A stretch of 64,000 bases of DNA from an uncultured Candidatus Saccharibacteria bacterium. GTDB taxonomy: Bacteria > Patescibacteriota > Minisyncoccia > Phycocordibacterales > UBA6899. Within the stretch, counting starts at the first letter, position 1. Each line of letters opens with the position of its first letter. The notes below the pieces were generated by a model. The model had not been told where the DNA came from. It worked only from the letters and a program-made list of their open reading frames with translations, and did no database searches. This document shows, piece after piece, positions 1 to 64,000 of this stretch. The stretch lies in NCBI GenBank assembly GCA_964469335.1, contig CAYXYK010000001.1, positions 78,501 through 142,500 of the forward strand. Reading direction: 5' to 3'. The position numbers and the translations under genes were made by a program.

Positions 1-107
1 ACATGCGCACACCTCCTCTTTCGCACTTTCGTGCTTTACCTCTTCCATATGGATAAATTAATCGTAAATGCTGCTAATGCGTACCCTATTGGGGTAAATG
101 TTCTCTT

Positions 108-1526
108 TTACGCCCATGTTCTGATATACGTATCGACTGAGAATTTTGTTGCACATCCGTTTCGATTCATATATCGAACCTGTCCGTACACCGGACGGTC
201 GAACCACGCCCGGTCATGGACTCCGCCAAGCGACCAAGCGATCCCCGCGTACCCGTTCGGGTCTCGGCCGTCGAGTTCGTACGTATCATTGAGATATATG
301 GCTATTTCCATGGCTTGCTCGACCGACAGTGTCCACTCGAGGATCTTCTTTGCCCAATACATACGCATATAGCCGTGCATTTTCCCTGTTTTGAGCAGTT
401 CTTTTTGACAAGCATTCCAAAGTTCATCATGCGTTTCTGCCCGTTCAAATTGCAACCGAGTATAGAGATACTCGCGCTTGTCACTTCTATGTCGTTCATG
501 AGATTTCTTTGCCCAGTCCGGGAAACCGAGAGGTGAATCATAATCTGCCTGGTAGAAACAGAAGTTGTCGGAAAGTTCCCTGCGTACGATCAATTCCTCA
601 AGGAACGCCCCGGCGTGGTCTTCTAGCAAAAGCACCTCATCCTTATCGACTTTCGCCTTGTTCTTTGCCTTGTCGATCACTTCTTCGATGGGCATCCCTA
701 TGGCCTTCAGCGTTTCAAGTGCAACGCGTCCTGAAGCGATCTGACCGTAGTGGAGATATGGCGAAAGTGCCGACTGATGTGCGGAATTCGGGTCGTTACG
801 TAAAAGTGCATACTCGGGAAGGACTTCATTTATGAAGTATTTCAAACGCTTTCTTGCAGCCAGAGAGCCCGGGATGAATGTGAGCGGACACTCTTCATTT
901 TTCGGACCCGCAAGAAGCGATAGTGCCCCCCAATCGATCTCCGGAATAGCACCATCGAACCGATGCGGATGAGGCTTGAGAGCGGGAAATTCTTCGAGGA
1001 ACTCCGGGAGCAATTTATGCAGTTTTGGGCGAAGCGTATAGGCTCCGAACTCAAGTTTCGGGGAAGCGATCCAACATGGAACAATATTGTGTGTGTCGAC
1101 TTCATAGAGCGGCACGGAAAGGAGCTTACGCAATTCTTCGACCCACCTACGCGGCAGCCGCAGCGGGGAGAAATCGGTGATGACCGCACCGGCACCCTGT
1201 GCAATCACAAAATCATTGATCGTTTTTGCGCTCGACTCACCTGTTCTGTCGGTAACAATGAAGAATGGTATGTGTTTTTTCTCAAGCGACGACGCGACCT
1301 CTTCCAGACCGCGGAGCTTGAACTCATGTTGCCGAGAGATACCGCCAAGAAAATTCGGAACGAGATTAAAGACAACGAGGAGCGGAACCTTGGCTGACAA
1401 TGCGGTTTCCTGAGCAAAGAGCAGTGCCCAGTTGTCTTCTGCGCGCTGGTCACGACTCATCCAGTAGACGACGGGTCCCGAAGTGGCGTCTTTCGCGTTC
1501 AATTTCCTGACTCTATTCTCATTCAT
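108..1526 (-). CDS. phr: Deoxyribodipyrimidine photolyase, class II (CPD photolyase)
   Basis: 472-aa ORF; N-terminus MNENRVRKLN...GPVVYWMSRDQRAEDNWALLFAQ and C-terminal FAD-binding region (WNACQKELLKTGKMHGYMRMYWAKKIL) typical of class II photolyases; start overlaps stop of upstream gene by 4 nt. Confidence 0.85.
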   Translation of the reverse strand: MNENRVRKLNAKDATSGPVVYWMSRDQRAEDNWALLFAQETALSAKVPLLVVFNLVPNFLGGISRQHEFKLRGLEEVASSLEKKHIPFFIVTDRTGESSAKTINDFVIAQGAGAVITDFSPLRLPRRWVEELRKLLSVPLYEVDTHNIVPCWIASPKLEFGAYTLRPKLHKLLPEFLEEFPALKPHPHRFDGAIPEIDWGALSLLAGPKNEECPLTFIPGSLAARKRLKYFINEVLPEYALLRNDPNSAHQSALSPYLHYGQIASGRVALETLKAIGMPIEEVIDKAKNKAKVDKDEVLLLEDHAGAFLEELIVRRELSDNFCFYQADYDSPLGFPDWAKKSHERHRSDKREYLYTRLQFERAETHDELWNACQKELLKTGKMHGYMRMYWAKKILEWTLSVEQAMEIAIYLNDTYELDGRDPNGYAGIAWSLGGVHDRAWFDRPVYGQVRYMNRNGCATKFSVDTYIRTWA

Positions 1527-2227
1527 ACAGAAGTCATATCCTGGAAGCGTTTTTTAAAAGCGGCACCAACGACAGAACCGATCGCTATGCCAATCAGCAT
1601 TCCCGCAATGAATTCCGAAAACCAATGGATACCCATGGTAACCCCAAACCCGACATAGAGCGCATAGGAGCATGCAATGACCTTCAGAAAGACGCGTTTT
1701 GGGTAGAGGGTGATGAGCGCGAACATCGTCGCAAATGCAACCGTCGTGTGGGATGACGGCCAACCCCAGAATACTCCGCCGCGCATGAAGCCGAACTGGA
1801 ACCCATTACTAAGATCGACGGCGATCGCTGTCATATGATGCATCGGCGGAATACGTCCAGTGAATGCCTTGTAGGTCGAAGAAATGACAAGACCGAGAAA
1901 AGCCGACTGTGCCAATGCGAATCCGGTATTTATGAGTATTGTCTGTTTCTTTATGATTCCCCAAAGAAGGAGCCCGATAGGCGAGAAAATGGGAACGATA
2001 CCACCAAGCACTATTGCTGGCCAGAGGTACGCACTGATACTGCTTTCGTGAATAGACGAAAAATACCACCAGTCGAAGCCCGAGTTGACAATCGCGAAAG
2101 TGAGAAGGATCGCAGCAATATGAAGAAATATGTTGCGACCGCTGAAACTTTTTTTAATGTTCTGTGGAAGATTGTGGAGCAGTCCGTTCATGTCATCGAT
2201 ACTCCCACAATCAGAGTACACCTGCAA
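1523..2227 (-). CDS. PAP2-family membrane phosphatase (phosphatidic acid/undecaprenyl-PP phosphatase-like)
   Basis: Multi-TM 234-aa ORF with PAP2 motifs KAFTGRIPP (KxxxxxxRP), PSSHT (PSGH) and GIHWFSEF (SRxxxxxHxxxD-like); alternative start at MNGLL (2191). Confidence 0.65.
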   Translation of the reverse strand: MQVYSDCGSIDDMNGLLHNLPQNIKKSFSGRNIFLHIAAILLTFAIVNSGFDWWYFSSIHESSISAYLWPAIVLGGIVPIFSPIGLLLWGIIKKQTILINTGFALAQSAFLGLVISSTYKAFTGRIPPMHHMTAIAVDLSNGFQFGFMRGGVFWGWPSSHTTVAFATMFALITLYPKRVFLKVIACSYALYVGFGVTMGIHWFSEFIAGMLIGIAIGSVVGAAFKKRFQDMTSV

Positions 2228-2239
2228 GTAGGGTACGAC

Positions 2240-3256
2240 TCAAGTGTTCAGTCGTTTCTGCCACTCCCACGCGTGTCGCAACGCATCTTCTACGCTGTAC
2301 TCTGCACGCCAACCCATGATTTCGGCTATTTTCGTATTCTTTGCGAAACTCACGGGAATATCTCCAGGGCGCCGAGGCCCAATCTCATGGGGCAACTCGA
2401 CGCCACTCATTGTCTTGAAAATATCAATCAGCTCAAGCACGGACGTCCCCTGTCCTGTCCCGACATTGAACACCCCAATATATGACTGTGATTGTTTTGA
2501 AAGAAATTCAAGTGTTGCGATGTGCGCACGAGCAAGATCCATGACATGAATGAAGTCTCTGATACACGAACCATCCTTGGTATCGTAATCATTCCCGAAT
2601 ACTACCAGCTTTGCTCGCTTCTTCGCAGCAACCAACATCAGATACTGCACGACATTACTTGTTGCTTCCGAAGGGTACTCTCCCAATAACCCTGACGGAT
2701 GAGCTCCTATAGGATTGAAATAACGAAGGATCACAGCAGAGAGATCTACCCCGCTGGTTACTACATCCCTTACGATGCCCTCGGCGATGATCTTCGTTGT
2801 CGCATATGGAGAAAGGCTGTTTCTTGTCTCCGCAATTTCATCGACAGGATTCACTGATTGATCGCCGTACACCGCTGCAGATGAAGAGAACACAATGCGC
2901 TTCACGCCGAATTCCTTCATCACCCCAAGCAGTACGATAAGTGAGCGAAGGTTGTTGTCATAGTATGCGAGCGGCTGCTTAATTGATTCACTGACAACTT
3001 TGAGTGCAGCAAAATGAATGACGCCATCGATACCACCCTCTTGCTTGAACACTGAGGAAAGGAACCGCTCATCACGACAGTCGCCATCGTAGCAGTTTGG
3101 CATGATTCCTGTGATCTCTTTGATCCGGTCTAGTACGGCTTTATCCGAATTAGAGAAATTATCGACAATGACGGGAATATACCCTTTTTGGATGAGTTCG
3201 ACGCATGTGTGTGAGCCAATATATCCTGCCCCTCCTGTTACTAAGACTTTCTTCAT
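2240..3256 (-). CDS. galE: UDP-glucose 4-epimerase
   Basis: MKKVLVTGGAGYIGSHT Rossmann motif, SPYATTKIIAE (YxxxK catalytic), 338 aa, full-length GalE-like. Confidence 0.85.
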   Translation of the reverse strand: MKKVLVTGGAGYIGSHTCVELIQKGYIPVIVDNFSNSDKAVLDRIKEITGIMPNCYDGDCRDERFLSSVFKQEGGIDGVIHFAALKVVSESIKQPLAYYDNNLRSLIVLLGVMKEFGVKRIVFSSSAAVYGDQSVNPVDEIAETRNSLSPYATTKIIAEGIVRDVVTSGVDLSAVILRYFNPIGAHPSGLLGEYPSEATSNVVQYLMLVAAKKRAKLVVFGNDYDTKDGSCIRDFIHVMDLARAHIATLEFLSKQSQSYIGVFNVGTGQGTSVLELIDIFKTMSGVELPHEIGPRRPGDIPVSFAKNTKIAEIMGWRAEYSVEDALRHAWEWQKRLNT

Positions 3257-3299
3257 AGATAAGTATCATTCATCATAACTGCTTTTATTCCAGAAAAGT

Positions 3300-3338
3300 A
3301 ACGAACAAAAACGACCTAACGGGTCGTTTTTGTTCGTT
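3300..3338 (-). terminator. Perfect 17-bp-arm hairpin (rho-independent terminator of the 623-aa surface-protein gene)
   Basis: AACGAACAAAAACGACC-taacg-GGTCGTTTTTGTTCGTT; on minus strand followed by ACTTTTCT; lies between stop (3347) and galE start (3256). Confidence 0.6.
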
Positions 3339-3346
3339 GAACCTGA

Positions 3347-5167
3347 TTAAAGATCCGAAGTCAGGTCAGGAAGGGGGGTCTTGAGTTCGCTGCACTTCAT
3401 GAGATTCACCTCACGCTTGGTCGTCTTGTAAACGTACCCTGTGCCGTTCTCGATGTCTCTTCCCTTGTAGCCCGCATCATACCAAGGCTTGATGATATCA
3501 TCGTGATACTTTGCCTGGAATTTCTTGACCCAGTTCTTCGTCATGTTGCCGAAGAATCCGGTGACAGGGATATTCGCTCCCATGGTCTCATTGAGGAATG
3601 TCTGGAGTCGTGCAACGTCTTCAGTATCATTCTTCTTTCCTCTTCCCATGTAACTATGGATGTACTCGGTGCATCCGGCAGGAAGTGCGAGTTCGGGTGT
3701 CGTCGTCGCGGCACCGAGGACCTCTCCGGTCGTCGAGCCAACGTCCCCGGATGATCCGCCGACGGCGCCGGTCGGGACGACACAAGTACCGTCATCTTTA
3801 TTCGCTAGTGTGTTGAAGTTTGAAGCATCCTTATTGGTGCAGCCCCAGTAATCGAACGTAGAGCTACCGCCGACTGACGGTGCTGGTGGGGGGTTGTTGT
3901 TTCCTCCCTCCTCGCTGCCTCCGTTCCCTTCAGTGAATGCCGCGCAGGATGGGTCAGCGGAGTCAATGAGTTCGTTGTCATTGTTGTCGAAACCGTCCGT
4001 GCAGAGTGTCAGTGTGTTCTCTTCTCCAACAGGGTCACCGACATCACCGCCGCCGTTATCCGTAGTGGTTGCTCCATCATTGGTGATCACACATTCGGTA
4101 TTCTGATTCGTGGAAAGTACCCCGCTACATCCTTCGGAGTATGTCGTAACATATCCCGGAACCGCATACTCAGTCACGCTGAATGGTCCGGTGAAAGGGA
4201 ATGTCAGCCATGTGTTCCCTGACGGCATCGCGAAGTCTGCCTGGAAAGCACCGACGACCCAATGGAAGAGGAAATCAGTGAAGGTCATGCCGGGGATATT
4301 GTTGATGATGACCTTGGTCGGAATGATACTCGGGCGGAAATTCACACAACTCTCATCAGCAATATCTGTGAGCAAATTGTGGTCATTGTCGATGCCGTCA
4401 GTACAAAGAAGTAGGGTGTTCTCGGGCACATCATCACACGCATCTCCTACTCCGTTCGCATTTGCATCCGCCTGGTCGAAATTCGGAGTGGTGACACAGT
4501 TATCTGTTGCATCCGGGATACTATCTCCGTCGGCATCAGGAGGAAGAACGGGAGTATCACTGCCTACCGGAGGAGTCGGGGGCGTAGGCGGAGTCGGAGG
4601 AGTGGGAGGAGTCGGGGGAACCGGAATTGCATCGCCGGTAACCTCGACATCGTCGATATTCACAACATCAGTGGCATCCTTGAGTACTGCCGAGAAACGG
4701 ATGAGCACATTCGCCTTGTTGTCCGCATCCGAAGGAAGAGTGATCGGATGATTCGGGAGATTCGAATACCATACGCCGTCAGCAGACGATTCGTCGATCG
4801 TCTTGACGCGTACCCAGGTCACGCCGTCATCGAGCGAATATTCAAGAAAGACCTCGTCATTCGGCTCAGGAAGATCAGTAAGACCGACCGGTGCCATGTA
4901 CCAGAAGTTGATCCCGATATTGGTGTACCCGACCGTAGAGATACTTTTGGTGACCTGTGATGCTTCTAGGAGTGTGCCCATCACTTTGAGTGACGAATTT
5001 CCCGAATGTTTCTCTGCAGTGTCGAGTGTCCAATTCGCCCCGACCGATGACCACGACGAAAGATCACTTCCTTCGAAGCCTTCGGTTGCCACAGTTGCGG
5101 CAAGTGCTGATGCGGGGAGAACGATCGCCGCAATGAGTCCTGCAATGAATGTGAATTTCTTTTTCAT
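3347..5167 (-). CDS. Secreted cell-surface protein: signal peptide, PT-linker, thrombospondin type-3-like Ca-binding repeats, C-terminal peptidoglycan-binding (PG_binding_1-like) domain
   Basis: Likely start MKKKFTFIAGLIAAIVLPASALA (cat at 5165-5167). PTPPTPPTPPTPPTPP linker. DADGDSIPDATDNCVTTPNFDQADANANGVGDACDD matches TSP3 consensus. CTDGIDNDHN...ADESC and CTDGFDNNDNELIDSADPSC are Cys-flanked Asp-rich loops. C-term ARLQTFLNETMGANIPVTGFFGNMTKNWVKKFQAKY matches the PG-binding domain. Confidence 0.6.
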   Translation of the reverse strand: MKKKFTFIAGLIAAIVLPASALAATVATEGFEGSDLSSWSSVGANWTLDTAEKHSGNSSLKVMGTLLEASQVTKSISTVGYTNIGINFWYMAPVGLTDLPEPNDEVFLEYSLDDGVTWVRVKTIDESSADGVWYSNLPNHPITLPSDADNKANVLIRFSAVLKDATDVVNIDDVEVTGDAIPVPPTPPTPPTPPTPPTPPVGSDTPVLPPDADGDSIPDATDNCVTTPNFDQADANANGVGDACDDVPENTLLLCTDGIDNDHNLLTDIADESCVNFRPSIIPTKVIINNIPGMTFTDFLFHWVVGAFQADFAMPSGNTWLTFPFTGPFSVTEYAVPGYVTTYSEGCSGVLSTNQNTECVITNDGATTTDNGGGDVGDPVGEENTLTLCTDGFDNNDNELIDSADPSCAAFTEGNGGSEEGGNNNPPPAPSVGGSSTFDYWGCTNKDASNFNTLANKDDGTCVVPTGAVGGSSGDVGSTTGEVLGAATTTPELALPAGCTEYIHSYMGRGKKNDTEDVARLQTFLNETMGANIPVTGFFGNMTKNWVKKFQAKYHDDIIKPWYDAGYKGRDIENGTGYVYKTTKREVNLMKCSELKTPLPDLTSDL

Positions 5168-5342
5168 AATAGTGCTGTGATGAATAATCCCGATGATATT
5201 AATAATGAAACCCGCCACAGAAGCTTCTGCTTCTCTGTATTTGTGATACCAGCCCGGGCGACAAGAACTTACTTATCGTTCTACGCCTCACTTCGCTTTG
5301 TGTCAATTGGATGTTGTCGTTCATAGGTCTGAATTTATAGCT

Positions 5343-8300
5343 TTACAGAGCCATTTGCTGGACCCCTTCGCGGATGGTTGGCACTGTGACGCCGCTCGCC
5401 TTGATATAGTTGACCAAGGTCTGCAGGTCAGATGGACTAATGGAAAGCTGCTCTCCTCCCGTATCGACTTGATGGAACATGAAGATCAGCCATGTCTTGT
5501 CTTGCTTTGCCTGATCAACCCAAGCTTCGAGCTGCGAAAGTGGTGTCGCCATATCGATCTGCTGTACCTTAAGGGCATATTTGTCGGTATTTTTCAGGTT
5601 GAAACCTCGATCGACCGAACGCGCCCCGATGAAGCCTGCGGTCTGTGCGGTCTGCTCTACTGCCGCATTGTAGTCGCCGTACGGGTACACAAGTATTTCG
5701 GGTGCCGTCACTCCGATGCCAAGCAGGTCATTTCGTGATCCGGTGATCTGATTCTGCATATCCACCACAGGAATGGTCGATAGCGAAACGTGGGTCTGTG
5801 TGTGTGAGTCTATCTCATGTCCGCTTGCTTGCATGTCGAGCACTTGTCCTGATGAAACATACGGTTGAGGATTCCCATCATCAAGGTTGGCGAGGTCTAT
5901 CGTGAGAGTACCGACTGACGAGAGTGCGTGGAAGATAGTCATCGACTGTACGTTGCCGGGGACAGTGAACTGTACCGGCTGTGTCGCCCACACCGGAGAG
6001 GGGGGTACCACCGCAAGTTGCGCATAGACATATGTGCTACTTCCCATATAGTATCGCGCGGTGATGGTACTCGTCGCAGTAGATTTATAGTAATCAGAGA
6101 ATGTGAACTTCTGTCCATCGACAACACTCACATCCTTGAAGTACCACTTTGCATCACCATCGGTGTAGGTGGTGATCGATAGCTGTGCCGCTTTTGCGCC
6201 GCTGAAACCTGCGACCGGCCAGGTGAGCACAGCATCATTTGTTCCCCACCCACCCTTGAACCAGTCCTGCGGCGTAGAGGCGGTTCCTGTCGCTTCGAGT
6301 GAGAAGTTAGAGATCGGATTCGCCGGAACAGTGTTGAGCATATAGGACGTGATGATCCCAAATGAGCCCTTAAGCCCCGCCGCATTCAGCATCGGCATAA
6401 CCGTCGTATAGTGCGACACCCATCCGTCATCGAATGAGAGCGACACCATACCGTTCGCGAACGTGTTCGGATTCACACCACTTGACGGAGCAAGTGAGAA
6501 ATTGTCGACACTGAGCGTTCCGACTGATGAGAGTGCGTGGAAGATGGTCACCGCTGTCGCATTCGCCGGAGGGACGAATTGTACGCTTGTCTTTGTCCAG
6601 TTTGCTGCCGCGGGGACATTCCCGAGGAAAACATAGGAGAAAGTACCCCCGACAAGCGTGTAACGAGCAGTGAGTGCCGTTCCCACATCGCTCTTGTAGT
6701 AATCAGAGTACGTGTAAGACGTACCGGTCGCGATATTGACCGGATTGAAGTACCACTTTGCATCACCGTCGGTGAAGGTCGTGATGGTCATCGCAACTGC
6801 TTTCGCACCGTCCTGTCCTGCGACGGGGTACGAAAGGACGCGATTATTTGTCCCCCAACCTCCCTGTGCCCATCCAGTCGGCAAGGTTGTACCTGTCTCG
6901 ACTGAAGGATTTGCGATGAGGTTAGTGGTGGTTGCGACGGAATTATTCACCATAACAGTAGAGGTTGCGGTCGCAGTGTTGCCTGCAGCATCACGCGCTA
7001 CTGCGGTGACGACATGCGCCCCATTCGTCGAGCTCAGCGTTGACCACGTCATGCTGTAGGGTGACGCGAGGTCCTCACTTTCCTGCTGCACCGCATCAAC
7101 AAAGAATTTCACACCGACGACGCCAATGTTGTCGGAAGATGACGCGGACAAGGTGACGTCACCGCTCACCGTACTTCCTGAAATGGGATTAGTAATCGTG
7201 ATGATAGGCTTTGTCGTATCCGGTGTCGATGTCGAGTTATTCACGTTTATAGTACTCGTACCGGTGTTGTTGTTGCCGACTGCGTCCTCAGCGGTCGCCT
7301 TGAGCACATGCGCACCATTGGTGAGGAGGGTGGTGTTGAGTGCAAAGGAATACGGTGCGCTGGTGTAGACCGGACTGACGACGTTGCCATCGACCGCGAA
7401 CCAGAGTTTGGTGACCGCGACATTGTCGGTCGAGCTCGCAGTGATATTGATCGTGCCTGAAACAGTCGCGTTATTCGCAGGCGCCGTCATAGCGACTAGC
7501 GGAGCTTGGGTGTCGGTGTTGACGGTGGTCGTTCCTTTCGCGTTGATACTGAAGTCATCGATATCAAGTGTCCCCACCGCGCTGATGAGTGGGTAGAGTG
7601 TGAGCTGAGTCGCTCCGACCGGAGGAGTGAAATCCGCGCTCATTTTGACCCAGTTTGTCGTAGGCTGATTCTCTTTGGCGATACCGACATAGAGAAGCGT
7701 GCCGTTCGACATGGTGTACTCGCCTATCACATCCATGATCGTGCTCGACTTGTACCAGCCGCTGAAGTTATAGAGGGTACCCGGCGTGACGGCGATCTTG
7801 TTGAAGTACCACTTTGCATCACCGCTGGTGTAGGTGGTCATCGCGACGCGTGCGCCTTTCAGCCCGTCTTGCCCTGTCACGGGATACGTGAATGTACGAT
7901 CGTTGGTCCCCCAGCCTCCTTTGTTCCATCCGAGCGGATTCGCTCCGTTCGCCGTCTCGAAGTTTCCGTTCGGGATCAGGTTCGGACCGAGTGTCGTGGT
8001 TGCGGTCGAGGTGCTGTTCGACACTGTGAGCGGAAGAAGTGCGAAATTGTTGTTCCCTGCCGCGTCGAATGCGGTGACCGTGACGGTGTGTGCACCGTTC
8101 GTCGAGGATGCGGTGTTCCAATTGAAACTGAATGCGGGAGTCACGCCGCTTGCGACGAGTACATTGTCCACTTTGAATTGGAGCGAAGTGACGCCGACAT
8201 TGTCGGTCGCATTCCCATTCACGGCAACGACGCCGCTGACGGTCGCTCCATTTGCGGGTGACGAGATGGTGACGACGGGAAGAGTAGTATCTCCGCCTCC

Positions 8301-11300
8301 TCCGATCGCGTTGTTCACTGTGAAAGTGACAGTGGAGGAAGTAGCAACATTTCCCGCTGCGTCACGTGCAACTGCAAAGAGCGAGTGGGTCGCATTACTT
8401 TGGAGAGAACTATCGAACGCGAGCTCATATGGACTGGTGAGCACCTCATTTCCGAATTTCACATTGTCGAGATAGAACTGTATGCCAGCGATACCGGAAA
8501 GGTCCCCTGCCTGCGCGCGCAGTGGGGATACGCCCTTGAGTGTCGCTCCTGACACGGGAGTCGAGATTGCCACTGCAGGCTTCGTCGTATCACTTACCGC
8601 ACCGGCGGTTCCAAGATAGTACATATCAGTACTGAGGACCCCGACATTGTAGAGCGAGTGGAGCACGGTCATCGAAACGACACCTGCGGGAACCGTGAAG
8701 TTGTACTGTACCTTCGTCCAGTTGGTCTGTGCCGGGAGTGTACCGAGCGTGACATATCCGAACGCACCGCTCGTGAGGGTGTAACGAATCATCACTGTCG
8801 AAACGCCGGTTGACTTATAGTAATCGGAGAATTGGAGATTCGCGCCGGGAGTCACGGGAACATCGGCGAAATACCATCTTGCCGCACCACTCGAATAAGT
8901 GGCAACATTGATCTGCATCGCGCGTGCACCGTCAAAACCCGCGACCGGGTACGCGAATGTCGTGCTATTGGTTCCGTATTTTGCTTGAAGCCAGTTCAAA
9001 GGCTTTCCTCCTGTTCCTGCGGTTTCCACAGAGGGGTTGAGGATGAGATTCTGAGTCGAGGTCGCGCCGCCCGCCGCCTGATTAAGCACAGAGAGCGTGA
9101 TCGATGATGAAGTCGCAGTATTCCCCGCAGCGTCACGTGATACAGCGAAGATCACATGGGAGCCGTTCGCGACCGACTGAGAGTTCCAAGCATAGGCATA
9201 AGGACTTTCAGCAAGCTGGTTGCCGACCGCGACATTGTCTACATAATAGCGCACTCCCGAGACTCCGACGTTGTCACTTGAAGACGCGACGAGCGTAACG
9301 ATGCCCGAGACAGTCTGGTTGTTGAGCGGACTCGTCATCGCGACCAAAGGTGCAGTGGTATCGATTCCGGTCGGAGTCGACTGGATCGAGAAAAGGTCGA
9401 TCGACATCTGTCCGACGCTCGTAAGTGGGAACGCGACCATGGCAGATGTGCCTCCAGCCGGGACCACGAAGGTCCGGTCGACACGGGTCCAGTTTGCCGC
9501 AGGAAGAATGTCCCCGAGATTGTAATATGTGTATGTGCCGTCACCATATCCGATTTGCAGAATGATCCCTACTGCCGCATTGGATTTATAGTAACCGGAA
9601 AAATCGTATGAATGCCCTCCACTTACAGTGACTGGCTCATGCACCCACTTCACATCACCGTCAGTGTATGAAGTGACAGTGACCTGAGCAGCGTCAGTTC
9701 CGTCGAACCCTGCGACCGGATAAAGGTAGTTCGCGGCATTGATCCCGTACCCACCGATAGCCCAGTGATCCGGCGAGGTAGCTGAACCTGCCGAAGGTGT
9801 CTCGAGTGAAGGATTGAGGATCTGATTGCCGAGAGTCGGAACGAAGTTATCGAGATAGATGTTGACGCTCTTAGAAGTACTGAGGCCGCCCGAGTCGGTA
9901 ACGGTAAGTCGCACTTCGGTATAGACGTCTGTATCGTTGTGGTCAGGTGCCGGGAATGAGGGGTTTGTCCCGGTGAGTGTCTGCAGGATATGAATATGGG
10001 TGTTGTGGTGAAGAATGATCGTCCAGACGAGTGATGCACCGGAGAGTGTTCCATCCTCAGGATCGATACCTGTCCCTGAGAGGGCGATATTATCCCCCAC
10101 CTTATAGAGTCCGCCGGTGGAAGGAGCGATGATCGTCGCGGTCGGTGCGCGGTTGCCGGCATAGATCGTGATGCTTTTCGTGTTCTGCCCGCCCTGCCCG
10201 TCGAATACCGTGAGCGCGGCGGTATAGTTCCCTTGCGTCGTATACACATGGACCGGATTGGTGGAAGTAGAAGTAGCACCGTCACCGAAGTTCCACAGAT
10301 AAGTGAGCGGATTATTGTCCGGGTCGCTTGAGGCAGCACCGTTGAATGTCACCGAGAGCGGAAGCGACCCTGAGGTCGGATTTGCGCTCATGACCGCGAT
10401 CGGCTGACGGTTCCCGGTCGTGTAGAGGATGCGCTTGAGCTCTCCGGTATAGATAGAAAGGAAATAGACGTTACCGTCGGGACCCGCGGTGATGTCGACC
10501 GGTCCGTCACTCCCATCTGCTGCTGACATGAAATCCTGAACCGAGACGAAGTTCTCGCTACCGTCGAGCACGACACGTTTGATCCAGTTCTGCGCATAGT
10601 CACCGATGAAAAGTGAGTTCTGGTATGCGAGCGGATATGCGCTCCCGAACGCACCTGCGGTGACAGAGCCTGCACCATTCACGTCATGAGCGTATGAATA
10701 GAGTGGAGTCTTCATTCCGACAACATTACAGTTGAATTCCGCCCGCTTGTCGACGCCTTCATAGCACGGCCAGCCATAGTTCCCGCCTGCGACAATCTTG
10801 TTCACCTCTTCCCAGCTGCTCCAACCCACATCACCACTGAAGAGGGATCCAGTCGAAGCACGGAAATTGAAACGGAAATCATTGCGGAGTCCATAGACCC
10901 ACACCTTCGATCGGTTCGCGGTCGAACTGCCATTATAGAACGGATTATCAGCAGGTGCAGTACCGTCGGTATTGATGCGGATCATCTTTCCTCCGAGACT
11001 GTCGAGGTCCTGCGCGCGCATCGCATAGGGGTCAGCGTAATCGAAGTTCGCTCCCTCACCGAATGTAGCGTAGAGTTTGCCGTCAGGTCCGAAGCGGAGT
11101 CCTCCGACACTATGACTTGCGGAGTCCGACGGGATACAGTCAGACGTCGTCGCATAGTCCGCACAGGAAGGCTTGGCGAGTGTACCACCGACCGAACCGA
11201 CAAGGGTGACCTTGGTTGATTCATCGGCAACATCGCCGACGAGGGTGACGCGAACAATGCGTCCCGTCTTCTTCCCTGCGAAGTTGGTCCCAGGTGTATT

Positions 11301-11660
11301 CTCGCGGGTGTACAAGAGGTACATATAGTTGTTCGTCGCGAATTGCGGATCGATGGCGATGCCGAGGAGTCCGCGATCGCCATAACTGTTCACGTCAGTG
11401 AGTTTGATGACCGGAGTCGGGAGGAGTGCCCCGTTCTTCCACACGACGACCGTTCCGTCCTTTTCCGCGATGAAGATGCGTCCGTCAGCAGCAAACGTCA
11501 TTTGTGTCGGCAGATTGAGTCCACCAGTGAGTGTCTCCGTTTCGAATCCTGCCGGGAGTGCGGCAAGTGCCGGAGTCGGAGTGACTGAAACAAAGAGACC
11601 CGCGAGTAATAGTGCGGGGAGGGTGAATCTGAACATGACGGATGATTGTGACGTATACAT
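5343..11660 (-). CDS. Giant (2105 aa) secreted multidomain surface protein: SGDH beta-propeller + PKD + Ig-like + ~5 CBM_4_9-like modules + polysaccharide deacetylase (NodB) domain
   Basis: Signal peptide (MFRFTLPALLLAGLFVSVTPTPALAA; alternative start 11636). LPAGFETETLTGGLNLPTQ...GDRGLLGIAIDPQF is glucose/sorbosone dehydrogenase-like. PLTYLWNFGDGATSTSTNPVHVYTTQGNYTAALTVFD is PKD. Repeated Ig-like units (VSGxVTLxASSSDNVGVxGVxYYVDN...PYxxxWNT). Repeated ~150-aa modules start NLI(L/A/P)NPS(V/L)ET...GGWGTN...DGDAKWYF...YYKS (CBM_4_9-like). TFANGMVSLSFDDGW and C-term HEIDSHTQTHVSL...YPYGDY are NodB deacetylase motifs. Confidence 0.7.
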   Translation of the reverse strand: MYTSQSSVMFRFTLPALLLAGLFVSVTPTPALAALPAGFETETLTGGLNLPTQMTFAADGRIFIAEKDGTVVVWKNGALLPTPVIKLTDVNSYGDRGLLGIAIDPQFATNNYMYLLYTRENTPGTNFAGKKTGRIVRVTLVGDVADESTKVTLVGSVGGTLAKPSCADYATTSDCIPSDSASHSVGGLRFGPDGKLYATFGEGANFDYADPYAMRAQDLDSLGGKMIRINTDGTAPADNPFYNGSSTANRSKVWVYGLRNDFRFNFRASTGSLFSGDVGWSSWEEVNKIVAGGNYGWPCYEGVDKRAEFNCNVVGMKTPLYSYAHDVNGAGSVTAGAFGSAYPLAYQNSLFIGDYAQNWIKRVVLDGSENFVSVQDFMSAADGSDGPVDITAGPDGNVYFLSIYTGELKRILYTTGNRQPIAVMSANPTSGSLPLSVTFNGAASSDPDNNPLTYLWNFGDGATSTSTNPVHVYTTQGNYTAALTVFDGQGGQNTKSITIYAGNRAPTATIIAPSTGGLYKVGDNIALSGTGIDPEDGTLSGASLVWTIILHHNTHIHILQTLTGTNPSFPAPDHNDTDVYTEVRLTVTDSGGLSTSKSVNIYLDNFVPTLGNQILNPSLETPSAGSATSPDHWAIGGYGINAANYLYPVAGFDGTDAAQVTVTSYTDGDVKWVHEPVTVSGGHSYDFSGYYKSNAAVGIILQIGYGDGTYTYYNLGDILPAANWTRVDRTFVVPAGGTSAMVAFPLTSVGQMSIDLFSIQSTPTGIDTTAPLVAMTSPLNNQTVSGIVTLVASSSDNVGVSGVRYYVDNVAVGNQLAESPYAYAWNSQSVANGSHVIFAVSRDAAGNTATSSSITLSVLNQAAGGATSTQNLILNPSVETAGTGGKPLNWLQAKYGTNSTTFAYPVAGFDGARAMQINVATYSSGAARWYFADVPVTPGANLQFSDYYKSTGVSTVMIRYTLTSGAFGYVTLGTLPAQTNWTKVQYNFTVPAGVVSMTVLHSLYNVGVLSTDMYYLGTAGAVSDTTKPAVAISTPVSGATLKGVSPLRAQAGDLSGIAGIQFYLDNVKFGNEVLTSPYELAFDSSLQSNATHSLFAVARDAAGNVATSSTVTFTVNNAIGGGGDTTLPVVTISSPANGATVSGVVAVNGNATDNVGVTSLQFKVDNVLVASGVTPAFSFNWNTASSTNGAHTVTVTAFDAAGNNNFALLPLTVSNSTSTATTTLGPNLIPNGNFETANGANPLGWNKGGWGTNDRTFTYPVTGQDGLKGARVAMTTYTSGDAKWYFNKIAVTPGTLYNFSGWYKSSTIMDVIGEYTMSNGTLLYVGIAKENQPTTNWVKMSADFTPPVGATQLTLYPLISAVGTLDIDDFSINAKGTTTVNTDTQAPLVAMTAPANNATVSGTINITASSTDNVAVTKLWFAVDGNVVSPVYTSAPYSFALNTTLLTNGAHVLKATAEDAVGNNNTGTSTINVNNSTSTPDTTKPIITITNPISGSTVSGDVTLSASSSDNIGVVGVKFFVDAVQQESEDLASPYSMTWSTLSSTNGAHVVTAVARDAAGNTATATSTVMVNNSVATTTNLIANPSVETGTTLPTGWAQGGWGTNNRVLSYPVAGQDGAKAVAMTITTFTDGDAKWYFNPVNIATGTSYTYSDYYKSDVGTALTARYTLVGGTFSYVFLGNVPAAANWTKTSVQFVPPANATAVTIFHALSSVGTLSVDNFSLAPSSGVNPNTFANGMVSLSFDDGWVSHYTTVMPMLNAAGLKGSFGIITSYMLNTVPANPISNFSLEATGTASTPQDWFKGGWGTNDAVLTWPVAGFSGAKAAQLSITTYTDGDAKWYFKDVSVVDGQKFTFSDYYKSTATSTITARYYMGSSTYVYAQLAVVPPSPVWATQPVQFTVPGNVQSMTIFHALSSVGTLTIDLANLDDGNPQPYVSSGQVLDMQASGHEIDSHTQTHVSLSTIPVVDMQNQITGSRNDLLGIGVTAPEILVYPYGDYNAAVEQTAQTAGFIGARSVDRGFNLKNTDKYALKVQQIDMATPLSQLEAWVDQAKQDKTWLIFMFHQVDTGGEQLSISPSDLQTLVNYIKASGVTVPTIREGVQQMAL

Positions 11661-11675
11661 AATGGAACGAACGGA

Positions 11676-12383
11676 TTAATTTCTTGCCTGCTGACTCATC
11701 TCGGACGACGGAGCAGTTAATGCTTGTAATTTTGTTAATAGCTGAAGATCGCCTTTTTCATCTCCAGTGTAATTCCGAATATTCAGAAAACTCGCGAGGG
11801 CGACTCGGCTTTCGATTGAGGGGTCTATATTATGATCGCGAAGGAACTTGACCAGCAATAAGGTCGAGCCTCCGAATGTCGACTGGTGCGGCTCGGTGGT
11901 ACTCCCTGTTACCGTTGATGATGAATACAATACTTGGTTTTCGCCAAGAGTGTCAAATACAGCGGCGGAAGATTCTTTGGCAGTAGAAGGGGCAGCGTCA
12001 CGGGGCTCATCTTTCGGCAAAAGTATACTGGGGACGAACAGCTCGCGAAGACTGATGTCGGTCAGATATTCAGGATTATTGATCGCGGTATAGGTACGGC
12101 TGGGAAGCTCATAGATAGGAATGCGTTTTTCGTCCTGAAAGAGCACCACGAATGAAGAGGCGATTGCCGCCAGCACCATCATCGACATGGTGAAAGGGAT
12201 CGAGACTGCAAAGACTCTACGGATGACCGTGTCATTCGATATCACAATGAACGGAGAGAAGAAGCCGCGTACAGCGCGACGCATGAACGAGCTGCGCTTC
12301 GAAACCGCACTCGTGCATTTCCCGATCAGGACAACGAGGATATTGAGAAACATCGAGACTCCGCCAAAGGGTGATTGGAACAT
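11676..12383 (-). CDS. Hypothetical protein (N-terminal TM segments), in envelope-polysaccharide gene string
   Basis: 235-aa ORF co-directional between GT2 gene and giant protein; no recognisable motif. Confidence 0.35.
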   Translation of the reverse strand: MFQSPFGGVSMFLNILVVLIGKCTSAVSKRSSFMRRAVRGFFSPFIVISNDTVIRRVFAVSIPFTMSMMVLAAIASSFVVLFQDEKRIPIYELPSRTYTAINNPEYLTDISLRELFVPSILLPKDEPRDAAPSTAKESSAAVFDTLGENQVLYSSSTVTGSTTEPHQSTFGGSTLLLVKFLRDHNIDPSIESRVALASFLNIRNYTGDEKGDLQLLTKLQALTAPSSEMSQQARN

Positions 12384-12390
12384 ATTATGA

Positions 12391-13410
12391 TTATGCTATT
12401 TCCCTACGCTCAGGATGGAACCACACGAGGTTGGTGCGGCGAAGGACGATCTCAACCCAGAATTGCTCAAGGAAGATGAACGCGTTAATAAAGATGAGGA
12501 CGATATAGGTCGGAGCATAGTAGAAAAGGTCCCAGCGTTTACGCACCACCGCGGCATATCCGCCGAGAATGAGGATGAATACGAGGTACGGCGGCATGAA
12601 GAAGAGGAAGAAGCGCAAGTCGACTACCGGGAAGAGGAAAAGAGCGACCGAGAAGATGAGGCCCTCGATGTAGGTAAGCGAGAGCTGGAGCGCGTTGTTC
12701 GGCTTCTTTACAATAGAGTAATGCTTGCGCAGGTTCTGCCAGCCGCCGCAATACCAACGACGCATCTGGTTGATGTATGAGGGAAGTGTCGCGGGGTCCT
12801 GGGTATACGAGACCGCTTTCTGCGCATAGACGATCTCGTAGTATCGCTCGTGGAGTTTATAGGTGAAGTCGAGGTCCTCGGTGAGGGTGTCGTGATCGAA
12901 GGTGATCTCTCCCTTGAAGAGCTCGGTCTTGAATGCGCCCGCACAGCCGGGAATCACGAAGATCGAGTGGATGTAGGACTGTGCGAGTTTGTGCAGATTC
13001 TGTCCGATCACATACTCGAGCTCACGGCATGCGGTGAGCCAGTTGAACTTGAGACTTTTCACATATCCACACACCGCCGCCGCGTCGGGACGCTCGGTGA
13101 ATTTCTTCTCGATCTCCTCGACGAAGTTCGACGAGAGGATAGTGTCACCGTCGGTCGCAATGAAGACGTCGCCGACCACTTCGCGCAATCCACGCTCTTG
13201 CGCATAACTTTTATTTCCGGTCGCAACGGGAATGGTGAGCACCTCTATGCGATCACCGAATTCTTTGAGGATCTCGCCGCTGTTGTCGGTCGAGCCATCA
13301 TTCACCACGAGAATCTGATCGGCGGGGCGTGTCTGAAAAAGGCAAGACTCCACGCAGCGTCGGATGGACTTTTCTTCGTTGTGGCATGGTATAAGAATCG
13401 ATATTTTCAT
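12391..13410 (-). CDS. Family-2 glycosyltransferase, processive synthase type (QxxRW), C-terminal TM helices
   Basis: MKISILIPCHNEE..LVVNDGSTDNS, TDGDTIL (DxD), QMRRW (QxxRW motif of cellulose/chitin/PNAG synthases), then 2-3 TM helices; start chosen at MKISIL (cat 13408-13410). Confidence 0.7.
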   Translation of the reverse strand: MKISILIPCHNEEKSIRRCVESCLFQTRPADQILVVNDGSTDNSGEILKEFGDRIEVLTIPVATGNKSYAQERGLREVVGDVFIATDGDTILSSNFVEEIEKKFTERPDAAAVCGYVKSLKFNWLTACRELEYVIGQNLHKLAQSYIHSIFVIPGCAGAFKTELFKGEITFDHDTLTEDLDFTYKLHERYYEIVYAQKAVSYTQDPATLPSYINQMRRWYCGGWQNLRKHYSIVKKPNNALQLSLTYIEGLIFSVALFLFPVVDLRFFLFFMPPYLVFILILGGYAAVVRKRWDLFYYAPTYIVLIFINAFIFLEQFWVEIVLRRTNLVWFHPERREIA

Positions 13411-13567
13411 ATATCGCTGAAATGATGAATGGAGCGAAATGGAATTTCCGCTTTCCCGAATCAAAGTAACAGGTGTAAGTATATTACCTTACTTTGATGA
13501 AAAGTCAATGAAGAAGAATATCGCTATACAAAGCCCCGTTTTTGACCCGTTCTCCGAGGTACCTTCC

Positions 13568-15667
13568 CTACGGAAGCACCGATTTGAACGCAGCGAGTGA
13601 CGCTGCGCTCGAGTTCACCAGCCAATTGTATTCCTTATTCTGATTGAACCATAACACTGCTTTGACCTCGGGGTACTTTGCAAGCTGTGTCGCGAGGCCG
13701 TCAGTGATCCATGCCGGCTTGCGTGCATCTTCTTGGCTACCAACCGAGAAAATGTAGATCGGTTTGTTGTACACCTTGAGGCGCGTGATTGGATCATTGA
13801 ATACCTGATCGAATGTCATCCACGTCGGCTTGCCACTGTTGAATCCGTCGACGCCGACGATGTCGACATATGCGTCACCCGGGTAGAACAACTCTGGCTG
13901 ATTCGCCGCAGTGTCAGGAACCGAGTCTGCATTCACCGCCCAACCAAATTTCACGTTCGGGGCGGTGACGAAGAATTTGCGGAGGTACTGATAAGCAGCT
14001 TTGTACTTCGCGGGAGTATTATTCCCTATCGTTCCGCCCCATGGGAACCAGTCACCGTTGAACTCTGAGTACGGGATGATGATCACTTCACCTCCGTATG
14101 CTTTCGCATCGGCGGCGAACTTACTGATGTATGCATCCTGTTTTCCTGCAAGCACTGAATCGAATGAATACTCGGGCTGACTGAAATAATCACGGTTGTA
14201 GTCGAGCGCTTCCCAGAAGAGTACCATCGTCCTTCCCTTATCCTTGATGCGCGGTGCATACCAGGTCGGGAACTGATCGTTCCCCCAATGCGCGAACACC
14301 ATCTCCATGCTCGGTTGCTTTCCCACCAGTGCTTCGAAGTTCAACATTGCGTTATCCTCCCAGCCGACATACGCTCCCCATTTTACCCATGATGGGATCT
14401 TGCCGGTAACGGTTGCAGGGGCCGGGCTTGGGGTAGGTGATGGTGTCGGAGTAGGGCTTGGAACAGGAGCAGGTACGGGTGCTGGTGCTGGTTGAGGGGC
14501 AGGGGTTGTCGTAATCGACGAGAGATCCACCAAACTCAACCCGTCGAGTGTGAGTACACCGTTGCTGTTGATCAGATGGTACACCGAAAGTGACGCTGCT
14601 CCGCTAGGCGCTGTAAAAGTCGCTGTGTATGACTTCCACACTCCGAGTGACGAAGGTAGTGATGCAAGTAGTGCATAGCTCACCACGCCGCTCGTATTCG
14701 TGTATGAGAGCAGTACTTGCGAACTACCAGTCGAGAGATATTGATCGGAGAAACGGTACGACTTCCCCGCAGTGACCGGTACTTTGCCGGACACCCACTT
14801 CGCATCACCGCTGACGTAGCCGCTGACGGAGATGCTTGCCGCACGGTTACCATCGACGCCCGGGACCGGATACGTGAATGCACGATTACTCGTTCCCCAC
14901 CCACCCTTAGACCAAAGGTCTGGGAAGTTATCTCCATTCGCGTCGGTCTCGAATGAGGGATTCTGGATGAGATTCGCGGGAACGACAGACGCACCGGTCG
15001 AAACAGGAGCCGGAGCGGGTGCAGGAATAGGCGCAGGTGCTGGAGCGGGCGGCGTAGTAGAAGTGGTCGTGGTTGCGACAGTTCCGGTCGCGGCGGTCGG
15101 AGTCGGGGTGGGCGCAGGCGCAGGTGAAGGAGCTGGGGCGGGAACTACAGGAGAAACAGGAGATGGAGCGGGTGCGGGCTCCGGAGTCACCGGGGTGGTC
15201 GTGGTGGCAACAGGAGGGGTTGTCGTAGCGGACGGAGTAGGGGCGGGGGTTGCGACACATGCACCGATGTCGATGGTCTGTGCAGCACTGAGTCGGCTGC
15301 TGAGGGCAGAGAGGGCACGCACGCGATACGAATAGAGTCCGACACCGTAGCCGGCTCTCCATGTCGCATCATTTAAGGCAAGCTCGGTTGTCTCCCCTGT
15401 TACTTCCCATCCGTTGGCCCAGGGGTATTTGCGCTCGAGATCATACGCTTCAGCATTGTTTGACTGCGACCACGCAGCGCTCACCAGCGGCATATCGCCG
15501 ACACAAGTCACGGTGAGTGATGTCATGGCGAACACCCCAGGACGTTGCCCTGCAGCAGCAGCAAGAAAGTCACGCACTCCGGCCATCGGACCGCTCGGTG
15601 CAACGATCACCACCAGAAGGAGGGTGGCGAAGGAACCAAGAATGGCGTAACTGATCTTTTTATTCAT
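13568..15667 (-). CDS. Secreted glycoside hydrolase, GH26-like catalytic domain with CBM_4_9-like module and Pro/Thr/Ala-rich linkers
   Basis: N-terminal signal/TM. PAPAPSPAPAPTPTPT linkers. NLIQNPSFETDANGDNFPDLWSKGGWGTSNR module is homologous to those in the 2105-aa protein. C-term WGAYVGWED...YSEFNGDWFPWGG...VDIVGVDGFN resembles the GH26 mannanase HEFNGxWxxWG catalytic-acid motif. Confidence 0.6.
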   Translation of the reverse strand: MNKKISYAILGSFATLLLVVIVAPSGPMAGVRDFLAAAAGQRPGVFAMTSLTVTCVGDMPLVSAAWSQSNNAEAYDLERKYPWANGWEVTGETTELALNDATWRAGYGVGLYSYRVRALSALSSRLSAAQTIDIGACVATPAPTPSATTTPPVATTTTPVTPEPAPAPSPVSPVVPAPAPSPAPAPTPTPTAATGTVATTTTSTTPPAPAPAPIPAPAPAPVSTGASVVPANLIQNPSFETDANGDNFPDLWSKGGWGTSNRAFTYPVPGVDGNRAASISVSGYVSGDAKWVSGKVPVTAGKSYRFSDQYLSTGSSQVLLSYTNTSGVVSYALLASLPSSLGVWKSYTATFTAPSGAASLSVYHLINSNGVLTLDGLSLVDLSSITTTPAPQPAPAPVPAPVPSPTPTPSPTPSPAPATVTGKIPSWVKWGAYVGWEDNAMLNFEALVGKQPSMEMVFAHWGNDQFPTWYAPRIKDKGRTMVLFWEALDYNRDYFSQPEYSFDSVLAGKQDAYISKFAADAKAYGGEVIIIPYSEFNGDWFPWGGTIGNNTPAKYKAAYQYLRKFFVTAPNVKFGWAVNADSVPDTAANQPELFYPGDAYVDIVGVDGFNSGKPTWMTFDQVFNDPITRLKVYNKPIYIFSVGSQEDARKPAWITDGLATQLAKYPEVKAVLWFNQNKEYNWLVNSSAASLAAFKSVLP

Positions 15668-15847
15668 AGATAGATTGATGAAAACAAACGATTATAAAGT
15701 ATGAAAATCTCGTGAACATCGACGATGCTCCTAAACCTGCATCATTATTGCCGACTTGGCAACCTCCACTATACATTTTCCTTCTTTACAGGAGTAGTAG
15801 GAGTTCCTTGCTTTTTTTGAGAAATATGGCAGTATCACAAATTACAT

Positions 15848-17122
15848 ATGGTCGCAAAAGGAATCATGTTGCTGTTCCCAATCGGAGTCGTCTTGGCCCT
15901 GCTGTATTCCGGTGCCACATTTTTCCAAAAAGAAGAGGTTCCCGCACCGGTTGTCGCCACCGAAGAGCCGTCACTAATAGAGACACCGGTCGCCACCGAA
16001 AGAGAGGAATCGACCAGCACTGACGCAGTCGCGACTACCACTACTTCGACCTCGACTCCGAAAGTTGCGACATCGACACCCGCGGTGAAGTTGCAGGTCT
16101 CTTCCACTCCACTCCATCTTGGTATCTATGGCGACGGCTGGGCAAACAACTCATGGGGAACGAAAGTCGTCCATGACAAGAAATCTGCGACCCTGGTCGC
16201 GACATACCACAAGCCGTGGGAGGCATTCTCGGTCTACTCGGAAGGAATGACAACCGCGAAGTACCGCTCGATCGAATTGGTATTCACCTCAAAGAACACC
16301 GACTCGCGCACACTCTTCCTCTCACTCTATAACGGCACCACGAAAGTGGGTGCTGTCCCCCTCTTTCCATATCAGGTTCCGACGAAATTCGGAATGTTCC
16401 GCATTCCGCTCGCCGACATTGCGACCACGAGCTCAAAATTCACCGACATTGTTATTGAAAGTGACCACGCTCAATCAGTGCAATTCTCTGAACTCAGACT
16501 TTCTGACACGAATGCAAGCTCTCACTTGAGTGAGATCTACCCTGTTGCTTCAGTTGACACTGCACCGACCGTGACCCCAGAGCCCGCACCGGCACCTGCC
16601 GAGCCTGTCGTCGTGACGCCGCCTGCAGCAAAGGCGAAAGGCGGGAACATTTTCTTTCAAGGACTTGCCGAGGGTTGGAAGGTCGTCACCAGACGCGGAA
16701 CGGTCATTGAGACTATGGAAGACGAGAATCAGAGTGTAACAGGAAAGGCGATCAAGCTCCATTTTACCCTTCAGGACGGCTCGCTCTCGTTCGAGCACCC
16801 AGGTGGGATCGACACTACCGGCTACCGCTATCTCCACATGAAGATCTACGGCGGACTCACAGACTATCAGTGGCAACAGCTCATCGTCACTCTTTATGGC
16901 GAGAACGACAAGAAGCTCGGAACTCGCGACGTGATGATGTACTCCGGGAACGGAAGAATCCAGATGCAGAACTGGAACAATGCGAATATCCCCCTCTATG
17001 AACTCGGCGCTACGGACACCGTGGTGAAATCCATCGATATCGAGAACGTGAACGTTACGCAAGACGGTGACCACGTCTGGATCGACGACGTGCGACTCGT
17101 CGACGACTACACTGCGATCTAG
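15848..17122 (+). CDS. Hypothetical membrane-anchored secreted protein with Thr-rich linker and two beta-sandwich-like repeats
   Basis: 424-aa ORF, N-terminal TM (LLFPIGVVLALLYSGATFF), TTTTSTSTPKVATSTP linker; no enzymatic motif. Confidence 0.45.
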   Translation: MVAKGIMLLFPIGVVLALLYSGATFFQKEEVPAPVVATEEPSLIETPVATEREESTSTDAVATTTTSTSTPKVATSTPAVKLQVSSTPLHLGIYGDGWANNSWGTKVVHDKKSATLVATYHKPWEAFSVYSEGMTTAKYRSIELVFTSKNTDSRTLFLSLYNGTTKVGAVPLFPYQVPTKFGMFRIPLADIATTSSKFTDIVIESDHAQSVQFSELRLSDTNASSHLSEIYPVASVDTAPTVTPEPAPAPAEPVVVTPPAAKAKGGNIFFQGLAEGWKVVTRRGTVIETMEDENQSVTGKAIKLHFTLQDGSLSFEHPGGIDTTGYRYLHMKIYGGLTDYQWQQLIVTLYGENDKKLGTRDVMMYSGNGRIQMQNWNNANIPLYELGATDTVVKSIDIENVNVTQDGDHVWIDDVRLVDDYTAI

Positions 17123-17219
17123 TCCCGAGTGACAAAGATTGACTGTGACACTCTATCGTGTTAGAATTACCCCAAACGTAGTCCTTCCCATCAACAACAG
17201 AAAGTAAAGGAGAGCAGAC

Positions 17220-18218
17220 ATGACTCATTCCGCTCGCTCCAAGAAAGCTCCCAAGAACATCGTCGTCATCGGCGGCGCCAAAGGCATCAGCAACGTCATC
17301 GTCGGAATCCGTGCCTATCTCGATTCGAACATCACCGCCGTGATCTCTACCGCAGACAACGGCGGATCGTCCGGTATCCTTTCCGACTGCTACGGCGTCG
17401 GACCGGTCGGAGACCTGCGCCGTGTTTGCGGTGCGCTCGCAGACGACAACGAAACAAGCGAGCTCCTCAGCCTCGCCGAGTACCGCTACGAATCCGGCTG
17501 CCTTGCGCCGCATACGTTCGGCAACCTGGTGCTACTCACCCTGTTCCAGCGCTACGGCTGCATCGAACAGGCGATCGAGAAGTACTGCAAGATGATCGGC
17601 GCGAAAGGCAGCGTCATTCCGGTGACGCTCGGCAAACAGACCCTATGGGCACGCCGCGAAGACGGCAGCATCGTCGAAGGTGAGAGCCGCATCGACGTTT
17701 CAAGCGACCAGAGCACGAGCCGCATCACTAAGGTGTGGCTCAGTCCGAAAGGCATCGTCAACCCGAAGGCGGAGACCGCGATCCGCGACGCCGATGTCGT
17801 CATCATCGGGCCCGGCGACCACTTCACGTCCATCATCCCGAACCTCTTGGTTCCCGGCATCCCGTCGGCGATCAAGGAGACCAAGGCGATGGTGGTGTAC
17901 GTCCCGAACCTGATGACCAAGCCGAGCGAGACGCCGAACTATCAGATGCGCGACCTGGTCGCGGACATCAACAGCTCGCTCGGCACCACGGACGCGATCG
18001 ACCTGATCATCGCCAACAATGAGGAGTTCCCACCTGACGTGCTCGAGAGCTACGCCATGGAAGCGAAGCATCCGATTTTTCCCACCGAAGAAGGCGTGCG
18101 CGGAGTGAGGATCCCGATCCGCACCGCTCCGCTCCTCAACCACCACGAGCACTGGCACCACGATCCGTACAAGATCGGCAAAGTGATCAGCGACTGCTGT
18201 CTCCCCGCTTTCCACTAA
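17220..18218 (+). CDS. YvcK/UPF0052 (CofD-like, gluconeogenesis-factor family) protein
   Basis: NIVVIGGAKGIS (GGxxG) and VISTADNGGSSGILSD closely matching the YvcK VADDGGSSG signature. Confidence 0.7.
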   Translation: MTHSARSKKAPKNIVVIGGAKGISNVIVGIRAYLDSNITAVISTADNGGSSGILSDCYGVGPVGDLRRVCGALADDNETSELLSLAEYRYESGCLAPHTFGNLVLLTLFQRYGCIEQAIEKYCKMIGAKGSVIPVTLGKQTLWARREDGSIVEGESRIDVSSDQSTSRITKVWLSPKGIVNPKAETAIRDADVVIIGPGDHFTSIIPNLLVPGIPSAIKETKAMVVYVPNLMTKPSETPNYQMRDLVADINSSLGTTDAIDLIIANNEEFPPDVLESYAMEAKHPIFPTEEGVRGVRIPIRTAPLLNHHEHWHHDPYKIGKVISDCCLPAFH

Positions 18219-18227
18219 CCCTGTTGC

Positions 18228-18257
18228 AAAGGCCCCCATCTGGGGGCTCTTTTTTAT
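18228..18257 (+). terminator. Rho-independent terminator after yvcK-like gene
   Basis: GGCCCCCA-tc-TGGGGGC followed by TCTTTTTTAT. Confidence 0.7.
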
Positions 18258-18274
18258 CTTTATCACCGCGAAAC

Positions 18275-19000
18275 CTATATCCCAGAGACACCGAACAGCG
18301 TTCCGACACCGAACGTGACTACCATTGCGATGATGCCACCTGCGACCACACGGATAGTGGCCCGACGCTTCTTTGCCCCACCGAGTTTTGCTGAAAGCAT
18401 ACCGGTCGCGATCAGCGCGACCAAGACCGCCGCGAAACATGCCGCGATGCGCGACCCCTCAGGAGGAAGGATGATGGCGAGGAGCGGGATGAAACCGCCG
18501 ACGGTGAACGACACTGCGGAAGCAAATGCCGCCGCGACGGGATTAGTGAGATTGTTCGGATCGGTCCGAAGTTCGGCATCCGCATGAGCCGCGAACGCGT
18601 CATGTGCGGTCAGTTCGAGTGCGACCACTCGTGCAGTGTCGGGCTTGAGTCCCTTTGCCCGGTAGATCGAGACCAGCTCTTCGAGTTCATGTTCGGGCTG
18701 ATGCAACAGTTCGTAGCGCTCCTTCTCGAGCATCGCCTGTTCGGTATCGCGCTGAGTCGAAACCGACACATATTCCCCCACCGCCATCGAGAGTGCTCCC
18801 GCCGTGAGCCCAGCGACACCGGCGGTGATGATAAAGCCTGACGCATTCGACGCACCGGCGACACCGACCACGATCGAAGCGGTCGAGACGATGCCGTCGT
18901 TGGCGCCGAGCACCGCGGCGCGCAGCCAGTTGAGTTTCTTTCCGGTATTCTTGGTGTCCGGATGCAGTTCAGCATGAGGATCAGAGTGCTTGCTTTCCAT
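18275..19000 (-). CDS. VIT1/CCC1-family Fe/Mn transporter
   Basis: Start MESKHSDPHAELHPD (cat 18998-19000); GANDGIVSTASIVVGVAGAS and C-terminal TM bundle typical of VIT/DUF125 family. Confidence 0.65.
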   Translation of the reverse strand: MESKHSDPHAELHPDTKNTGKKLNWLRAAVLGANDGIVSTASIVVGVAGASNASGFIITAGVAGLTAGALSMAVGEYVSVSTQRDTEQAMLEKERYELLHQPEHELEELVSIYRAKGLKPDTARVVALELTAHDAFAAHADAELRTDPNNLTNPVAAAFASAVSFTVGGFIPLLAIILPPEGSRIAACFAAVLVALIATGMLSAKLGGAKKRRATIRVVAGGIIAMVVTFGVGTLFGVSGI

Positions 19001-19056
19001 TTCGCAAGTATAGCAGATGTCGTTGACCCTGCGGATACGTATATTATGATGAGCAG

Positions 19057-19908
19057 ATGATATACAAACGATTCCACAAAGAAGGCCCCGGTGAGCTGCC
19101 GATGATCGATTACGCGACGAACGAAGATGAACTTCGAACACTTACCGACGAAGAGACTGCGGCGATAGTACACGCAAAGAAAGCCGCGAAAGAGACCGAG
19201 GAAGCGATCCTAGCCGCACAGCAGAAGGCAGCCGAAAGCGAAGGGCAACTCGAAGCCGTGCTCGAATCGAAGCAGGATGCACATGCGCGCGTCGCCGCAG
19301 CGAACGCGGCCGGTGCAGCAATCGAGACGGTCAACTTCAAGGGAGTCGATGAACTCGAGCTGATGAAGACAATTCGCAAAGTGAATGATGATGCGGAAGC
19401 AGAGGCGGCGCGAGTCGCAGCAGTGGCCGAGCGGGAAGCCGGAGATCTTAGACTCATGCGAGGTGACGAGGTCGACTACTCGATTGTGAACGAACGACGC
19501 CTGGCGGGAATTCCCGACGAGGTCATCGAAGTCGAGACCCCCGAGTGGCTGAAGGATGATCCTGAATTCGCAGTAACGGAGGACCCCGCTGCTATGCGTC
19601 TCGTTGAAACCAAAGGTGAGCTGAACAAAAGCATCGAAGGACAGCGCCGTGTCGAAGCCAAACGCGTCAGCGGTGTCACCTATGTCGAGGCCAGCGTTCC
19701 ACTCGGGAGTGAGTATGAGGACATTCCTCCCCTGCCTCCCCAGGAGCTCAGCGCGGAAGGACTCGCCGAACAGGAGCAAGCGAAAGCAGAGCAAGAACAT
19801 TTCAAAAAAGTACTCGGGCCGAGCAATGCTCCGAAACGCACATCGACATTGAAAGCTGAGCCAAGCGGGCTCCTCGCTCGCATCAAGGGCTGGTTTGGAG
19901 GATCATAG
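19057..19908 (+). CDS. Hypothetical acidic coiled-coil protein
   Basis: 283-aa ORF, highly charged (E/A/K-rich), no TM, no motif recognised. Confidence 0.35.
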   Translation: MIYKRFHKEGPGELPMIDYATNEDELRTLTDEETAAIVHAKKAAKETEEAILAAQQKAAESEGQLEAVLESKQDAHARVAAANAAGAAIETVNFKGVDELELMKTIRKVNDDAEAEAARVAAVAEREAGDLRLMRGDEVDYSIVNERRLAGIPDEVIEVETPEWLKDDPEFAVTEDPAAMRLVETKGELNKSIEGQRRVEAKRVSGVTYVEASVPLGSEYEDIPPLPPQELSAEGLAEQEQAKAEQEHFKKVLGPSNAPKRTSTLKAEPSGLLARIKGWFGGS

Positions 19909-19951
19909 TTGAAATGGAACGGAACGCGACAAGCGTTCTTTTTCATTTCGC

Positions 19952-20575
19952 TCACGAAAGCTGTTTCACGGTGCGATTTTTGTAGAGCGCCCACTGGATG
20001 ACATTGAGCGTGACGCCGATCGAGACGATCACCATCGCCGCCTTAAACAGGAATCCGATGTTGTTCTCCCATTCACTGCCGAGATAGTATCCCGTGAGCC
20101 CGTAGAGGAAGACGTAGGCGATCTCGCCGAAGACGGCGAAGGTGAAGAAAGTGCGGACACTGACCCGCGAGAGTCCGGAGAGGATACTCGTTGCGGGACC
20201 GATCTCGGTGAGGAAGCGCGAGACAAAGATCACCGTCTGCGGGAACTGCCGCATATAGTTCTCGAGTTTCTTGTATGTATTGGTGGTGAGCACCTTCCCG
20301 AGGCCGAGCGAGTGGAACACCCGGGTGCCGTAGCGGCGTGCGAGGAAATACCCGGTTGCGTCCCCTGAGATGTTGGCGACGAATGCGGTCATGAGTACGT
20401 AGGAAATATCGAAATACCCCTGCGACGCGAAACCGCCCGCGGCGACAAGTGTGGTCGAAGCGGGGATCGGCAGCGCGAGCGCGGCGACATAGCCGATCAC
20501 GAACAGCGCGACATATTTATAGAGGAGGAGAAAAGACAACAAATCCCCCAAGATGGACGCCACCCATGCTTCCAT
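19952..20575 (-). CDS. DedA/SNARE-associated family membrane protein
   Basis: Start MEAWVASILGD (cat 20573-20575); VALFVIGYVAALALPIPASTTLVAAG...GYFLARRYGTRVF DedA-type motifs; 1-nt overlap with upstream gene. Confidence 0.65.
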   Translation of the reverse strand: MEAWVASILGDLLSFLLLYKYVALFVIGYVAALALPIPASTTLVAAGGFASQGYFDISYVLMTAFVANISGDATGYFLARRYGTRVFHSLGLGKVLTTNTYKKLENYMRQFPQTVIFVSRFLTEIGPATSILSGLSRVSVRTFFTFAVFGEIAYVFLYGLTGYYLGSEWENNIGFLFKAAMVIVSIGVTLNVIQWALYKNRTVKQLS

Positions 20576-20988
20576 TACAAAGTAGTGGTCGCGGCGGGTA
20601 ATGCGATGAGCACCGAGAGGATGGTCTTGAGCGAAAGGAGATACGGCGCACTCTCGATCCGCTGCTCTTTCGCAGCCGCATCGATGGTGAGGTTCGGATA
20701 CTTCGCATTCGTGATGTAGAGCGACTCCTTGAGGAATTCGGGCGGGAGGTTGAATATCTTGTTCACGAACGCAAAGGTCATCCACGGCTGGAGTCGCTCG
20801 ATATCTGCTTCGGTCGCCTGTCGGGGCGGATGCGGCATGTGCCACGCGCCGCGTCCAGGCAGGAGTCCGCCGCGGTGTAGTCGTCCGTAGTCCGAGAAGA
20901 ACAAAAACGACGACAGTGCCGCCCACGCAAGTGAGATGACGAGAAGTACGATCAGTATCTTATCTTTTTGGTTCTTGAGTTTGTCCAT
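20575..20988 (-). CDS. Hypothetical small membrane protein (translationally coupled to DedA gene)
   Basis: Start MDKLKNQKDKILIVLLVISLAWAALSSFLFF; two TM segments. Confidence 0.4.
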   Translation of the reverse strand: MDKLKNQKDKILIVLLVISLAWAALSSFLFFSDYGRLHRGGLLPGRGAWHMPHPPRQATEADIERLQPWMTFAFVNKIFNLPPEFLKESLYITNAKYPNLTIDAAAKEQRIESAPYLLSLKTILSVLIALPAATTTL

Positions 20989-21108
20989 ATTTAAAAGCCT
21001 AGCACTTCCCTTATAAAACGCGAGTGACACTTTTTCATCGGAAACACACCAAGAAACACGCCGGTTATGCGTGCTTCTTGTATGTTTGGAGGATTCATAG
21101 ATTCACCA

Positions 21109-21714
21109 TTAGACTGCCGGCTGTCCGAGTGCGGTGTGGATCTCCTTCTGGAGCTTCTCCACCTGCACCATCTTGTCAAACAGTTCCTGTGTGAGGACAG
21201 ACTGGTTCGGGAACGAACTCATCGCCGCCTTCCAGGCAGTGTAGTCACCCGCTTCGACTGCAGTGTGTGCTGCTTGGTTGCCGCCGAATCCGTGACCCAT
21301 GCCGCCCTTCCCGCCGGGGGCCTTGAGGCCGAGCGTGCCAAAGATCGTCTTCGCACCTGCCATGTCTCCCGACTTCATGAGTGCATGTGCTTTCACAAGT
21401 TGGTCGAATTGTGCCTGCGTGGTGATCGCGCGAAATGGTGAGTTTGCCGAAAGTTCCTGGAACTTCGCGAAGTCATTCGCAGTGATCGCCGCTTCAGTTG
21501 CCGTACGGTTCGTATCGTTGGCTCCGCCCATCATCCCTCTCATTCCTCCTCGTCCGTGACCCATGCCGCCTTCTTGTGCCGCCGTGGCCGTGATCGAGCT
21601 CCCCGAGGTCGTGCCCGTGACCTGCGCCGCATAGGCCGATGAGATCCCGAATGAAGTGACGAGTAGGAGCGGTAGGGCTATCGCCGTACCTTTAAGTAAT
21701 GTTGATTTTTGCAT
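21109..21714 (-). CDS. Secreted Gly/Met/His-rich periplasmic protein (possible metal-binding, Spy/ZraP-like?)
   Basis: Signal peptide MQKSTLLKGTAIALPLLLVTSFGISSAYA; GGMGHGRGGMRGMMGG and GGKGGMGHGFGG stretches; two internally similar helical segments (ITTQAQFDQLVKAH / VLTQELFDKMVQVEKL). Confidence 0.4.
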   Translation of the reverse strand: MQKSTLLKGTAIALPLLLVTSFGISSAYAAQVTGTTSGSSITATAAQEGGMGHGRGGMRGMMGGANDTNRTATEAAITANDFAKFQELSANSPFRAITTQAQFDQLVKAHALMKSGDMAGAKTIFGTLGLKAPGGKGGMGHGFGGNQAAHTAVEAGDYTAWKAAMSSFPNQSVLTQELFDKMVQVEKLQKEIHTALGQPAV

Positions 21715-21884
21715 AAGTAGTTTCAAGTTAGTTGTTTCGTTCAAGTGTCGCACAAGGTCGTACGCCCTTGTGCTATGTATACGCGAAACTATACGGGAAT
21801 GTTGCATCGATGCGTGGTCTAGTGCACTGTCACGCATCGCCCGAACTCTTGTTATAATGAACACACCAGCTAACGCACCCAACA

Positions 21885-22430
21885 ATGCTCGACAAACGTA
21901 TGCTCATCTCACTCGCGTTCTTCATGCTTGCATGGGGAGCATTCACCATCGAGAACCGCCAAGCGATGGCGATCCACTCGGCGAGACTTGCGGCCTCAGC
22001 CGCGGACGCGATCCCCTCTCCGCCTGATCCGAGCACGACCGGGACGGATGAAGAAGACGAATCAAACTATGCCGCCGAGCTCGCGACCGGAACCATGCCT
22101 ATGGACATGGGAGGACGCCGCATGGGCGACACCCCCGGCAAACAACTTCCGCTGCAAACCCCGGAGAAATTCTCGGGCGTACTCGAGAAAGTCGACACCG
22201 GCTGCTTCGCCGACGGCGAATGCTATGTCGTTGTGAGTGGCAAACACATCACCGTACTATGGGGGTGGACCAATGAGACAGTCGGCAGTGTGAGGAGCGG
22301 CGAAGGCGGCATCGGTGCACTCGAACAGCATATCGGCGCAAAAATTGATGTCTACGCAAACCGCCTCGCGGACGGCTCCTATACCCTCTACGGCTCCCCC
22401 GACTATTACGTCGAACTCCCAAATCGGTAG
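21885..22430 (+). CDS. Hypothetical secreted protein
   Basis: 181-aa ORF with N-terminal hydrophobic segment MLISLAFFMLAWGAF; acidic low-complexity then C-terminal globular part. Confidence 0.4.
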   Translation: MLDKRMLISLAFFMLAWGAFTIENRQAMAIHSARLAASAADAIPSPPDPSTTGTDEEDESNYAAELATGTMPMDMGGRRMGDTPGKQLPLQTPEKFSGVLEKVDTGCFADGECYVVVSGKHITVLWGWTNETVGSVRSGEGGIGALEQHIGAKIDVYANRLADGSYTLYGSPDYYVELPNR

Positions 22431-22434
22431 AACT

Positions 22435-22458
22435 AATAAACCGCTGAAGCGGTTTATT
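22435..22458 (+). terminator. Hairpin terminator
   Basis: AATAAACCGC-tgaa-GCGGTTTATT immediately after stop at 22430. Confidence 0.6.
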
Positions 22459-22541
22459 AGTACATGTTTAATTTTAACACCCCCTAGAACGCGGTTTGAG
22501 ATGCGATTCGAGACGAGTAATGTGCCTAAATTGTGCGTCCT

Positions 22542-23417
22542 CTACTCGATCGGGCAGGTGGTCCGGCCTAGCGCTGCATACAATCCGCACCAGCTGAATG
22601 CTGCTTCAAAGAAACAAAACCCTGCGAAAAATAACAGCCATGCACTCCAACTGGTCGTGATCGCGAGGAGTAGCAACCCAAGCCCGATGAACGCTCGTAT
22701 AGCGCGGTCCTGCTTGCCGATATTCTTGCCTAATACTCTCGGGGTCGTTACTTTCGAACGGGCGGCGAATTTGTGCAGCATGTAGCGATAGGAGAACCCG
22801 AAGATCACGGCGAGTGCGAACATCATGATGACATAGCCTGCACCGAATGGAGAGAGGAAGAAGCTGATCGGAGACCCGCTGAAGAAGTCACGTTTCAATT
22901 GGGGCACCAAGACCAGCGCATTCACGATCTCTTTCGGGCTGAAACTTTCGATCTCACCCACTGCGAGCACATACTTGCTGTCGTTCTGTGCGCTCGATAC
23001 CCAGATATCATACTCGCCCGCTGGCGCTTCGGCTTTATATTCGCCGCTTTGGAGATAGTTGTCGTGCCCGAATTCCTCGAACATAGGCGTCCAAGTTCCG
23101 CTTGTACCGCCGATGAGCGCGAGCGGAAGCGATGCACCCCCGCGTCGGACGATGACCGCGGAGACGTCGGTCTTTTGATAGGCGATATCGGGGACCAGGA
23201 TGTTCGCATAGAGCACAAACGGCTTGTCGCTCGTGATGTGAAAGATGTGCGGCGAGCCCGAGAGCGTGCCGTAATATGCCTTGGAGACTTCCGGAAGTGG
23301 CACCTCAATCGATGGTCTTTCGACGAGGCGCGGTTGGTGTGCGGAAGCAAAGAGCGGAGTGAGGGCCGCGATCATCGCGAGCGCAAAGGCAAAACGACGG
23401 AGGTATGATGTAGACAT
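22542..23417 (-). CDS. Secreted/membrane protein with C-terminal DUF2892-like (YgaP-like) two-helix TM domain
   Basis: Start MSTSYLRRFAFALAMIAALTPLFASA; C-term RAIRAFIGLGLLLLAITTSWSAWLLFFAGFCFFEAAFSWCGLYAALG resembles DUF2892. Confidence 0.4.
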   Translation of the reverse strand: MSTSYLRRFAFALAMIAALTPLFASAHQPRLVERPSIEVPLPEVSKAYYGTLSGSPHIFHITSDKPFVLYANILVPDIAYQKTDVSAVIVRRGGASLPLALIGGTSGTWTPMFEEFGHDNYLQSGEYKAEAPAGEYDIWVSSAQNDSKYVLAVGEIESFSPKEIVNALVLVPQLKRDFFSGSPISFFLSPFGAGYVIMMFALAVIFGFSYRYMLHKFAARSKVTTPRVLGKNIGKQDRAIRAFIGLGLLLLAITTSWSAWLLFFAGFCFFEAAFSWCGLYAALGRTTCPIE

Positions 23418-23533
23418 CGGGACAGTATAGCAGGTTCTCCCTGTACTTCGGATGAAGGAAGATGAAAAAAGAAAATGCGCTCCATACGCACCGCACACCG
23501 TGACAAGAATGAGCGCAGGTGTATCATGTTTCC

Positions 23534-24952
23534 ATGACCTATCAGAAAAAGACCAAAATCGTCGCGACGCTTGGACCTGCGTCTGACGATGTCACAACGC
23601 TCAGGAAGATGATCCGTGCCGGGCTCAATGTCGCTCGCATCAATTGCTCGCATGGCAATCATGAGGAATACGCCGCCCGCATCGAGCGGGTACGTACTGC
23701 TGCAGCCAAGGAAAAAGCGAACATCGCCATTCTCCTCGACCTCGCTGGACCAAAGATCCGCATCGGCGAATTCGGATCGGAAACGGTGACACTCAAGAAG
23801 GGCCACGGCTTTACTCTCACCACCAAGAAGATCGTCGGTGATGAGACCCGCGCAAGCATCAACTACCCTGCCCTCCCTAAGGAAGTGGCTCCAGGCGTTC
23901 ACATCCTCGTCGACGACGGCAAGCTCTCGCTTCGGGTCGTGCGAGTGAAAGGCGACGCAATCGAGACAGTGGTAGAGATCGGCGGTACCATCCGCGCACG
24001 CCGCGGGGTCAACGTCCCCGACGGGAAACTCTCGATCTCGGCGATCACCGCGAAGGACAAGAAAGACATCGACTTCGGTGTCGCAATGGGCGTCGACTTC
24101 TTTGCGCTGTCGTTCGTGCGCCATGAGTCGGACGTCCTCAAGCTACGCAAGATGCTTGAAGAACGAGCTTCCACTGCCGGAATCATCGCGAAGATCGAGA
24201 CACAAGGCGCGATGGAGCGAATCGTCGAGATCATTGCGACAGCACGCGGCGTGATGGTCGCACGCGGCGACCTCGCGGTCGAGATCCCCAAAGAGCATGT
24301 CCCCTTGGCACAGAAGCAGATCATCCGTGCCGCTAACATCGCTGGCAAGACCGTGATCACCGCCACCCAGATGCTCGACTCGATGACCGAACACATGACC
24401 CCAACCCGCGCCGAGATCGGCGACGTCGCCAATGCCATCTTCGACGGCACTGACGCGGTGATGCTCTCGCAGGAGACCGCGATCGGCATCGACCCCGCAC
24501 ATGTGGTCGCGACCATGGCGTCAATAGCGACCCACACCGAGCAGAGTCCTCTCTATCGCGATGAGGTCATGCGCCTCCGCGATCGGGCAAGTGGGATCGT
24601 CGACACCGTCTCTTCTGCGGTCGCACAAAGTGTCGCGAGTACCGGAGCGGTCGCGGTGGTTGCACTCACCGAGTCAGGTTTCACTCCGAGGATGGTCTCG
24701 CGCCACAAGCCCGAGGCACCAATCCTTGCACTCACTCCGATTGCGACCACCTATCGCCAACTCGCACTCACCTACGGTATCTCGGCCGAGATGAGTACCC
24801 GAGTGCGGGACATGAACACCGCCATTACACTCGCAAAGAAGGAGCTCTTGCGCGCCAAGCTTGCACAGAAGGGTGACGTCTTCCTCCTTGTCGCCGGGAT
24901 CCCGTTCGGAAAGCGCGGCGGGACAAACTCACTCACGATCCAAACGCTGTAG
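23534..24952 (+). CDS. pyk: Pyruvate kinase
   Basis: MTYQKKTKIVATLGPASDD...RINCSHGN...; full-length 472 aa; ATG at 23534 (ORF track starts at a GTG 23519). Confidence 0.9.
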   Translation: MTYQKKTKIVATLGPASDDVTTLRKMIRAGLNVARINCSHGNHEEYAARIERVRTAAAKEKANIAILLDLAGPKIRIGEFGSETVTLKKGHGFTLTTKKIVGDETRASINYPALPKEVAPGVHILVDDGKLSLRVVRVKGDAIETVVEIGGTIRARRGVNVPDGKLSISAITAKDKKDIDFGVAMGVDFFALSFVRHESDVLKLRKMLEERASTAGIIAKIETQGAMERIVEIIATARGVMVARGDLAVEIPKEHVPLAQKQIIRAANIAGKTVITATQMLDSMTEHMTPTRAEIGDVANAIFDGTDAVMLSQETAIGIDPAHVVATMASIATHTEQSPLYRDEVMRLRDRASGIVDTVSSAVAQSVASTGAVAVVALTESGFTPRMVSRHKPEAPILALTPIATTYRQLALTYGISAEMSTRVRDMNTAITLAKKELLRAKLAQKGDVFLLVAGIPFGKRGGTNSLTIQTL

Positions 24953-24960
24953 AACAACAC

Positions 24961-24990
24961 AAAAAACACCGCACAATGTGGTGTTTTTTC
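24961..24990. terminator. Bidirectional rho-independent terminator between convergent pyk and DUF1993 genes
   Basis: AAAAAACACC-gcacaatgt-GGTGTTTTTT perfect 10-bp stem with A/T runs both sides. Confidence 0.75.
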
Positions 24991-25013
24991 ATGCCCATTT
25001 CTCGTAACTTGAG

Positions 25014-25529
25014 TTATTTAGGAAGTGAGAGGGGGCCAAGGTAGTCCTTCTTTCCTATCGGCACCCCATAGTGGCGGAGAATATCGTACGCGGTGACGTA
25101 GTGAAAGAAGAAATTCGGCAGTGCAAAGTTGTGGACGTAGTCTTTCGGCAAGAGGGTCTGCTTGAGATCGAAGAAGACCGGGATGCGCTTCCCAGCAAGT
25201 CGTCGCTCGTACTTCTTCACGTCTTCCGGAGTGATCGACTTGAGATACTTGATCACCTGCTTGAGACTCTTCTTGAGCTCAGGCATGCTCTTCTCGTCAT
25301 ATGCGAACTTTGGGACCTCGACTCCGGTGAGATTGCCGGCGACGTCGAGCGCCATGAAATAGGAATACTGCACCTGCTTGGTGAAATTGAACATATCGGC
25401 GTAGAGACGCTTCTTGAGTATCGTCGACGGATTCTGCATGCGCTTCTTGGCATGACGCTCGGCCTTCTCCATGATCTTAAGAAGGTTCACAAGCGAACGG
25501 GTGAACACGGGTATGGTTGCTTCGTACAT
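25014..25529 (-). CDS. DUF1993-family protein
   Basis: MYEATIPVFTRSLVNLLKIMEKAE N-terminus characteristic of DUF1993; terminator hairpin at 25553-25577 overlaps the longer ORF extension, supporting start at 25529. Confidence 0.5.
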   Translation of the reverse strand: MYEATIPVFTRSLVNLLKIMEKAERHAKKRMQNPSTILKKRLYADMFNFTKQVQYSYFMALDVAGNLTGVEVPKFAYDEKSMPELKKSLKQVIKYLKSITPEDVKKYERRLAGKRIPVFFDLKQTLLPKDYVHNFALPNFFFHYVTAYDILRHYGVPIGKKDYLGPLSLPK

Positions 25530-25552
25530 ATACCGATATGGTACCACAAAAC

Positions 25553-25577
25553 AAAACACCCCGAGCGGGGTGTTTTG
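25553..25577 (-). terminator. Hairpin terminator for the upstream Ala-rich protein gene
   Basis: AAAACACCCCG-agc-GGGGTGTTTTG. Confidence 0.6.
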
Positions 25578-25745
25578 TTCTTTCTGAAACTTTCCAGAAA
25601 ACTTTCACAAAGTGGATGAGGCTTAGGGACGTTCAGAAATTAGTAAAATTCGCGGCGCGGAGAAGTAATGAGGGAGACGTACTCGAAGTACGTTGACCGA
25701 ATTACTGAGGCTCCGCAACAAAGAATTTTGCAATTTATGAATGCC

Positions 25746-26561
25746 CTATTTTACGTTCTCTTTGAGATTCCACGAACCCTTCAACTCCGACTTCGCCTTC
25801 TCGACTGCAGCCTTGAAGTCAGCGACTGCCTTCTCGACATCAGCCTTCCTAGCTGCGGCGAGCGGGGTGACCGTATCCTTCCTGCCTTCGAGCGACTTCA
25901 CTGACGCCTTAAGTGCATCCTGTGCGGCTTTCATCGAAGCCATGAATGCGACACGCACATCGGACGGGGTCTTTCCTCCGGCACAGTCCGCCTTTGCGGT
26001 TGCGATAGCCGCCTCGCGAGCGGTCTTGAATGCGGCGACTGCTGCATCGACTGCTGCCTGGCGGTCAACGATCGCCTTGTCGAGCGCAGCACGATAATCC
26101 GCGACTGCTTTGTCGACCGCAGTGCGGCGAGCCGCGACGGCGGCATCTACAGCACTCTTGAATGCAGCGACTGCTGCCTTCTGTTCGGTAGTGGTCGCCT
26201 TCTCATCAAGCTTCGCAAACATCGCGGTGCGATTGGTGTCCCAGGTATCGCGATGATCCTCGCGAGTGGTGTCACGATTGCCCTGACGGGTATCGATCTT
26301 GCCCTGTCGTTCAGTACGTTTCTCGCCCAGTTTACCTTCACGCTCACCGACCTTCTGCTCAAGCTTTGCGATATTCGCATCGAGACGAGTACAGAAATTC
26401 TCGGTCGCACGCGGTGTGCCCGATGCCATGCGAGGAGTATTGCTTGCGCGTTGCTCTCTTGCTTCCATCAATGCGCCGCGCTCTACCGCGAATGAGAGAG
26501 ACGGGAGCATGAGTCCGAGAAGAAGTGCTCCTGCGATATATTTAGAATGTCGTTGCATCAT
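25746..26561 (-). CDS. Secreted Ala-rich coiled-coil protein
   Basis: Signal peptide MMQRHSKYIAGALLLGLMLPSLSFA; A/K/E/D-rich heptad-like repeats (AAVAAFKSAVDAAVAARRTAVDKAVADYRAALDKAIVD). Confidence 0.45.
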   Translation of the reverse strand: MMQRHSKYIAGALLLGLMLPSLSFAVERGALMEAREQRASNTPRMASGTPRATENFCTRLDANIAKLEQKVGEREGKLGEKRTERQGKIDTRQGNRDTTREDHRDTWDTNRTAMFAKLDEKATTTEQKAAVAAFKSAVDAAVAARRTAVDKAVADYRAALDKAIVDRQAAVDAAVAAFKTAREAAIATAKADCAGGKTPSDVRVAFMASMKAAQDALKASVKSLEGRKDTVTPLAAARKADVEKAVADFKAAVEKAKSELKGSWNLKENVK

Positions 26562-26901
26562 AGGAAGCGCTTAGGGCTGTTAAATCGGCGTCACCGCCAG
26601 TCGCTGCTGCGGCATCCGCTGCTGCGGCGCTCATCATCGCTGCGTCACCGTCACCTTCGGCACCGATAGTACCGACAATGTCTTCGATCGGGTCTCCTGT
26701 CGAGACGACTGCGGCGGTCTGGGTCTTGGCGGTCATAGCCTCACCTTGCGCGGGAGCATTCTGACTTGCCGCATTCTGATTCGCGATCTGCTGACCTTCT
26801 GCGGCCATTTCTTTGTTCCCCATATTCACGGTGGCGACCCCTGCAACGGCAAGGACAGCAACGGCGACGATGGCGAACGGGAGTGTAAATCTCCAATTCA
26901 T
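26542..26901 (-). CDS. Small secreted Ala-rich protein (overlaps downstream gene by 20 nt)
   Basis: MNWRFTLPFAIVAVAVLAVAGVATVNMG signal/anchor; 119 aa. Confidence 0.4.
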   Translation of the reverse strand: MNWRFTLPFAIVAVAVLAVAGVATVNMGNKEMAAEGQQIANQNAASQNAPAQGEAMTAKTQTAAVVSTGDPIEDIVGTIGAEGDGDAAMMSAAAADAAAATGGDADLTALSASYDATTF

Positions 26902-27050
26902 AGATATAATTTACTAACTGATAACGTACAAAACGAGCCTTTCGGCCACTCAGAGTATTATAACACTTTCCTGCACTACACGAGGCTCCGCTCTCCCCCA
27001 TAGCACAGCACCGCCGTTTGGCGGTGCTGTGCGACAGATTACGGTGCGTA

Positions 27051-27449
27051 CTACTTCCCTTTTAGTTTATAGGATTTGTATGCGATGAGGACAAGAGAGA
27101 TGGCGACATAGAGAACAACCATCCCAATCGCAACTGTTCCCTTTTCAATCTTTATATAATCAGCTCCTGAACTTGGTGCAGCAGCGATGGCTACGAAGTA
27201 ACCAACAAGATACATAAGGGTGAAACTTCTCCACACATTACTAGCTTCATTTTTGAGAAATACAGCAAGTACAGACAGAGGAAACACGGCAATTGAAATC
27301 AATGTAAGTAGTTTGGCTAGTTTAAATACACCACTACAAGTACTTGCTACTAAACAGAACTGGTGAGTTAAGTAGTTTGTTTGGAGTAGGAAAAATAATA
27401 GAAGAGCTAAGAATGAGGTCACGACCGTAATTTTTTTCTGCATATGCAT
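27051..27449 (-). CDS. Small integral membrane protein
   Basis: 132 aa, 4 predicted TM helices. Confidence 0.4.
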   Translation of the reverse strand: MHMQKKITVVTSFLALLLFFLLQTNYLTHQFCLVASTCSGVFKLAKLLTLISIAVFPLSVLAVFLKNEASNVWRSFTLMYLVGYFVAIAAAPSSGADYIKIEKGTVAIGMVVLYVAISLVLIAYKSYKLKGK

Positions 27450-27468
27450 AATTATATCATCCTCCTAA

Positions 27469-30400
27469 TTACCAGCTATAGCCAACCGCACCCTTGTTTG
27501 TCGTTAATTTCACAACTTTCAGTCCAGCAAATACTTGGGTTTGAATAGGCAGACTCTTCTTGAGCACAATTATGGTCGTTTTGTTCTTGATCTTTTCATA
27601 AGTGGCCTGAATCAAATAGGTGCCGTCGACAGCAATAGTCTGCGAGAGTAGTGTCATAGGTATTTTGTTGTCCCAAATATAGAGGAATGAGGATGACGGA
27701 ATTGTCATCTTCGGCTGCGAATCATACTGCACCCCGGTAAGTTTTGCGTAAGTAAGCTGCTTGCCGCTATAGGTTTTCGTGAAGAAGAGCTTGGTAGTGT
27801 GCCCTGCTTGATCAGTGAGGATGACATTTCCAATGCTGTCTTTTAAGACAGTTGTGGTGCCGAGGTTTTCGACCCCTACAACGAGGATGTCTTGGGTCGA
27901 AGTACTGATCGAGATAGATGCTTCGGGTGCAGTCTTGTCGATCTTAAACAGAAGCGTATTCGTTGCTTCACTATTCCCTGCCTTGTCGACTGAATAATAG
28001 AGGACGGTGGTCGTGCCTTCTATGGTAGTGCTGAATGGTGAGGTATATGTGGTCCATGATGCTCCACTGTCGAGCGAGTACGTGGTCGATGCAACTCCGC
28101 TCTCTGTGTCTGTTGCAGTGAGAGATACGATTGCGTTGCTAGTGTACCAGCCGTTGGTGCCAAGGATGCCTGTAGTTGAGGCAGTGGTGGTGGGAGGAGT
28201 GAAGTCTGGAGCAGTAAACAGCACAATTTCTCCTGCCTTCGCTGTGAGAGCAGCGTCAATGACATTGTCATCGTTGAAGTCAATAAAGAGTTTGGTTGAT
28301 GTTCCAATTTCTTCACCTGAATGCCAATCTAAGGATGCTTTAGTGGTGCTAGTTGTCGGAATTCCCATGAATGAAGTCGACGCGATTACATTATCGCCAT
28401 CAAGCTCTTCGATATCGAGAGTGAATGAACCAGATCCGTAAGCATCTAATTTCATTGTGTGTGAAATTGATGCATCTACTAAAATAATTTTGCTGTCACC
28501 AATTTCATAGTAGGAGCTTCCTTTCACTCCTAGTTCGACCAGCCCAGTTGTTGTCGAAACCCCTGTATGATGCCCCTTGGAATCATAGATGCTAAGACTA
28601 AGAGGCGAATGGACTTCGTATTTTACTGGTTTCTGGACCGTCGATAATCCAAAGATGCTGTCTGTTATGTAGTCATTCACCTGAGGTGCCCCAATGACGA
28701 CAGTTTTAAGAAAGCCCGAAAGAGCCGTCACCTCAAAAATGTCCTTATGGTTTCGATTAATAATATTGTCATCATCATATTTTGCTAAATCCAACCAGAA
28801 TTGATGGGTCGTTGAAGATACCGCAATTTGATGTGCGCTACGGCGCATCACTGTTCCATCTCCATCTATCCCCAACTTGTTACTAATTTTGTAGCTATCT
28901 TCATAATATGCACAGCTTGCTGCCTGAGGTGCCCCTGGTTGAACAGGGATTGTAGTAGTACTTACAACACAAATCTTGTTTGGCTCATACCTTAGTCCCA
29001 TCGAGGTATACAACCCCCATCCTGCTATCTCATATACTTCTGTCGAAGTTGCAGGGGTCCAGTTATCCAGCACTGCATGGATGTCGTGAGCAGCAGCGAG
29101 TTGCCCAGCATTAGCTATTTGGGCATGAAGTAAGTCTGCATAACTCGGGGCAGTGCGACCATCACCGCCATTGAGATAGTCGTGCAATCCGGCTATCGTA
29201 TCAATCGAAGTACCATACTTCCCAAAGGATGAAGTTGCCGAAAATCCTCTGAACTCAATTAGTGGGATGCCCGAACCGACATACTTTTCAGTCGGCACCT
29301 GTGCATACGCAAAAGGCATATTATGGACGAGGTCTCGTACTCGACTAGCAGCGATAACCAGTCCTCCTGGTCCGATGTCAGAACCGTGAAGTAAGCTGCC
29401 AATAACTTCAGGCGTACCTGATTGTGGCACCGCAACGAATATGACCTTATCGATTCGTTCATACAATGGATCGTGTGTGTCTTTCAGTTTCTGTATCAAT
29501 GCTTTTGTAACCAACCCTCCATTTGAATGGGCTATTATGGTGACCTTCTTAGTCTTTGAAGAATCTGAGAGTTCATTGAGTTTTTTATAAATGAATGCAC
29601 TCTGAAATCCTTGACTTGCACTGTATGAAAGCTGCCCTGTACTGCTGGATCCATTCTGGAGGATATCTTCAAGTGAGAGTCTCCAATCATACGGAACGAG
29701 TGCGTAATCGTTAATAGTTCCATCACTTTTCCAGCCCGCTAAATCACTCATGAATGACTGGTATATATTTGAACTATATGTGTCGTCAACGACCCCCAGA
29801 GGACCTTCTTTCGTGTAAAGTGGATAGACGCTCTTTCCTTGTGAATCCAGAGCGAGATGCGCATGGTCGCAATCAAACATCGACACCCAGCGCTCTTTTT
29901 CATTATTTAGAACTCCGCAATCTGAACTTTGTTCAAATAAACGACTGCCCATTATTCCTGGCAGGAACAGTACATTAGAATAGCACTCGGTCACGCATCC
30001 AAGTCCGGTCCACGGGTCGAAAATCACATTCCCCTGCGAGATTGCGCCGGTACCCGTTGGGTTCGCTGGATTGGTCGGGCCGGATGCGGAACCCCAAAAG
30101 TTGTTTCGCGCATCAACCTGATCGGTGGGACTGACGTTGTAGACGCCGTAGGTAGTATTGTTGAAAGAAGACCCCGAAACAGTGAGTGTGCCGCTGTGAA
30201 AATAGACCGCGATGGCAGTAGTCGCGAATTTCGTACCGGTGATCGTCTGTGCTCCTCCTGCATAGAACTCGGTCGCGACCGGAGAGTCATGGAAAAAAGA
30301 GTTGCTGACTGTCGTCGTTCCGGTGTAGAGCTGTCGATAGCTTGCATTGCCATATGCATAAGAGATATCGGCGTCATCGAAGATGACTTCCCCACCTTGA

Positions 30401-30900
30401 TTGTCGAGCATCCGATATGCATCGGGATTGAAGAAGGTGAACGGACGCAGCGCGAGACCGCCGTAGCGTACATCCGCATGATGAAGCTCAAGTGTTCCGC
30501 CAGTGATCGCGATCATGCGCCAATCTCCCGCCGCAGGTGTCGTCGCAGTATTGTCCTCATTACTGTCGCCGCCGACACTATCATCAAGGACCGATGTGAA
30601 GACGACGCGGTCGGACGAAGACACCTCTCCCGCTACGATCTTTCCACTGATACCGATATTGGCATAGCAGTTACAATCCGGCTGCCCCATCTTCACCACT
30701 ACTCCCGGCTCAATGGTAAGCGTCACTCCCGTCGCGACTCCAAGCGGCGAGGTAATGATGTAGGGACTGTTGGCCTTGTACCAAGTGGCGTCTGAGGTCA
30801 CACTGCCGCCGACATACGTTGCGGCGAAAGCGGAAGATGTGAAGCCGAAGAATGCACATGTTACGAAAATGACCGTGAGCGAGGTGCGGATGAACTGCAT
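27469..30900 (-). CDS. Giant (1143 aa) secreted protein: N-terminal right-handed beta-helix, central alpha/beta-hydrolase lipase/esterase domain, C-terminal Ig-like domains
   Basis: Signal peptide MQFIRTSLTVIFVTCAFFGFTSSAFA; beta-helix-like repeats; LPGIMGSRLF and GxSxG nucleophile elbow IIAHSNGGLV (lipase class-2/Bacillus LipA-like); C-terminal TATDTESGVASTTYSLDSGASWTTY Ig-like modules. Confidence 0.6.
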   Translation of the reverse strand: MQFIRTSLTVIFVTCAFFGFTSSAFAATYVGGSVTSDATWYKANSPYIITSPLGVATGVTLTIEPGVVVKMGQPDCNCYANIGISGKIVAGEVSSSDRVVFTSVLDDSVGGDSNEDNTATTPAAGDWRMIAITGGTLELHHADVRYGGLALRPFTFFNPDAYRMLDNQGGEVIFDDADISYAYGNASYRQLYTGTTTVSNSFFHDSPVATEFYAGGAQTITGTKFATTAIAVYFHSGTLTVSGSSFNNTTYGVYNVSPTDQVDARNNFWGSASGPTNPANPTGTGAISQGNVIFDPWTGLGCVTECYSNVLFLPGIMGSRLFEQSSDCGVLNNEKERWVSMFDCDHAHLALDSQGKSVYPLYTKEGPLGVVDDTYSSNIYQSFMSDLAGWKSDGTINDYALVPYDWRLSLEDILQNGSSSTGQLSYSASQGFQSAFIYKKLNELSDSSKTKKVTIIAHSNGGLVTKALIQKLKDTHDPLYERIDKVIFVAVPQSGTPEVIGSLLHGSDIGPGGLVIAASRVRDLVHNMPFAYAQVPTEKYVGSGIPLIEFRGFSATSSFGKYGTSIDTIAGLHDYLNGGDGRTAPSYADLLHAQIANAGQLAAAHDIHAVLDNWTPATSTEVYEIAGWGLYTSMGLRYEPNKICVVSTTTIPVQPGAPQAASCAYYEDSYKISNKLGIDGDGTVMRRSAHQIAVSSTTHQFWLDLAKYDDDNIINRNHKDIFEVTALSGFLKTVVIGAPQVNDYITDSIFGLSTVQKPVKYEVHSPLSLSIYDSKGHHTGVSTTTGLVELGVKGSSYYEIGDSKIILVDASISHTMKLDAYGSGSFTLDIEELDGDNVIASTSFMGIPTTSTTKASLDWHSGEEIGTSTKLFIDFNDDNVIDAALTAKAGEIVLFTAPDFTPPTTTASTTGILGTNGWYTSNAIVSLTATDTESGVASTTYSLDSGASWTTYTSPFSTTIEGTTTVLYYSVDKAGNSEATNTLLFKIDKTAPEASISISTSTQDILVVGVENLGTTTVLKDSIGNVILTDQAGHTTKLFFTKTYSGKQLTYAKLTGVQYDSQPKMTIPSSSFLYIWDNKIPMTLLSQTIAVDGTYLIQATYEKIKNKTTIIVLKKSLPIQTQVFAGLKVVKLTTNKGAVGYSW

Positions 30901-31044
30901 GGTGTAAGAGATGAATGCTGAAAAATGATAAGCGGCGAGGCGGTCGCCGAGAGAACGAGATTGTTTCTTAAACTATAGAAAGCGTCTATTTTTGCAAGAG
31001 AGCAGCCGTTTGACATAGTGTCACTCTTGTCGCATTTTCCGTAA

Positions 31045-31076
31045 TAAAAAACACCCTCGGAGGAGGGCGTTTTTAT
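31045..31076 (-). terminator. Hairpin terminator for the Excalibur-domain gene
   Basis: AAAAAACACCCTCGGAGGAGGGCGTTTTTAT (one mismatch in stem). Confidence 0.55.
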
Positions 31077-31085
31077 CCATTTTGG

Positions 31086-31526
31086 CTATTTCGTCGTCTT
31101 CGGGAGTGACTCGCAGACGAGGCCGTCCTTGTCTCCGTCGAGACCGTAGACGTCCATGTTCTTACCGAGCGTCTTGCAGCGGTTGTAGACCGACATCGCT
31201 TCCTCCTGTGACTTAAAGTCCTTGCAGTTATAGTCGGATTCTTTGGCATTGCAGAATGCGTCGACGTTGACGAGATTGCCCGTGCTCGGATCGCGTTCGA
31301 TCTTCGAAGCAGAGAGCGACTTGGTCTCGATCATCTTTCCTACATCGTAGTCATTATTGGTCGCTTCCATGCCGAATGCGGCGAGGAGGATCGCGATCAT
31401 CGCGCCGATGGCGATCTTGGCCCAGGTGGCCTTCACGAAGAATAATGCAGCGACCGCAATGGCGATAAGGATGCCGATGACCCAAAGTCTGACCTTCTTT
31501 GAGCTCCGTAGTTCTTGAGTGTTCAT
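31086..31526 (-). CDS. Membrane-anchored Excalibur (extracellular Ca-binding) domain protein
   Basis: TM anchor; C-terminal CKDFKSQEEAMSVYNRCKTLGKNMDVYGLDGDKDGLVCE matches Excalibur DxDxDGxxCE motif. Confidence 0.65.
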   Translation of the reverse strand: MNTQELRSSKKVRLWVIGILIAIAVAALFFVKATWAKIAIGAMIAILLAAFGMEATNNDYDVGKMIETKSLSASKIERDPSTGNLVNVDAFCNAKESDYNCKDFKSQEEAMSVYNRCKTLGKNMDVYGLDGDKDGLVCESLPKTTK

Positions 31527-31576
31527 GCCGAAAGTATAACAATTCACCTTTCGCAAATCCAGCCGGCAACCGAAAG

Positions 31577-33346
31577 CTAACTCTGTCGTTTGTCGTGCAG
31601 GAGCATGTCCACCGCATGCCGCATGTCACCCGCCTCAGTGATGGTTCCGCCGTTCACGAAGAAGATGTCATCAGCATTCTCGATGGTGTTCAGGCGATGC
31701 GCGATGATCACCTTGGTGGTCGTGACGGGTAACTTCTTGAGTATCCCTTCCAAGAGCTGCTCGGTGACGGTGTCGATGTTCGCAGTCGCCTCATCGAGGA
31801 TGAGAATCTCGGGGTCACGCAGTACTGCACGCATGAATGCAATGATCTGCTTCTGTCCGAGACTGATCGTGTCACCGGTCGAAGTGACCCGAGTATCTAG
31901 CCCGTCACGAAAATGTGCGACGAGTTCCGCAACGCCGAACTTTTGAAGCAGCGAATTGAATTCTTCGTCACCACAGTTGTGATAAGCGGGATTTCCGTAG
32001 AGGATATTATCCTTGAATGTTCCACCAAAGAGGAACGGCTCCTGCAGGATGAAGCCGATCTTCTTTGCACGTTCTTCGTGGGCATACGAGCGGATATCCC
32101 TGCCGCCAAGGAACACCGTTCCCGCCGTCGGGTCGTAGAGTCGCGCCATGAGTGATGCGGTCGTGGTCTTCCCTCCTCCCGTCGGACCGACCAGCGCATA
32201 GGTCTTCCCTTGTTCAAGTTTGAAATTGATATCACGAAGGACTTCTTTTCCGTCCGGGTAGCGGAATGAGACGGACCTGAATTCAAGGAGCGAATCGGAT
32301 GACATGTCACCCGCCGGAAACACCTTCATGTCGGACTCGAGTGCGAGCACTTCGGAGATGCGATCGAGTCCCGCGAGTGCGAGCTGGAGTGACGACCACA
32401 CCTGTGCGAGTTGCCGGAGCGGCATATAGAAATTATTCACATAGAGAATGAACCCGACCAGAAGTCCGATGGTGAATTTACCTTCGGAAATGAGGGTAAG
32501 ACCATAGAACAGCACGATAAGCTGTGCGAGATTCGACGCGAGCGAGTAGAGCGGAGTGAATGTGTTCGACGCGATACCGGCAGCGATCGATGCATGATAA
32601 TTCTCCTCGTTCGCTTTTTTAAATTTCTCCCGGAAAAAATCCAGGCGATTGAAAGCGATGATCACCTTGAAGTTCGCAAGACTCTCCTGTATCTCTCCAC
32701 TCATGCCTCCGAGCTTGCGGAGGCTACGCAGGCTAGTGCGCTTCACCCACGGAGAGAGCAGCTGCGTAAGGATGATGACCAAAAGAGCAGGAAGGAGTGC
32801 CGCCCCGCCGAGTTTCGGATCGATGACCAAAAGGAATATGCCTGTGCCGAGGATGAGCGCAAAGTTGCCGATGAACTGCACGAGTGCCTGTGAGAAGAAT
32901 TGATTGAGCTTATCGGTATCGTTGTTGATGCGGGAAATGAGGTCGCCCGCTTTGTTCTGATTGAAGAATGCGACCGGAAGTTCTGAGAGTTTCTCGAACA
33001 GCGCATTCCGCAAACGGAAGAGCACGTTGCGTCCGACCTCACCCATCGTGCGGATCTGGACATAGCTCGCGACGAGTCCGAAAAGGTACACGACGACGAG
33101 GAGCGCGGAGAAACGCAACACTCCGGCAAAGTCACCATGGACGATAGCGGTGTCTATGGTACGCGCGATGATGACCGGCGAAAGTAGCGTCGCTGCCGAC
33201 GTGACGAAGATCGCCACAAGTGCGACCATGACCGACTTCCCCTCTTTTGCCATCAGCGGGAAAAGACGAAGCATGGCAGTACGAAGTACGCTCTGCTGTT
33301 TATCTTTTTCGTCGCTCTTTACGGATAGTCTATAGTTCATATTCAC
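31577..33346 (-). CDS. ABC transporter, fused permease/ATP-binding subunit (exporter type, MsbA-like)
   Basis: 6-TM domain then GPTGGGKTT Walker A, LSLGQKQ signature, ILILDEATANID Walker B. Confidence 0.85.
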   Translation of the reverse strand: MNMNYRLSVKSDEKDKQQSVLRTAMLRLFPLMAKEGKSVMVALVAIFVTSAATLLSPVIIARTIDTAIVHGDFAGVLRFSALLVVVYLFGLVASYVQIRTMGEVGRNVLFRLRNALFEKLSELPVAFFNQNKAGDLISRINNDTDKLNQFFSQALVQFIGNFALILGTGIFLLVIDPKLGGAALLPALLVIILTQLLSPWVKRTSLRSLRKLGGMSGEIQESLANFKVIIAFNRLDFFREKFKKANEENYHASIAAGIASNTFTPLYSLASNLAQLIVLFYGLTLISEGKFTIGLLVGFILYVNNFYMPLRQLAQVWSSLQLALAGLDRISEVLALESDMKVFPAGDMSSDSLLEFRSVSFRYPDGKEVLRDINFKLEQGKTYALVGPTGGGKTTTASLMARLYDPTAGTVFLGGRDIRSYAHEERAKKIGFILQEPFLFGGTFKDNILYGNPAYHNCGDEEFNSLLQKFGVAELVAHFRDGLDTRVTSTGDTISLGQKQIIAFMRAVLRDPEILILDEATANIDTVTEQLLEGILKKLPVTTTKVIIAHRLNTIENADDIFFVNGGTITEAGDMRHAVDMLLHDKRQS

Positions 33347-35084
33347 TGGTGCTACGCTGGGAATCCTGTATTTGCACGTATTCGGGAGAAGAGAGGAGGA
33401 GTTCTTCGTGAGTACCCTTGGCGAGGATCTCCCCTTCCATCAGTAGGATGATCTGGTCATACTTCATGACCGAAGCGATGCGCTGGGTGACCGAGATGAG
33501 CGTGAGGTGCGGGTAGTTCGCGGCAAGGTTCGCAAGGATCCTTCGTTCGGTTTCGGTGTCGACTCGTGCGGTGAAATCATCGAGGAGGAGCACTTTCGGG
33601 TCGAGTGCGAGTGCGCGCGCGAGCATGATGCGCTGCTTCTGCCCGCCGGAGAGACTCGTTCCGCGCTCGGAGACGACGGTATCGAGTCGCTCGGGAAGCG
33701 TGTCGACGAATTCAGAAAGCTCGGCGGTCTTGATCGCCAGTGCGACATCCTCATCCTTTGCATCACTGCTGAATGCGATGTTCTCACGTAGCGACAGATT
33801 GAAGAGTACACTGTCCTGGAACACAAACCCGACCTGACGATGGAGATCCTGCTGATCGTAGCGGTCGACAGGGGTACCGTCGTAGGAGATAACGCCTTCG
33901 GTCGGCCGAAGCAGTCCGGTAAGGAGGTAGAGGAGCTGGGTCTTCCCGGCGGCAGTCGGACCTATGATGGCGACCTTTTGTCCTCCCTTCACTGCGAATG
34001 AGATGTCTTTCAGGATGTGCTTTTCGCCGTAACGAACAAAGACATGCTCGACGGAGATGTCACCGTGGAGTTTCTTTTTCTCACCACCATGCTTCTTTTC
34101 TCCCGGAGCGGCAAGGACCTCGCCGATGCGCGAGTACGATGCGCTCGCCTGGGCGATAACATTCGACATGAAGCCGATGATGAGTATCGGGAAGATGAGG
34201 ATGGCGATATAGCTATTGAATGCAGTGAATTCGCCGAGTGACATAGTACCGCCAATGACGAAGCTGCCGCCGAGCGTGAGGATGATGAGTGTCGCGAGAT
34301 TGGTACAGAACGTGATGACGGGAATGAGACTCGAGAACAAACGAAGGATCGAGAGTCCTATGTCGCGCGCCGCTCCGTTCGCTTCGATGAATTTCTTATA
34401 CTCGGGTTGCCCAGAATTAAGCAGCCTGATCAGTGAAGACCCGAGGATGCTTTCGTTGATGACCGAGTTGAGTCGATCGATCGCCTCCTGCGCTTTTTTG
34501 AACAACTTCCGCACCTTGCCGAGGACGACATAGAACGTACCTCCGATCACCGGGACGATGATGAGTGCCGCAAGCGCGAGCTTCCAGTTGATGAGAAGGA
34601 GGAGTACCGATGCTCCGATGATGAGAAACACCGATGAGATGAGTGAGGCGATCGCTTGAGAAACGAATGTCTTCACTGCATCGACATCAGAAGTGAGATT
34701 CGTGAGCAGCTTGGCGGGAGTCACGCCTTCGACGAATGCGAAGGTCTGCAGTGATATCCGCTCAGAGACTCGGTTACGCAGGTCACGCGCCACCCGCTCA
34801 GAGGCAAAGACTTGTACGATGTTCTGAAGATAGGAAAAGACGAAGATGCCGATTGCGATGACGGCAAACTCGAGGAGGAGGTCGTGCACCACGAAATTCC
34901 CGAGCGCATAGCTGTCGATCGCCTTTGCAATCAGTTTCGGGACGACAAGGTTGAGTGCATTACTCACGACCGTGAGTAGAACAAGCAAAAGCACCAAGAA
35001 CTTGTACGGTCGAAGAAGCCCAAGGAGATTCGGGGGAAGAGAAGCTGCAGCAGAGATATTGTTGGCAGGTGTAGTTTGTTTCAT
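33330..35084 (-). CDS. ABC transporter, fused permease/ATP-binding subunit (heterodimer partner)
   Basis: GPTAAGKTQ Walker A, LSGGQKQR signature, LLLDDFTARVD Walker B; 17-nt overlap with downstream ABC gene. Confidence 0.85.
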   Translation of the reverse strand: MKQTTPANNISAAASLPPNLLGLLRPYKFLVLLLVLLTVVSNALNLVVPKLIAKAIDSYALGNFVVHDLLLEFAVIAIGIFVFSYLQNIVQVFASERVARDLRNRVSERISLQTFAFVEGVTPAKLLTNLTSDVDAVKTFVSQAIASLISSVFLIIGASVLLLLINWKLALAALIIVPVIGGTFYVVLGKVRKLFKKAQEAIDRLNSVINESILGSSLIRLLNSGQPEYKKFIEANGAARDIGLSILRLFSSLIPVITFCTNLATLIILTLGGSFVIGGTMSLGEFTAFNSYIAILIFPILIIGFMSNVIAQASASYSRIGEVLAAPGEKKHGGEKKKLHGDISVEHVFVRYGEKHILKDISFAVKGGQKVAIIGPTAAGKTQLLYLLTGLLRPTEGVISYDGTPVDRYDQQDLHRQVGFVFQDSVLFNLSLRENIAFSSDAKDEDVALAIKTAELSEFVDTLPERLDTVVSERGTSLSGGQKQRIMLARALALDPKVLLLDDFTARVDTETERRILANLAANYPHLTLISVTQRIASVMKYDQIILLMEGEILAKGTHEELLLSSPEYVQIQDSQRSTSEYEL

Positions 35085-35101
35085 GGAATTTCCCGAAAAA
35101 T

Positions 35102-35134
35102 ACCGACCGCTCTCGTTCGGCGAGAGCGGTCGGT
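35102..35134 (-). terminator. Rho-independent terminator of META-domain gene
   Basis: Perfect 14-bp stem ACCGACCGCTCTCG-ttcgg-CGAGAGCGGTCGGT followed on minus strand by ATTTTTTCGGG. Confidence 0.75.
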
Positions 35135-35181
35135 GCTCCTTACTCTATTATATCAATTTGCCGGGAGTGCGCGGCAGGATA

Positions 35182-36126
35182 TTAGCGGAAGGTAGCGGTG
35201 CCCTTTTTGTCCTTCAATTCAAGGATGAGCTCACCCTTCCCCGTGAAATGATAGCCCGACACCGCAGTGATCATCGAGGAGTACTCCTGCTCCTGCGAGC
35301 CTTCACAGAACATCAGTGTCGACATCATCTTTTCGAATGACAATGCGCTTCCCGAAGTTTTGTATTCGCCTCCGACTCCGTTACAGTCAGTCTTTGCGGA
35401 GAATGTTCCTTCCTTCTTGAACGTGAGCGTGAAGGTATCTGCTTTTTTCGGGAGCACTTTCGAACCGTCGGCATTATCCGTGCGGACCCAGTTCCAGGTC
35501 TTCATCGTGAGCGTCATCTTGGAAGTATCCGCTTCACCTTCGAAGTCCTTTACCAGTTCTCCGATCTCTCCAGTCTTCGGATCGAGATGGATCCAGACGC
35601 TCTTGCCTACCGACGGTTGTACCGTGAATGCCTCACCCGCCTTTCGCTCAGCGAAATTCGCGACGGCAGTACCTTTGTCGACATTGATATTCTGCGGAGC
35701 GATACGGTCACCGAGGAACATCGCGTTGGTGCCTTTGTATGTGCCGTTCGTGTTGACTGCAGCCACTATATAGAAGAACACTCCGGTTCCGCCGCTATTC
35801 TTATTGAGATATGAGACTGCATCGAGATCACCGTCCCCGTCGAGGTCGACAAGTGTCGGCTCACCGAAGAGCGTGAAGGTTTCTTGGGAGGCGGACCCCG
35901 GCGCAGCTTCGCGTGCATATGTTCCCCCGCGGAGCGGGATGGATTCCCCGTCGATCATATACGCGATGTCCTTCGGATCGTTCGCGGTGACGGATGAAGG
36001 CATATCGCCTGTCACAGGAGTGCCACCATTGCTATCAGAATAATTGAATCGGATGAATGCGGCAGCAGCGATGACAATGATGAGCACCGCGAACCCGCCG
36101 AACATGATGGATGAAGACTTGTTCAT
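35182..36126 (-). CDS. Secreted META-domain (HslJ-like) protein
   Basis: Start MNKSSSIMFGGFAVLIIVIAAAAF (cat 36124-36126); C-term SALSFEKMMSTLMFCEGSQEQEYSSMITAVSGYHFTGKGELILELKD matches META/HslJ motif. Confidence 0.5.
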   Translation of the reverse strand: MNKSSSIMFGGFAVLIIVIAAAAFIRFNYSDSNGGTPVTGDMPSSVTANDPKDIAYMIDGESIPLRGGTYAREAAPGSASQETFTLFGEPTLVDLDGDGDLDAVSYLNKNSGGTGVFFYIVAAVNTNGTYKGTNAMFLGDRIAPQNINVDKGTAVANFAERKAGEAFTVQPSVGKSVWIHLDPKTGEIGELVKDFEGEADTSKMTLTMKTWNWVRTDNADGSKVLPKKADTFTLTFKKEGTFSAKTDCNGVGGEYKTSGSALSFEKMMSTLMFCEGSQEQEYSSMITAVSGYHFTGKGELILELKDKKGTATFR

Positions 36127-36309
36127 AAATAAGGATTTAGTTTTGTATTCACTATAACCCGAAAACCACGCAAATTGTGACATCGCCACGCAAGATAGCT
36201 CTGGGAACTTGAGTACCCTCCCTTTTTTCTCATCTCATCATTCATTTATATTCTTCCTCTTTCTTGTGAAGCTGCGATTATCGCTGCTCATGATGTTTGT
36301 TGTGGAAGA

Positions 36310-36978
36310 TCAGAGTGAATTCTCTTTGATCGATGCTTCGAATAATTCGGGCTTTTCAGGATGATGCGCGTCCATGGTCGCGATGAATTCGGATTCGCAG
36401 AGCGCAAGCCGAGGGTTCGTGTGCAGCTCCTCTTGAAGAACAGACTGATTCCTCTCTTTGTAGTCATGCCCCGGTCGCACAATCGTCTCTCCCGGAAGAC
36501 TTGCGAGGACGAAATGGAGGCTCTGGTAAAGAGTCTCGCTGTCCCCGACCTGAAAATCCGTACGACCAGTCCCGCCAATGAGGAGTGCGTCCCCAGTGAA
36601 GACCTCACTGCCGTTGTAGAGCGATATACTCTCGTTGGTGTGCCCCGGGGTGCCGAGCACCTTGAGGAACACCTGTCCGAGTGGAAGCTCCTCGCCTCCA
36701 TGGACGATGATATCCTTTGCCTTGGAGGGTGCGAGCTCGTGCCGTACGATCGAAGCGTCGGTCTTTTGCTTGAGTTCTTTTGCACTCGAAATATGATCTG
36801 CATGCGTGTGGGTCTCGATGATGTACTTGAGCGAAAGTCCATTATCTTGGAGATAGTTCAAGTAAGTTTCAGTTGCGATCTCAGACGATGGATCGATCAG
36901 TGCCGCCTGTTTGGAGACCGGATCATAGGTGATGAATGAAAGACATCCGCGGGGCGAATGGAAATGTTGTGTTCTCAT
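36310..36978 (-). CDS. MBL-fold metallo-hydrolase (persulfide dioxygenase/glyoxalase-II-like)
   Basis: IETHTHADHISSAKEL (HxHxDH), start MRTQHFHSPRG chosen to avoid 30-nt overlap with rhodanese gene. Confidence 0.65.
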   Translation of the reverse strand: MRTQHFHSPRGCLSFITYDPVSKQAALIDPSSEIATETYLNYLQDNGLSLKYIIETHTHADHISSAKELKQKTDASIVRHELAPSKAKDIIVHGGEELPLGQVFLKVLGTPGHTNESISLYNGSEVFTGDALLIGGTGRTDFQVGDSETLYQSLHFVLASLPGETIVRPGHDYKERNQSVLQEELHTNPRLALCESEFIATMDAHHPEKPELFEASIKENSL

Positions 36979-36995
36979 ATGGTGTTCGTTCGCTG

Positions 36996-37319
36996 TTATT
37001 CCATCGGAAGTCCCGCTGATCTCCAAGCGATCGTTCCACCCGGAACATTGATCGTGTTCACTCCACGCTCGCTGAGGATGTCGACCGCGCGCCCACTACG
37101 ACCGCCTGACTGACAGATGGCATACACTCGCTCGAATTGCTTGAGTTCTTCGGCCTTGTCGCCAACGATATCGAGCGGAATATTGACCGCACCTTTTGCA
37201 TGCCCTGAGGCGAATTCGTCCTTTGTGCGAACGTCGATGAATCCGACTCCAGCAGTCGAAATAAGGTCGGCAATTTCCTTGAGCGGAACCGCGGGTTTTT
37301 TGTTGAAGAGATCGAACAT
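36996..37319 (-). CDS. Single-domain rhodanese (sulfurtransferase)
   Basis: Active-site loop VYAICQSGGRSGRAVDIL (Cys-x-x-Gly-x-Arg), 107 aa. Confidence 0.8.
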   Translation of the reverse strand: MFDLFNKKPAVPLKEIADLISTAGVGFIDVRTKDEFASGHAKGAVNIPLDIVGDKAEELKQFERVYAICQSGGRSGRAVDILSERGVNTINVPGGTIAWRSAGLPME

Positions 37320-37335
37320 GATGTTTCGTGTGAGT

Positions 37336-37614
37336 TTATATATTCGCGTAGGTGCAGATGAATTTCTTGAGCCCGTTCATAAGAGCGGTCTTCGGGAGTT
37401 TGTAACAGACTCGCTTGCCGTCCCGAACCGGCGTAACAAGCTCTTCTTTCGCCATGACTTGTAAGTGGTGCGAGGTTGTTGCCACGCTCATCTTGAGATC
37501 ACGAGCAATATCTGATACGCAGACTTCGCCGCTTCTCATGAGGTAGCAAATGATACGAATGCGGCTCGCATCCCCCGCCGTCTTCATATATCGTGCTAAT
37601 ACATTCAAATGCAT
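37336..37614 (-). CDS. ArsR/SmtB-family transcriptional regulator
   Basis: ICYLMRSGEVCVSDIARDLKMSVATTSHHLQVMAKEELV HTH; 92 aa; heads rhodanese-MBL operon. Confidence 0.8.
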   Translation of the reverse strand: MHLNVLARYMKTAGDASRIRIICYLMRSGEVCVSDIARDLKMSVATTSHHLQVMAKEELVTPVRDGKRVCYKLPKTALMNGLKKFICTYANI

Positions 37615-37667
37615 GTTTGAATGTTATATCAAAAGAAAACCCGAGTCAAGTCGGGATGGTCGACAAG

Positions 37668-38225
37668 TCAGCGAAGCGGTATCTCGTGAATGACGCGGAT
37701 CTCACCGGGCCTATCCTCGGCATCGACGGAAACGGTAAGTGTGCTGACACGGGACTTGAGCCCCTGAAGTTCACTGCGAAGCGCGACGAGCGCCGCTTGC
37801 GATTCCTCGGGGAGGAGTTTGATCAGCGACACATGAGGGGTATACGAGAATCGTGCGGGTTCTCCCCCTTTTCCGCCTGACCCTATTCCCTTCGTTGCAT
37901 CATCCGCTCGATGATGTAGCACACTGAGGAGCTCCGACGAAGTGTCATCGAGGTCAAGAAAAAGATATTCACCGCTCTCGGAAGCTGAGCAGCCCGCAAA
38001 GGTTATCTCAAAAGGATGCACATCACGGAATTCATCGGAGAGTTTCCGAGTGAAATCCTCTGTAACGTCACCGGTCGCAAATCGCAGCAAGAGTGAGAGG
38101 TGCGGTGATGTGTCTCCCTCCCTGCGCTCCTTGGAATGTTCACGGAGGCGCAGCTGCAATGTGGTGATACGCCCCACGACAACGGGATCGAGTTTGATAT
38201 TGAGCGAATGCGCGAGTTCCTGCAT
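37668..38225 (-). CDS. 2H phosphoesterase superfamily protein (LigT/2'-5' RNA ligase-like)
   Basis: Two H-x-(T/S)-x motifs: SPHLSLLL and TPHVSLIKL, spaced ~90 aa. Confidence 0.6.
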   Translation of the reverse strand: MQELAHSLNIKLDPVVVGRITTLQLRLREHSKERREGDTSPHLSLLLRFATGDVTEDFTRKLSDEFRDVHPFEITFAGCSASESGEYLFLDLDDTSSELLSVLHHRADDATKGIGSGGKGGEPARFSYTPHVSLIKLLPEESQAALVALRSELQGLKSRVSTLTVSVDAEDRPGEIRVIHEIPLR

Positions 38226-38473
38226 ATGAAAATTCTAACATGTTTGAATCCCTACTGGGAAAACATGACTCCGGCCCACCCAAGAAAGAAAAAACAGCGA
38301 ACAGTCGCTATTTTTTCTTCTAGGGTCGGAAGCGGGACGTGTTCAGAATTTTATTGGAGCTAGATTGGGGACAGATTCGGAGAGATCTGAGTATTTTGAA
38401 AACGAATATGAAGCAAGCCATATAGTCCTCGTTTTGGTTTTGCTTTTCTCTGTAAATGCTCTAGAGTACCTTC

Positions 38474-39091
38474 ATGAAGTCACCCACTATTTATATTGTT
38501 CTCGGAGTAGCCGTTGTCCTTGTTTCATTGACTGTTTTAAGCGTGTTTGGAACAAAACACCCCACTCCCACGACCCCAGTTGCAACAAGTACCGTGGCGA
38601 CTTCAGCAACTGCGAGTACTACGTTACGTGGAATGCAGATATACGAGAATAAAAAATATAAATTTAGATTTGAGTACGCCACTGATACAAAAATCACCGA
38701 AGAAGCAACGACTAGTGTAATCTATTATGATGAGCTATTGATGTCTACCGATTCAAATGGTGACAAAAAAAGAATTGTTGCCATTTCAGCAAACCCAAGC
38801 GCGATTGAAGATAGAATGCACCAACTTATGGGTGAGCCTAGTTATAGACGCATTTTTGTTTTACAGCCAGACCAAAAAGCAACAAAGAAGGTGCTTGAAA
38901 ATATGCATGGCACCACTGAAATTCAAGTAACGGGAGAGAAACTCGAGAACACCTACGGTGTTGCTGAAGTTCAAGCAACAGACTCAGGAAAAATGATCTG
39001 CGAATTGTACACAATTGACCCATCGAGGACATACTACTTGATAATAGACTGTAGGTACAAAAGCATACTCGACACCCTCATTTTCTTTTAA
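38474..39091 (+). CDS. Membrane-anchored secreted protein, paralog A of tandem pair
   Basis: MKSPTIYIVLGVAVVLVSLTVLSVFGTKHPTPTTPVATSTVATSATASTT; N-terminal 55 aa and ~30 nt of upstream leader ~85-90% identical to paralog B. Confidence 0.5.
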   Translation: MKSPTIYIVLGVAVVLVSLTVLSVFGTKHPTPTTPVATSTVATSATASTTLRGMQIYENKKYKFRFEYATDTKITEEATTSVIYYDELLMSTDSNGDKKRIVAISANPSAIEDRMHQLMGEPSYRRIFVLQPDQKATKKVLENMHGTTEIQVTGEKLENTYGVAEVQATDSGKMICELYTIDPSRTYYLIIDCRYKSILDTLIFF

Positions 39092-39098
39092 TAAAAAA

Positions 39099-39120
39099 CT
39101 CCCCGCACAATTGGCGGGGA
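39099..39120. terminator. Conserved hairpin downstream of paralog A (CTCCCCGC-acaattg-GCGGGGA)
   Basis: Same hairpin recurs after paralog B at 39759-39776; A-run upstream, no clear U-run on + strand. Confidence 0.4.
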
Positions 39121-39163
39121 TAAATGCTTAACAAATTCCAAGCAACTATACTAGAGTACCTTC

Positions 39164-39685
39164 ATGAAATCACCCACTATGTATATTGTTTTCGGCGTAG
39201 CCGTTGTCCTTGTTTCATTGGCAGTTTTAAGCATGTTCGGAGCAAAGCAACCTACTCCCACAACCCCTGTTGCAACTAGCAGCATGGCAACATCAACGAC
39301 AGCAAGTACTACCGCAAATGACATGCAGGTGTATCGAAATGAGAAATTTGGATTGCAATTTAGTTGGACAAAGACAGATATACTATCAGATGAAGAAAAA
39401 GGAGAAAAGAACTGGCAAGGAATCGAGGAACAAGATGTTTTAGTTGTGCATGCAATGAATCCTGACCTTCAAAGGCCTATCAACCTCCTTAATGCTGTTT
39501 CTGCTTCACGTTGGGAAGAAATAAAAAAAAGCACACAGCAACTCGTTGATGATCCTCAAATTAAGGCAACGAAAAAAGTTTTTGAGAAATCCTATGGGAC
39601 AGTAACTGAAATAAAGGGGCAATACAATGCTCCCGCTGATCCTTTTTGCTCTTGGTATATTGAGAACCCAACAAAAACTATATAG
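39164..39685 (+). CDS. Membrane-anchored secreted protein, paralog B of tandem pair
   Basis: MKSPTMYIVFGVAVVLVSLAVLSMFGAKQPTPTTPVATSSMATSTTASTT; C-terminal domain diverged from paralog A. Confidence 0.5.
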   Translation: MKSPTMYIVFGVAVVLVSLAVLSMFGAKQPTPTTPVATSSMATSTTASTTANDMQVYRNEKFGLQFSWTKTDILSDEEKGEKNWQGIEEQDVLVVHAMNPDLQRPINLLNAVSASRWEEIKKSTQQLVDDPQIKATKKVFEKSYGTVTEIKGQYNAPADPFCSWYIENPTKTI

Positions 39686-39758
39686 TGATCGTCGGTTGCG
39701 AAAGAACTCCTCTCCTCGACTCCCTCACTTTCTTCTAAAGCTCTTCTAAAAAACTCCC

Positions 39759-39776
39759 CGCACAATTGGCGGGGAG
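39759..39776. terminator. Second copy of CTCCCCGC-acaattg-GCGGGGAG hairpin
   Basis: aaaaaactccccgcacaattggcggggag, identical to 39095-39120 copy. Confidence 0.4.
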
Positions 39777-39789
39777 AAATGTTTAACAT

Positions 39790-39975
39790 TTTCGAATCCC
39801 TGCCGCAAAGAATGCAGGGGGGTTCGGTCACGAGTTTCTAAGTCGCTGCGCTCCTAAGAACTCTCGACCCCGACTCGGCCACGCCCTCCGAGGACGGAGG
39901 TCGGCTTCGCGGCCTCCGTCTTTCGAATCCCTGTAGGCACTCCAAAACGCAACCACCCCAATGCTTGCGCATCGG
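39790..39975. other. Highly structured GC-rich intergenic segment (candidate ncRNA/attenuator-like or recombination remnant)
   Basis: Direct 13-nt repeat TTTCGAATCCCTG at 39791 and 39930; hairpins CCCTGC-cgcaaagaa-TGCAGGG, imperfect 11-bp stem GGTCACGAGTT/AACTCTCGACC, mutually exclusive CCCTCCG-agga-CGGAGG vs GACGGAGG-tcggcttcgcgg-CCTCCGTC, and CCACCCC-aatgcttgcgcatc-GGGGTGG. Confidence 0.3.
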
Positions 39976-40162
39976 GGTGGGCGTTATTGGGTCGCTATCG
40001 GGGTGAGTTCAGAACTTTTCTTGAGCTTGATTGGAAACAGATTAGCGCAGATCTCTATATTTTTCAAGGGTGTTTTCCGAAGATTGGGGTTATCCAAGCA
40101 TAGTGCGCCACTGTGCACCGAGATTTGGAAATTATGGGTCAGTTTGTTGGCAGAGCGGGTCC

Positions 40163-41722
40163 TCAAGGTTCACCAATGAGATCAAAAAAGGGTAGCTGTT
40201 TCGTCGTCTTATAAACGGGCGTATCGCGATCTTGAAAAGTAGCGTCTGTGGCTGATTTGCTATTTTGCATATTCAATACCTGTGTTGATGAGGCAATAAG
40301 GTCACCCCGCTCACTAAAATAGTGATCTTTAAATACCCTTACACCCCCTTCTTCGCTTGAGTAGAATGTATTGAGAGTTTCCAACACCTTTGCAAGCGTC
40401 CCATCTTTTCGGAAACAATAATCGTCAAATTGTGCCCAATCTCCTGATGGAGAAGTGTTAAATGTCCTAACATACAAAACATTGCCCTTATCAGTCCAAA
40501 CCTCTGCGCTTTGATATTCGTTTTCACTATCTCCGAAATGTTCCTCGTGTTGCCACTTTAATGTGGTACTGCTGTTTAGAAAACGTTCGGATGCCGAACC
40601 CATTTTTGTGGATTTGCAGTACTGGGTTAGCGCTAGCTTTTCTTTTTCTGTAACCACATCTATTTTGGGCAAAAGAACATTCTCACTCGCAGGAAGCAAT
40701 TGAAATCCATCTTTAAATCTTTCAACCAGACCGAGCGCATCGCTGTTTGAACCAAATTCATAAATGTATCTACCTTTCTTTATTACATATGCACGATCAA
40801 TACTCATACAACATCCCGTTGCGGAATAGTACCCTTGCTCACCTGAAAGTTTTATTTCGTCGCCGACTTCGTAGCCCCTCAGCTCCGCACTCCTTCCCTT
40901 ATAGGTAAGGAGGAGCCAATCCTTCAGAGGAAAGTTACTCTCATAAACTCTAGCGTATAGATCTCTTGAGAAGAGAATTGTTTCGTACTTTTTTTGATCT
41001 TTCAAACTAAGAGTTTTGAATATAGGGGCACATTCTTCCCTTGTCGGCTTGAGGTTAGCCCATCCCCCTCCTTCCATTCTATTGTTTAAGCAATCACTGA
41101 TAAGAATTTCCTTTTCTCTCTGCGGGTCGACAAACCTGACAGCAAAGACCGTTCCCGGTGTCCACCGCCTAGATGAATAGTCCTTGTCGATCTGCCAAGA
41201 ACTCGGATGAACGAAACTGAAACCAAAATCTTTGTTTGTGTAGGTTGTGGTCGCGACATCCCAGGTAACAGGCCGCCCAGTTATTTCATCTATCTGTTTG
41301 CAAGTGATGTCTGCAGATCCATCAGTACTTGTGGCCAAATTGGTTATCAGAACATGACCATAATTTCCGCCAATGAGGGTGACCGCGTGTTGTCCGTCCG
41401 AAAAGCTATCCTCATTGCTTATGCCAGCAACTCTACCCAAGTAATACTCTGGGTATTTACCAGTCGCCGCATCCCTCGTGTTTTCCCAATATCGAATCTT
41501 ATTCGGCGTCTCGAGTCCCAACCTAAATTCTTTACCATTCTCACACGAGAAGAGATCAGACGGCGATATTCCTCCAGTCCACGTGCTTGTAGCATTTTTC
41601 TCAGTCGAGGTAACTGCTGGTGTGAGCTGACTAGTTGGCTTCATCAGCACTAAAACAGCACCGGCGAGCAGTAGTCCACCAATGCCAAGCGCAGGAATCA
41701 ACCACTTTTTTACGTTCACCAT
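40163..41722 (-). CDS. Hypothetical membrane-anchored secreted protein (519 aa)
   Basis: MVNVKKWLIPALGIGGLLLAGAVLVLM anchor; no motif recognised. Confidence 0.45.
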   Translation of the reverse strand: MVNVKKWLIPALGIGGLLLAGAVLVLMKPTSQLTPAVTSTEKNATSTWTGGISPSDLFSCENGKEFRLGLETPNKIRYWENTRDAATGKYPEYYLGRVAGISNEDSFSDGQHAVTLIGGNYGHVLITNLATSTDGSADITCKQIDEITGRPVTWDVATTTYTNKDFGFSFVHPSSWQIDKDYSSRRWTPGTVFAVRFVDPQREKEILISDCLNNRMEGGGWANLKPTREECAPIFKTLSLKDQKKYETILFSRDLYARVYESNFPLKDWLLLTYKGRSAELRGYEVGDEIKLSGEQGYYSATGCCMSIDRAYVIKKGRYIYEFGSNSDALGLVERFKDGFQLLPASENVLLPKIDVVTEKEKLALTQYCKSTKMGSASERFLNSSTTLKWQHEEHFGDSENEYQSAEVWTDKGNVLYVRTFNTSPSGDWAQFDDYCFRKDGTLAKVLETLNTFYSSEEGGVRVFKDHYFSERGDLIASSTQVLNMQNSKSATDATFQDRDTPVYKTTKQLPFFDLIGEP

Positions 41723-41727
41723 TTGCT

Positions 41728-41745
41728 CATCCTACACCCAAAAGT
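41728..41745 (-). promoter_or_regulatory. Conserved 18-nt leader (minus-strand sense ACTTTTGGGTGTAGGATG) with SD-like AGGA 7 nt before start codon
   Basis: Identical 18-mer at 43152-43169 upstream of next-but-one gene; degenerate copy (GGGTGTAG) before 42495 start. Confidence 0.4.
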
Positions 41746-41772
41746 GCGGGGTGGGGAGCACATTGGTGAACA

Positions 41773-42495
41773 CTAATCTTGAATGACAACTTTGGTACCA
41801 ATGCCGCCATTTGGACTATCCTTCAAAAAATCGAACAATTCAATCACATCCTTATCGGCCATTCCCACACACCCTTTTGTCCAATCACGACTTGTTGAAA
41901 ATCCGCCACCATGGATCCCCACCCCGCGAAGCAGCTCCCTGCGGGGATTTTTCTCATTAAAGGCCCGAATATCAGCATCATTCATTATGGGACCAAACTT
42001 GTTTTCGAATGACGTGATACGTTCTTGTCCATCGGGATATGCGGAAATGTACATTCCTTTTGCCTTCTCAAGAGTATCGAGTCGCATCCAACGCTCCCAC
42101 GGCGGATTAGTTACAACATCCATTGTCTCGATCATGAACACCCCCTCTGGGCTTTGGTCATCTTCTGCGACTTCAGCATCCGCCTTTTCTCTTCGAATGT
42201 TTACATCGTATTTCTTAACAATAGTTCCGTCTTTGAATAAATGAAGCTCGTGTTTGTCTTTATATACGACAACAAGGTATCCCACCTCGGTGGGAAGCTC
42301 AATGGTTTTTTTGGGATATTCTGGATGCTCGTTCTTCTCATATATTGTCTGAAGTGATGGAAACGCGAGGTATGTGGTGAGCAAGAATTTTTTAAATGAG
42401 GGGAAAATAGGCCATGAAATTGCCAAGACAAAAAGCGCTCCTCCAATAAGAGTGGCAATGATCAAGTGCTTATTTGTGACTTTCCTCATTTGCAT
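41773..42495 (-). CDS. L,D-transpeptidase (YkuD domain), membrane anchored
   Basis: GVGIHGGGFSTSRDWTKGCVGMADKDVIELF contains YkuD His...Gly-Cys catalytic motif. Confidence 0.7.
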   Translation of the reverse strand: MQMRKVTNKHLIIATLIGGALFVLAISWPIFPSFKKFLLTTYLAFPSLQTIYEKNEHPEYPKKTIELPTEVGYLVVVYKDKHELHLFKDGTIVKKYDVNIRREKADAEVAEDDQSPEGVFMIETMDVVTNPPWERWMRLDTLEKAKGMYISAYPDGQERITSFENKFGPIMNDADIRAFNEKNPRRELLRGVGIHGGGFSTSRDWTKGCVGMADKDVIELFDFLKDSPNGGIGTKVVIQD

Positions 42496-42585
42496 ATACT
42501 ACACCCTACAGTTTTGATGTGAAATTTCAAAAATATTGCACCTTATGCAATGTGGTCACTCATAAAAGAGCAGTCCCGAGCCGTT

Positions 42586-43146
42586 TCAGGGGGTTGGTGG
42601 TTCCTCGCCTGGAAGTGGGTCGGAAGATAGCGTTGAGTTCACACTTCTCCCGATACGTACCGGTGTGGGGGTCGCGATCTGATAAGTTGTACTTGAGGAA
42701 GTGTTGTGAATATACGCTGGGGGCACATACGGTCCTTGAAAAAACGGACCAATTAAACTTAGTGTCAACGAAATCACCGTATACGGGATCAAAAAAATGA
42801 GGGGGTATAATGATCGCTTTTTAATAAAAAATACAATTAAAACCCCCATTACAAGTGCATCGGTTAATGCCCCAGAAATCATCGAGGAAGCATAAACTTC
42901 GGGTGATGCATAATTCTCCATTCCATCAAAACACTTGCAGCCCCATGGGTATCCCTCTATGTTCTTTAACACACCAACATTTATGTACTCGGAAACATAA
43001 ATGAGAAGAGATATACCACTCAACACAAAATACGGAAGAAGGATGATTCTGCACACTGTACTTTTGGAAACAGCAAACTGATCAAACGCCATAAGCTTTT
43101 GAAACCAAGCTCTGTCGGGTGTACACCACGTCTTCATATTCAACAT
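42586..43146 (-). CDS. Hypothetical integral membrane protein
   Basis: 186 aa, 4 TM helices, Pro/Thr-rich C-terminus. Confidence 0.4.
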   Translation of the reverse strand: MLNMKTWCTPDRAWFQKLMAFDQFAVSKSTVCRIILLPYFVLSGISLLIYVSEYINVGVLKNIEGYPWGCKCFDGMENYASPEVYASSMISGALTDALVMGVLIVFFIKKRSLYPLIFLIPYTVISLTLSLIGPFFQGPYVPPAYIHNTSSSTTYQIATPTPVRIGRSVNSTLSSDPLPGEEPPTP

Positions 43147-43151
43147 GAAAA

Positions 43152-43169
43152 CATCCTACACCCAAAAGT
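43152..43169 (-). promoter_or_regulatory. Second copy of conserved leader ACTTTTGGGTGTAGGATG
   Basis: Exact 18-nt match to 41728-41745, same 7-nt spacing AGGA to ATG. Confidence 0.4.
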
Positions 43170-43393
43170 TCTGAAGTGAAATTAAGGGTATTAAAAAAAT
43201 GACTCACCGTTGAGCCGTTTCTTGAATTTGAGTGCCCACGAGAGACTTACTTGCTATTTTGGGCACTGTGGATTAGATTCATAGCTACCACATGTCCTTC
43301 GGGGTATACTGGTATTAGTCTCATCTACCATGCGTAGAAAGAGCATACGAAACCGTCCAGCAATGGGCGGTTTCAGCTTTATGGGCAGAAACC

Positions 43394-43891
43394 TCAGGGT
43401 TTAATACTCCTAAAATACTCCTCTCGCTCAGCCCTAAACGCAGTAGCTCTGTGTGGGTTTAGAAGATATGCAGACTTAAGGACATAATAGCCGTTACGCT
43501 TTGCAAGAATTACGGCGTAATTTTCTTTTTCAAGCCAAATAACAACCCTACGATCACCCCTCCTTTCGTTTTCCCAAGAAGAAATCTCGGGATGACTATC
43601 GCTTGCCTGTATGATCCAAGCAATCCATCTTAACCTCTCACACCTCCGAAGGTCTGGGGTTCGCTCCGCCTCAATTTCACCCTCTGATGTTAAATGCCAA
43701 AAAGAAGAGGGCTTACCCTTATACTCGGGTTTCCTTTGCAATACCACTTTCGTGCCACGAAAAAGGAGCGCGGCGTCCCTAAGTGACTCACAATATATCG
43801 CATATAACTCTTCTTGGTATGTTTCCCAGTCTCCACCCGAGAACACCACAAGCTGTGGAGGATTCAAATCTTGTTCGTCTGCGGTTTCCAT
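43394..43891 (-). CDS. Hypothetical protein (165 aa), overlaps DUF3800-like gene by 28 nt
   Basis: METADEQDLNPPQLVVFSGGDWETYQEELYAIY...; no motif recognised; lies at GC drop. Confidence 0.4.
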   Translation of the reverse strand: METADEQDLNPPQLVVFSGGDWETYQEELYAIYCESLRDAALLFRGTKVVLQRKPEYKGKPSSFWHLTSEGEIEAERTPDLRRCERLRWIAWIIQASDSHPEISSWENERRGDRRVVIWLEKENYAVILAKRNGYYVLKSAYLLNPHRATAFRAEREEYFRSIKP

Positions 43892-44565
43892 ACAAAGACA
43901 TTGAACTTATCCTCCTCTCTATCTGTTGAAGCTAGGACTGTTTTGCCGATATTACTTTCAATCATTTCCACAACCTCTCGTTTTCCCGCGCTTGTTTTCA
44001 GACCGCGGTGTGCGTAAGCCAGTGCGCCACAAAACAAGTCGGTAATTTGCATCAATTCGACTTCATGGGATCTCACTTGTTGAGCCCTTAGAGTAGAGAG
44101 GTCTTCGATGGACGCGATATTCAATATGCGCTTAAGCTCTTTGACCTTCTTATCCCCTTTTGTGTCCTTAATATCAAAATACAAATTATACTTTTCAGAG
44201 GGTTGCATAATCACGCGGAGCAGCTGGTAAAACATTTTGTAATACCAAGTATTGTGATCCTGTGAAAAAGCAGAGTGGTTAAGGAGTGTTTTATCAGGAA
44301 CTACCACTGCCCTAAAGTGAAGGTTCTGGTTTGAAAAAAAGTACTCGACGAGGGCTTTGTAGAAATTAACCTTTGACGCAGATATTTTTGTCCATTTTGC
44401 CTCAAAGGTCTGCGATAACCCGTGTTCTTTCTTGATTGCCCTAATTTGGGCAAAAGTTTCTTGGGAGTGCTCGTGGTCTACCCAAGTAGCCCCAAGAACA
44501 AATACTCCCAAGTGATCATGTTGGAGATGGCAACTTTCATCGCAATAGACATTATAGACAGCCAT
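43864..44565 (-). CDS. DUF3800-like protein (defence-island associated family)
   Basis: N-terminus MAVYNVYCDESCHLQHDHLGVFVLG with hallmark Y-x-DES motif of DUF3800; 233 aa. Confidence 0.45.
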   Translation of the reverse strand: MAVYNVYCDESCHLQHDHLGVFVLGATWVDHEHSQETFAQIRAIKKEHGLSQTFEAKWTKISASKVNFYKALVEYFFSNQNLHFRAVVVPDKTLLNHSAFSQDHNTWYYKMFYQLLRVIMQPSEKYNLYFDIKDTKGDKKVKELKRILNIASIEDLSTLRAQQVRSHEVELMQITDLFCGALAYAHRGLKTSAGKREVVEMIESNIGKTVLASTDREEDKFNVFVWKPQTNKI

Positions 44566-44647
44566 GCATATACAATACTTGAAAAATCCCCACAGGCAAT
44601 GCCAGAACTCATTGCGTAATACGTATTGTTAAGTATTGTAAAGCGTA

Positions 44648-45401
44648 ATGGGAAAAATGACGCAATCAATGCAAAAAGTAATGAACTACCTTCTCGACCT
44701 TGTAGAGTCGGAAGACTTTCAGATGCAGATCAAGAACCTTCGAAAAGAGGTCGGTATCCCCGAGAATGGACTTCCGTATATTCAAGAAGACAAGGATACA
44801 TTTCGTGGACGCTCACTCTTCTATATGCCCAAGGGCGTAACGCAAGCGCAAGCAAAGCAAGCAAATCTTGGACTAAGGGAGATCACAAAGGATTTTCCTG
44901 TTCGTGAATTAGACATCACCGTCGGCTTTCGAATGTATTTTTTTCACAATGAGTTATTCATGGACAACTTTGAAAATGGTATTTTCTTCAGTAACCTTTG
45001 TAAAATTGTTGATCTGCGGGGAGACTTTCAGGAATATGCCCCCATATATGAGGAGCGAATGGAGAATTACAAAGGAGGACTATGACAAAAAGCATAAGGA
45101 GCTCAGAGAAAAGCAGTATGATCTCGGTATGCAATTGGACGACCACACAAAGGCAGACGAAAGCTATCATATTGCCGCTTCTACAGTGCTCAGCTTAGCG
45201 AAACGTGCAGTAGAGATTTTCGAAAGTTCTGAACCTGAGGAAAAACGCGTGTTTTTGAATTATCTACTTCAGAACTCCACCGTAAACGGAAAAAACCTAA
45301 GCTACGCCTTGCGTTCTCCGTTTAATGCTATCCTCGAATTGACGACTCAACCCACTAGGGGTGCCGTAGTGTGTAGACTTCGAACCTATTTGGTCAGTTA
45401 G
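44648..45401 (+). pseudogene. Frameshifted gene (two overlapping ORFs 44648-45085 / 44949-45401); C-terminal part weakly resembles tail of large serine recombinases
   Basis: Frames switch near a C5 run (gccccc 45041-45046). Second part ...EEKRVFLNYLLQNSTVNGKNLSYAL resembles the C-terminal ENKRTLLISLGTNFILYDKEL of the recombinase at 53309. Confidence 0.35.
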
Positions 45402-45416
45402 CTTGTTCTTCTAACA

Positions 45417-45443
45417 TTCACAATGTTCACAATGTTCACAAAT
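45417..45443. repeat. Three tandem 9-bp units TTCACAATG / TTCACAATG / TTCACAAAT
   Basis: ttcacaatgttcacaatgttcacaaat, followed by C-rich/G-run hairpin CCCCACCCCC..GGGGG and TTAAGTTTT (terminator-like, 45447-45481). Confidence 0.6.
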
Positions 45444-45571
45444 TTACCCCACCCCCACCCCACAGAGAGGGGGTTAAGTTTTCGTAACATCCCTAACTTG
45501 AGTACCCTCCTTCTCTCAAATCCTATTTTTAAAAAAATATTTTTTGAATTTTGGACTTATACGTACAAAGA

Positions 45572-45847
45572 CTAATCTCGACAATATCCAACAGCAGTTG
45601 AGTCCTTGCTCACTTTGCACTGAATATTGTTTGGATCGGTAGAGTCACAAAGCCAATTTCCTGCCTCTCTTGCACGCTGACATGCTCTCATGTCTGTAAA
45701 TCTTGCTGAGGCAAAGCAGTCTTCATAAACATCTGAGCAAATTACATACTCAACTGGAAATTGATAGTGTTTATACCCAAAATAGATACTTGTTATAACA
45801 AATACCGTTAGAGCGATTCTTAAGATTTTTATCTCAGTTACTTTCAT
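45572..45847 (-). CDS. Small secreted/membrane-anchored Cys-rich protein (91 aa)
   Basis: N-terminal hydrophobic segment ILRIALTVFVITSIYFGY; 7 Cys in C-terminal 60 aa; ~30% GC. Confidence 0.4.
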   Translation of the reverse strand: MKVTEIKILRIALTVFVITSIYFGYKHYQFPVEYVICSDVYEDCFASARFTDMRACQRAREAGNWLCDSTDPNNIQCKVSKDSTAVGYCRD

Positions 45848-45866
45848 AATTTAATATTTACAAATA

Positions 45867-46640
45867 CTACACAACAATTTTTTTCTTAATTTCATCATAA
45901 TATTTCCGGCATTCAACATCTACAGTTGTTGCAAAAAGGTATGTTGCTTCTACAAGTGATTGATGAAGACTGGAACTCTCTGTTGCTACGCTAATTAACT
46001 TTTTTTCAAAAGCTTGCTTATTTTTTACATATTCATTGTGCATCAATTCTCCAAACGGACCACCGTGAACAATTGATGACAGGGCAGAATATTCGCTGAT
46101 TCTGCTTGATATATATTCTTTTTGATACTTATCAAAAACAGCATCCTCTATGTTGCTATTATTTATCAGATAACTGAAAATATTAGAAATATTAAACTGC
46201 AGTGCGGCATTTTCTAATTTGGTATTGTTGTCACTCTTTGTACCCCACTTTGTATACTCAGGGGATATTTTAGCATTAAAATTATTTATTTTTTTAAATG
46301 CTTCTAAATCTTCGTTGCCTCTTAATTGGCTATAATATGTTTTACCTACTGAGTCATCTCTATCTTTTAATGACTTAACGTAAATATATAAATGCTTAAA
46401 ATTATGCTCCACAAGTGAGCGAAGTAAAACGAGAGAGGAATAAAGGTTACCACTCTGACACTCGCTTAAAATTGCATTTGTTAAGTACCCACTTTTTGGT
46501 ACGAAGGACACGAGTGCTTTTCCTGTTAGTTTAAAATTCCCTTTGGCCAAAGATTCACTAATTATCGGTAGTGTTCTTGTTGTCTTCTCTGCAAGTAAGA
46601 CATTTAAGCAAATCTGTTTTTCAATTTCACCAAAAGACAT
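45867..46640 (-). CDS. Hypothetical protein (257 aa) with possible HEPN-like Rx4H motif
   Basis: LLRSLVEHNFKH (R-x4-H); AT-rich, no other motif recognised. Confidence 0.35.
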   Translation of the reverse strand: MSFGEIEKQICLNVLLAEKTTRTLPIISESLAKGNFKLTGKALVSFVPKSGYLTNAILSECQSGNLYSSLVLLRSLVEHNFKHLYIYVKSLKDRDDSVGKTYYSQLRGNEDLEAFKKINNFNAKISPEYTKWGTKSDNNTKLENAALQFNISNIFSYLINNSNIEDAVFDKYQKEYISSRISEYSALSSIVHGGPFGELMHNEYVKNKQAFEKKLISVATESSSLHQSLVEATYLFATTVDVECRKYYDEIKKKIVV

Positions 46641-46704
46641 GTCTCCAAGCTAGTCCATATCTTAACGTAATGCAATCTAGATTTGGGAGTAAATCGGCGC
46701 ATGC

Positions 46705-47205
46705 CTAATTTCCTCCTTCAAAATCACGGAGGATTTTTAGGTATTCTTGTTGAACATCGTGTGGGATCTGGGGATGATCAAGTGGTTTAATTGCACCTTT
46801 GTTTTCGACAATCACACTTACCTCATCAAAGAAAAATCCATCTTGGGTGGCCATGAATAGGAAGGAAGGGTTCCAAGACTCTGCCATGCGGTGAGCATAG
46901 CGATATACATAGTCGCTATCGAGATGGTGGAGATATTTCACCTCGATCAATCTTACTTCTTTTGTTTTCTTGTTAATTACGGCAAAATCAGGTGAGGTCC
47001 TGAGTATCTCTAGCGTACCTTTGTTTTCATCATACCCACCCTGCACCAGTTCAGGGACAATTTTTTCATAACCAAACTCTAGCACAGTGAAGTCTCCAAC
47101 CTCACGAAGCATCTGCGCAAAAATTGTTTCTGCGATTTTGCCTTTTACTAAATTTCTTGCGAATGTGATGTTGTTGCTCATAAACTGAATGGTAGCATAA
47201 GCCAA
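46705..47205 (-). CDS. Candidate PD-(D/E)xK-fold nuclease (166 aa)
   Basis: LRTSPDFAVINKKTKEVRLIEVKYL: hydrophobic-PD ... E-V-K with the spacing of the restriction-endonuclease-like fold. Confidence 0.35.
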   Translation of the reverse strand: MAYATIQFMSNNITFARNLVKGKIAETIFAQMLREVGDFTVLEFGYEKIVPELVQGGYDENKGTLEILRTSPDFAVINKKTKEVRLIEVKYLHHLDSDYVYRYAHRMAESWNPSFLFMATQDGFFFDEVSVIVENKGAIKPLDHPQIPHDVQQEYLKILRDFEGGN

Positions 47206-47649
47206 TTACAACATCACTTCGGGTTTAAATTCCACTATTGGACAGATCGCCAATGCTCTTGCTTCTCCGGTTAGTTCAGGACTACCATGGGAATTCGTTA
47301 TCAAGTCATATGCTCCTTTTGGGCAAACCATGAAATGCATTTTTGGTAAAAAGATTGAGAATAATTTTGCTACACCTCGATATTTTTTGCGTGTCCATGT
47401 GAAAATAACTTCTTCTGATGAGGCAACATTTCTCTCATTGTAGATTCTATTTAAGTTACGAAAATCCTCTTTTTGAGTAATTAAACCCTTAGTGGAGCTA
47501 TCCATCCCCGAGCACAGAAAGACTATTGAGGCATAGGGCTTGAGTCTGCCTACCTCAGTTTTATCCTCTGGTAGGTAACTTAATATCTTGCATACCTCGC
47601 CATCAATAGAAGACCAGTCGCTGTCACTTAGTAGTATTTTCATGCTCAT
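47206..47649 (-). CDS. Hypothetical protein (147 aa), immediately upstream of and abutting the PD-(D/E)xK candidate
   Basis: MSMKILLSDSDWSS N-terminus loosely reminiscent of TIR/Rossmann-like beta-strand start; no firm assignment. Confidence 0.3.
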   Translation of the reverse strand: MSMKILLSDSDWSSIDGEVCKILSYLPEDKTEVGRLKPYASIVFLCSGMDSSTKGLITQKEDFRNLNRIYNERNVASSEEVIFTWTRKKYRGVAKLFSIFLPKMHFMVCPKGAYDLITNSHGSPELTGEARALAICPIVEFKPEVML

Positions 47650-47656
47650 AAGATCC

Positions 47657-48025
47657 TTATTTCTTTTCCATGTAAGCCATATATTCTGAACTTAAAGAAC
47701 TTTCTTCTGCTTCCAGTAGGTGATATACACAGCTGTCTAATAGCGCACGATCAAAAGATTCTCTGTTGCTTAGTTTTATTTTCCCCAAACAACTGTCGAC
47801 ATATTGACCGTGGAGTGCAAACCTAATTTGGGCACAGTCTTCGCGATTCTTAAAACCAATTTCTCTTAAAAATCCTTCTTCATATCCCTCACATGACACA
47901 ATACTGGCTACCCTCTCACCCTGATCAACTCGCCAAATGTCCCTTCCCAAATATAGTCCGAGAAAAAGCATGAAGAAAGAAAATACGATAAGAAAATTTT
48001 CTGAGCTCTTTGAAAATAGTTTCAT
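47657..48025 (-). CDS. Small membrane-anchored protein (122 aa), first gene of AT-rich operon
   Basis: FLIVFSFFMLFLGLYLG TM helix then Cys-containing soluble domain. Confidence 0.35.
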   Translation of the reverse strand: MKLFSKSSENFLIVFSFFMLFLGLYLGRDIWRVDQGERVASIVSCEGYEEGFLREIGFKNREDCAQIRFALHGQYVDSCLGKIKLSNRESFDRALLDSCVYHLLEAEESSLSSEYMAYMEKK

Positions 48026-48299
48026 GACTTAGAAATATAAGACTTGTTCTAATCCCATTGTCGGCATACAAAAAGCCCACCACGGGTAGAGACCGAAATC
48101 TCTCAATCTGGTTTCCCAGAAAGGCAGGACATGCAACCCCATGATGGGTTTGTTATGCGTGTCCTGACTTTTTCACCATGCCAATATTGCTATTGGTTTA
48201 GGCTACTGTTTCTTATTCAGTTGTACCGATACTCTAGCACAAAAAACTCTTTATTTACCAGCATTGCAACCAATATGTTGTCTGATGGGAATTAGGCAT

Positions 48300-49973
48300 A
48301 TGGTGTATTATATATTTGTGAATATACAGAAAATTATAATACACAACTTCCGAAGTATTGATGACGTAGGGATTGAGTTATCTGAATTTGGTAAGATCAA
48401 CTTATTCATCGGCAAGAATAATTGTGGGAAGTCCAACATACTCAGATTCATCCAATTGCTCGGAAACAGGACTCTCGTAAGCCAGATGAATAATGCTTCT
48501 TTAAACGGAGAATACACAATTAATCCACCTTTTCTTAGTATTGATGATCACAATGGATACCAAATTACAAAACCAATCAAATTCTCAATTTCTGCTCAAG
48601 TTACAGAGGACTTCATTGAACGTTCTTTGGGCTTAATACCAACAGACGACTTCTATGTTACTTACGAACTGAGACAGAATCAAGATTCTTTATGCTTGAT
48701 CAAGCAAACATCCAGCTTCATTAATGATTTGCCGGAAGAAACAATTAGATTATTTGAATCTACACATGCGTCCAGATTTGGTGGCTCCTCTGGTGGAACC
48801 ATTGGAGATGCGAGAAATAGAGTTTCTAATTTGCTTAAGGTGTCGAATCAGATAGGGTTTCCAGCGGTTGTGCACATGGATGAATTCAGAAAAGCAAGGG
48901 AAAACAAAGAGCTTAAGGCGAAATTAAATGAAATCGTAAATCCAGACTACACAAATCAAGCAAACATTCTTAAGAAAGAACTCTTGTGTAAATATTTTAA
49001 GGAAGTATTTGGTTTTGAAGTTGACATCAAAATTCCTAGTTTAGAAAAAGAGATAGAGTTAGTGATCGACAAAAAACAAATACCCCTCCACTCTCTTGGT
49101 GCAGGATTACAGCAAGTAGTACTAATTGCTTTTACAATAGTCACGAGTGACGCGGAGATAATATGTATTGATGAACCTGAGCTTCATATTCACCCAGCTG
49201 CACAGAGAGAGTTACTGAGCCTGATTTCAAAAATTGAGGACAAGATATTTTTTTTAGCCACACATTCAAACCACTTCTTAGACTACGAAGTGAAAAACAA
49301 AAAAGTTTTTCAACTTGTAAAGGAAGATGGGGCGACAAAAATTACCCCCAATGCAAAGACAAATTCATACAGAGAGGTACTTGATGATCTAGGAATTAGG
49401 GCAAGCGAAATTTATCAAACAAACGGAGTTTTGTGGGTTGAGGGACCGTCAGATAGAATCTATATAAAAAAATGGATTGAGCTACTTTCACCAGAGTTAG
49501 AGGAGGGATTGCAATACACTTTTCAATACTATGGCGGCAAAATTTTATCTCACTACTCAGTTGATGATCTTGAATTTAAGGAGTACCTAAACGTTCTCAA
49601 TTTAAACAGGAACGCATATGTGGTCATGGATAGTGATATGAGTAAAAAATTTTCCATACAAGACCTGAGGGATACAAAGAGAAGAATTATTACTGAATGT
49701 GAAAAAAATAAAATAGGTTATTGGATTACTGAGGGAAAGGAAATGGAGAGCTATTTAACTGATCGCCTGCTCACTGAATATGCAAAAACTAAAATTAATC
49801 GCGATATATATGCACCGATCCAAGATTATTGCCCATCTTACAATAATGACACTAAGGTCCTTTTCTCAAGGAAAATATCAACTGCGTTAACTTTGGATGA
49901 TATTTCAAACAACTTAGATTTGCACGCAAAAATTACGGAAATTATCGATCACATAATAATTTGGAATAAGTAG
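48300..49973 (+). CDS. OLD-family nuclease: N-terminal ABC-type ATPase + C-terminal Toprim domain (class-1 OLD / GajA-like)
   Basis: IQKIIIHNFRSI start region. Walker A GKNNCGKS. IDEPELHIHPAAQRELL (Walker B/D-loop/H-switch, as in AAA_21/OLD). Toprim motifs GVLWVEGPSD and YVVMDSD. Alternative upstream start 48264. Confidence 0.7.
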   Translation: MVYYIFVNIQKIIIHNFRSIDDVGIELSEFGKINLFIGKNNCGKSNILRFIQLLGNRTLVSQMNNASLNGEYTINPPFLSIDDHNGYQITKPIKFSISAQVTEDFIERSLGLIPTDDFYVTYELRQNQDSLCLIKQTSSFINDLPEETIRLFESTHASRFGGSSGGTIGDARNRVSNLLKVSNQIGFPAVVHMDEFRKARENKELKAKLNEIVNPDYTNQANILKKELLCKYFKEVFGFEVDIKIPSLEKEIELVIDKKQIPLHSLGAGLQQVVLIAFTIVTSDAEIICIDEPELHIHPAAQRELLSLISKIEDKIFFLATHSNHFLDYEVKNKKVFQLVKEDGATKITPNAKTNSYREVLDDLGIRASEIYQTNGVLWVEGPSDRIYIKKWIELLSPELEEGLQYTFQYYGGKILSHYSVDDLEFKEYLNVLNLNRNAYVVMDSDMSKKFSIQDLRDTKRRIITECEKNKIGYWITEGKEMESYLTDRLLTEYAKTKINRDIYAPIQDYCPSYNNDTKVLFSRKISTALTLDDISNNLDLHAKITEIIDHIIIWNK

Positions 49974-50005
49974 TAATATTATCCCTTCATGACTATACTT
50001 AGGCC

Positions 50006-50380
50006 ATGGAAACAACCATTGAAAAATCGAATACTAACCAGATTTCAAAGCGTGGAGGCGCCCGTGTGGGGGCCGGCAGAAAGCCAAAAATGCAGTATGA
50101 GGCACGTGAACTATTCAATATGGCAGTTGATGCACGTTGGCCCTTAATCATGCAGAAAATCGACGAATTAATTCAAAAGGGAGACAAGGATATTCTCAAG
50201 ATGATTGTAGAACAACGCATTGGGAAACCCACACAAAGCGTGGCAGTAAAGAATGATGGAAATCCACGAGTTAACTACAATTTCTTTATCCAGCCCAAAG
50301 TGCAGGAGGCCGTGAGAGTGTTTGAGGACCAGCTGAAAAAAGAAATAATGCTTGAGGCTAGTACTTCTCCTCAAGATTGA
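50006..50380 (+). CDS. Small DNA-binding-type protein with N-terminal AT-hook-like Gly/Arg motif (phage small-terminase/regulator-like?)
   Basis: KRGGARVGAGRKPK motif then helical domain; 124 aa. Confidence 0.3.
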   Translation: METTIEKSNTNQISKRGGARVGAGRKPKMQYEARELFNMAVDARWPLIMQKIDELIQKGDKDILKMIVEQRIGKPTQSVAVKNDGNPRVNYNFFIQPKVQEAVRVFEDQLKKEIMLEASTSPQD

Positions 50381-50528
50381 TTTCCGTTTGAAAACAGATT
50401 CATTTTAGGTCCCTTATAGGCATATATTCCTATTTGGTGGCTAAGAATGGCAATGACGGTAATCCCTCCCTTGAGAGAAGCTGACTATCTAGAAATTGGT
50501 GGTAACATCACAATATTGAATTTAATGG

Positions 50529-51269
50529 GTGATGTTAATTTCTATGAACGGTGATAAAAAACATATAAGTGACGATCTCTCAGAGATACTCTACAAAGCT
50601 AGTTTAAAGAAACCTTTCAAAGATAAGGTTCAGGAAATTCGAACTGAATTCAATATCCCACCTAAGGGGTTTGTGTCTAAAAAAGAAGTAGATCTTTGGT
50701 ATTCAAAATTAGGTCAGTCTTGGCCGATGCACGAAAACTTTTATGCACGAATCGAACAATTGCCACTTGTTAAGGAGTTGCAACTTAGTGCTTCAGCCAT
50801 ACTGGCTGACTACATTCTAAGCAATGGCACGTTCAAAATATTTAATTCCACCCCATACTATTACAGTTGTGATTTTGAAGAGGTGAGTCCCTCAAAAAAA
50901 GTGAATACTGTTCTTGAAAATAGATGGAAACAATTTGGGCAACCGTTTATACGAGTTTACATACCAAGAAATGCTGGGCAACCAGCGGTTCATGAATTTA
51001 TTAAGACACACTGGAGGCTGTTCCAAGGCATACATTTCAGAAAAGCAGAATACGCAAAATCAGAAAGAAGGACCAGTTCTGATGATAAAAAAATTATCAA
51101 TGAAATTGAGAGGTGCTGGAAATTACCGCGTGAAACGCTTGGCTTAATAAAGGGCGAAAAGAGAGAAGATGGAATTGCACGGTTGATAAACTCAAAATTT
51201 AAAAAGAGTTTGTCGCCTGAAGCAGTGCGACAAAGACACCGAAGATACCGAGCGAAGGGTGACAACTAA
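50529..51269 (+). CDS. Hypothetical protein (246 aa)
   Basis: AT-rich ORF, basic C-terminus RQRHRRYRAKGDN; no motif recognised. Confidence 0.35.
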   Translation: MMLISMNGDKKHISDDLSEILYKASLKKPFKDKVQEIRTEFNIPPKGFVSKKEVDLWYSKLGQSWPMHENFYARIEQLPLVKELQLSASAILADYILSNGTFKIFNSTPYYYSCDFEEVSPSKKVNTVLENRWKQFGQPFIRVYIPRNAGQPAVHEFIKTHWRLFQGIHFRKAEYAKSERRTSSDDKKIINEIERCWKLPRETLGLIKGEKREDGIARLINSKFKKSLSPEAVRQRHRRYRAKGDN

Positions 51270-51430
51270 CAGATCCCCTCAGCTGTCCTCTACTTAAATA
51301 GTTACATACACCTAGAATACAAAACGTATTCAGTTTTTGTTTACGGTGATTATTGAGGATAGAAACCCGCCAATGAATCACCGCGTTGGCGGATTTCTGT
51401 TTATTAATATTTAAACATAAGAATGAAAAT

Positions 51431-51652
51431 ATGAATTACAAAACATTTGTAACGGTTAATGTGCCCATGGTTAGTGAGCTAAGGCGTCGGTTATTTGCTG
51501 AGTTTGGCATTGATATTTCACAAGAAGATATATGGCAGTCCCTTCTAATTGCTCAGCTTTCAAATCACCTATTTGGTGACTTAATAGCAAAAGCTCATCA
51601 GAAAAAATATCAATGTAGTACGCATGTTCAGTGTAAATGTAAAATAGTATGA
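51431..51652 (+). CDS. Ribbon-helix-helix (CopG/Arc-like) DNA-binding protein
   Basis: MNYKTFVTVNVPMVSELRRRLFAEFG: alternating-hydrophobic beta-strand followed by two helices; 4-nt overlap with downstream NTPase gene. Confidence 0.35.
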   Translation: MNYKTFVTVNVPMVSELRRRLFAEFGIDISQEDIWQSLLIAQLSNHLFGDLIAKAHQKKYQCSTHVQCKCKIV

Positions 51653-53010
51653 AAGCACTAAAGAAACAGCAGAAGGCATCTGTGGTAACTTCGGAGTTTT
51701 TGGCAGAGACAGTTTATGACCCGAACACTAAGGAAACAAGATTCGCAGTTTGCGCCAGTGGTGAAATGGGCTTTACAGAGAGTATTTTTTTGAAAGGCAA
51801 AACAATTTACCCTCTAGATGGTGGTGATGATCTCATTCAAAAAAGTGTGATACTTCTTCCGTCTCTCCCAATTGAATACGGTGATGAAGCGAAGTTGCTT
51901 GAAGAAATCAGAGCTTTCATTCATAAGTATGTCGACATAACGCCTATGTATGAGCAGATTGCATCATATTACGTACTATTTAGCTGGGTGTTCGATAAGT
52001 TTCATGAAGTACCTTATCTACGTGCTATTGGTGATTTTGGAAGCGGAAAGAGTAGGTTCATTCGGACCATAGGATCAATCTGCTATCGGCCAATTTTTAC
52101 AGGAGGGGCAACGACAACCGCGCCAATTTTTCGCATTCTCGATGATATCGGCGGGACACTTGTCCTCGACGAGGCGGACTTACGGGCAAGTGACATGACG
52201 AACGACATGGTGAAGATCTTAAATACGGGATATGAGAAAGGAGTCCCAGTGTTACGAACGCATGGAAAGGATTTCTCAGAGATAAAAGCATTTAATGTAT
52301 TCTCTCCAAAAATTATTGCCACCAGAGAGAAGTTTGATGACAAAGCACTTGAGAGTAGGTTTCTTGTTGAAGAAATGGGTCAAGGGAGTTTACGTAAAGA
52401 CATACCAAGAAACTTACGTGATGGTTTCAGCCTCGAAGCACTTGATTTACGCAATAAACTCCTCATGTGGAGATTCAGAAACTTCAGTAAGCCTATTTGT
52501 CAGGATGAAAAGCCGATAGAAGGAATCCATCCGCGCCTGCACCAAATTATTGTACCCCTTCTCTCAATAATTGAGTCTGAGGAAATGAGAGTTTCACTGA
52601 AGGAGTTTGTGATGAAGTACAACAATGACTTAGTGGCGGACCGTGGCCTTACTAGGGAATCAGATATTATCTTCGCAATCTTGAAACTTGAACATGAACT
52701 CGGAAATAAAGAGGTTACTGTTGGTGAGATAGCAAAATCACTAAATGCTGATCTTGAAGTTGACGACTTTGATGGCAAAATTACTGCCAGCAAAGCCGGA
52801 TGGTATCTACGCGCCAAACTACAGCTTAAATCAGAGAAAACACGAAAGGGATACATTCTCAACCTTGAGAAAAATAGAGCAAAACTAAACTTTTGGAAAG
52901 AGCGATTCGGTATTACCGATGCGGATATTCGTGGCGAGGATGTGAACCTCGTGAACGATGTGAACGTTACACAGCAGAGCCTACTTAATGCTGAGAATGT
53001 CGGTTTCTAG
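51649..53010 (+). CDS. P-loop NTPase, likely plasmid/phage replication (primase-helicase-associated) type with C-terminal winged-helix-like region
   Basis: Walker A GDFGSGKS, Walker B TLVLDEADL ~35 aa later; 453 aa. Confidence 0.4.
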   Translation: MKALKKQQKASVVTSEFLAETVYDPNTKETRFAVCASGEMGFTESIFLKGKTIYPLDGGDDLIQKSVILLPSLPIEYGDEAKLLEEIRAFIHKYVDITPMYEQIASYYVLFSWVFDKFHEVPYLRAIGDFGSGKSRFIRTIGSICYRPIFTGGATTTAPIFRILDDIGGTLVLDEADLRASDMTNDMVKILNTGYEKGVPVLRTHGKDFSEIKAFNVFSPKIIATREKFDDKALESRFLVEEMGQGSLRKDIPRNLRDGFSLEALDLRNKLLMWRFRNFSKPICQDEKPIEGIHPRLHQIIVPLLSIIESEEMRVSLKEFVMKYNNDLVADRGLTRESDIIFAILKLEHELGNKEVTVGEIAKSLNADLEVDDFDGKITASKAGWYLRAKLQLKSEKTRKGYILNLEKNRAKLNFWKERFGITDADIRGEDVNLVNDVNVTQQSLLNAENVGF

Positions 53011-53220
53011 CCCAACCAATTCATTTAGTCATGCAAATCCCCAAAGTAAAACTAGATGAATTCATCCAGTTATACCAAAAACACTTTGGGGTAGTTCTCA
53101 CGCGTGATCAAGCTTTGGAAAAGGCATCTAAATTGCTCTACTTCATGCGTGTCGTTGTGGGAAGTAATTGAAATGTTAAAATGAATGAGCTAGACAAAAG
53201 ACGATCTGATGTTCACTCAA

Positions 53221-53311
53221 TTAACCTTGTACCCAAAGAGGGGCAACGACGGCTTTTGTCTAGCAACATGAGCATCAGTTCGTTGTCCCTCTTTGTGCTT
53301 TTAGGTTAATG
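53221..53311. repeat. Imperfect ~31-bp-arm inverted repeat overlapping recombinase start codon (candidate att/recombination site)
   Basis: Left arm TTAACCTTGTACCCAAAGAGGGGCAACGAC; right arm (revcomp) TTAACCTAAAAGCACAAAGAGGGACAACGAA; outer TTAACC and inner AAAGAGGGRCAACGA match; 28-nt spacer. Confidence 0.5.
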
Positions 53312-55003
53312 ATAAAAAAAATTATGAATCAGACTTCCGATAAAATCCGATATTTCCTCTATGCTCGAAAATCGAGCGAGAGTGAGGAAAAACAAGTTGC
53401 CTCGATTGATTCCCAGATCACCGAACTTGAACGCTTGGCGAAACAGTACGGACTTACTGTGGTCCGCGTATTCTCTGAATCCAAGTCTGCAAAAGCCCCA
53501 AACAATCGCCCTGTGTTTGGTGAGATGATGGAACGTCTCTATAAAGGCGAGGCTGAAGGGATTCTATGCTGGAAGCTGGACCGCCTCGCAAGAAACCCTG
53601 TCGATGGTGGAACCATCAACTGGATACTTCAAAATGGCATTGTGAAGCATATTCGCACCTTTGACCGCGAGTATCTCCCTACTGATAACGTACTGATGAT
53701 GAGCGTAGAATTTGGCATGGCAAATCAGTTCATCCGTGACCTTAGCTCGAACACCAAGAGAGGCCTGAACTCAAAAGCAGAAAAAGGGGTATTTCCGAGT
53801 CGTGCACCTATTGGATATTTAAATGATAAATACCATCCTAAAGGAGAAAAGAAAATCATTCCTGATCCTGAACGTTTTTCCATCATCCGAAAGCTCTGGG
53901 ATGAGCTCCTAGAGAAAGAATGTACGATTGATAGCCTTCACACACTTGCAACTGAAAAGTACCATCTCACTGGCTTCTATGGAAAGCCTGTCCACATAAA
54001 TGTTATATATGATATTTTCACTAATCCTTTCTATTGTGGGATGTTCAACTGGAATAAGAAAATCTGGCAAGGTACGCATGAGCCCATGATTTCAAAAGAA
54101 GAATTCGAGCGAGCACAATTAATCATCTCGGGTAAAAACAAAGGAAACAGGAAGCGAAAACATGATTTCCCTTTTGCAGGCACAATGCATTGCGGTGAGT
54201 GTGGGTGCGCAATCACCGCAGAATTTCACCGCAAGAAGCAGGTGAATGGTAATGTACATGAGTACACCTTCTATCGTTGCTCGAAGCGTAAAGGGACTGA
54301 ATGTAAGCAATCATTTGTGCGCTCAACTGAACTAGAGAAGCAAGTACTGAAAAAACTTGAGGAAGTAGAGATTCCTCGTGATTTCTCTGAATGGGCACTT
54401 GGATTGCTCCGTATTGAGACCGACAGAGAAAAGATAACACGGGATCAAATGCTGAGTAAATTTCAAAATGACTACAGTAAGTGTCTCAAGCGTATTGATA
54501 CCCTCAAGGATATGCGAATGAACCGCGAGATTGACTCGGATGAGTTTGCAAAAAGAAAAGCTGATGTTGAAACAGAGAAAGACAGCATTCGGTCTTCTAT
54601 TAACAAGCTCGACAAGCGAGTAAGTGAGCGACTGGTTGAATTTGAAGAAAAGTTTAGCTTTGCAGAAACAGCAAAGGAGAAGTTTGAAAAGAATACTGAG
54701 AACAAGCGGACACTGCTCATTTCACTGGGAACTAACTTCATTCTCTATGACAAAGAGTTGAAATTTGATTGGGAAGAGATCATGGCACAGGTTCGAACCG
54801 CATCAAAAGAAGCGAAGAAACTTCACAAAGCGTTCGAACCTATTGAAAACCGCTATACTTCAACGGATTATGCAGAAATGTACTCTGCTAGTCCGATAAT
54901 GGGTCGCCAGAGGGACGCATTCAGAACTCTCGATTGGGCGCAGATCAAGAGAGATCTTGAGGTAATCTCACCCCTTCAGCCACAGTGGCTTATTCGAGCG
55001 TAA
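53309..55003 (+). CDS. Large serine recombinase (integrase)
   Basis: IRYFLYARKSSESEEKQVASIDSQ (catalytic Ser, SxDxQ), GILCWKLDRLARN, recombinase domain, zinc ribbon CGECGCAITAEF...YRCSKRKGTEC, C-terminal coiled coil; 564 aa. Confidence 0.85.
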   Translation: MIKKIMNQTSDKIRYFLYARKSSESEEKQVASIDSQITELERLAKQYGLTVVRVFSESKSAKAPNNRPVFGEMMERLYKGEAEGILCWKLDRLARNPVDGGTINWILQNGIVKHIRTFDREYLPTDNVLMMSVEFGMANQFIRDLSSNTKRGLNSKAEKGVFPSRAPIGYLNDKYHPKGEKKIIPDPERFSIIRKLWDELLEKECTIDSLHTLATEKYHLTGFYGKPVHINVIYDIFTNPFYCGMFNWNKKIWQGTHEPMISKEEFERAQLIISGKNKGNRKRKHDFPFAGTMHCGECGCAITAEFHRKKQVNGNVHEYTFYRCSKRKGTECKQSFVRSTELEKQVLKKLEEVEIPRDFSEWALGLLRIETDREKITRDQMLSKFQNDYSKCLKRIDTLKDMRMNREIDSDEFAKRKADVETEKDSIRSSINKLDKRVSERLVEFEEKFSFAETAKEKFEKNTENKRTLLISLGTNFILYDKELKFDWEEIMAQVRTASKEAKKLHKAFEPIENRYTSTDYAEMYSASPIMGRQRDAFRTLDWAQIKRDLEVISPLQPQWLIRA

Positions 55004-55200
55004 ACATACTTCGCCAGTCTCTTAGTCGTGACGTGTCTCAGGAGTCGCCTGTGTCGATACTGGTTTGTCGGTAGATCTCCTCATTGGATGTTGGGTTGCC
55101 TCACTCGCCCCGCGATGTGAGATGTTGGAGCTAGGCAAAATCACTGACCCAGAGACAGCTTTCTTGAGTAATTCCTGAAATCTTTGTTTGTCTTGTTCGG

Positions 55201-55605
55201 TCATTTTCCTTTGTAAAAATCTTTGAACATCGAATCATCCCAGATGGACTTCGCTATGATATAAATTATACCAAGAATTTGCCCAAAAACAGAAACTGAG
55301 AGCACCTCGAGCTCATACCCGTTCAATAGGGTGAATTGATGATCTGTAAAAATTCTGACATATGACTGGATGGCAATAATTGTGAAAAGGAGAAGGAAGG
55401 ATACTACGGCTGATCCTATCGCAAAATAAAAAACTATCTTCCTCTGACCCTTTCGCTCTTCGAGTATGTTACCAACCGACTGAGGATCTGGCTGGGAAAA
55501 CTCCTCAAGGGAAGCCGCCTTGTTTGCCACTTTTTCTATCAGTGCCTCTAGCTCCGAATGCTCATCTGGAGTTAGTTTGTGTGTTTTTATTTCCTCGCGA
55601 GCCAT
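55201..55605 (-). CDS. Small membrane protein (134 aa), overlaps ImmA-like gene
   Basis: Two TM helices (IVFYFAIGSAVVSFLLLFTIIAI; ILGIIYIIAKSIW). Confidence 0.4.
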   Translation of the reverse strand: MAREEIKTHKLTPDEHSELEALIEKVANKAASLEEFSQPDPQSVGNILEERKGQRKIVFYFAIGSAVVSFLLLFTIIAIQSYVRIFTDHQFTLLNGYELEVLSVSVFGQILGIIYIIAKSIWDDSMFKDFYKGK

Positions 55606-56108
55606 TTCAGTCTGTTCTTTACAGCTATTTCAGAGACACCGAAGTACTGCGCCGCTGCGCCAATATCTCCTGTTGTTGAGATAACCTTAATAAATTGATC
55701 CTTGGGCATCAGCAGGGTCGCGGCAAAGTAGTTTGCCTCTGTCTCTTCAAGCGACTCGACTGTATTGTCTTTGTAATTAAAGGAGTCGATACGAAGTTTT
55801 TCCTGATTAGGATGGAGCAAGAAATGCCCAAGTTCGTGTGCCAACGTAAAAGTTTTCCTTGTTGGACTATAGCTGCTGTTGAGCAGTATCTTTGCTCCAC
55901 CGTTTTCCCATTTGATTACGCCGTCAATCTCTGTGTCCGCATCAGTTTTTGGAAGATCAGTAAAAAACACCTCCGCCTGAAGCTCTTTTGCGAAATCAAG
56001 CAAATTATTTTGCGGATAGGAAAGACCTGTTCGCAACTTTAAAGACTCAACCGTTTGGTCAATCTCGTTTTGTCTTTCGGGGGTTAAAAATGCCATTGTT
56101 GCAATCAT
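55587..56108 (-). CDS. ImmA/IrrE-family zinc metallopeptidase
   Basis: FTLAHELGHFLLHPNQE (HExxH) in COG2856-like context; no adjacent XRE HTH partner recognised. Confidence 0.65.
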   Translation of the reverse strand: MIATMAFLTPERQNEIDQTVESLKLRTGLSYPQNNLLDFAKELQAEVFFTDLPKTDADTEIDGVIKWENGGAKILLNSSYSPTRKTFTLAHELGHFLLHPNQEKLRIDSFNYKDNTVESLEETEANYFAATLLMPKDQFIKVISTTGDIGAAAQYFGVSEIAVKNRLKWLARK

Positions 56109-56243
56109 ACATAAAATGCATGGGAAGAAAAGGTTTCTGCCCCACACCGTAATTATCTCATTATTCTCTCACATATCCAATGAGTTCCTCCTGAACTCTT
56201 TTGCTTGATAAAATGGCTTTGTTGAGTAAAGTAAAGTAACAAC

Positions 56244-57806
56244 ATGAAACTATCGCTGGATACACAAAACGAGGCGCAATACTATTTGGATGAAAAAGAG
56301 TTATTCATTCTCTATACTCTACTGAGAGAAAGGCACATCTCTACGATGTGGGGCAGCGCATTTACCCCCAACAAGATGAGCACAATAATTGTCCCAAAAG
56401 ATCCTGCTGATTTTGACGCGGCGATAAATAGGTCACTTCAGAACATCCAATCAAAGTCACAGTCGTCTATCGTTTTATCCTATCTTTTGGACTTAGGAAA
56501 AGAGCTTGATGAGGAAGGATTTTCAGTGTCTTGCAACGCAGACTATGCGTTGGTTGAAGGAGGGTTTCTTTGTGAGTATGTCGGAAAGTTGAACGAAGAA
56601 TACATCGCGGACACACAAGAGAACAGGAAAAGCTTAGAAAAATATGCGGTATTAAACAAGGAGCAGAAGGATTTTTTTGAAGAAGTCATTGAAAATGGGG
56701 ACTTTGACCAGACGCGGTTTTCAAAACTTCAACATCCCCCGATACTTGAATATCAAGAAGCTGTTTTAAATAAAAAAGCTGACCAAGATTTCATTGATCT
56801 AGTTAATAAGTTGGTCACGGAATACGCTGGTGGGGGTTGGGATACGAGTGATGCTATCAAGTTTTTAGAGATTTATTATAGGCACAACAAAAAAGAGTTC
56901 GGACAAAATATCGCATCGAGGAGATCATTTCTTGAGGAAGACCCCCAGACAAAACTAGCAAAGCTTATCTTTGAAAATATAGATATTCGTTTGAGCATTA
57001 AAAACACCGAAAAACTTGGGAGCTACTTACTGAAATACATCAGTCAATTTAAAAACGACAAACTAAACGGGAGAAGCAAGTCTGGACTAACTGCAACGCT
57101 CTTTTCGGAGGGGTTATCCATACCTCTTCATACGAAACTATTTGGCTTTAAAAAGCAGAGAGATATTTTACTTCGACACATCGAGGAAAAATACAGTGAA
57201 TACCAAAGAAATGACTTGGAGATTGGTCACCCACACTTTGAACCTGAATATATTGGCGATATGAGGAGCGACGATGTGAAGATCACGTTGCATGAAAAAA
57301 AAGACGAGGAGGACTTATTTTTATTTGTTCACACAATGATCGCACTAGCACAAGAGAAATATCTAGAAATAGTAGATTTTTCTTGCGGATCAACTGGCAT
57401 ATTCGATCTTTATGACAGAGGGTTTCTCTTTAAGGTGCTGCTAAAAAATGCCGCCGAGGAGTCTACAGAGCAAGCTTCCCTCGAGGGCTTCGATGAAAAA
57501 CATCATCTTCTAAAGTTTGCAGGAAAAGAAATTGAACTTTCCAAAAAAGGAAAGGAGACTGATGCGGTTTTGCTTATGCGAACCCTTCTGACCGCCAAGA
57601 ATGACGAGTGGAAGCACAATGACGAGATACTGAGTGACTGGGGACTGACTGACGAGGACATGAAAAAAGTCCCCAAAAATAAGGTCTATTTTGCGGGACA
57701 AAAGATAAACAATGCCGTTGCCCTAAAGACCCAGATTGCTGATTTCATTGAGTGCAACACCTCGAAAGCGCGCATAAACCCTAAATATAGAAAAGTTGAT
57801 GAATAA
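56244..57806 (+). CDS. Hypothetical protein (520 aa)
   Basis: No motif recognised; AT-rich; terminator follows. Confidence 0.4.
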   Translation: MKLSLDTQNEAQYYLDEKELFILYTLLRERHISTMWGSAFTPNKMSTIIVPKDPADFDAAINRSLQNIQSKSQSSIVLSYLLDLGKELDEEGFSVSCNADYALVEGGFLCEYVGKLNEEYIADTQENRKSLEKYAVLNKEQKDFFEEVIENGDFDQTRFSKLQHPPILEYQEAVLNKKADQDFIDLVNKLVTEYAGGGWDTSDAIKFLEIYYRHNKKEFGQNIASRRSFLEEDPQTKLAKLIFENIDIRLSIKNTEKLGSYLLKYISQFKNDKLNGRSKSGLTATLFSEGLSIPLHTKLFGFKKQRDILLRHIEEKYSEYQRNDLEIGHPHFEPEYIGDMRSDDVKITLHEKKDEEDLFLFVHTMIALAQEKYLEIVDFSCGSTGIFDLYDRGFLFKVLLKNAAEESTEQASLEGFDEKHHLLKFAGKEIELSKKGKETDAVLLMRTLLTAKNDEWKHNDEILSDWGLTDEDMKKVPKNKVYFAGQKINNAVALKTQIADFIECNTSKARINPKYRKVDE

Positions 57807-57849
57807 TTGATAAATCTTTAACCAACATTTACAAACACCCCTTCGCCTA

Positions 57850-57880
57850 CCCTGATGGAACAACCGTCAGGGTTGTTTTT
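57850..57880 (+). terminator. Rho-independent terminator
   Basis: CCCTGA-tggaacaaccg-TCAGGG followed by TTGTTTTT. Confidence 0.7.
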
Positions 57881-58019
57881 ATGAAAAGCGATCAGGCGAC
57901 AGTTGAATACGTAATGACACCCGAGGAGCGCGTACGGCTCTCGGAGTTTTTCAACCTGCTCCTGAAAGTGGATCAGCGGACACGCCCTGAGTTGTATTTA
58001 CAAAATAACACAAAAGACG

Positions 58020-59171
58020 ATGATTGATACGATCATTCTCACCATCCCGAGAGAGAACTTCCACATCCTTGCCGACAAAGGACGGCTCGGAACTGACTGG
58101 GAGCTCTCAGGGAAAACGGCGATGTACGAGAAGTGGGTGCGCAATCCCAAGCGAGCGCACAAAGAAACGGGTAACTATTACCCACGAATTACTGGCTACC
58201 GACGAAGCAAGACGAGCGAGTCGGCACGCATCGAGTTTTCGATCCCCAAGCTTATCTTCGGTAATAACTTGGACGAAGTCTCAGACGCTGACTTTCCCCT
58301 CATCGTGAGCACTCTTCGCGAAAGACTCTTTGAGCTTGGGGTCGTGATCACTGAGAAAGTACTTCGATCGGCAAAAGTACTTGCTTTCCATCCCTCGAAA
58401 AACATTCCCCTTTCGGGTGGGTATACCTCGTCACTCGCACTGAGGGAACTCTCAAAGATAAACCTTGCGAAACGATTTGACCTCAACAAGTCGGACTTCC
58501 GAAACTCTGGGCAAAGTCTTCAGGGATACACAATCGCTCACTCACTTGTCTTCTATGACAAAATCGCAGACCTTGCGAAACCAGAGAAGCGAGCGGTCGA
58601 CAAAGACCAGACTGCCCAGCAACCATCACTATTTCAGGAAATACAAAAGAAGACTCCTGAACTTGAAGTACTCCGCATGGAAGTACGGCTGAGTCGCAAA
58701 CAAAAAATGAACGAGGTGCTAAAAAAGATGGGATACGCAGTCGACCCCACTTTCGAAGAAGTATTTTCAAAGACACTGTGCAAGGAAATCGTCTCAGATT
58801 ACTGGGCATCATTTGTAACCGATAAAAATCTCTTTCTCTTTGACCTTGCTTCATCACCCCCACAACTTCTGCGTCGAATGCTCGCCGAGAGCATAAAGCC
58901 CAAGGAGGCAATCTACTTGATCGGGCTCACCATTCTCTCTCGAGAGGAGGGCGGTATACGTGAAGTTCGCTCAGTTATTGAAAAGAAGCACGGCATACGA
59001 GGTTGGTATCGCATTGCCGAGGGACTAAAACGCTTAAACGTAAAAACAAAGCAAAAACAGTGCCATTCTTGGGTTCGACAAGTAAGCAGTGCTATCGAAA
59101 AATTTGACTCATTTCGATTTGCACGTGCTAACGAGTTATCTACTTACCATGTAAAGCAAAGTAAAGTATGA
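58020..59171 (+). CDS. Rep-like protein (possible rolling-circle replication initiator, Rep_trans-like)
   Basis: SLVFYDKIADL (YDK) and RMEVRL (RxExR) motifs as recalled from phage/plasmid replication-initiation factors; 383 aa; stop overlaps next start (ATGA). Confidence 0.3.
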   Translation: MIDTIILTIPRENFHILADKGRLGTDWELSGKTAMYEKWVRNPKRAHKETGNYYPRITGYRRSKTSESARIEFSIPKLIFGNNLDEVSDADFPLIVSTLRERLFELGVVITEKVLRSAKVLAFHPSKNIPLSGGYTSSLALRELSKINLAKRFDLNKSDFRNSGQSLQGYTIAHSLVFYDKIADLAKPEKRAVDKDQTAQQPSLFQEIQKKTPELEVLRMEVRLSRKQKMNEVLKKMGYAVDPTFEEVFSKTLCKEIVSDYWASFVTDKNLFLFDLASSPPQLLRRMLAESIKPKEAIYLIGLTILSREEGGIREVRSVIEKKHGIRGWYRIAEGLKRLNVKTKQKQCHSWVRQVSSAIEKFDSFRFARANELSTYHVKQSKV

Positions 59172-59365
59172 TTATAGACATGAAAAAAGGAGGTTCAGAC
59201 GAGTTTTATCGCGCCGAAGAGCTCGCAGATGTGCTCAAGTTAAACATTATGACTATCTACCGCTATATCAAGGCGGGAAGATTAAAGGCATACAAGATTG
59301 GCAAAGAGTATCGGATCGACAAAACCGAGTTCCAAGCGTTTCTCAAAAAAGTAAGTACCAAATAA
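59168..59365 (+). CDS. Excisionase-family helix-turn-helix DNA-binding protein
   Basis: ELADVLKLNIMTIYRYIKAGRLKAYKIGKEYRIDKTEFQAFL typical MerR-like excisionase/Xis HTH; 65 aa; 1-nt gap to downstream helicase gene. Confidence 0.65.
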   Translation: MIIDMKKGGSDEFYRAEELADVLKLNIMTIYRYIKAGRLKAYKIGKEYRIDKTEFQAFLKKVSTK

Positions 59366-59366
59366 T

Positions 59367-62300
59367 ATGAACCACCCTAAAATAATCGACAACAACAGAA
59401 AGTTCCTCAAAGATACCCTTATCGAAGTGTCGAAGGAGTATTCTGAAATCTCTATCGCTACGGGCTACTGGGATCTTGAGGGTATGAAACTTATCCTCCC
59501 CGAGATTGAGGGGTACAAAAAAATCCGCCTTCTCATTGGACGTGAGCCGATGATCGCTCGCTATCACATGCAAATGCCTGAGCCCGATTATCCAGACAAG
59601 GACTTCAAATACGATCTCGCTGCACTCAAGCCCGACTCGTCGCTTACTGAAACAGTTGCGAAGATCAAAGAGCTCATCGAGAAAGGAACTCTTGAAGTCC
59701 GCGTCTATCGCAAAAACTTCCTTCACGCAAAGTGCTATATCTTCGGAACATACACATCCGACACTGCGGTCGGTATCATTGGCTCATCAAACTTCACAAA
59801 GAACGGACTGACGCACAACACGGAGCTGAACGCACTTGAGTCAGATCACCGCATCGTACTTTCAGAACCCAAGACTGCAACACAGGAAGTCGGACACCTC
59901 TACTGGTTTGACTCGTTTTGGAATGACGAAACCACAGAAAAATGGAATGAGGAGTTTGGGGATATTCTCTCAATGTCCACCGTAGGGCACATCACCTACA
60001 GCCCGTATGAAATGTATATGGCTACCCTTTGGCATCTCTACAAAAACGAAGTTACTGATGAGATCACTCTCTCAGCCGATGCGACAAAAAACCTCTACGC
60101 CTTCCAGCAAAGGAATGCCCAGCTACTCATAAACAAAATCGAGAAGACGGGTCTTGCCATGCTCGCTGACTCTGTTGGTCTCGGAAAGACAATCACGGCT
60201 GGGGCTGTAATCAAGCACTATCTCGAGCAAGGAGCACGCCGTATCTATGTCATTGCCCCCGCACGCCTTATCCCCCAGTGGAAAGACGATCTTGCAGACA
60301 AGCATGACATTTTTGGTGGGTATGAGCTTGTGTCGATGCAAGACATGGGTGCTATTGAAGAAGAGATGTCTCGCGACAAATACCGCAACGTTGACCTCTT
60401 TATCATCGATGAAGCCCACAACCTCCGCAACGACAACAGCACGCGGCACGTACAGATCCTTGAGTGGTTCAGCAACAACCCCGAAAGCAAGGTATTGCTT
60501 CTCACGGCAACCCCAGTCAACAACCAACTCACCGACTTTGTAAACCAAATCCAGCTTGCAAGTAAGGGCAAGCTCGACTCATTCCCCATAGTGTTCACCA
60601 CGAGCAAGAAGCGTGAAGTGATCGACTTCTTTGAAGCAGTAAAGCGCCTCGTGAGCTATATCAAAGGACAAGAAAATGCCAACGAACCCGTTGACTGGGA
60701 TCGCGTAAACAAGGTCATGCGTCAGGGTCTCAAGCACTTCCTCGTGCGCTCGACGCGCAACGGTATTATGAAGGACTTCAACGGAGGACTCCTCGGCAAC
60801 GACGGCATCATGCGAGCATTCCCAACAAGTATCGTGAAGCCGACAGAATACAGTTTCTCGGCTGAAAATGACAAAATTGTATCCGAGCAAGTCGCAACGG
60901 CAGTCTCAACAAGTTTTGAGAGCAGAGATCCTCGCTCCATCGACATCGACAAGCTCGTATCTGTTACCCAGCGCACAGAGCATCCGCTCGACACAATGAA
61001 GACGGGAGCGTTATCAAGTGAGTGCACTCAATCAGGAGTATTCACAAACCTCTTCCAAATCGTGCTTACTTTCGGGTTTGCTCCATACAAAGCTCGTATT
61101 TACGAAAACAGATTTTACGGAAAAACTCCCGACGAAATCAAGGAATACAAACTCAAGCCAAAAGAGAGCTTTGCGCTTCTGAGTCAGATCAGCATTCACA
61201 ACATCATTCGCGTGAGCTTGCTCAAGCGCCTTGAGTCTTCCCCGTACGCCCTCAAAAACTCTATCCAAAACTATCTCAACAGACTCGCCACCTTCAGTGA
61301 GTGGCTCGAGAAGGGATACATTCTTTCCTTCAAAGACATTGCCGAACTCGTCAAAGAATACGGGGATGATCTCGAGGAGATGCCAACTGATGCTCTTGAT
61401 GAGAAGATTGTTGCAGATCCAAGTGTCTACAATATCGAGGCGCTCAAGAACGACATTCTTCGTGATCAAAAAATCGCAAAGACCCTCATCGAGCTGTGTA
61501 ACGCCATCGAGAAGCACGACGACAAGCTTATCCGCTTTGTGGAACTCATAAAGGAAATAAAACAAACGACAGGAAGCAAGAAGATACTCGTCTTTAGTTT
61601 CTACGCTGACACCATCAAATACCTCGAGAAAAACCTCGGAGCGTACTTGAGCGAGTCGGAAATGAAGGAGGCATCGTTCGTTACTGGTGCAAATGCGCTC
61701 GACATCAAGCAGATCACAGGGCGCTTCTCTCCACTATCAAAAGGGTTCACTGTCGACGCAGAACATCCTGCGATTAACTATCTCTTCGCAACGGACGTGC
61801 TCTCTGAGGGACAGAACCTCCAAGACTGCCCCGTGCTCGTGAACTTCGACCTCCACTGGAACCCTGTCCGCATGATCCAACGAAACGGTCGCATCAATCG
61901 CCTTGGCTCTCAGTATGACACCGTCTATGTCTACAACATGGCACCAGAGAAGCAGCTCGAGACATACCTCAAGCTCGTGAAGCGACTCGAACAGAAGATC
62001 AACAAAATCGCACACACCATTGGCACAGATCAGTCGATACTTGGGGAGCAGGAAAATCCACTTGAATATATCGACCAAGTAGAGGACGTAAACAAAGTAA
62101 CCGAGCTCTATGACGAAGCAACTGCAAGCAAGGCACTTCTCGCCCTCGAAGACGACGCAGACTTCCTCACTGAAGATGAGTATATTTTTGAACTACGCAG
62201 TTTCCTGAAAAATAGTACCGAAAAGGAAATCGAGACGGTCAAAAATGTCGCAGTTGGAAAATGGGGCTATCTTCCCGAAGTAAGGCGGAAAGTGGTCGAG

Positions 62301-62846
62301 ACCCCCGACGTAATCGGGCTCACACAAACGATGATCCAAGAAGATGAGCAAAAGGACTTGTATCCCGTCGACATATTCGTGGAATACCAAGGTCTCGATG
62401 GAAAAGTCGAAGTAATCGATACTATCGATGCTTTAACACACATCAAAACAACTCCAGAAGACTCGAAGCGCACCACTGATGCGATCAAGACCAACAAAGA
62501 CCGTTCGTTTATCAAGAAGCTCATGGAAAGCCAAGCGGTCGAAGAGGCGACAGCTGAAGCATTAGTATTCAAAAAGACTCGTTCAGTGGAAATCGTCCTC
62601 GATGCTGTCGCAAGGGCTCTTCCTCAACTTCAGCTCAGTGCCGCACTTGATCGGATCGACTCCAAGCTCGAGCTCAAGAAAACACGAAAACTTTTCACTG
62701 AAGCAAAGGAGGACATCAAGACCTACGAGCAGTTGCGCCCGATCACACTTGAGAAGTTTGTCTCACTCGCCAAAGAACTGACGAAGGAGCAGAAGCCGCA
62801 GAAATCCGTAGACAACATCAGCACACTATTATTCTATGCAAAGTAA
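59367..62846 (+). CDS. PLD-family nuclease :: SNF2-family helicase fusion protein (1159 aa)
   Basis: N-term single HKD motif LHAKCYIFGT...VGIIGSSNFTKNGL. SNF2 motifs LADSVGLGKTITAG (I), DLFIIDEAHNLRN (II, DEAH), LLLTATPVNNQLTDF (III), QRNGRINRLGSQ (VI). Confidence 0.8.
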   Translation: MNHPKIIDNNRKFLKDTLIEVSKEYSEISIATGYWDLEGMKLILPEIEGYKKIRLLIGREPMIARYHMQMPEPDYPDKDFKYDLAALKPDSSLTETVAKIKELIEKGTLEVRVYRKNFLHAKCYIFGTYTSDTAVGIIGSSNFTKNGLTHNTELNALESDHRIVLSEPKTATQEVGHLYWFDSFWNDETTEKWNEEFGDILSMSTVGHITYSPYEMYMATLWHLYKNEVTDEITLSADATKNLYAFQQRNAQLLINKIEKTGLAMLADSVGLGKTITAGAVIKHYLEQGARRIYVIAPARLIPQWKDDLADKHDIFGGYELVSMQDMGAIEEEMSRDKYRNVDLFIIDEAHNLRNDNSTRHVQILEWFSNNPESKVLLLTATPVNNQLTDFVNQIQLASKGKLDSFPIVFTTSKKREVIDFFEAVKRLVSYIKGQENANEPVDWDRVNKVMRQGLKHFLVRSTRNGIMKDFNGGLLGNDGIMRAFPTSIVKPTEYSFSAENDKIVSEQVATAVSTSFESRDPRSIDIDKLVSVTQRTEHPLDTMKTGALSSECTQSGVFTNLFQIVLTFGFAPYKARIYENRFYGKTPDEIKEYKLKPKESFALLSQISIHNIIRVSLLKRLESSPYALKNSIQNYLNRLATFSEWLEKGYILSFKDIAELVKEYGDDLEEMPTDALDEKIVADPSVYNIEALKNDILRDQKIAKTLIELCNAIEKHDDKLIRFVELIKEIKQTTGSKKILVFSFYADTIKYLEKNLGAYLSESEMKEASFVTGANALDIKQITGRFSPLSKGFTVDAEHPAINYLFATDVLSEGQNLQDCPVLVNFDLHWNPVRMIQRNGRINRLGSQYDTVYVYNMAPEKQLETYLKLVKRLEQKINKIAHTIGTDQSILGEQENPLEYIDQVEDVNKVTELYDEATASKALLALEDDADFLTEDEYIFELRSFLKNSTEKEIETVKNVAVGKWGYLPEVRRKVVETPDVIGLTQTMIQEDEQKDLYPVDIFVEYQGLDGKVEVIDTIDALTHIKTTPEDSKRTTDAIKTNKDRSFIKKLMESQAVEEATAEALVFKKTRSVEIVLDAVARALPQLQLSAALDRIDSKLELKKTRKLFTEAKEDIKTYEQLRPITLEKFVSLAKELTKEQKPQKSVDNISTLLFYAK

Positions 62847-64000
62847 TTATCAAAATAGTATAAACGCGGCGCTCAAAGAGCTCGCTACCACAAGAAGCAT
62901 TTCTTCGGGGCTATTGGTCTGCAATGCCCTTCTTGAGCACATGGGTATCGAGACAAAGACCGTTGAAGACATTGAACTCTCAAAACTCAAGCTCCCCAAT
63001 GCGGAGCGCTATGACCGATGGTTTGATGCACACCCTCACTTTCGAGGGGATCGTGCATGTTTTGACCTTGCTCAAAAAGGCGACCTACTTGAGGCAAAGT
63101 TTTACGCCCTCCAAAAGAGATCAAAGCTTTTCATTGCAGGGAGCGTGACATTCACTCCCAACTTCGAAGACCGTGAGTACACGCGCACCGATCCGAGCAT
63201 GAAGGTAGGTATCGACTTCTTCCTGACTCCCGAAAAGGACGCTGTGATCGTCGTGCTTTCAAACAAGGGCAGTCTCAGACTCGTAGAGCTCTCGGGTAGA
63301 CTGACAAATACCCAACACGAGATATTCACAGTCTGGCACAACGTTGCAAAGCTGGCTGACAAAAATGCACTGCATACAACCATTTGGGAAAGCTTCAAGC
63401 TTTCAAGTCTCAACAAGAAGTTCTATGAGGGAATTGCAAATAGCTTCACCACCCTTACCCAGCATCTCCAGAAAGATGGGGTCGATGAACAGCTCTCAAA
63501 CCAATTCGCCAGCAGACTGCACGGAAGACTACTCTTCCTTTGGTTCTTGCGCAAGAAGCACATCATCAATGAAGCAAAGGAATACTTTACTCTTGAGGAT
63601 CAGGGCGACACCAAATACTATGCATATACGCTCAGCACTCTCTTCTTTAATGTCTTAAATAATGAAGACCATAAAGACGTCGACCCTGTCACGCCGTACC
63701 TCAACGGAGGACTCTTTGATCAGGATGCCGACGGTAAATACTGGAATACCCACAAGCCCTCATTCCCGACGGGCTTCTTCAAGACGCTCTATGACCACTT
63801 CGACTCCTTCAACTTCACCACAGATGAGTCAACACCTGAATACGAGCAGATCGCCATTGATCCTGAAATGCTCGGTCGCATCTTTGAAAGCTTCCTTGCG
63901 ACCCTCAAAACAGAGACGGGTGCACAGGCAAAGAAAGCCAACGGTGCATTCTACACCCCTCGAGAAATAGTGAGCTACATGTCTCGTGAGAGCTTACGCC
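62836..64000 (+). CDS. N6-adenine DNA methyltransferase, PglX / MmeI-like (type IIG/IIL-BREX/DISARM DrmMI-like), 5' partial (continues past window end)
   Basis: Open frame from ATG 62836 to window end with no stop (not in ORF track). PYLNGGLFDQ, IDPEMLGRIFESFLA and GAFYTPREIVSYM (motif X) are hallmarks of the PglX/MmeI family. 11-nt overlap with helicase gene. Confidence 0.75.
   Translation, partial: MQSNYQNSINAALKELATTRSISSGLLVCNALLEHMGIETKTVEDIELSKLKLPNAERYDRWFDAHPHFRGDRACFDLAQKGDLLEAKFYALQKRSKLFIAGSVTFTPNFEDREYTRTDPSMKVGIDFFLTPEKDAVIVVLSNKGSLRLVELSGRLTNTQHEIFTVWHNVAKLADKNALHTTIWESFKLSSLNKKFYEGIANSFTTLTQHLQKDGVDEQLSNQFASRLHGRLLFLWFLRKKHIINEAKEYFTLEDQGDTKYYAYTLSTLFFNVLNNEDHKDVDPVTPYLNGGLFDQDADGKYWNTHKPSFPTGFFKTLYDHFDSFNFTTDESTPEYEQIAIDPEMLGRIFESFLATLKTETGAQAKKANGAFYTPREIVSYMSRESLR

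What the first reader, a model, noticed from the sequence alone, without database searches (positions are those of the whole stretch)
45572..48025. AT-rich (about 30% GC) five-gene minus-strand operon of unknown function with PD-(D/E)xK-like and HEPN-like signatures, a candidate novel defence/toxin module
Five tightly packed co-directional genes, with gaps of 0-64 nt, sit in a segment far below host GC, right next to an OLD nuclease gene and downstream of a DUF3800-like gene. The 166-aa protein has a clean PD...E-V-K pattern (RTSPDFAVINKKTKEVRLIEVKY). The 257-aa protein has an R-x4-H motif (RSLVEH). The operon also encodes a TM-anchored small protein, an abutting 147-aa unknown and a small Cys-rich exported protein. 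None matches a system recognisable by eye. The context, composition and nuclease-like motifs fit an uncharacterised defence or toxin-immunity system.
Basis: partly seen in the sequence, partly recalled or inferred. Interest (0 to 1): 0.7.

Follow-up and report, generated by a model that had tools for sequence, protein, structure and literature searches.

The report
Mosaic defence-island genes, not one system
The five tightly packed genes are real, but they are a patchwork of independently distributed genes inside an integrated low-GC island, not one conserved five-gene system; the notable parts are an unusually conserved, unannotated small DNA-cutting enzyme and an overlooked structured RNA (LOOT) just upstream.

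The parts
48088..48204 (-). LOOT RNA (Rfam RF03000), full length, in the divergent intergenic region between the OLD-like gene and the 122-aa gene
   Evidence: 70.1 bits against a gathering score of 46.4, model positions 1-121 of 121. It is the only Rfam hit in the window. MFE z-score -3.2. Compensatory changes across 6 copies.
48066..48090 (-). GC hairpin plus U-tract at the 3' end of LOOT (terminator-like), conserved in other LOOT copies
   Evidence: Terminator-like site. GGTGGGCTTTTTGT is conserved in the window, L255 and L047, with a variant in L063/L069.
47657..48025 (-). 122-aa ORF: N-terminal membrane helix (residues 8-26) and 4 Cys. No relatives found. Start uncertain: a 104-aa version was called on the Logan contig L012.
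   Evidence: No hit in any family library.
47206..47649 (-). 147-aa protein of an unnamed family (about 150-aa domain). In other organisms the domain is fused to N-terminal multi-pass membrane segments or zinc ribbons.
   Evidence: 256 representative clusters at E<=1e-3 and 159 at E<=1e-10. Fusions. No Pfam or PDB sequence match.
46705..47181 (-). 158-aa stand-alone PD-(D/E)xK nuclease (catalytic E18, D65, E80, K82) of an unannotated, highly conserved family
45867..46640 (-). 257-aa all-helical protein, divergent DUF5677, with invariant R74-x4-H79 and S188-S-x-V-H-G-G194
   Evidence: 16 of 19 members hit PF18928, best E 3.4e-11. No HEPN fold match.
45572..45847 (-). 91-aa ORF: N-terminal membrane or signal helix (residues 3-21) and 6 Cys. 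Singleton cluster.
48264..49973 (+). OLD-family ABC-ATPase/TOPRIM nuclease, head-to-head with LOOT
   Evidence: AAA_15 1.8e-23, AAA_21, OLD-like_TOPRIM. PADLOC AriA/GajA/Old models. Best PDB sequence match is the class 1 OLD nuclease 6p74.
43394..44565 (-). PDC-M04 candidate defence pair: DUF3800 protein (A, 43864-44565) and partner (B, 43394-43891)
   Evidence: PDC-M04A E 2.5e-86, PDC-M04B E 2.8e-52. DUF3800 E 1.4e-13.
53309..55003 (+). Large serine recombinase of the island (Resolvase + Recombinase + Zn_ribbon_recom)
   Evidence: Homologues lie within 5 kb of 13 of 80 DUF5677-like loci, in 3 nuclease-family loci, and next to LOOT in L255.
55587..56147 (-). IrrE/ImmA-like M78 peptidase, a typical mobile-element regulator
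   Evidence: Peptidase_M78 E 1.6e-25.

Best explanation
The five genes are a mosaic of separate cargo modules in a roughly 20-kb horizontally acquired island mobilised by a large serine recombinase. They are not one five-component machine. They may well be co-transcribed, since the gaps are short and no internal terminator is evident, but each has its own evolutionary distribution. Module 1 is a 158-aa stand-alone PD-(D/E)xK enzyme with a complete E-D-ExK site and an Hjc-like core. I infer that it is a Mg2+-dependent DNA endonuclease acting on its own, probably as a dimer like Hjc. It stays almost unchanged while the genes next to it are continually replaced by restriction-modification, Abi, Gabija, Shedu and similar genes, so it behaves as a conserved anchor at the edge of a variable cargo slot. 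Module 2 is a divergent DUF5677 helical protein that elsewhere sits between a small HTH regulator and a DNA methyltransferase, or beside serine recombinases. I infer an accessory or regulatory role tied to R-M-type islands; an RNase role is possible but unsupported. Module 3 is the 147-aa protein, perhaps working with the preceding 122-aa membrane protein, because in other organisms the same domain is fused to membrane segments. Module 4 is an orphan Cys-rich membrane-anchored peptide. Directly upstream lies an autonomous, terminated LOOT small RNA, head-to-head with the OLD nuclease gene. Shown: the anatomy, the nuclease fold, the catalytic residues, the lack of co-occurrence, the selection regime and the presence of LOOT. 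Inferred: all biochemical activities and any role in defence.
For: Non-conservation of the set. Hypervariable neighbours of the nuclease gene: 104 neighbours fall into 85 clusters, 71 of them singletons. Many neighbours are R-M or defence genes: PIN_8, NERD, XhoI, MmeI, Mrr, GmrSD, SLFN helicase, SduA_C, DpnI, Abi_2, KAP. Breakpoints at gene boundaries: similarity between L177 and the window starts exactly at the nuclease ATG, with 87% identity in the nuclease ORF against about 98% in the first 100 nt of the DUF5677 gene. In L178 and L180 similarity is confined to the ORF. L015/L017 and L063/L072 lose synteny right after the nuclease stop codon. Nuclease identity. Strong constraint: pS is saturated in 2711 of 3160 pairs, median omega is 0.025 for dS<1.5, and CDS GC tracks host GC. 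DUF5677 contexts: an HTH gene 1 nt upstream in 17 loci, EcoRI-type/N6/N4 methyltransferases downstream, and a serine recombinase nearby in 13 of 80 loci. A preprint reports DUF5677 enriched next to serine recombinases (PMC12632615). Island context. The 147-aa family and its membrane fusions. LOOT.
Against: The tight packing and common orientation fit an operon, and co-transcription was not tested. Two pairwise adjacencies do recur: 147-like directly before 257-like in L133 (1-nt gap), and 158 before 257 in L177. Some functional coupling among these three genes therefore cannot be excluded. The 122-aa and 91-aa proteins were searched only in limited collections, so their orphan status is provisional. 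Sampling of the nuclease family relied on exact peptide patterns and may miss divergent members and contexts. No activity was measured.
Confidence: 0.6

Rival explanations
1. One reading: the five genes form one novel defence or toxin-immunity system, with a PD-(D/E)xK DNase and a HEPN RNase as effectors and membrane proteins as sensors or immunity factors.
For: Tight co-directional packing, defence-island context, an intact nuclease site, an invariant R-x4-H.
Against: The set is not conserved anywhere sampled. The closest relative already has a different upstream gene. The HEPN fold is unsupported. A DUF5677 ORF tested in E. faecalis was not among the five ORFs with antiphage activity.
Confidence: 0.07
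2. The real unit is a two-gene module, 147-aa plus DUF5677-like, as in L133. The nuclease gene was inserted between them secondarily.
For: In L133 a 147-like gene (151 aa) precedes the 257-like gene by 1 nt, with no nuclease gene. The nuclease ORF behaves as a discrete unit with breakpoints at its ends.
Against: Only one such locus was found among 80. The other known 147-like locus (L011) has no DUF5677 gene. The usual upstream partner of this DUF5677 subfamily is an HTH gene. L177 keeps nuclease→DUF5677 but lacks the 147-aa gene. There are no target-site duplications or repeats around the nuclease gene.
Confidence: 0.2
3. The 158-aa nuclease is a DNA repair or recombination enzyme (Hjc-like junction resolvase or similar) that merely flanks an integration hotspot. 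Its defence-rich neighbourhood is incidental.
For: Housekeeping-like constraint (omega about 0.025) and ameliorated GC. Closest small structural neighbour is Hjc (25% id). Some neighbours are repair genes: Ogt-like DNA_binding_1, adenine glycosylase, UDG, NUDIX, RecO_N, UvrD. In L047/L063/L069 it borders a variable slot.
Against: Patchy distribution: 99 confirmed hits among 185,579 species genomes, although the search was pattern-limited. There is no conserved synteny. In the window it sits inside a foreign low-GC island in a host of about 53% GC, so it travels with cargo.
Confidence: 0.25
4. The 158-aa gene is a selfish homing-endonuclease-like gene that inserts itself between other genes.
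Against: Very strong purifying selection with saturated synonymous sites and host-like GC, which points to ancient residence rather than recent invasion. There is no conserved target sequence or repeats. Only 1 of 80 copies is disrupted. It is absent from the viral and plasmid collections searched.
Confidence: 0.06
5. The 257-aa protein is a HEPN-type RNase toxin.
For: Invariant R74-x4-H79. All-helical fold. Frequent translational coupling to a small HTH gene, which resembles a toxin-antitoxin pair.
Confidence: 0.15

Closest known systems
Archaeal Holliday-junction resolvase Hjc (PDB 1gef, 2wcw, 1hh1) and related minimal PD-(D/E)xK nucleases such as I-Ssp6803I (2ost)
   Different: No sequence-level match to any Hjc, Pfam or NCBIfam model. 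There is a roughly 25-residue insertion between helix 1 and the PD strand, plus a C-terminal helix. It is found mostly in Patescibacteria and other uncultured bacteria next to variable, defence-rich DNA. Its substrate is unknown.
DUF5677 (PF18928)
   Same: 16 of 19 members of the 257-aa family hit the model, best E 3.4e-11. It is associated with serine recombinases, as reported for DUF5677 in Bacillota (PMC12632615).
   Different: The window protein itself scores 19.3 bits, below the 27.1-bit cut-off. This subfamily is typically embedded in HTH-DUF5677-methyltransferase operons, which I did not find described in the two papers that mention DUF5677.
Defence islands and hotspots carried by integrative elements (for example, serine-recombinase-associated defence loci)
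   Same: A low-GC island with a large serine recombinase, an IrrE-like regulator, PDC-M04 and an OLD nuclease. Cargo is shuffled at gene boundaries.
   Different: The five focal genes match no PADLOC model. The conserved anchors here are a small nuclease gene and a structured RNA, not housekeeping core genes.
LOOT RNA (Rfam RF03000; Weinberg et al. 2017, PMC5737381)
   Same: Full-length match above the gathering score, with the four-hairpin architecture.
   Different: The literature I could read gives it no function or gene association. Here it lies head-to-head with OLD-family genes in two unrelated loci (the window and L069), next to a serine recombinase in L255, and within 4 kb of the 158-aa nuclease gene in five loci.

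Membership tests
PD-(D/E)xK nuclease superfamily (158-aa protein) | alpha-beta-beta-beta-alpha-beta core fold shared with restriction endonucleases and Hjc | tested here: met
PD-(D/E)xK nuclease superfamily (158-aa protein) | Catalytic acidic residues and lysine in the pattern E...(P)D...(D/E)xK | tested here: met
   E18, D65, E80 and K82 are invariant in 36 sequences. Caveat: 48 columns are invariant in this family, so invariance alone is not specific to the active site.
PD-(D/E)xK nuclease superfamily (158-aa protein) | Metal-dependent nuclease activity | not testable with these tools
   Needs biochemistry.
Hjc family (Holliday-junction resolvase) | Sequence-profile membership, and junction-specific cleavage as a dimer | tested here: not met
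   No Hjc or other Pfam/NCBIfam hit. No PDB sequence hit with the family profile at E<=10. Activity and oligomeric state could not be tested.
HEPN superfamily (257-aa protein) | R-x4-6-H motif | tested here: met
   R74 and H79 are invariant in 19 sequences.
HEPN superfamily (257-aa protein) | HEPN helical-bundle fold similar to solved HEPN domains | tested here: not met
HEPN superfamily (257-aa protein) | Profile similarity to a HEPN or Abi Pfam family | tested here: not met
   None at E<=1 in any of the 19 members.
DUF5677 (PF18928) (257-aa protein) | Score at or above the Pfam gathering threshold | tested here: inconclusive
   The window protein scores 19.3 bits against 27.1. However, 16 of 19 close relatives hit the model, best E 3.4e-11, and 10 carry the precomputed PF18928 tag.
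Conserved multigene defence system (the five-gene set as a unit) | Co-occurrence of the component genes in the same neighbourhood across genomes | tested here: not met
   0 of 80 nuclease loci carry any of the other four genes. 1 of 80 DUF5677 loci carries a 147-like gene and none carries the nuclease. L177 keeps only nuclease→DUF5677.
Known defence systems (PADLOC-DB v2) | Match of any of the five proteins to a PADLOC model | tested here: not met
   No hit at E<=1 for any of the five.
Type II toxin-antitoxin pair (HTH antitoxin + DUF5677) | Small HTH gene translationally coupled upstream | tested here: not met
   Present in 17 related loci but absent from the window, where the nuclease gene occupies the upstream position.
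LOOT RNA (RF03000) | Covariance-model score at or above the Rfam gathering score, full-length | tested here: met
   70.1 bits against 46.4, model positions 1-121 of 121.
OLD-family nuclease (neighbour at 48264-49973) | N-terminal ABC-type ATPase plus C-terminal TOPRIM | tested here: met
   AAA_15 and AAA_21 above threshold. OLD-like_TOPRIM 18.1 bits, just below 23.2. PADLOC Old/GajA/AriA models. Class 1 OLD 6p74 is the best PDB match.

The most novel reading that the evidence does not exclude
The ultra-conserved 158-aa PD-(D/E)xK nuclease gene and the LOOT RNA are the two conserved anchors of a previously unrecognised cargo-exchange hotspot in Patescibacteria-type genomes and their mobile islands. 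The nuclease (by cutting next to its own gene) and/or LOOT (as a recombination target or a regulator of adjacent OLD/Gabija-type nucleases) would actively promote or control the swapping of defence cassettes. That would give the orphan LOOT RNA its first biological context.
Probability: 0.12. Interest if true: 0.8.

Novelty: new variant of a known kind. Interest (0 to 1): 0.45.

Why it matters
The proposed five-gene defence system should not be pursued as one unit. Three narrower leads are worth following. First, a large family of small PD-(D/E)xK nucleases (more than 734 clusters at 90% identity) has no Pfam or NCBIfam model. It evolves under housekeeping-like constraint yet is patchily distributed, and it sits at the edge of variable, defence-rich slots, mostly in uncultured Patescibacteria. 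Second, the orphan LOOT RNA now has assignable hosts (Patescibacteria MAGs and a serine-recombinase island) and recurrent neighbours (OLD-family nucleases, serine recombinases, this nuclease), which makes its function testable. Third, DUF5677 proteins are consistently embedded in HTH-DUF5677-methyltransferase operons, which suggests a role connected to restriction-modification.

Tried and rejected
1. All five proteins were scanned against Pfam, PADLOC, NCBIfam and PHROGs. Nothing was significant.
2. The near-equal contig lengths of P0005 and P0036 suggested one contig carrying both the DUF5677 and nuclease genes. They are different contigs, and the truncated gene upstream of DUF5677 in L093/L094 is unrelated to the nuclease.
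3. The 147-aa protein looked like an orphan in the word-indexed search, with 1 relative. The exhaustive HMMER search overturned that with 256 clusters.
4. Transposon-like or homing unit around the nuclease gene: there is no conserved DNA beyond the ORF and no flanking repeats, and strong purifying selection argues against a decaying selfish gene.
5. Phage or plasmid origin: the nuclease family has no relatives in IMG/VR, INPHARED or PLSDB; the DUF5677-like family has none in IMG/VR or PLSDB; the 147-aa protein has none in PLSDB.
6. The 122-aa and 91-aa proteins as paralogues: no BLASTP similarity.
8. A loose LOOT pattern in viral contigs gave more than 120 matches. Only one (L255) is LOOT by covariance model, and a specific pattern again found only L255.
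9. An integron-like cassette array was considered from the co-directional short ORFs. The gaps of 7-64 nt are too short for attC sites, and the island's recombinase is a serine recombinase, not IntI. This was not tested further.
Full report
**Observation.** The window has five co-directional minus-strand ORFs at the stated coordinates:
- 91 aa, 45572-45847
- 257 aa, 45867-46640
- 166 aa from a TTG, 46705-47205 (every homologue starts at the ATG at 47181, giving 158 aa)
- 147 aa, 47206-47649
- 122 aa, 47657-48025

The gaps are 19, 64, 0 or 24, and 7 nt. GC is 0.36-0.39 (0.376 over 45950-48896), not 0.30. The low-GC tract runs from about 38 to 58 kb, against 0.50-0.59 elsewhere. Both quoted motifs are present. 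The neighbours are as described: PDC-M04A/B (DUF3800 plus partner; E 2.5e-86 and 2.8e-52) and an OLD-family ATPase/TOPRIM gene. The same island also carries a large serine recombinase (53309-55003) and an IrrE/M78 peptidase, so it is an integrated mobile element with defence cargo. None of the five proteins has a significant hit in Pfam, PADLOC, NCBIfam or PHROGs.

**Is it a unit?** No.
- I fetched 80 genomic loci for the 158-aa family and 80 metagenomic loci for the 257-aa family, plus individual contigs.
- BLAST and HMM-profile searches found none of the other four genes within 5 kb of any 158-aa homologue.
- Among the 257-aa loci, one (L133) has a 147-like gene and none has the nuclease.
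- The immediate neighbours of the 158-aa gene are hypervariable: 104 neighbours fall into 85 clusters, 71 of them singletons.
- The closest relative (L177; 98% aa, 87% nt) is decisive. Similarity to the window begins exactly at the nuclease ATG. It continues through the 64-nt spacer (about 70%) into the first 100 nt of the 257-aa gene (about 98%). The upstream genes are different.
- In L178 and L180 (85% and 84% aa), similarity is confined to the ORF. L178 also carries a 70%-nt homologue of the window's ABC transporter, so it comes from a related host with the nuclease gene at another site.
- The segment is therefore a mosaic with breakpoints at gene boundaries. The two adjacencies that recur are 147→257 (L133; 1-nt gap) and 158→257 (L177).

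**The 158-aa protein.**
- E18, D65, E80 and K82 are invariant.
- The AF2 model (pLDDT 84) has the alpha-beta-beta-beta-alpha-beta core.
- The family has more than 734 clusters at 90% identity. It has no Pfam or NCBIfam model; its best Pfam hit is TnsA_N at 17 bits, below threshold.
- It occurs mostly in Patescibacteria MAGs. It also occurs in MAGs labelled Gammaproteobacteria, Bacteroidota, Chloroflexi, Bdellovibrionales, Leptospirales, Bacilli and Nitrosopumilus.
- Its conservation is not due to recent spread. Synonymous sites are saturated in 2711 of 3160 pairs, omega is about 0.025 where dS<1.5, and CDS GC follows host GC.
- DNA conservation stops at the start and stop codons, and there are no flanking repeats.
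- About a quarter of its immediate neighbours are R-M, Abi or defence genes: PIN_8, NERD, XhoI, MmeI, Mrr, GmrSD, SLFN helicase, SduA_C, DpnI, Abi_2, KAP. The rest include repair and housekeeping genes.
- It has no relatives in IMG/VR, INPHARED or PLSDB.

**The 257-aa protein.**
- It is an all-helical protein (10 helices, pLDDT 83) with invariant R74-x4-H79 and S-S-x-V-H-G-G.
- 16 of 19 family members hit DUF5677 (best E 3.4e-11). The window protein itself is below threshold.
- Its usual context is an HTH gene of about 68 aa lying 1 nt upstream (17 loci), with EcoRI-type, N6 or N4 DNA methyltransferases downstream.
- A homologue of the window's serine recombinase lies within 5 kb in 13 of 80 loci.
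- One preprint found DUF5677 enriched beside serine recombinases. The ORF it tested was not among the five with antiphage activity (PMC12632615).

**The other three proteins.**
- The 147-aa protein looked like an orphan in the word-indexed search. The exhaustive HMMER search found 256 representative clusters.
- Longer members carry N-terminal multi-pass membrane segments or zinc ribbons/CpXC.
- In the window and in L011, a separate small membrane protein gene lies immediately upstream. That pattern hints that the 122-aa and 147-aa products work together.
- The 122-aa and 91-aa products each have one N-terminal hydrophobic helix and 4 or 6 Cys.
- They show no similarity to each other. No relatives turned up in the limited searches available.

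**LOOT RNA, an overlooked element.**
- An Rfam scan found a full-length LOOT RNA (RF03000; 70.1 bits against 46.4) at 48204→48088. It is on the minus strand, directly upstream of the cluster and head-to-head with the OLD gene. It is the only Rfam hit in the window.
- A GC hairpin plus U-tract follows it and is conserved in other copies. LOOT is therefore probably an autonomous, terminated sRNA and not a leader of the operon.
- A covariance model built from this copy, confirmed with Rfam's own model, found LOOT in 4 of the 80 nuclease loci (L015, L047, L063, L069). In each it is on the same strand, 3.2-3.9 kb downstream of the nuclease gene. It found none in the 80 DUF5677 loci.
- In IMG/VR it was found in one contig, L255, next to a serine recombinase 35% identical to the window's.
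- In L047/L063/L069 only the nuclease ORF and the LOOT block are conserved. The roughly 3.5 kb between them is unrelated.
- In L069 that cargo is a class-2 OLD/GajA-like gene plus a UvrD/GajB-like helicase, with the OLD-like gene head-to-head with LOOT as in the window.
- Three of the four loci belong to one subclade, so the association is suggestive, not proven.
- The literature I could read assigns LOOT no function.

**Verdict.**
- The interpretation as one novel five-gene defence module is not supported. The PD-(D/E)xK call is confirmed and the HEPN call is not.
- The best reading is a mosaic of independent cargo genes in a serine-recombinase-borne defence island.
- The leads of real interest are the ultra-conserved unannotated nuclease family bordering variable slots, and the LOOT RNA's recurrent neighbourhood.

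Noticed in passing
window 48088-48204 (-), plus the 3' hairpin/U-tract at 48066-48090: A full-length LOOT RNA (RF03000), an orphan metagenomic RNA, lies head-to-head with the OLD-family gene and directly upstream of the five genes. It is the only Rfam hit in the 64-kb window.
   Followed up: yes
L015 8620-8741; L047 7282-7401; L063 9264-9379; L069 9265-9380; L255 5001-5120: Further LOOT copies. Four lie 3-4 kb downstream of 158-aa nuclease homologues in Patescibacteria MAGs, and the DNA between nuclease and LOOT is non-homologous in L047/L063/L069. One is in a viral-labelled contig next to a serine recombinase. In L069 LOOT is head-to-head with a Gabija-like OLD plus UvrD pair.
   Followed up: partly
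alignment A9 (six LOOT copies), columns 65-84 against 138-158: RNAalifold predicts pairing, with compensatory changes, between LOOT's apical AACCCAUCA segment and the conserved 3' GGUGGGCUUUUUGU tail. This could be an alternative to the terminator-like hairpin, or a pseudoknot.
   Followed up: no
window 43394-44565 (-): A complete PDC-M04 candidate defence pair: a DUF3800 protein plus its partner, with overlapping genes. Weinberg et al. 2017 reported many structured RNA motifs associated with DUF3800 genes. No DUF3800 motif was detected here at E<=0.1, only LOOT 3.5 kb away.
   Followed up: partly
window 45413-45461 (read on the minus strand), just downstream of the 91-aa gene: Three tandem 9-nt repeats (GTGAACATT GTGAACATT GTGAATGTT) preceded by a G-rich tract (GGGGTGGGGGTGGGGT). 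This could be a protein-binding site or an element boundary.
   Followed up: no
window 49989-53010 (+): Downstream of the OLD gene are a 124-aa protein (weak PHROG hit), a 246-aa protein and a 453-aa protein containing a P-loop-like GSGKSR. None has a Pfam or NCBIfam hit. They lie between OLD and the serine recombinase and may be element replication or regulation genes.
   Followed up: no
window 44648-45401 (+): Two overlapping plus-strand ORFs (145 and 150 aa) lie between PDC-M04 and the five-gene cluster, converging on the 91-aa gene. Neither has a family hit.
   Followed up: no
L003, L106, L109, L112, L115, L117-L122, L130 and others: A recurrent operon: a small HTH (about 68 aa), a DUF5677-like gene after a 1-nt gap, then a DNA methyltransferase (EcoRI-type, N6 or N4) and sometimes a restriction enzyme (RE_R_Pab1). 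I did not find this DUF5677 context described in the papers searched.
   Followed up: partly
L072 5515-5586 (-): A tRNA gene lies 47 nt after the stop codon of a 158-aa nuclease homologue, at the point where synteny with L063 breaks. This fits an integration hotspot next to the nuclease gene.
   Followed up: no
L178 712-1328 against window 31596-32215: A 53%-GC metagenome contig carries a 70%-nt homologue of the window's ABC transporter gene and, 1.2 kb away, an 85%-identical copy of the nuclease gene in a different context. So a relative of the host has the gene at another locus.
   Followed up: no

What the first reader, a model, noticed from the sequence alone, without database searches (positions are those of the whole stretch)
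48300..49973. Standalone OLD-family ATPase-Toprim nuclease (class 1 OLD / GajA-like) without a partner helicase
Walker A GKNNCGKS, the IDEPELHIHP ABC-type motif and Toprim LWVEGPSD / VVMDSD motifs give the classic OLD architecture. No UvrD-like GajB gene is adjacent, so this is not canonical Gabija; the downstream gene is a 124-aa AT-hook-like protein. The gene lies in a low-GC accessory region next to other defence-like genes.
Basis: partly seen in the sequence, partly recalled or inferred. Interest (0 to 1): 0.6.

Follow-up and report, generated by a model that had tools for sequence, protein, structure and literature searches.

The report
Solitary OLD-family nuclease on mobile element
The gene is a real single-gene OLD-type ATPase-nuclease, probably an anti-phage weapon, carried as cargo on an integrating mobile element in a Patescibacteria genome; it is a divergent member of a known family, not a new kind of system.

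Summary
[quoted passage not shown] All are invariant or nearly so in 32 homologs.

Sequence evidence for Toprim is weak: Pfam PF20469 scores below its cutoff. Structure prediction settles it. The whole model matches retron-Eco8 OLD, GajA and Thermus OLD. The C-terminal domain alone best matches the C-terminal regions of class 2 OLD proteins.

No helicase, reverse transcriptase or other partner is conserved. Flanking genes in 94 related loci share no family found in more than 4 loci. The 124-aa and 453-aa downstream genes look like mobile-element backbone, as does the serine integrase. The 453-aa protein is elsewhere fused to Prim-Pol.

By context this is a class 1 (solitary) OLD, but its C-terminus is class-2-like. 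Relatives are common, often on proviruses or appended to restriction-modification operons. Verdict: new member of a known kind, modest interest.

Unexpected extra: a LOOT RNA (Rfam RF03000) lies head-to-head with the gene. It tracks serine-integrase elements, not OLD genes.

The parts
48285..49973 (+). OLD-family ATPase-Toprim nuclease gene. The stop codon is included.
   Evidence: ORF list; 100% match to P0001, 562 aa; N-terminal alignment with homologs; sequence around the start.
48318..49349 (+). ABC ATPase head (about residues 7-350) with a helical insertion at about residues 140-237, which may correspond to the OLD dimerisation domain.
   Evidence: Pfam AAA_15 and AAA_21. Profile hits to GajA (6.7e-19), Thermus OLD, Eco8 OLD and Rad50. 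AF2 model with pLDDT 84.9 and its secondary structure. Foldseek hits to OLD, GajA and Rad50/SMC heads.
48411..48434 (+). Walker A / P-loop GKNNCGKS (residues 38-45).
   Evidence: G38, N40, N41, G43 and K44 are invariant and S45 nearly so in 32 homologs.
49158..49196 (+). Walker B plus D-loop region IICIDEPELHIHP (residues 287-299). The signature-like SLGAGLQ lies just upstream (G267, G269) and the H-loop THS at residues 321-323.
   Evidence: E292, P293, E294, H298, P299, G267, G269, H322 and S323 are invariant. This stretch aligns to Thermus OLD, P2 Old and GajA.
49422..49760 (+). Toprim domain (about residues 375-487). It holds the catalytic Glu in LWVEGPSD (E381, plus D385), the invariant YGG at 411-413, the DxD in VVMDSD (D444, D446), and T477/E481/E483.
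   Evidence: Invariant columns. The profile aligns WVEGPSD to the GajA IEGPSE motif, placing E381 opposite GajA E379. PF20469 is below threshold. The C-terminal model (pLDDT 88.5) best matches the C-terminal regions of Xanthomonas and Burkholderia OLD, 6njv/6nk8, at E 2e-4 to 8e-4, probability 1.00, TM about 0.5.
49761..49970 (+). Short C-terminal helical region (about residues 488-557) with invariant K519 and a conserved terminal helix (D540, L541, I552, N556).
   Evidence: Predicted helices at 488-495, 507-510, 516-527 and 541-555. Invariant columns. The best fold matches are class 2 Toprim-plus-helical-domain structures. Equating K519 with Burkholderia OLD K562 (PMC6755086) is inference.
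48066..48204 (-). LOOT RNA (Rfam RF03000) with its own intrinsic terminator, transcribed divergently from the OLD gene. It is a marker of the mobile element, not a demonstrated partner of OLD.
   Evidence: cmscan 70.1 bits against a gathering score of 46.4, E 4e-11, full model matched. Terminator hairpin at 48090-48076 followed by a T-run. Fold z-score -3.5. A conserved extended -10-like box lies upstream in three copies.
50006..50380 (+). 124-aa gene directly downstream. Probably a mobile-element backbone protein with a basic N-terminal GAGRKPK motif. Not an OLD partner.
   Evidence: No Pfam, PADLOC or NCBIfam family; weak phrog_35980 hit. Absent next to OLD homologs elsewhere. A different 124-aa DUF5681-like gene holds the equivalent position in L001.
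51649..53010 (+). 453-aa P-loop protein, probably the replication NTPase of the element. Not a GajB/UvrD helicase.
   Evidence: No UvrD or GajB hits. More than 900 homologs, the named ones from Patescibacteria, and some fused to Prim-Pol PF09250 and PriCT_1 PF08708.
53309..55003 (+). Large serine recombinase (integrase) of the element.
   Evidence: Pfam Resolvase, Recombinase and Zn_ribbon_recom; phrog_95 integrase at 1e-80. Homologous integrases occur in the LOOT-bearing loci L001, L020, L029, L034, L035, L037, L040 and L048; L038 carries a large serine recombinase identified by Pfam domains.

Best explanation
The gene encodes a solitary OLD-family nuclease. It has an N-terminal ABC (Rad50/SMC-like) ATPase head with a helical insertion, a C-terminal Toprim nuclease domain, and a short helical tail that carries a conserved lysine. 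It is accessory cargo on a roughly 9.5-kb integrative element in a Patescibacteria (Parcubacteria-type) genome. That element also holds a LOOT RNA, a replication NTPase and a large serine integrase. The following steps are inferred from characterised OLD proteins, not shown here. The protein probably forms a homo-oligomer. The ATPase head would bind ATP and act as sensor or gate for an infection cue such as aberrant or replicating foreign DNA. Activation would expose a two-metal Toprim site (metal A from E381, D444 and D446; metal B from D385, T477/E481 and E483; K519 stabilising the transition state). That site would then cut nucleic acid, either nicking invader DNA as Vibrio Vc OLD and GajA do, or cleaving tRNA as P2 Old and AriB do. 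The outcome would be to block a phage or rival element, possibly by abortive infection, and so protect the element and its host. What is shown: the domain architecture, the intact catalytic residues, the solitary context and the carriage on a mobile element. What is inferred: oligomeric state, trigger, substrate and the defence role.
For: The ATPase and Toprim motifs are invariant across 32 homologs. The full-length AF2 model (pLDDT 84.9) has retron Eco8 OLD, GajA and Thermus OLD as its top PDB matches, E 2e-16 to 5e-15. The C-terminal model (pLDDT 88.5) best matches the class 2 OLD C-terminal regions 6njv and 6nk8, followed by AriB, Thermus OLD and GajA. The family profile hits GajA at 6.7e-19 and runs through the Toprim glutamate. 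PADLOC GajA models extend across the Toprim region, and Old, AriA and AriAB models also hit. The conserved acidic and lysine pattern mirrors the Burkholderia OLD set E400, E404, D455, D457, T506, E508, K562 (PMC6755086). Solitary status: no helicase or RT among neighbours, and 279 flanking ORFs from 94 related loci fall into 260 clusters, none present in more than 4 loci. Mobile and defence setting: low GC, a serine integrase, and neighbouring PDC-M04, CapP-like and HKD-Snf2 genes. Relatives sit on about 30 IMG/VR viral contigs and at the ends of type I and type III-like restriction-modification operons or next to a NERD gene. Solitary OLD proteins are documented defence genes: P2 Old (PMC12445682), Vc OLD (PMC12392090) and YbjD (PMC13261556).
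Against: No function was tested. The Pfam Toprim hit is below threshold. The C-terminal profile alone finds no solved OLD by sequence. Profile comparison with P2 Old and E. coli YbjD aligns only ATPase motifs, so transferring a mechanism from them is a long extrapolation. The substrate (DNA or tRNA) cannot be told from sequence. For YbjD the Toprim domain was dispensable for the anti-phage phenotype (PMC13261556), and an archaeal OLD is reported as a cell-cycle gene (cited in PMC13261556), so defence is not the only possible role. The correspondence of K519 to Burkholderia K562 and the existence of a dimerisation insert rest on predicted structure without residue-level superposition.
Confidence: 0.72

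Rival explanations
1. It is an orphaned Gabija GajA (class 2 OLD) that has lost its GajB helicase. In that case it would be a non-functional remnant, or would depend on a helicase encoded elsewhere.
For: Several PADLOC GajA models hit, some across the Toprim region. GajA is the best sequence-profile hit in the PDB. The C-terminal fold is closest to class 2 OLD C-terminal regions. One relative (L011) has a UvrD/PDDEXK helicase-nuclease 300 nt upstream.
Against: No UvrD-like gene is adjacent in the window. Across 94 loci of this clade no helicase cluster recurs, so the solitary state is ancestral to the clade and not a local loss. All catalytic residues are conserved, which argues against decay. 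In L011 the helicase lies upstream, whereas gajB lies immediately downstream of gajA.
Confidence: 0.07
2. It is a fused PARIS-like protein (AriA plus AriB in one chain, class 4 OLD). Such a protein would sense a phage anti-restriction protein and cleave tRNA.
For: The top PADLOC hit is AriA (2.2e-28), and the fused AriAB model also hits (2.4e-19). AriB (8ux9_A) is the sixth fold hit for the C-terminal domain. Like PARIS, relatives are embedded in restriction-modification operons. P2 Old and AriB are tRNases (PMC12445682, PMC12409363).
Against: The AriA and AriAB alignments cover mainly the ATPase half. The match to AriB is much weaker (E 1e-2, TM 0.37) than the match to class 2 OLD C-terminal regions (E 2e-4, TM about 0.5). 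A covalently fused nuclease cannot use the AriB-release mechanism.
Confidence: 0.1
3. It is one component of a multi-part system with its neighbours. The candidates are the adjacent LOOT RNA (by analogy with retron RNA plus OLD), the 453-aa NTPase acting as a helicase partner, or the divergent five-gene operon at 45572-48025.
For: LOOT lies 80-115 nt from the OLD start, head-to-head. LOOT also occurs in the loci of two of the four closest homologs examined (L020 and L001). [quoted passage not shown]
Against: The position and orientation of LOOT relative to OLD differ in all three loci: divergent upstream in the window, 185 nt downstream on the opposite strand in L020, and 1.9 kb away in L001. 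LOOT is absent from 8 other close loci and from all 80 metagenome loci, with positive controls working. LOOT instead tracks a large serine recombinase, in 10 of 15 LOOT loci. The 453-aa protein is a widespread Patescibacteria protein sometimes fused to Prim-Pol. No flanking ORF is shared between OLD loci except the integrase.
Confidence: 0.06
4. It serves the mobile element's own biology, for example replication, resolution, exclusion of sibling elements or stabilisation by addiction. Phage defence would not be its role.
For: It sits between LOOT and the replication and integrase genes, on the same strand. The three closest LOOT-bearing loci all combine OLD with a serine integrase. Non-defence roles are reported for some OLD proteins (cited in PMC13261556).
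Against: Most LOOT and integrase elements have no OLD gene. Most OLD relatives are not in such elements. That distribution fits exchangeable cargo. The attachment of relatives to restriction-modification operons and defence islands points to defence.
Confidence: 0.1

Closest known systems
Class 1 OLD nucleases (phage P2 Old, Thermus scotoductus OLD 6p74, Vibrio cholerae Vc OLD, E. coli YbjD/OldB)
   Same: It is a single isolated gene with no helicase or RT partner. It has an ABC ATPase head with a helical insertion followed by Toprim, and it is carried on a mobile element as P2 old is. Thermus OLD is the best single-sequence PDB hit (5.6e-8) and among the top fold hits.
   Different: Sequence relationship is remote: hhalign to P2 Old and YbjD aligns only ATPase motifs. 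Thermus OLD lacks a C-terminal helical domain and uses R487 (PMC7049728). This protein has a helical tail of about 70 aa with invariant K519, and its C-terminal domain matches Thermus OLD less well (E 2e-2, TM 0.42) than it matches class 2 structures.
Class 2 OLD / Gabija GajA (Burkholderia pseudomallei and Xanthomonas campestris OLD C-terminal regions 6nk8 and 6njv; Bacillus cereus GajA)
   Same: These are the best fold matches for the Toprim-plus-helical C-terminus and the best profile hit in the PDB (GajA, 6.7e-19). The pattern of conserved catalytic residues is the same: Glu, an acidic residue four positions on, DxD, T/ExE, then Lys (PMC6755086).
   Different: There is no UvrD-like GajB gene downstream, either here or in 94 related loci. 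The helical region is shorter (about 70 aa against about 90 aa). The Gabija complex mechanism needs GajB.
Retron Eco8 OLD effector (class 3)
   Same: It is the top Foldseek hit for the whole model (9lpa_B, 1.9e-16), and NCBIfam retron_eff_Eco8 is the best NCBIfam hit, although at 58 bits against a cutoff of 250. A structured RNA gene lies next door.
   Different: There is no reverse transcriptase and no retron msr/msd RNA. The adjacent RNA is LOOT, which does not co-vary with OLD. The protein is about 190 aa shorter than Eco8 OLD.
PARIS AriA/AriB and AbiL (split ATPase plus Toprim systems; class 4)
   Same: The ATPase half scores best against AriA models. [quoted passage not shown] Relatives are embedded in restriction-modification operons, as PARIS often is.
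   Different: Here both domains are in one polypeptide. The Toprim domain resembles AriB only weakly.

Membership tests
OLD family (ATPase-Toprim nucleases) | N-terminal ABC-type ATPase with Walker A, Walker B and H-loop | tested here: met
   Pfam AAA_15 at 1.6e-23 and AAA_21 at 4.4e-17. G38/K44, E292-P293-E294, H298 and H322 are invariant. The fold matches OLD, GajA and Rad50 heads.
OLD family (ATPase-Toprim nucleases) | C-terminal Toprim domain with a conserved Glu and a DxD motif | tested here: met
   E381 and D444xD446 are invariant. E381 aligns to GajA E379. The domain model matches OLD C-terminal regions at E 2e-4, probability 1.00. Caveat: Pfam PF20469 scores only 18.2 bits against a cutoff of 23.2, and the sequence profile of the domain alone finds no solved OLD.
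OLD family (ATPase-Toprim nucleases) | Metal-dependent nuclease and ATPase activity | not testable with these tools
   This needs biochemistry. Only the conservation of the predicted ligands is shown.
Class 1 OLD | Isolated gene with no helicase immediately downstream (PMC7049728) | tested here: met
   The downstream genes have no UvrD or GajB hits. No partner is conserved in 94 loci.
Class 1 OLD | No C-terminal helical domain after Toprim; catalytic Arg/Lys in a Toprim loop (Thermus OLD, PMC7049728) | tested here: inconclusive
   The model shows a helical tail of about 70 aa with invariant K519. It matches class 2 C-terminal regions better than Thermus OLD. No residue-level superposition was possible.
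Class 2 OLD / Gabija GajA | [quoted passage not shown] | tested here: not met
   The next gene is a 124-aa ORF with no helicase domain. PADLOC finds no GajB among 10 neighbours, and none recurs in related loci.
Class 2 OLD / Gabija GajA | Toprim plus a dedicated helical domain that contributes Glu and Lys to the active site | tested here: inconclusive
   The best fold hits are 6njv and 6nk8, and an E481xE483...K519 pattern is conserved. The active-site geometry was not verified.
Class 3 OLD (retron effector) | Adjacent reverse transcriptase and msr/msd non-coding RNA | tested here: not met
   There is no RT domain in the neighbours and no retron family in Rfam at gathering score or at E-value up to 1.
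Class 4 OLD / PARIS (AriA-AriB) | Separate AriB (DUF4435 Toprim) protein, or a recognisable fused AriAB | tested here: not met
   There is no AriB-like neighbour. The AriAB model aligns only residues 279-402. The AriB fold match is weak (E 1e-2, TM 0.37).
LOOT RNA (Rfam RF03000), adjacent feature | Covariance-model score above the curated gathering threshold over the full model | tested here: met
   70.1 bits against 46.4, model positions 1-121 of 121, E 4e-11. The alignment shows the four main hairpins.

The most novel reading that the evidence does not exclude
This protein and its roughly 1,650-4,300 cluster-level relatives may form a distinct OLD lineage that fits none of the four described classes. 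It would be solitary like class 1, built with a class-2-type Toprim-plus-helical catalytic module, and spread as a plug-in nuclease on proviruses, serine-integrase elements and the 3' ends of restriction-modification operons. In the Patescibacteria sub-clade it travels with the orphan LOOT RNA. That RNA could then be the regulatory RNA of these elements and control expression of the cargo and the integrase.
Probability: 0.25. Interest if true: 0.5.

Novelty: new member of a known kind. Interest (0 to 1): 0.3.

Why it matters
Solitary (class 1) OLD nucleases are the least understood branch of a family central to Gabija, PARIS, retron and P2 immunity, and only a handful have been studied. This clade is large. 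It combines a class-1 context with a class-2-like catalytic module, so it offers a natural test of whether that module can work without GajB, and of whether it cuts DNA or tRNA. It also documents a defence-type nuclease on a mobile element of Patescibacteria. The practical gain is modest, because automated annotation already labels relatives as OLD-family nucleases. The neighbouring LOOT RNA may be the more useful lead. This orphan RNA is shown here to mark serine-integrase elements and proviruses, which gives its unknown function a testable context.

Tried and rejected
(1) Retron hypothesis. Rfam was searched at gathering score over the whole window and at E up to 1 over 38-60 kb. No msr/msd RNA was found, and there is no RT among the neighbours. 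Rejected.

(2) Helicase partner. The 453-aa P-loop protein was checked against Pfam, PADLOC and the PDB and by homolog search. It is a Patescibacteria replication-type NTPase that is sometimes fused to Prim-Pol, not a UvrD/GajB helicase. Rejected.

(3) The 124-aa gene as a partner. BLASTP against the 124-aa DUF5681-like gene of L001 gave no similarity. The gene is absent from other OLD loci. Rejected as a partner.

(4) LOOT as a cofactor of OLD. Rejected in favour of a link between LOOT and the integrase element.

(5) Sequence-only proof of Toprim. The C-terminal profile against the PDB gave only spurious hits, FlgM and topoisomerase IV at E of 0.004 or worse. This led nowhere, and the fold search was needed.

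(7) Source genome. The exact-protein look-up found no contig, the genome-contig scan found only distant relatives, and the cluster look-up gave no names. The host was inferred from relatives of the pyruvate kinase instead.

(8) att sites. The repeat search over 44-56.5 kb found no convincing flanking repeats, as expected for a serine integrase. The exact ends of the element remain undefined.

(9) Literature on LOOT function. Only database and method papers mention it.
Full report
OBSERVATION. The reported interval holds one long ORF, 48264-49973 on the + strand. The public gene call for the identical protein (P0001, 562 aa, on a 409-kb NCBI contig) starts at ATG 48285. The closest homologs begin at the position of GTG 48318. 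All four quoted motifs are present: GKNNCGKS (38-45), IDEPELHIHP (290-299), LWVEGPSD (378-385) and VVMDSD (441-446). GC falls from about 0.50-0.59 across most of the first 37 kb to 0.35-0.44 across about 38-58 kb.

IS IT AN OLD NUCLEASE? The ATPase half is unambiguous. Pfam gives AAA_15 at 1.6e-23 and AAA_21 at 4.4e-17, and there are many PADLOC ABC-ATPase hits, including AriA, GajA, Old, PtuA and retron ATPase-Toprim models.

The Toprim half is weak by sequence. PF20469 reaches E 0.0037 and 18.2 bits, below its 23.2-bit cutoff, and only 7 of 32 family members hit it at E up to 0.01. A profile of the C-terminal 206 residues finds no solved OLD by sequence.

Three other lines of evidence establish the domain.
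- Conservation. In 32 homologs of 26-61% identity the invariant or nearly invariant residues are E381, G382, S384, D385, R386 (within WVEGPSDR), Y411-G412-G413, D444, D446, T477, E481, E483 and K519.
- Profile alignment. The full-length family profile hits GajA at 6.7e-19. The alignment runs through the first Toprim strand and places E381 opposite GajA E379 and D385 opposite GajA E383.
- Predicted structure. The full-length AlphaFold model (pLDDT 84.9) has retron Eco8 OLD, GajA and Thermus scotoductus OLD as its best PDB matches, at 2e-16 to 5e-15, ahead of Rad50/SMC heads. The C-terminal domain modelled alone (pLDDT 88.5, pTM 0.84) best matches the C-terminal regions of Xanthomonas and Burkholderia OLD (6njv, 6njx, 6nk8; E 2e-4 to 8e-4, probability 1.00, TM about 0.5). 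AriB, Thermus OLD and GajA follow.

The conserved pattern is a Glu, an acidic residue four positions later, DxD, T/ExE, then Lys. It mirrors the two-metal site of Burkholderia OLD: E400, E404, D455, D457, T506, E508, K562 (PMC6755086). The residue-by-residue equivalence is my inference, because no superposition could be run.

IS IT SOLITARY? Ten neighbours were screened against Pfam, PADLOC and NCBIfam. None is a UvrD/GajB helicase, a reverse transcriptase or an AriB-like Toprim protein.

The one P-loop candidate is the 453-aa protein at 51649-53010. It belongs to a large, well-conserved family. Its named members come from Patescibacteria, and in some members it is fused to Prim-Pol and PriCT_1. 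In the related locus L001 an 826-aa Prim-Pol protein occupies the same slot. It is therefore the element's replication protein.

I examined eleven homolog contexts individually. OLD stood alone in L004, L005, L014 and L017. In L001 it lies 18 nt after a type III-like methylase/ResIII pair. In L015 it lies 18 nt after a type I hsdM. In L012 it lies 22 nt after a NERD gene in a defence island. In L011 a UvrD/PDDEXK gene lies 300 nt upstream.

A systematic count over 94 loci gave 279 flanking ORFs in 260 clusters. The largest clusters are present in only 3-4 loci: HsdM, a Dcm-like methylase, a 363-aa unknown protein and split OLD fragments. So there is no obligate partner. This clade is a single-gene module that is sometimes bolted onto restriction-modification operons.

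HOW COMMON IS IT? The first search gave 917 hits at E below 1e-5. Several sources already name relatives 'ATP-dependent nuclease' or 'endonuclease of the OLD family'. A profile of the C-terminal domain alone finds 4,272 cluster representatives at 50% identity with E up to 1e-3, and 1,654 with E up to 1e-30. Almost all hits lie at the C-terminus of proteins of 540-600 aa. About 30 IMG/VR viral contigs carry full-length relatives. The family is real, sizeable and already recognisable.

WHICH CLASS? By the published criterion of context (PMC7049728, PMC10568477, PMC13261556) it is class 1, meaning solitary. By structure it departs from the class 1 archetype. Thermus OLD lacks a helical domain after Toprim. 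This protein has a helical tail of about 70 residues with an invariant lysine, and it matches class 2 C-terminal regions best. Profile comparison with P2 Old and E. coli YbjD aligns only ATPase motifs. I therefore file it as a divergent OLD-family member with a class-1 context and a class-2-like catalytic module. I do not file it as Gabija, a retron effector or PARIS, because the defining partners were tested for and not found.

MECHANISM (inferred). ATP binding and hydrolysis by the ABC head would gate a two-metal Toprim nuclease. Characterised solitary OLDs differ in target. Vc OLD nicks DNA and blocks phage replication (PMC12392090). P2 Old is a tRNase that amputates the anticodon arm and is activated by DNA structures (PMC12445682; bioRxiv 10.64898/2026.07.10.737580). 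Which mode applies here cannot be decided from sequence.

GENOMIC SETTING. Relatives of the window's pyruvate kinase are named Parcubacteria, Paceibacteria, Wolfebacteria and Minisyncoccia, so the host is a Patescibacteria bacterium.

The OLD gene heads a same-strand run: OLD, 124 aa, 246 aa, 88 aa, the 453-aa NTPase, then a large serine recombinase at 53309-55003 (Resolvase, Recombinase and Zn-ribbon domains; phrog_95 at 1e-80).

To the left is a divergent five-gene operon at 45572-48025 with no confident family. Beyond that lie two overlapping ORFs at 44648-45401; the C-terminal one resembles part of a serine recombinase, possibly a relic of a second element.

Nearby are a complete PDC-M04A/B candidate defence pair (43394-44565; 2.5e-86 and 2.8e-52), a CapP-like IrrE protease (55587-56147) and an HKD+Snf2 protein (59367-62846).

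THE LOOT RNA. The check for structured RNAs found no retron. It found a full-length LOOT RNA (RF03000) at 48088-48204 on the minus strand, at 70.1 bits against a gathering score of 46.4. This lies 80-115 nt from the OLD start, head-to-head. It has its own terminator (48090-48076 plus a T-run), a conserved extended -10-like box upstream, and folds better than shuffled sequence (z = -3.5).

LOOT also occurs in the loci of two of the four closest OLD homologs examined (L020-L022 and L001), but at different distances and orientations. It is absent from eight other OLD loci and from all 80 metagenome OLD loci, with the positive controls working.

A pattern scan of IMG/VR followed by Rfam confirmation found 12 further LOOT copies on predicted viral contigs. 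Counting the window, 10 of 15 LOOT loci have a large serine recombinase nearby. In several (L029, L034, L035, L040) it is divergent and roughly 150-350 nt away. Two loci have a portal-like gene.

LOOT therefore marks serine-integrase elements and proviruses. The OLD gene is cargo inserted between LOOT and the replication and integrase genes. I found no published function for LOOT.

VERDICT. This is a new, divergent member of a known kind: an OLD-family solitary nuclease. Interest is modest. The open points are the class-1-context versus class-2-module mismatch, the DNA-or-tRNA question, and the LOOT-integrase association seen in passing.

Noticed in passing
window 48066-48204 (-); also L020 4290-4413, L001 11569-11691, and the IMG/VR loci L028, L029, L034, L035, L037, L038, L040, L042, L046-L049: A full-length LOOT RNA (Rfam RF03000, an orphan metagenomic sRNA) with its own promoter-like box and terminator lies head-to-head with the OLD gene. 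In 10 of 15 LOOT loci a large serine recombinase is nearby, often divergent and roughly 150-350 nt away. Several of these contigs end at a tRNA or carry a portal-like gene. LOOT seems to be a component of serine-integrase elements and proviruses, and here the host is Patescibacteria. I found no published function.
   Followed up: partly
window 43394-44565 (-): Two overlapping genes match the PADLOC candidate defence system PDC-M04: the DUF3800 protein PDC-M04A at 2.5e-86 and PDC-M04B at 2.8e-52. PHROGs labels the second one 'replication protein'.
   Followed up: partly
window 44648-45401 (+): Two overlapping ORFs of 145 and 150 aa. The second resembles part of the L020 serine recombinase (24% identity over 116 aa, E 8e-9). 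This may be a decayed integrase from a second, adjacent element.
   Followed up: no
window 59367-62846 (+): A 1159-aa protein with a PLD/HKD nuclease domain fused to an SNF2 helicase (PADLOC C3a139 'HKD+Snf2' at 4e-51; DrmD-, BrxH- and DpdE-like). It is preceded by 520-aa and 383-aa proteins that match no family, so this may be another defence module.
   Followed up: no
window 55201-56147 (-): A CapP-like IrrE/ImmA metalloprotease (Peptidase_M78 at 1.6e-25; PADLOC capP at 3e-24) overlaps a 134-aa ORF that has a hydrophobic stretch and matched no family. Together they resemble a regulator pair of the kind that controls defence or prophage genes.
   Followed up: no
window 51649-53010 (+): A 453-aa P-loop protein with no Pfam family. 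It has more than 900 close homologs (57-68% identity), the named ones from Patescibacteria. Some are fused to Prim-Pol and PriCT_1, which suggests an uncharacterised replication NTPase of elements in the candidate phyla radiation.
   Followed up: partly
L001 3809-9653; L015 1-6668; L012 4209-6632: OLD relatives sit 18-22 nt after the last gene of a type III-like restriction-modification pair, after a type I restriction-modification operon, and after a NERD gene. This suggests co-transcription with restriction systems in part of the family.
   Followed up: partly
window 53046-53075: A 30-nt near-perfect palindrome (GTAAAACTAGATGAATTCATCCAGTTATAC) lies between the 453-aa gene and the integrase gene. 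It could be an operator or a recombination site.
   Followed up: no
window 45572-48025 (-): A five-gene operon divergent from OLD, coding for proteins of 122, 147, 166, 257 and 91 aa. Only sub-threshold hits were found (TnsA-like endonuclease N-terminal domain at E 0.008; DUF5677 at E 0.001). Function unknown. LOOT lies immediately upstream of it on the same strand.
   Followed up: no
window 5343-11660 (-) and 27469-30900 (-): A 2105-aa ORF that was not examined, and a 1143-aa ORF with lipase/esterase-like domains that lies within a second low-GC patch at 27-30 kb.
   Followed up: no

What the first reader, a model, noticed from the sequence alone, without database searches (positions are those of the whole stretch)
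58020..64000. PLD-nuclease::SNF2-helicase fusion followed by PglX/MmeI-like N6-adenine methyltransferase: partial DISARM class-1-like or BREX-related defence operon with unusual domain fusion
The 1159-aa protein joins a single-HKD PLD nuclease domain to a complete SNF2 ATPase (motifs I, II DEAH, III, VI). Its stop overlaps the start of a methyltransferase whose N-terminus carries PYLNGGLF, LGRIFESFL and GAFYTPREIV, hallmarks of the PglX/MmeI family used by BREX and DISARM. In described class 1 DISARM the PLD (DrmC) and SNF2 helicase (DrmD) are separate genes, so a DrmC-DrmD-like fusion next to a DrmMI-like methylase would be a non-canonical architecture. The system continues beyond the window, so DrmA/DrmB, or PglZ/BrxC, may lie downstream. 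The operon is preceded by a tightly coupled Rep-like gene and an excisionase-type HTH, which is also unusual.
Basis: partly seen in the sequence, partly recalled or inferred. Interest (0 to 1): 0.8.

Follow-up and report, generated by a model that had tools for sequence, protein, structure and literature searches.

The report
Two-gene helicase-nuclease plus methylase restriction system
This is a complete two-gene restriction-modification-type defence module on a mobile island, pairing a PLD-nuclease/SNF2-motor protein with an MmeI-type adenine methylase; it is widespread and already noted in the literature, though never tested, and it is not a fragment of DISARM or BREX.

Summary
The sequence features are real. 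A 1159-aa protein (59367-62846) carries one HKD/PLD nuclease domain and a complete SNF2 ATPase. Its 3' end overlaps by 11 nt the start of an MmeI/Eco57I-type N6-adenine methylase, which the window end cuts off after 388 aa.

- **Not a fragment:** in 60 of 61 related loci with enough downstream sequence, from many phyla, the same methylase follows the same fusion gene directly, and nothing else is conserved. There is no DrmA/DrmB, PglZ/BrxC or DUF499. In the closest relative (94% identity) the next gene is a serine recombinase.
- **Membership fails:** scores against DrmD, DrmC and PglX family models fall far below their cut-offs.
- **Fusion not unusual:** it has thousands of homologues. The same gene pair was described as a putative R-M system on Lactococcus plasmid pLd8 in 2018 and again in 2023. 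MANTIS uses an HKD-helicase effector.

Most likely mechanism, inferred: the methylase recognises and marks short sites, and the partner supplies ATP-driven translocation and cleavage.
- The methylase N-domain has lost the MmeI D...ExK catalytic motif.
- This domain tracks the partner protein closely in sequence (r=0.96), whereas the target-recognition domain is swapped freely.

Verdict: ordinary to moderately interesting, a new member of a known but uncharacterised kind.

The parts
57849..57873 (+). Terminator-like hairpin (10 bp stem, 6 G-C pairs, T-run) after the preceding 520-aa gene. It is the likely upstream boundary of the operon.
   Evidence: sequence read
57881..58027 (+). Small 48-aa ORF whose stop overlaps the start of the 383-aa ORF. 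Function unknown. Also called as a gene in the identical contig L001.
58020..59171 (+). It is present only in the closest relatives (L001, L002) and so is not part of the conserved core.
   Evidence: no family hit; absent from L003, L004 and more distant loci
59168..59365 (+). 65-aa HTH_17 / excisionase-family DNA-binding protein. Likely the operon's transcriptional controller (inferred). It is found only in the nearest clade.
   Evidence: HTH_17 51.7 bits; TIGR01764 50.4 bits; MAD1 27.6 bits against cut-off 80; present in L002, L004, L007, L038 and the window only
59367..62846 (+). [quoted passage not shown]
59646..59855 (+). PLD (HKD) nuclease domain, residues 94-163. H120, K122, GSSN139-142 and E153 are invariant.
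60090..61907 (+). SNF2/SF2 motor, residues 242-847: Walker A GLGKT 271-275, DEAH 348-351, TATP 380-383, motif VI QRNGRINR 838-845.
62836..64000 (+). First 388 aa of the modification/specificity subunit, an MmeI/Eco57I-type gamma-class N6-adenine methylase. It overlaps the previous gene by 11 nt and is cut off by the window end. The full length is 1081 aa in the 94%-identical relative, which has NPPY at 628-631 and a TaqI_C-type recognition domain.
62836..63510 (+). Family-specific N-terminal alpha/beta domain of the methylase, residues 1-225. It sits where MmeI has its nuclease domain, but the D...ExK motif is degenerate (D127 kept, Glu replaced by S142, Lys not conserved). Proposed docking module for the PLD-SNF2 partner (inferred).
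63511..63999 (+). Helical spacer domain (MmeI_hel/HsdM-N-like, about residues 226-320) and the start of the methylase catalytic domain, including the FYTPREIV motif.

Best explanation
The locus encodes a self-contained, two-component, ATP-dependent restriction-modification system carried on a low-GC mobile island.

- **M/S subunit:** the gene starting at 62836 encodes a roughly 1080-aa MmeI/Eco57I-type gamma-class N6-adenine methylase with its own C-terminal target-recognition domain. It is proposed to recognise a short, probably asymmetric, DNA site and methylate it to mark self DNA.
- **R subunit:** the gene at 59367-62846 encodes a single-HKD PLD nuclease fused to a RapA-like Swi2/Snf2 motor. 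It is proposed to dimerise through the PLD domains to form one nuclease site, be recruited to unmethylated sites by the methylase, translocate on dsDNA using ATP, and cut.
- **Methylase N-domain:** this domain descends from, or replaces, the MmeI nuclease domain but has lost the catalytic Glu and Lys. It is proposed to act as the adaptor that binds the motor-nuclease.
- **HTH_17 gene:** the upstream gene is proposed to be the operon's controller.

Shown: gene order and coupling, domain content, conservation of catalytic residues, strict pairing across phyla, absence of any other conserved partner, a hypervariable and exchangeable recognition domain.

Inferred: hemimethylation of an asymmetric site, complex formation through the N-domain, PLD dimerisation, translocation-coupled cleavage, and the anti-phage or anti-plasmid role.
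For: 1. **Pairing.** In 60 of 61 loci with at least 1 kb of sequence downstream (window included), the methylase follows the fusion gene directly, mostly with overlapping or abutting codons. The loci come from Saccharibacteria/Patescibacteria, Actinomycetota, Bacillota, Gammaproteobacteria, Bacteroidales and Elusimicrobia. The single exception (L055) holds fragments of both genes.
2. **No third partner.** Clustering of all neighbouring ORFs finds only serine recombinases (21 loci) and prophage genes. Of the 58 large neighbour ORFs, no Pfam family occurs in more than 4.
3. **Autonomy.** The 11.8-kb L. plantarum plasmid carries, besides replication initiation protein, RelE/ParE toxin-antitoxin and integrase genes, only HTH + SNF2-related + Eco57I-methylase as its cargo. 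The 15.4-kb L. cremoris plasmid pJM1F likewise carries the pair, plus a spare inverted recognition-domain cassette and an invertase.
4. **Catalytic residues.** HKD, Walker A, DEAH and motif VI are invariant in 54 homologues. NPPY and the AdoMet motif are present in relatives.
5. **N-domain.** It is confidently folded (pLDDT mostly above 85). It has no canonical D...ExK: S at position 142 in 46 of 48 sequences, K at 144 in 12 of 48. It is specific to this family, always lies at the N-terminus of proteins of about 1000-1150 aa, and has 161 representatives.
6. **Co-variation.** Pairwise identity of the fusion protein correlates with that of the methylase N-domain at r=0.957, with the methylase core at 0.817 and with the recognition domain at 0.387. 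Near-identical systems carry unrelated recognition domains, for example L035/L063 with fusion 99% and recognition domain 32%.
7. **Precedent.** MANTIS MtsD is a dimeric HKD+SF2 effector forming one PLD site and acting with a hemimethylating adenine methylase (bioRxiv 10.64898/2026.09.23.753747). PMC6098607 independently proposed that the PLD-SNF2 ORF supplies restriction for a REBASE 'Type IIG' methylase that lacks a restriction domain.
Against: - No experiment exists for this family in the literature searched.
- The window lacks the last ~690 residues of the methylase (its catalytic core after the FYTPREIV motif and the recognition domain) and everything downstream, so completeness here rests on relatives.
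- The methylase N-domain keeps invariant acidic residues (E111, D112, D127, E151) and R148. A non-canonical nuclease site therefore cannot be excluded.
- The r=0.96 co-variation could reflect physical linkage and recombination breakpoints rather than a protein interface.
- In MANTIS the methylase cannot load on DNA without an AAA+ partner. Nothing shows that this methylase acts alone.
- MtsD nuclease activity itself has not been reconstituted.
Confidence: 0.6

Rival explanations
1. The methylase is an autonomous Type IIG/IIL restriction-modification enzyme like MmeI, with its own non-canonical nuclease in the N-domain. The PLD-SNF2 protein is an accessory or back-up effector, for example one that processively degrades DNA after a first cut.
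For: - PADLOC's best model for the methylase is 'REase_MTase_IIG' (277 bits for the visible part; 496-513 bits in relatives). REBASE labels homologues Type IIG (PMC6098607).
- The N-domain lies where MmeI's nuclease lies and keeps invariant E111/D112/D127/E151.
Against: - The residues equivalent to MmeI E80 and K82 are S (46/48) and a variable residue.
- No Pfam nuclease domain is detected.
- The strict 60/61 pairing with translational coupling, and the N-domain co-varying with the partner, fit an obligate partnership better.
- The 'Type IIG' label is a prediction, not an assay.
Confidence: 0.15
2. One reading: the window shows the start of a larger class 1 DISARM-like or BREX-related operon whose remaining genes (DrmA/DrmB, or PglZ/BrxC/BrxL) lie just beyond the window end.
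For: - There is weak similarity of the fusion to DrmD models and of the methylase to PglX/DrmMI models.
- More distant PLD-helicases (about 29% identity) can sit beside DrmA + DUF1998, as in B. cereus L080.
Against: - All these scores are far below curated cut-offs.
- In L002 (94% identity) a serine recombinase follows the methylase. L003, L004 and about 55 other loci show no such genes.
Confidence: 0.03
3. A MANTIS-like system that still needs loader or activator proteins. Here these would be the unannotated 383-aa and 520-aa (and 48-aa) ORFs upstream, standing in for MtsA/MtsB.
For: - The 48-aa, 383-aa and HTH genes are translationally coupled to the fusion gene.
- The MANTIS methylase needs MtsA and MtsB.
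Against: - These ORFs have no ATPase or any other profile hit.
- They are absent from relatives whose fusion protein is 81-87% identical (L003, L004, L006, L007) and from all more distant loci.
- DUF499 and DUF3780 are not found.
Confidence: 0.07
4. Not primarily an anti-phage system. Instead it is a mobile-element maintenance or epigenetic module: either a methylase/nuclease addiction cassette that stabilises the island, or a phase-variable methylase that regulates genes, with the SNF2-PLD protein acting in DNA transactions of the element.
For: - The pair is frequently next to large serine recombinases (21 of 70 loci), and occurs within prophage-like regions and on small plasmids.
- Some relatives carry invertible recognition-domain cassettes, as in phasevarions.
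Against: - Addiction and defence are not exclusive for R-M systems.
- The window region also holds other defence-type genes: an AriA/GajA/Old-like ATPase, a DUF3800 protein matching PDC-M04A, and a CapP-like peptidase.
- Hypervariable, swapped recognition domains are the signature of selection for new restriction specificities.
Confidence: 0.1

Closest known systems
Unnamed PLD-SNF2 + 'Type IIG' methylase pair of lactococcal plasmids: pLd8 orf33/orf34 (PMC6098607). Also the 'Cj0031-like Type II R-M CDS with adjacent PLD+SNF CDS' loci of PMC9881135.
   Same: - Same two genes in the same order with the same domain content.
- The L. cremoris pJM1F pair is 39% identical over the full length of the fusion protein.
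- Its methylase hits the same PADLOC model, PDLC03601 (726 bits).
   Different: - The lactococcal versions add an inverted spare recognition-domain cassette and an invertase. Whether the window's system has one cannot be seen.
- This instance sits on a chromosomal island of an uncultured organism and has an HTH_17 gene and extra unknown ORFs upstream.
- None of these systems has been tested experimentally.
MANTIS (Gao_RL / BREX-related type 2): MtsA-MtsB-MtsC-MtsD
   Same: The effector has an N-terminal HKD/PLD nuclease and an SF2/Swi2-Snf2 ATPase, and is paired with an N6-adenine methylase that sets specificity.
   Different: - There is no DUF499 AAA+ ATPase (MtsA) and no DUF3780 protein (MtsB) here or in relatives.
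- The methylase is MmeI/Eco57I-type with a TaqI_C recognition domain, not the BrxXI-like type described for BR systems.
- Direct sequence comparison with MtsD was not possible.
Class 1 DISARM (DrmA, DrmB, DrmC, DrmD, DrmMI)
   Same: It uses a SNF2 helicase, a PLD nuclease and a large IIG-like adenine methylase.
   Different: - PLD and SNF2 are one polypeptide here.
- There is no DrmA or DUF1998.
- All equivalog scores are far below cut-off.
Type IIG/IIL enzymes of the MmeI family
   Same: - The helical spacer, the gamma-class methylase domain and the C-terminal recognition domain lie in the same order.
- Pfam finds MmeI_Mtase, Eco57I and TaqI_C in relatives.
   Different: - The N-terminal domain lacks the catalytic Glu and Lys of the D...ExK motif.
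- There is an obligatorily linked ATP-dependent motor-nuclease gene, which MmeI-type enzymes do not have.
Type ISP enzymes (LlaGI, LlaBIII)
   Same: The functional parts list is the same: nuclease + SF2 motor + gamma-class adenine methylase + recognition domain. The likely logic is translocation-coupled cleavage from asymmetric hemimethylated sites.
   Different: - Type ISP is one polypeptide with an Mrr-type nuclease. Here there are two polypeptides with a PLD nuclease.
- Neither protein's PDB sequence search returned an entry named LlaGI or LlaBIII.
SauUSI and CglI/NgoAVII (ATP-dependent restriction enzymes with PLD nucleases)
   Same: A PLD nuclease is coupled to an SF2 helicase-like motor. 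One PLD active site is formed by dimerisation, as established for BfiI and SauUSI and reported for MtsD.
   Different: - SauUSI is a single protein that targets modified DNA.
- CglI has separate R and H subunits and a C5 methylase.
- The motor here is RapA-like Swi2/Snf2.

Membership tests
Class 1 DISARM | DrmA helicase and DrmB (DUF1998) encoded in the same operon | tested here: not met
   The window ends inside the methylase, so this was tested on relatives. L002, L003 and L004 show none. No recurrent neighbour beyond recombinases and prophage genes appears in 70 loci. The top 25 Pfam families listed for the 58 large neighbour ORFs include no DUF1998; unlisted families have at most two members.
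Class 1 DISARM | SNF2 helicase that qualifies as DrmD (NCBIfam NF038317, cut-off 610 bits) | tested here: not met
   169.2 bits. The best PADLOC DrmD model gives 133 bits, partial coverage only.
Class 1 DISARM | Separate PLD protein DrmC (NF038319, cut-off 133 bits) | tested here: not met
   The PLD domain is fused to the helicase. It scores 19.8 bits.
Class 1 DISARM | DrmMI-type methylase | tested here: not met
   In full-length relatives the DrmMI models give 55-57 bits, against 482-513 bits for REase_MTase_IIG PDLC03601.
BREX (types 1-6) | PglZ phosphatase and BrxC/PglY ATPase in the operon | tested here: not met
   Absent from relatives. The top 25 Pfam families listed for large neighbour ORFs include no PglZ, and unlisted families have at most two members. 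Not visible in the window itself.
BREX (types 1-6) | PglX methylase (NF033452, cut-off 500 bits) | tested here: not met
MANTIS / Gao_RL / BREX-related type 2 | DUF499 AAA+ ATPase (MtsA) and DUF3780 protein (MtsB) | tested here: not met
   No hit for the upstream ORFs of the window. None is recurrent in the relatives' neighbourhoods.
MANTIS / Gao_RL / BREX-related type 2 | Effector with an N-terminal HKD nuclease fused to a Swi2/Snf2-type ATPase | tested here: met
   Pfam finds PLDc_2 at 94-163 plus SNF2/ResIII/Helicase_C. The overall fold is RapA-like. This is an architecture match only, because no MtsD sequence was available. PADLOC's 'HKD+Snf2' model gives 172 bits, but that model fits a different operon type best (E. 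faecium, 444 bits).
Type IIG/IIL (MmeI family) | Catalytic PD-(D/E)xK endonuclease domain at the N-terminus of the same polypeptide | tested here: not met
   D127 is invariant, but the Glu position is S in 46 of 48 sequences and the Lys position is K in only 12 of 48. There is no nuclease Pfam hit. Activity through other invariant acidic residues is not excluded.
Type IIG/IIL (MmeI family) | Helical spacer + gamma-class N6-adenine methylase (NPPY) + C-terminal recognition domain | tested here: met
   In relatives: MmeI_Mtase, Eco57I, TaqI_C, and NPPY at 628-631. MmeI_hel is found in family members. A profile hit to the MmeI spacer gives 22.6 bits. In the window only the first 388 aa can be seen.
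Type ISP (LlaGI-like) | Single polypeptide: Mrr nuclease - SF2 motor - methylase - recognition domain | tested here: not met
   There are two polypeptides and a PLD nuclease instead of Mrr. Neither PDB sequence search returned an entry named LlaGI or LlaBIII.
PLD-SNF2 + IIG-like methylase pair (pLd8 orf33/34 type; unnamed) | Adjacent, co-oriented genes for a PLD+SNF2+Helicase_C protein and an Eco57I/TaqI_C methylase without a recognisable restriction domain | tested here: met
   The window ORFs meet this. The homologous pairs on L. cremoris pJM1F and the L. plantarum plasmid are 38-39% identical over the full length. The description is in PMC6098607.

The most novel reading that the evidence does not exclude
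The family would be a distinct, still unnamed class of two-component ATP-dependent restriction-modification system, in effect a 'split Type ISP with a PLD nuclease'. An MmeI-type methylase would have lost its own nuclease and turned that domain into an adaptor for a PLD-Swi2/Snf2 motor-nuclease. Unlike MANTIS or BREX, it would need no AAA+ loader.

A corollary follows. At least three REBASE/PADLOC 'Type IIG' families (PDLC03601, 03628, 03598) would be mislabelled, because each is really the M/S subunit of such a system.
Probability: 0.4. Interest if true: 0.55.

Novelty: new member of a known kind. Interest (0 to 1): 0.35.

Why it matters
- **Mechanism.** If the two-gene reading holds, this is the smallest version of the 'methylase sets specificity, helicase-nuclease restricts' logic shared by MANTIS, DISARM and Type ISP enzymes. 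It would be a simple model for asking how a methylase hands unmodified sites to a motor-nuclease without an AAA+ loader.
- **Annotation.** Current tools would call the methylase a single-gene Type IIG system and ignore its partner. Methylases next to more distant PLD-helicases match other 'Type IIG' models at near full length.
- **This window.** The practical message is that the locus is complete and ordinary. It is not a truncated exotic DISARM or BREX variant.

Tried and rejected
- The exact-match look-up of the fusion protein returned only a 7.5-kb contig ending at the same gene, so the true downstream sequence of this genome could not be read.
- The homologue search with the truncated methylase returned only fragments (all listed hits 677 aa or shorter). 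These were useful for the N-domain alignment but not for full-length context.
- I first assumed that PADLOC model PDLC01075 'C3a139 HKD+Snf2' stood for the MANTIS/Gao_RL effector. I rejected this because the model fits best (444 bits, end to end) a PLD-helicase from an HTH/DUF4391/Mod/DEAD-helicase operon of E. faecium. Which PADLOC system the model belongs to remains unknown to me.
- No family or solved relative was found for the 383-aa ORF in Pfam, NCBIfam, PADLOC, PHROGs or PDB sequences, nor for the 520-aa ORF in the four profile libraries. 'Rep-like' is dropped.
- The MADS link was considered because the HTH hits mad1. It was rejected: the score is 27.6 bits against a cut-off of 80, and the weak mad2 hits of relatives' methylases (about 40 bits) rank far below the IIG models.
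- Literature searches for a name or an experimental test of this gene pair found only descriptive mentions.

Full report
**1. What is in the sequence**

The ORF map of 52-64 kb and the raw sequence show a tightly packed plus-strand operon. It begins after a strong terminator-like hairpin at 57849-57873.

| Coordinates | Product | Junction |
|---|---|---|
| 57881-58027 | 48 aa | stop overlaps the next start |
| 58020-59171 | 383 aa | stop overlaps the next start (ATGA) |
| 59168-59365 | 65 aa | next gene starts 1 nt after the stop |
| 59367-62846 | 1159 aa | overlapped by 11 nt |
| 62836-64000 | 388 aa visible | runs off the window end |

The 1159-aa protein has one PLDc_2 domain (residues 94-163), ResIII/SNF2-rel_dom (242-470) and Helicase_C (727-847). 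In alignments of 10 and of 54 homologues the HKD residues (H120, K122, GSSN139-142, E153) and helicase motifs I, II (DEAH), III and VI are invariant.

Its AlphaFold model (mean pLDDT 77.8) is most similar over its whole length to RapA, followed by eukaryotic Snf2 remodellers.

It is 94% identical over all 388 residues to a full-length 1081-aa protein on metagenomic contig L002.

The one descriptive label that fails is 'Rep-like'. The 383-aa ORF has no hit in Pfam, NCBIfam, PADLOC, PHROGs or PDB sequences.

**2. What lies downstream: evidence from relatives**

The exact protein is on record only on a short contig and on a 409-kb NCBI contig that could not be fetched. I therefore used relatives.

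- **L002** (fusion 94% identical): a 1081-aa methylase with Eco57I, MmeI_Mtase and TaqI_C domains, then a large serine recombinase whose start overlaps the methylase stop.
- **L003** (83%): a 1034-aa methylase, followed by unrelated genes on both strands.
- **L004** (87%): a 1074-aa methylase, then a 180-aa ORF and an AAA_13 ATPase that match a different candidate system.

A scan of one genome per species gave 70 loci. They come from Saccharibacteria and other Patescibacteria, Actinomycetota, Bacillota (Streptococcus, Lactococcus, Enterococcus, Clostridia), Gammaproteobacteria, Bacteroidales and Elusimicrobia.

- An HMM of the methylase finds it directly after the fusion gene in 60 of the 61 loci (window included) that have at least 1 kb of sequence downstream.
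- In 57 of the 60 the genes overlap or lie within 11 nt of each other. L023 and L068 have gaps of 261 and 1812 nt.
- The single exception, L055, contains fragments of both genes.
- Clustering all neighbouring ORFs finds no other conserved partner. The only recurrent families are large serine recombinases (21 loci) and, in Saccharibacteria, prophage genes (ParB-methylase, small and large terminase).
- A Pfam scan of all 58 neighbouring ORFs of 550 aa or more shows no family in more than four of them. The top 25 of the 78 families matched include no DUF1998, PglZ or DUF499, and unlisted families have at most two member ORFs.
- The HTH_17 gene is confined to the nearest clade. The 383-aa and 520-aa ORFs occur only in L001, L002 and the window.

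Two complete small plasmids make the case for autonomy.

- An 11.8-kb L. plantarum plasmid carries, besides replication initiation protein, RelE/ParE toxin-antitoxin and integrase genes, only an HTH gene, the SNF2-related gene and the Eco57I-type methylase.
- The 15.4-kb L. cremoris plasmid pJM1F carries the pair plus an inverted TaqI_C cassette and an Mpi-type invertase. A 321-nt inverted repeat links the methylase 3' part to that cassette.

**3. Tests of membership**

| Model | Score (bits) | Cut-off (bits) |
|---|---|---|
| NCBIfam DrmD | 169 | 610 |
| Second DrmD model (NF038318) | 108 | 950 |
| DrmC | 19.8 | 133 |
| 'phospholipase D-like anti-phage protein' | 145 | 1100 |
| BREX-1 PglX (full-length relative) | 81 | 500 |

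- In PADLOC the methylase is claimed by 'REase_MTase_IIG' PDLC03601: 277 bits for the visible 388 aa and 482-513 bits for full-length relatives. PglX and DrmMI models give 55-92 bits.
- The HTH's hit to MADS mad1 is below cut-off (27.6 against 80).
- The fusion's best PADLOC model is 'C3a139 HKD+Snf2' (172 bits, collinear over nearly the full length). That model fits best (444 bits) a PLD-helicase from a different operon type, HTH/PLD-helicase/DUF4391/Mod-like methylase/DEAD helicase, in E. faecium. It is therefore a superfamily-level match only.

The locus is thus not a member of DISARM, BREX, MADS or MANTIS as these are defined.

**4. The methylase N-terminal domain**

Residues 1-225 have no Pfam hit. 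Residues of about 226-300 are the MmeI helical spacer: Pfam MmeI_hel and DUF7814 hit family members, and a profile hit to MmeI residues 192-264 scores 22.6 bits.

The AlphaFold model of the visible 388 aa is confident up to about residue 320.

- Foldseek found nothing.

By position, and by the beta-hairpin 'GID127FF...VVLS142NK', the domain corresponds to the MmeI nuclease hairpin 'FVD70LF...LIE80MK82'. The MmeI sequence there is from my memory of the published enzyme, so this is a lead and not a test.

In 48 full-length family members D127 is invariant. The Glu position is Ser in 46. The Lys position is R in 19, K in 12, N in 6, E in 6 and another residue in the remaining few. The canonical catalytic triad is therefore absent.

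Other residues are invariant (N109, E111, D112, G125, R148, T159, H180, W184) or nearly so (E151), so the domain is under strong selection for some function.

A full-library search shows that the domain is specific to this family. It has 161 representatives at 50% clustering, and in all full-length hits it sits at the N-terminus of proteins of about 970-1150 aa.

**5. Co-variation and specificity switching**

Across 46 loci I correlated pairwise identity of the fusion protein with that of three methylase regions.

| Methylase region | Pearson r | Spearman |
|---|---|---|
| N-domain | 0.957 | 0.934 |
| Spacer + catalytic region | 0.817 | 0.630 |
| C-terminal recognition domain | 0.387 | 0.095 |

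- Systems with nearly identical motor-nucleases carry unrelated recognition domains: L035/L063 at 99% against 32%, and L009/L053 at 96% against 22%.
- Some relatives keep spare inverted recognition-domain cassettes: L052, L062 and pJM1F.
- This pattern is expected of an R-M specificity subunit under diversifying selection.
- The N-domain result fits an interface with the partner. Physical linkage to the adjacent gene is an alternative cause.

**6. What is already known**

- **PMC6098607 (2018)** described the same pair on L. lactis plasmid pLd8: orf33 with PLD+SNF2+Helicase_C, and orf34 as a REBASE 'Type IIG' methylase in which 'no restriction domain was found'. It proposed that orf33 supplies restriction and noted the resemblance to class 1 DISARM domains.
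- **PMC5608340** reported a Prevotella locus with an upstream SNF2 helicase and IIG-like genes. One of those genes alone produced m6A at GGYGAB in E. coli. Homology to the present family was not checked.
- **PMC12839542** defined BREX-related type-2 systems whose effector is HKD + Swi2/Snf2.
- **The MANTIS preprint** showed that such an effector (MtsD) is a dimer with one PLD site. It also showed that restriction needs the HKD, both ATPases and the methylase-containing MtsABC complex, although cleavage has not been reconstituted.

I found no name and no experiment for the two-gene family.

More distant PLD-helicases (25-29% identity) also form two-gene pairs with large methylases, in Rathayibacter, Pelobacter and the archaeon Halorussus. 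The Rathayibacter and Pelobacter methylases match other PADLOC 'Type IIG' models at near full length (831 and 952 bits); the Halorussus methylase matches such models only partially (at most 138 bits). The 'Type IIG' label may therefore hide partnered systems more widely.

**7. Mechanism proposed**

- **Shown:** operon structure, domain content, intact catalytic motifs, obligate pairing, no third component, an exchangeable recognition domain, and a degenerate nuclease motif in the methylase.
- **Inferred from established knowledge** of MmeI/PglX-type methylases, of single-HKD nucleases (Nuc, BfiI, SauUSI, MtsD) and of Type ISP/III enzymes and MANTIS:
  - The methylase recognises a short asymmetric site and methylates one strand.
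  - On unmodified DNA it recruits or activates a dimer of the PLD-SNF2 protein through its N-domain.
  - The motor translocates on dsDNA at the cost of ATP.
  - The single PLD site cuts both strands in turn, perhaps preferentially when complexes from inversely oriented sites meet.
- **The HTH_17 protein** is probably a controller that times expression on entry into a new host. A recombination-directionality role is possible, given the neighbouring serine recombinase at 53309-55003.

I put this reading at about 0.6. The main rival is an autonomous Type IIG enzyme with an accessory motor-nuclease (0.15).

**8. Context and verdict**

GC content falls from about 0.55 to 0.36-0.49 at about 38 kb. 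The low-GC part holds a large serine recombinase, a recombinase fragment, an AriA/GajA/Old-like ATPase, a DUF3800 protein matching PDC-M04A, and a CapP-like M78 peptidase. It is a mobile, defence-rich island.

The finding is a real and complete two-gene R-M-like module. The DISARM/BREX reading and the claim of an unusual fusion do not hold. It is a new member of a kind that has been described but never characterised, so interest is moderate to low (0.35).

The most novel reading still open is a distinct loader-free 'split Type ISP with PLD nuclease' class, hidden under Type IIG annotations. I put it at about 0.4 probability.

Noticed in passing
window 48088-48204 (-): A LOOT RNA (Rfam RF03000) scores 70.1 bits against a gathering score of 46.4. 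It lies in the intergenic region just upstream of the AAA_15/AAA_21 ATPase gene.
   Followed up: no
window 1-38000 versus 38000-64000: GC content drops from about 0.55 to 0.36-0.49 at roughly 38 kb. The finding therefore lies in a foreign, low-GC island whose right end is beyond the window.
   Followed up: partly
window 48264-49973 (+), with 50006-50380 and 50529-51269: A 569-aa AAA_15/AAA_21 ATPase resembles AriA, GajA and Old ATPases (PADLOC 98, 80 and 76 bits). It is followed by two small ORFs without family hits and may be a separate defence system.
   Followed up: partly
window 43864-44565 (-) and 55587-56147 (-): A DUF3800 protein matches PADLOC candidate PDC-M04A end to end (286 bits). 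An M78 peptidase resembles CapP (84 bits). A DUF3800 gene also flanks the system in relative L002.
   Followed up: no
window 53309-55003 (+) and 44949-45401 (+): There is a large serine recombinase (Resolvase + Recombinase + Zn_ribbon_recom) and a 150-aa fragment that clusters with recombinases. A near-perfect palindrome lies at 53046-53075, upstream of the intact gene.
   Followed up: no
window 38461-39796 and 41701-43169: A 211-nt stretch is duplicated at 79% identity (38461 and 39151), each copy followed by a 90%-identical 50-nt hairpin-containing repeat (39092 and 39747). A 45-nt motif is also repeated at the 5' ends of three minus-strand genes (41701, 42468, 43125).
   Followed up: no
L076 (pJM1F) 7794-8114 / 9259-9579; L052 16630-17559 (-); L062 14005-15003 (-): Some relatives carry a spare, inverted recognition-domain cassette directly after the methylase. 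On pJM1F an Mpi-type invertase and a 321-nt inverted repeat accompany it. This looks like phase-variable specificity switching.
   Followed up: partly
L078 (Rathayibacter plasmid), L082 (Pelobacter pPRO1), L083 (Halorussus plasmid): More distant PLD-helicases (25-27% identity) also sit in two-gene pairs with large methylases. The Rathayibacter and Pelobacter methylases match other PADLOC 'Type IIG' models at near full length (PDLC03598 at 831 bits, PDLC03628 at 952 bits). In the archaeon Halorussus the gene order is reversed and the methylase matches IIG models only partially, at 138 bits at most.
   Followed up: partly
L081 (E. faecium plasmid) 8743-17855; L080 (B. cereus plasmid) 4131-17873: A related PLD-helicase (29% identity; best fit to PADLOC 'C3a139 HKD+Snf2' at 444 bits) sits in an operon with DUF4391, a site-specific DNA methylase and a DEAD/DEAH helicase. 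In B. cereus the operon lies directly after DrmA and a DUF1998 protein.
   Followed up: no
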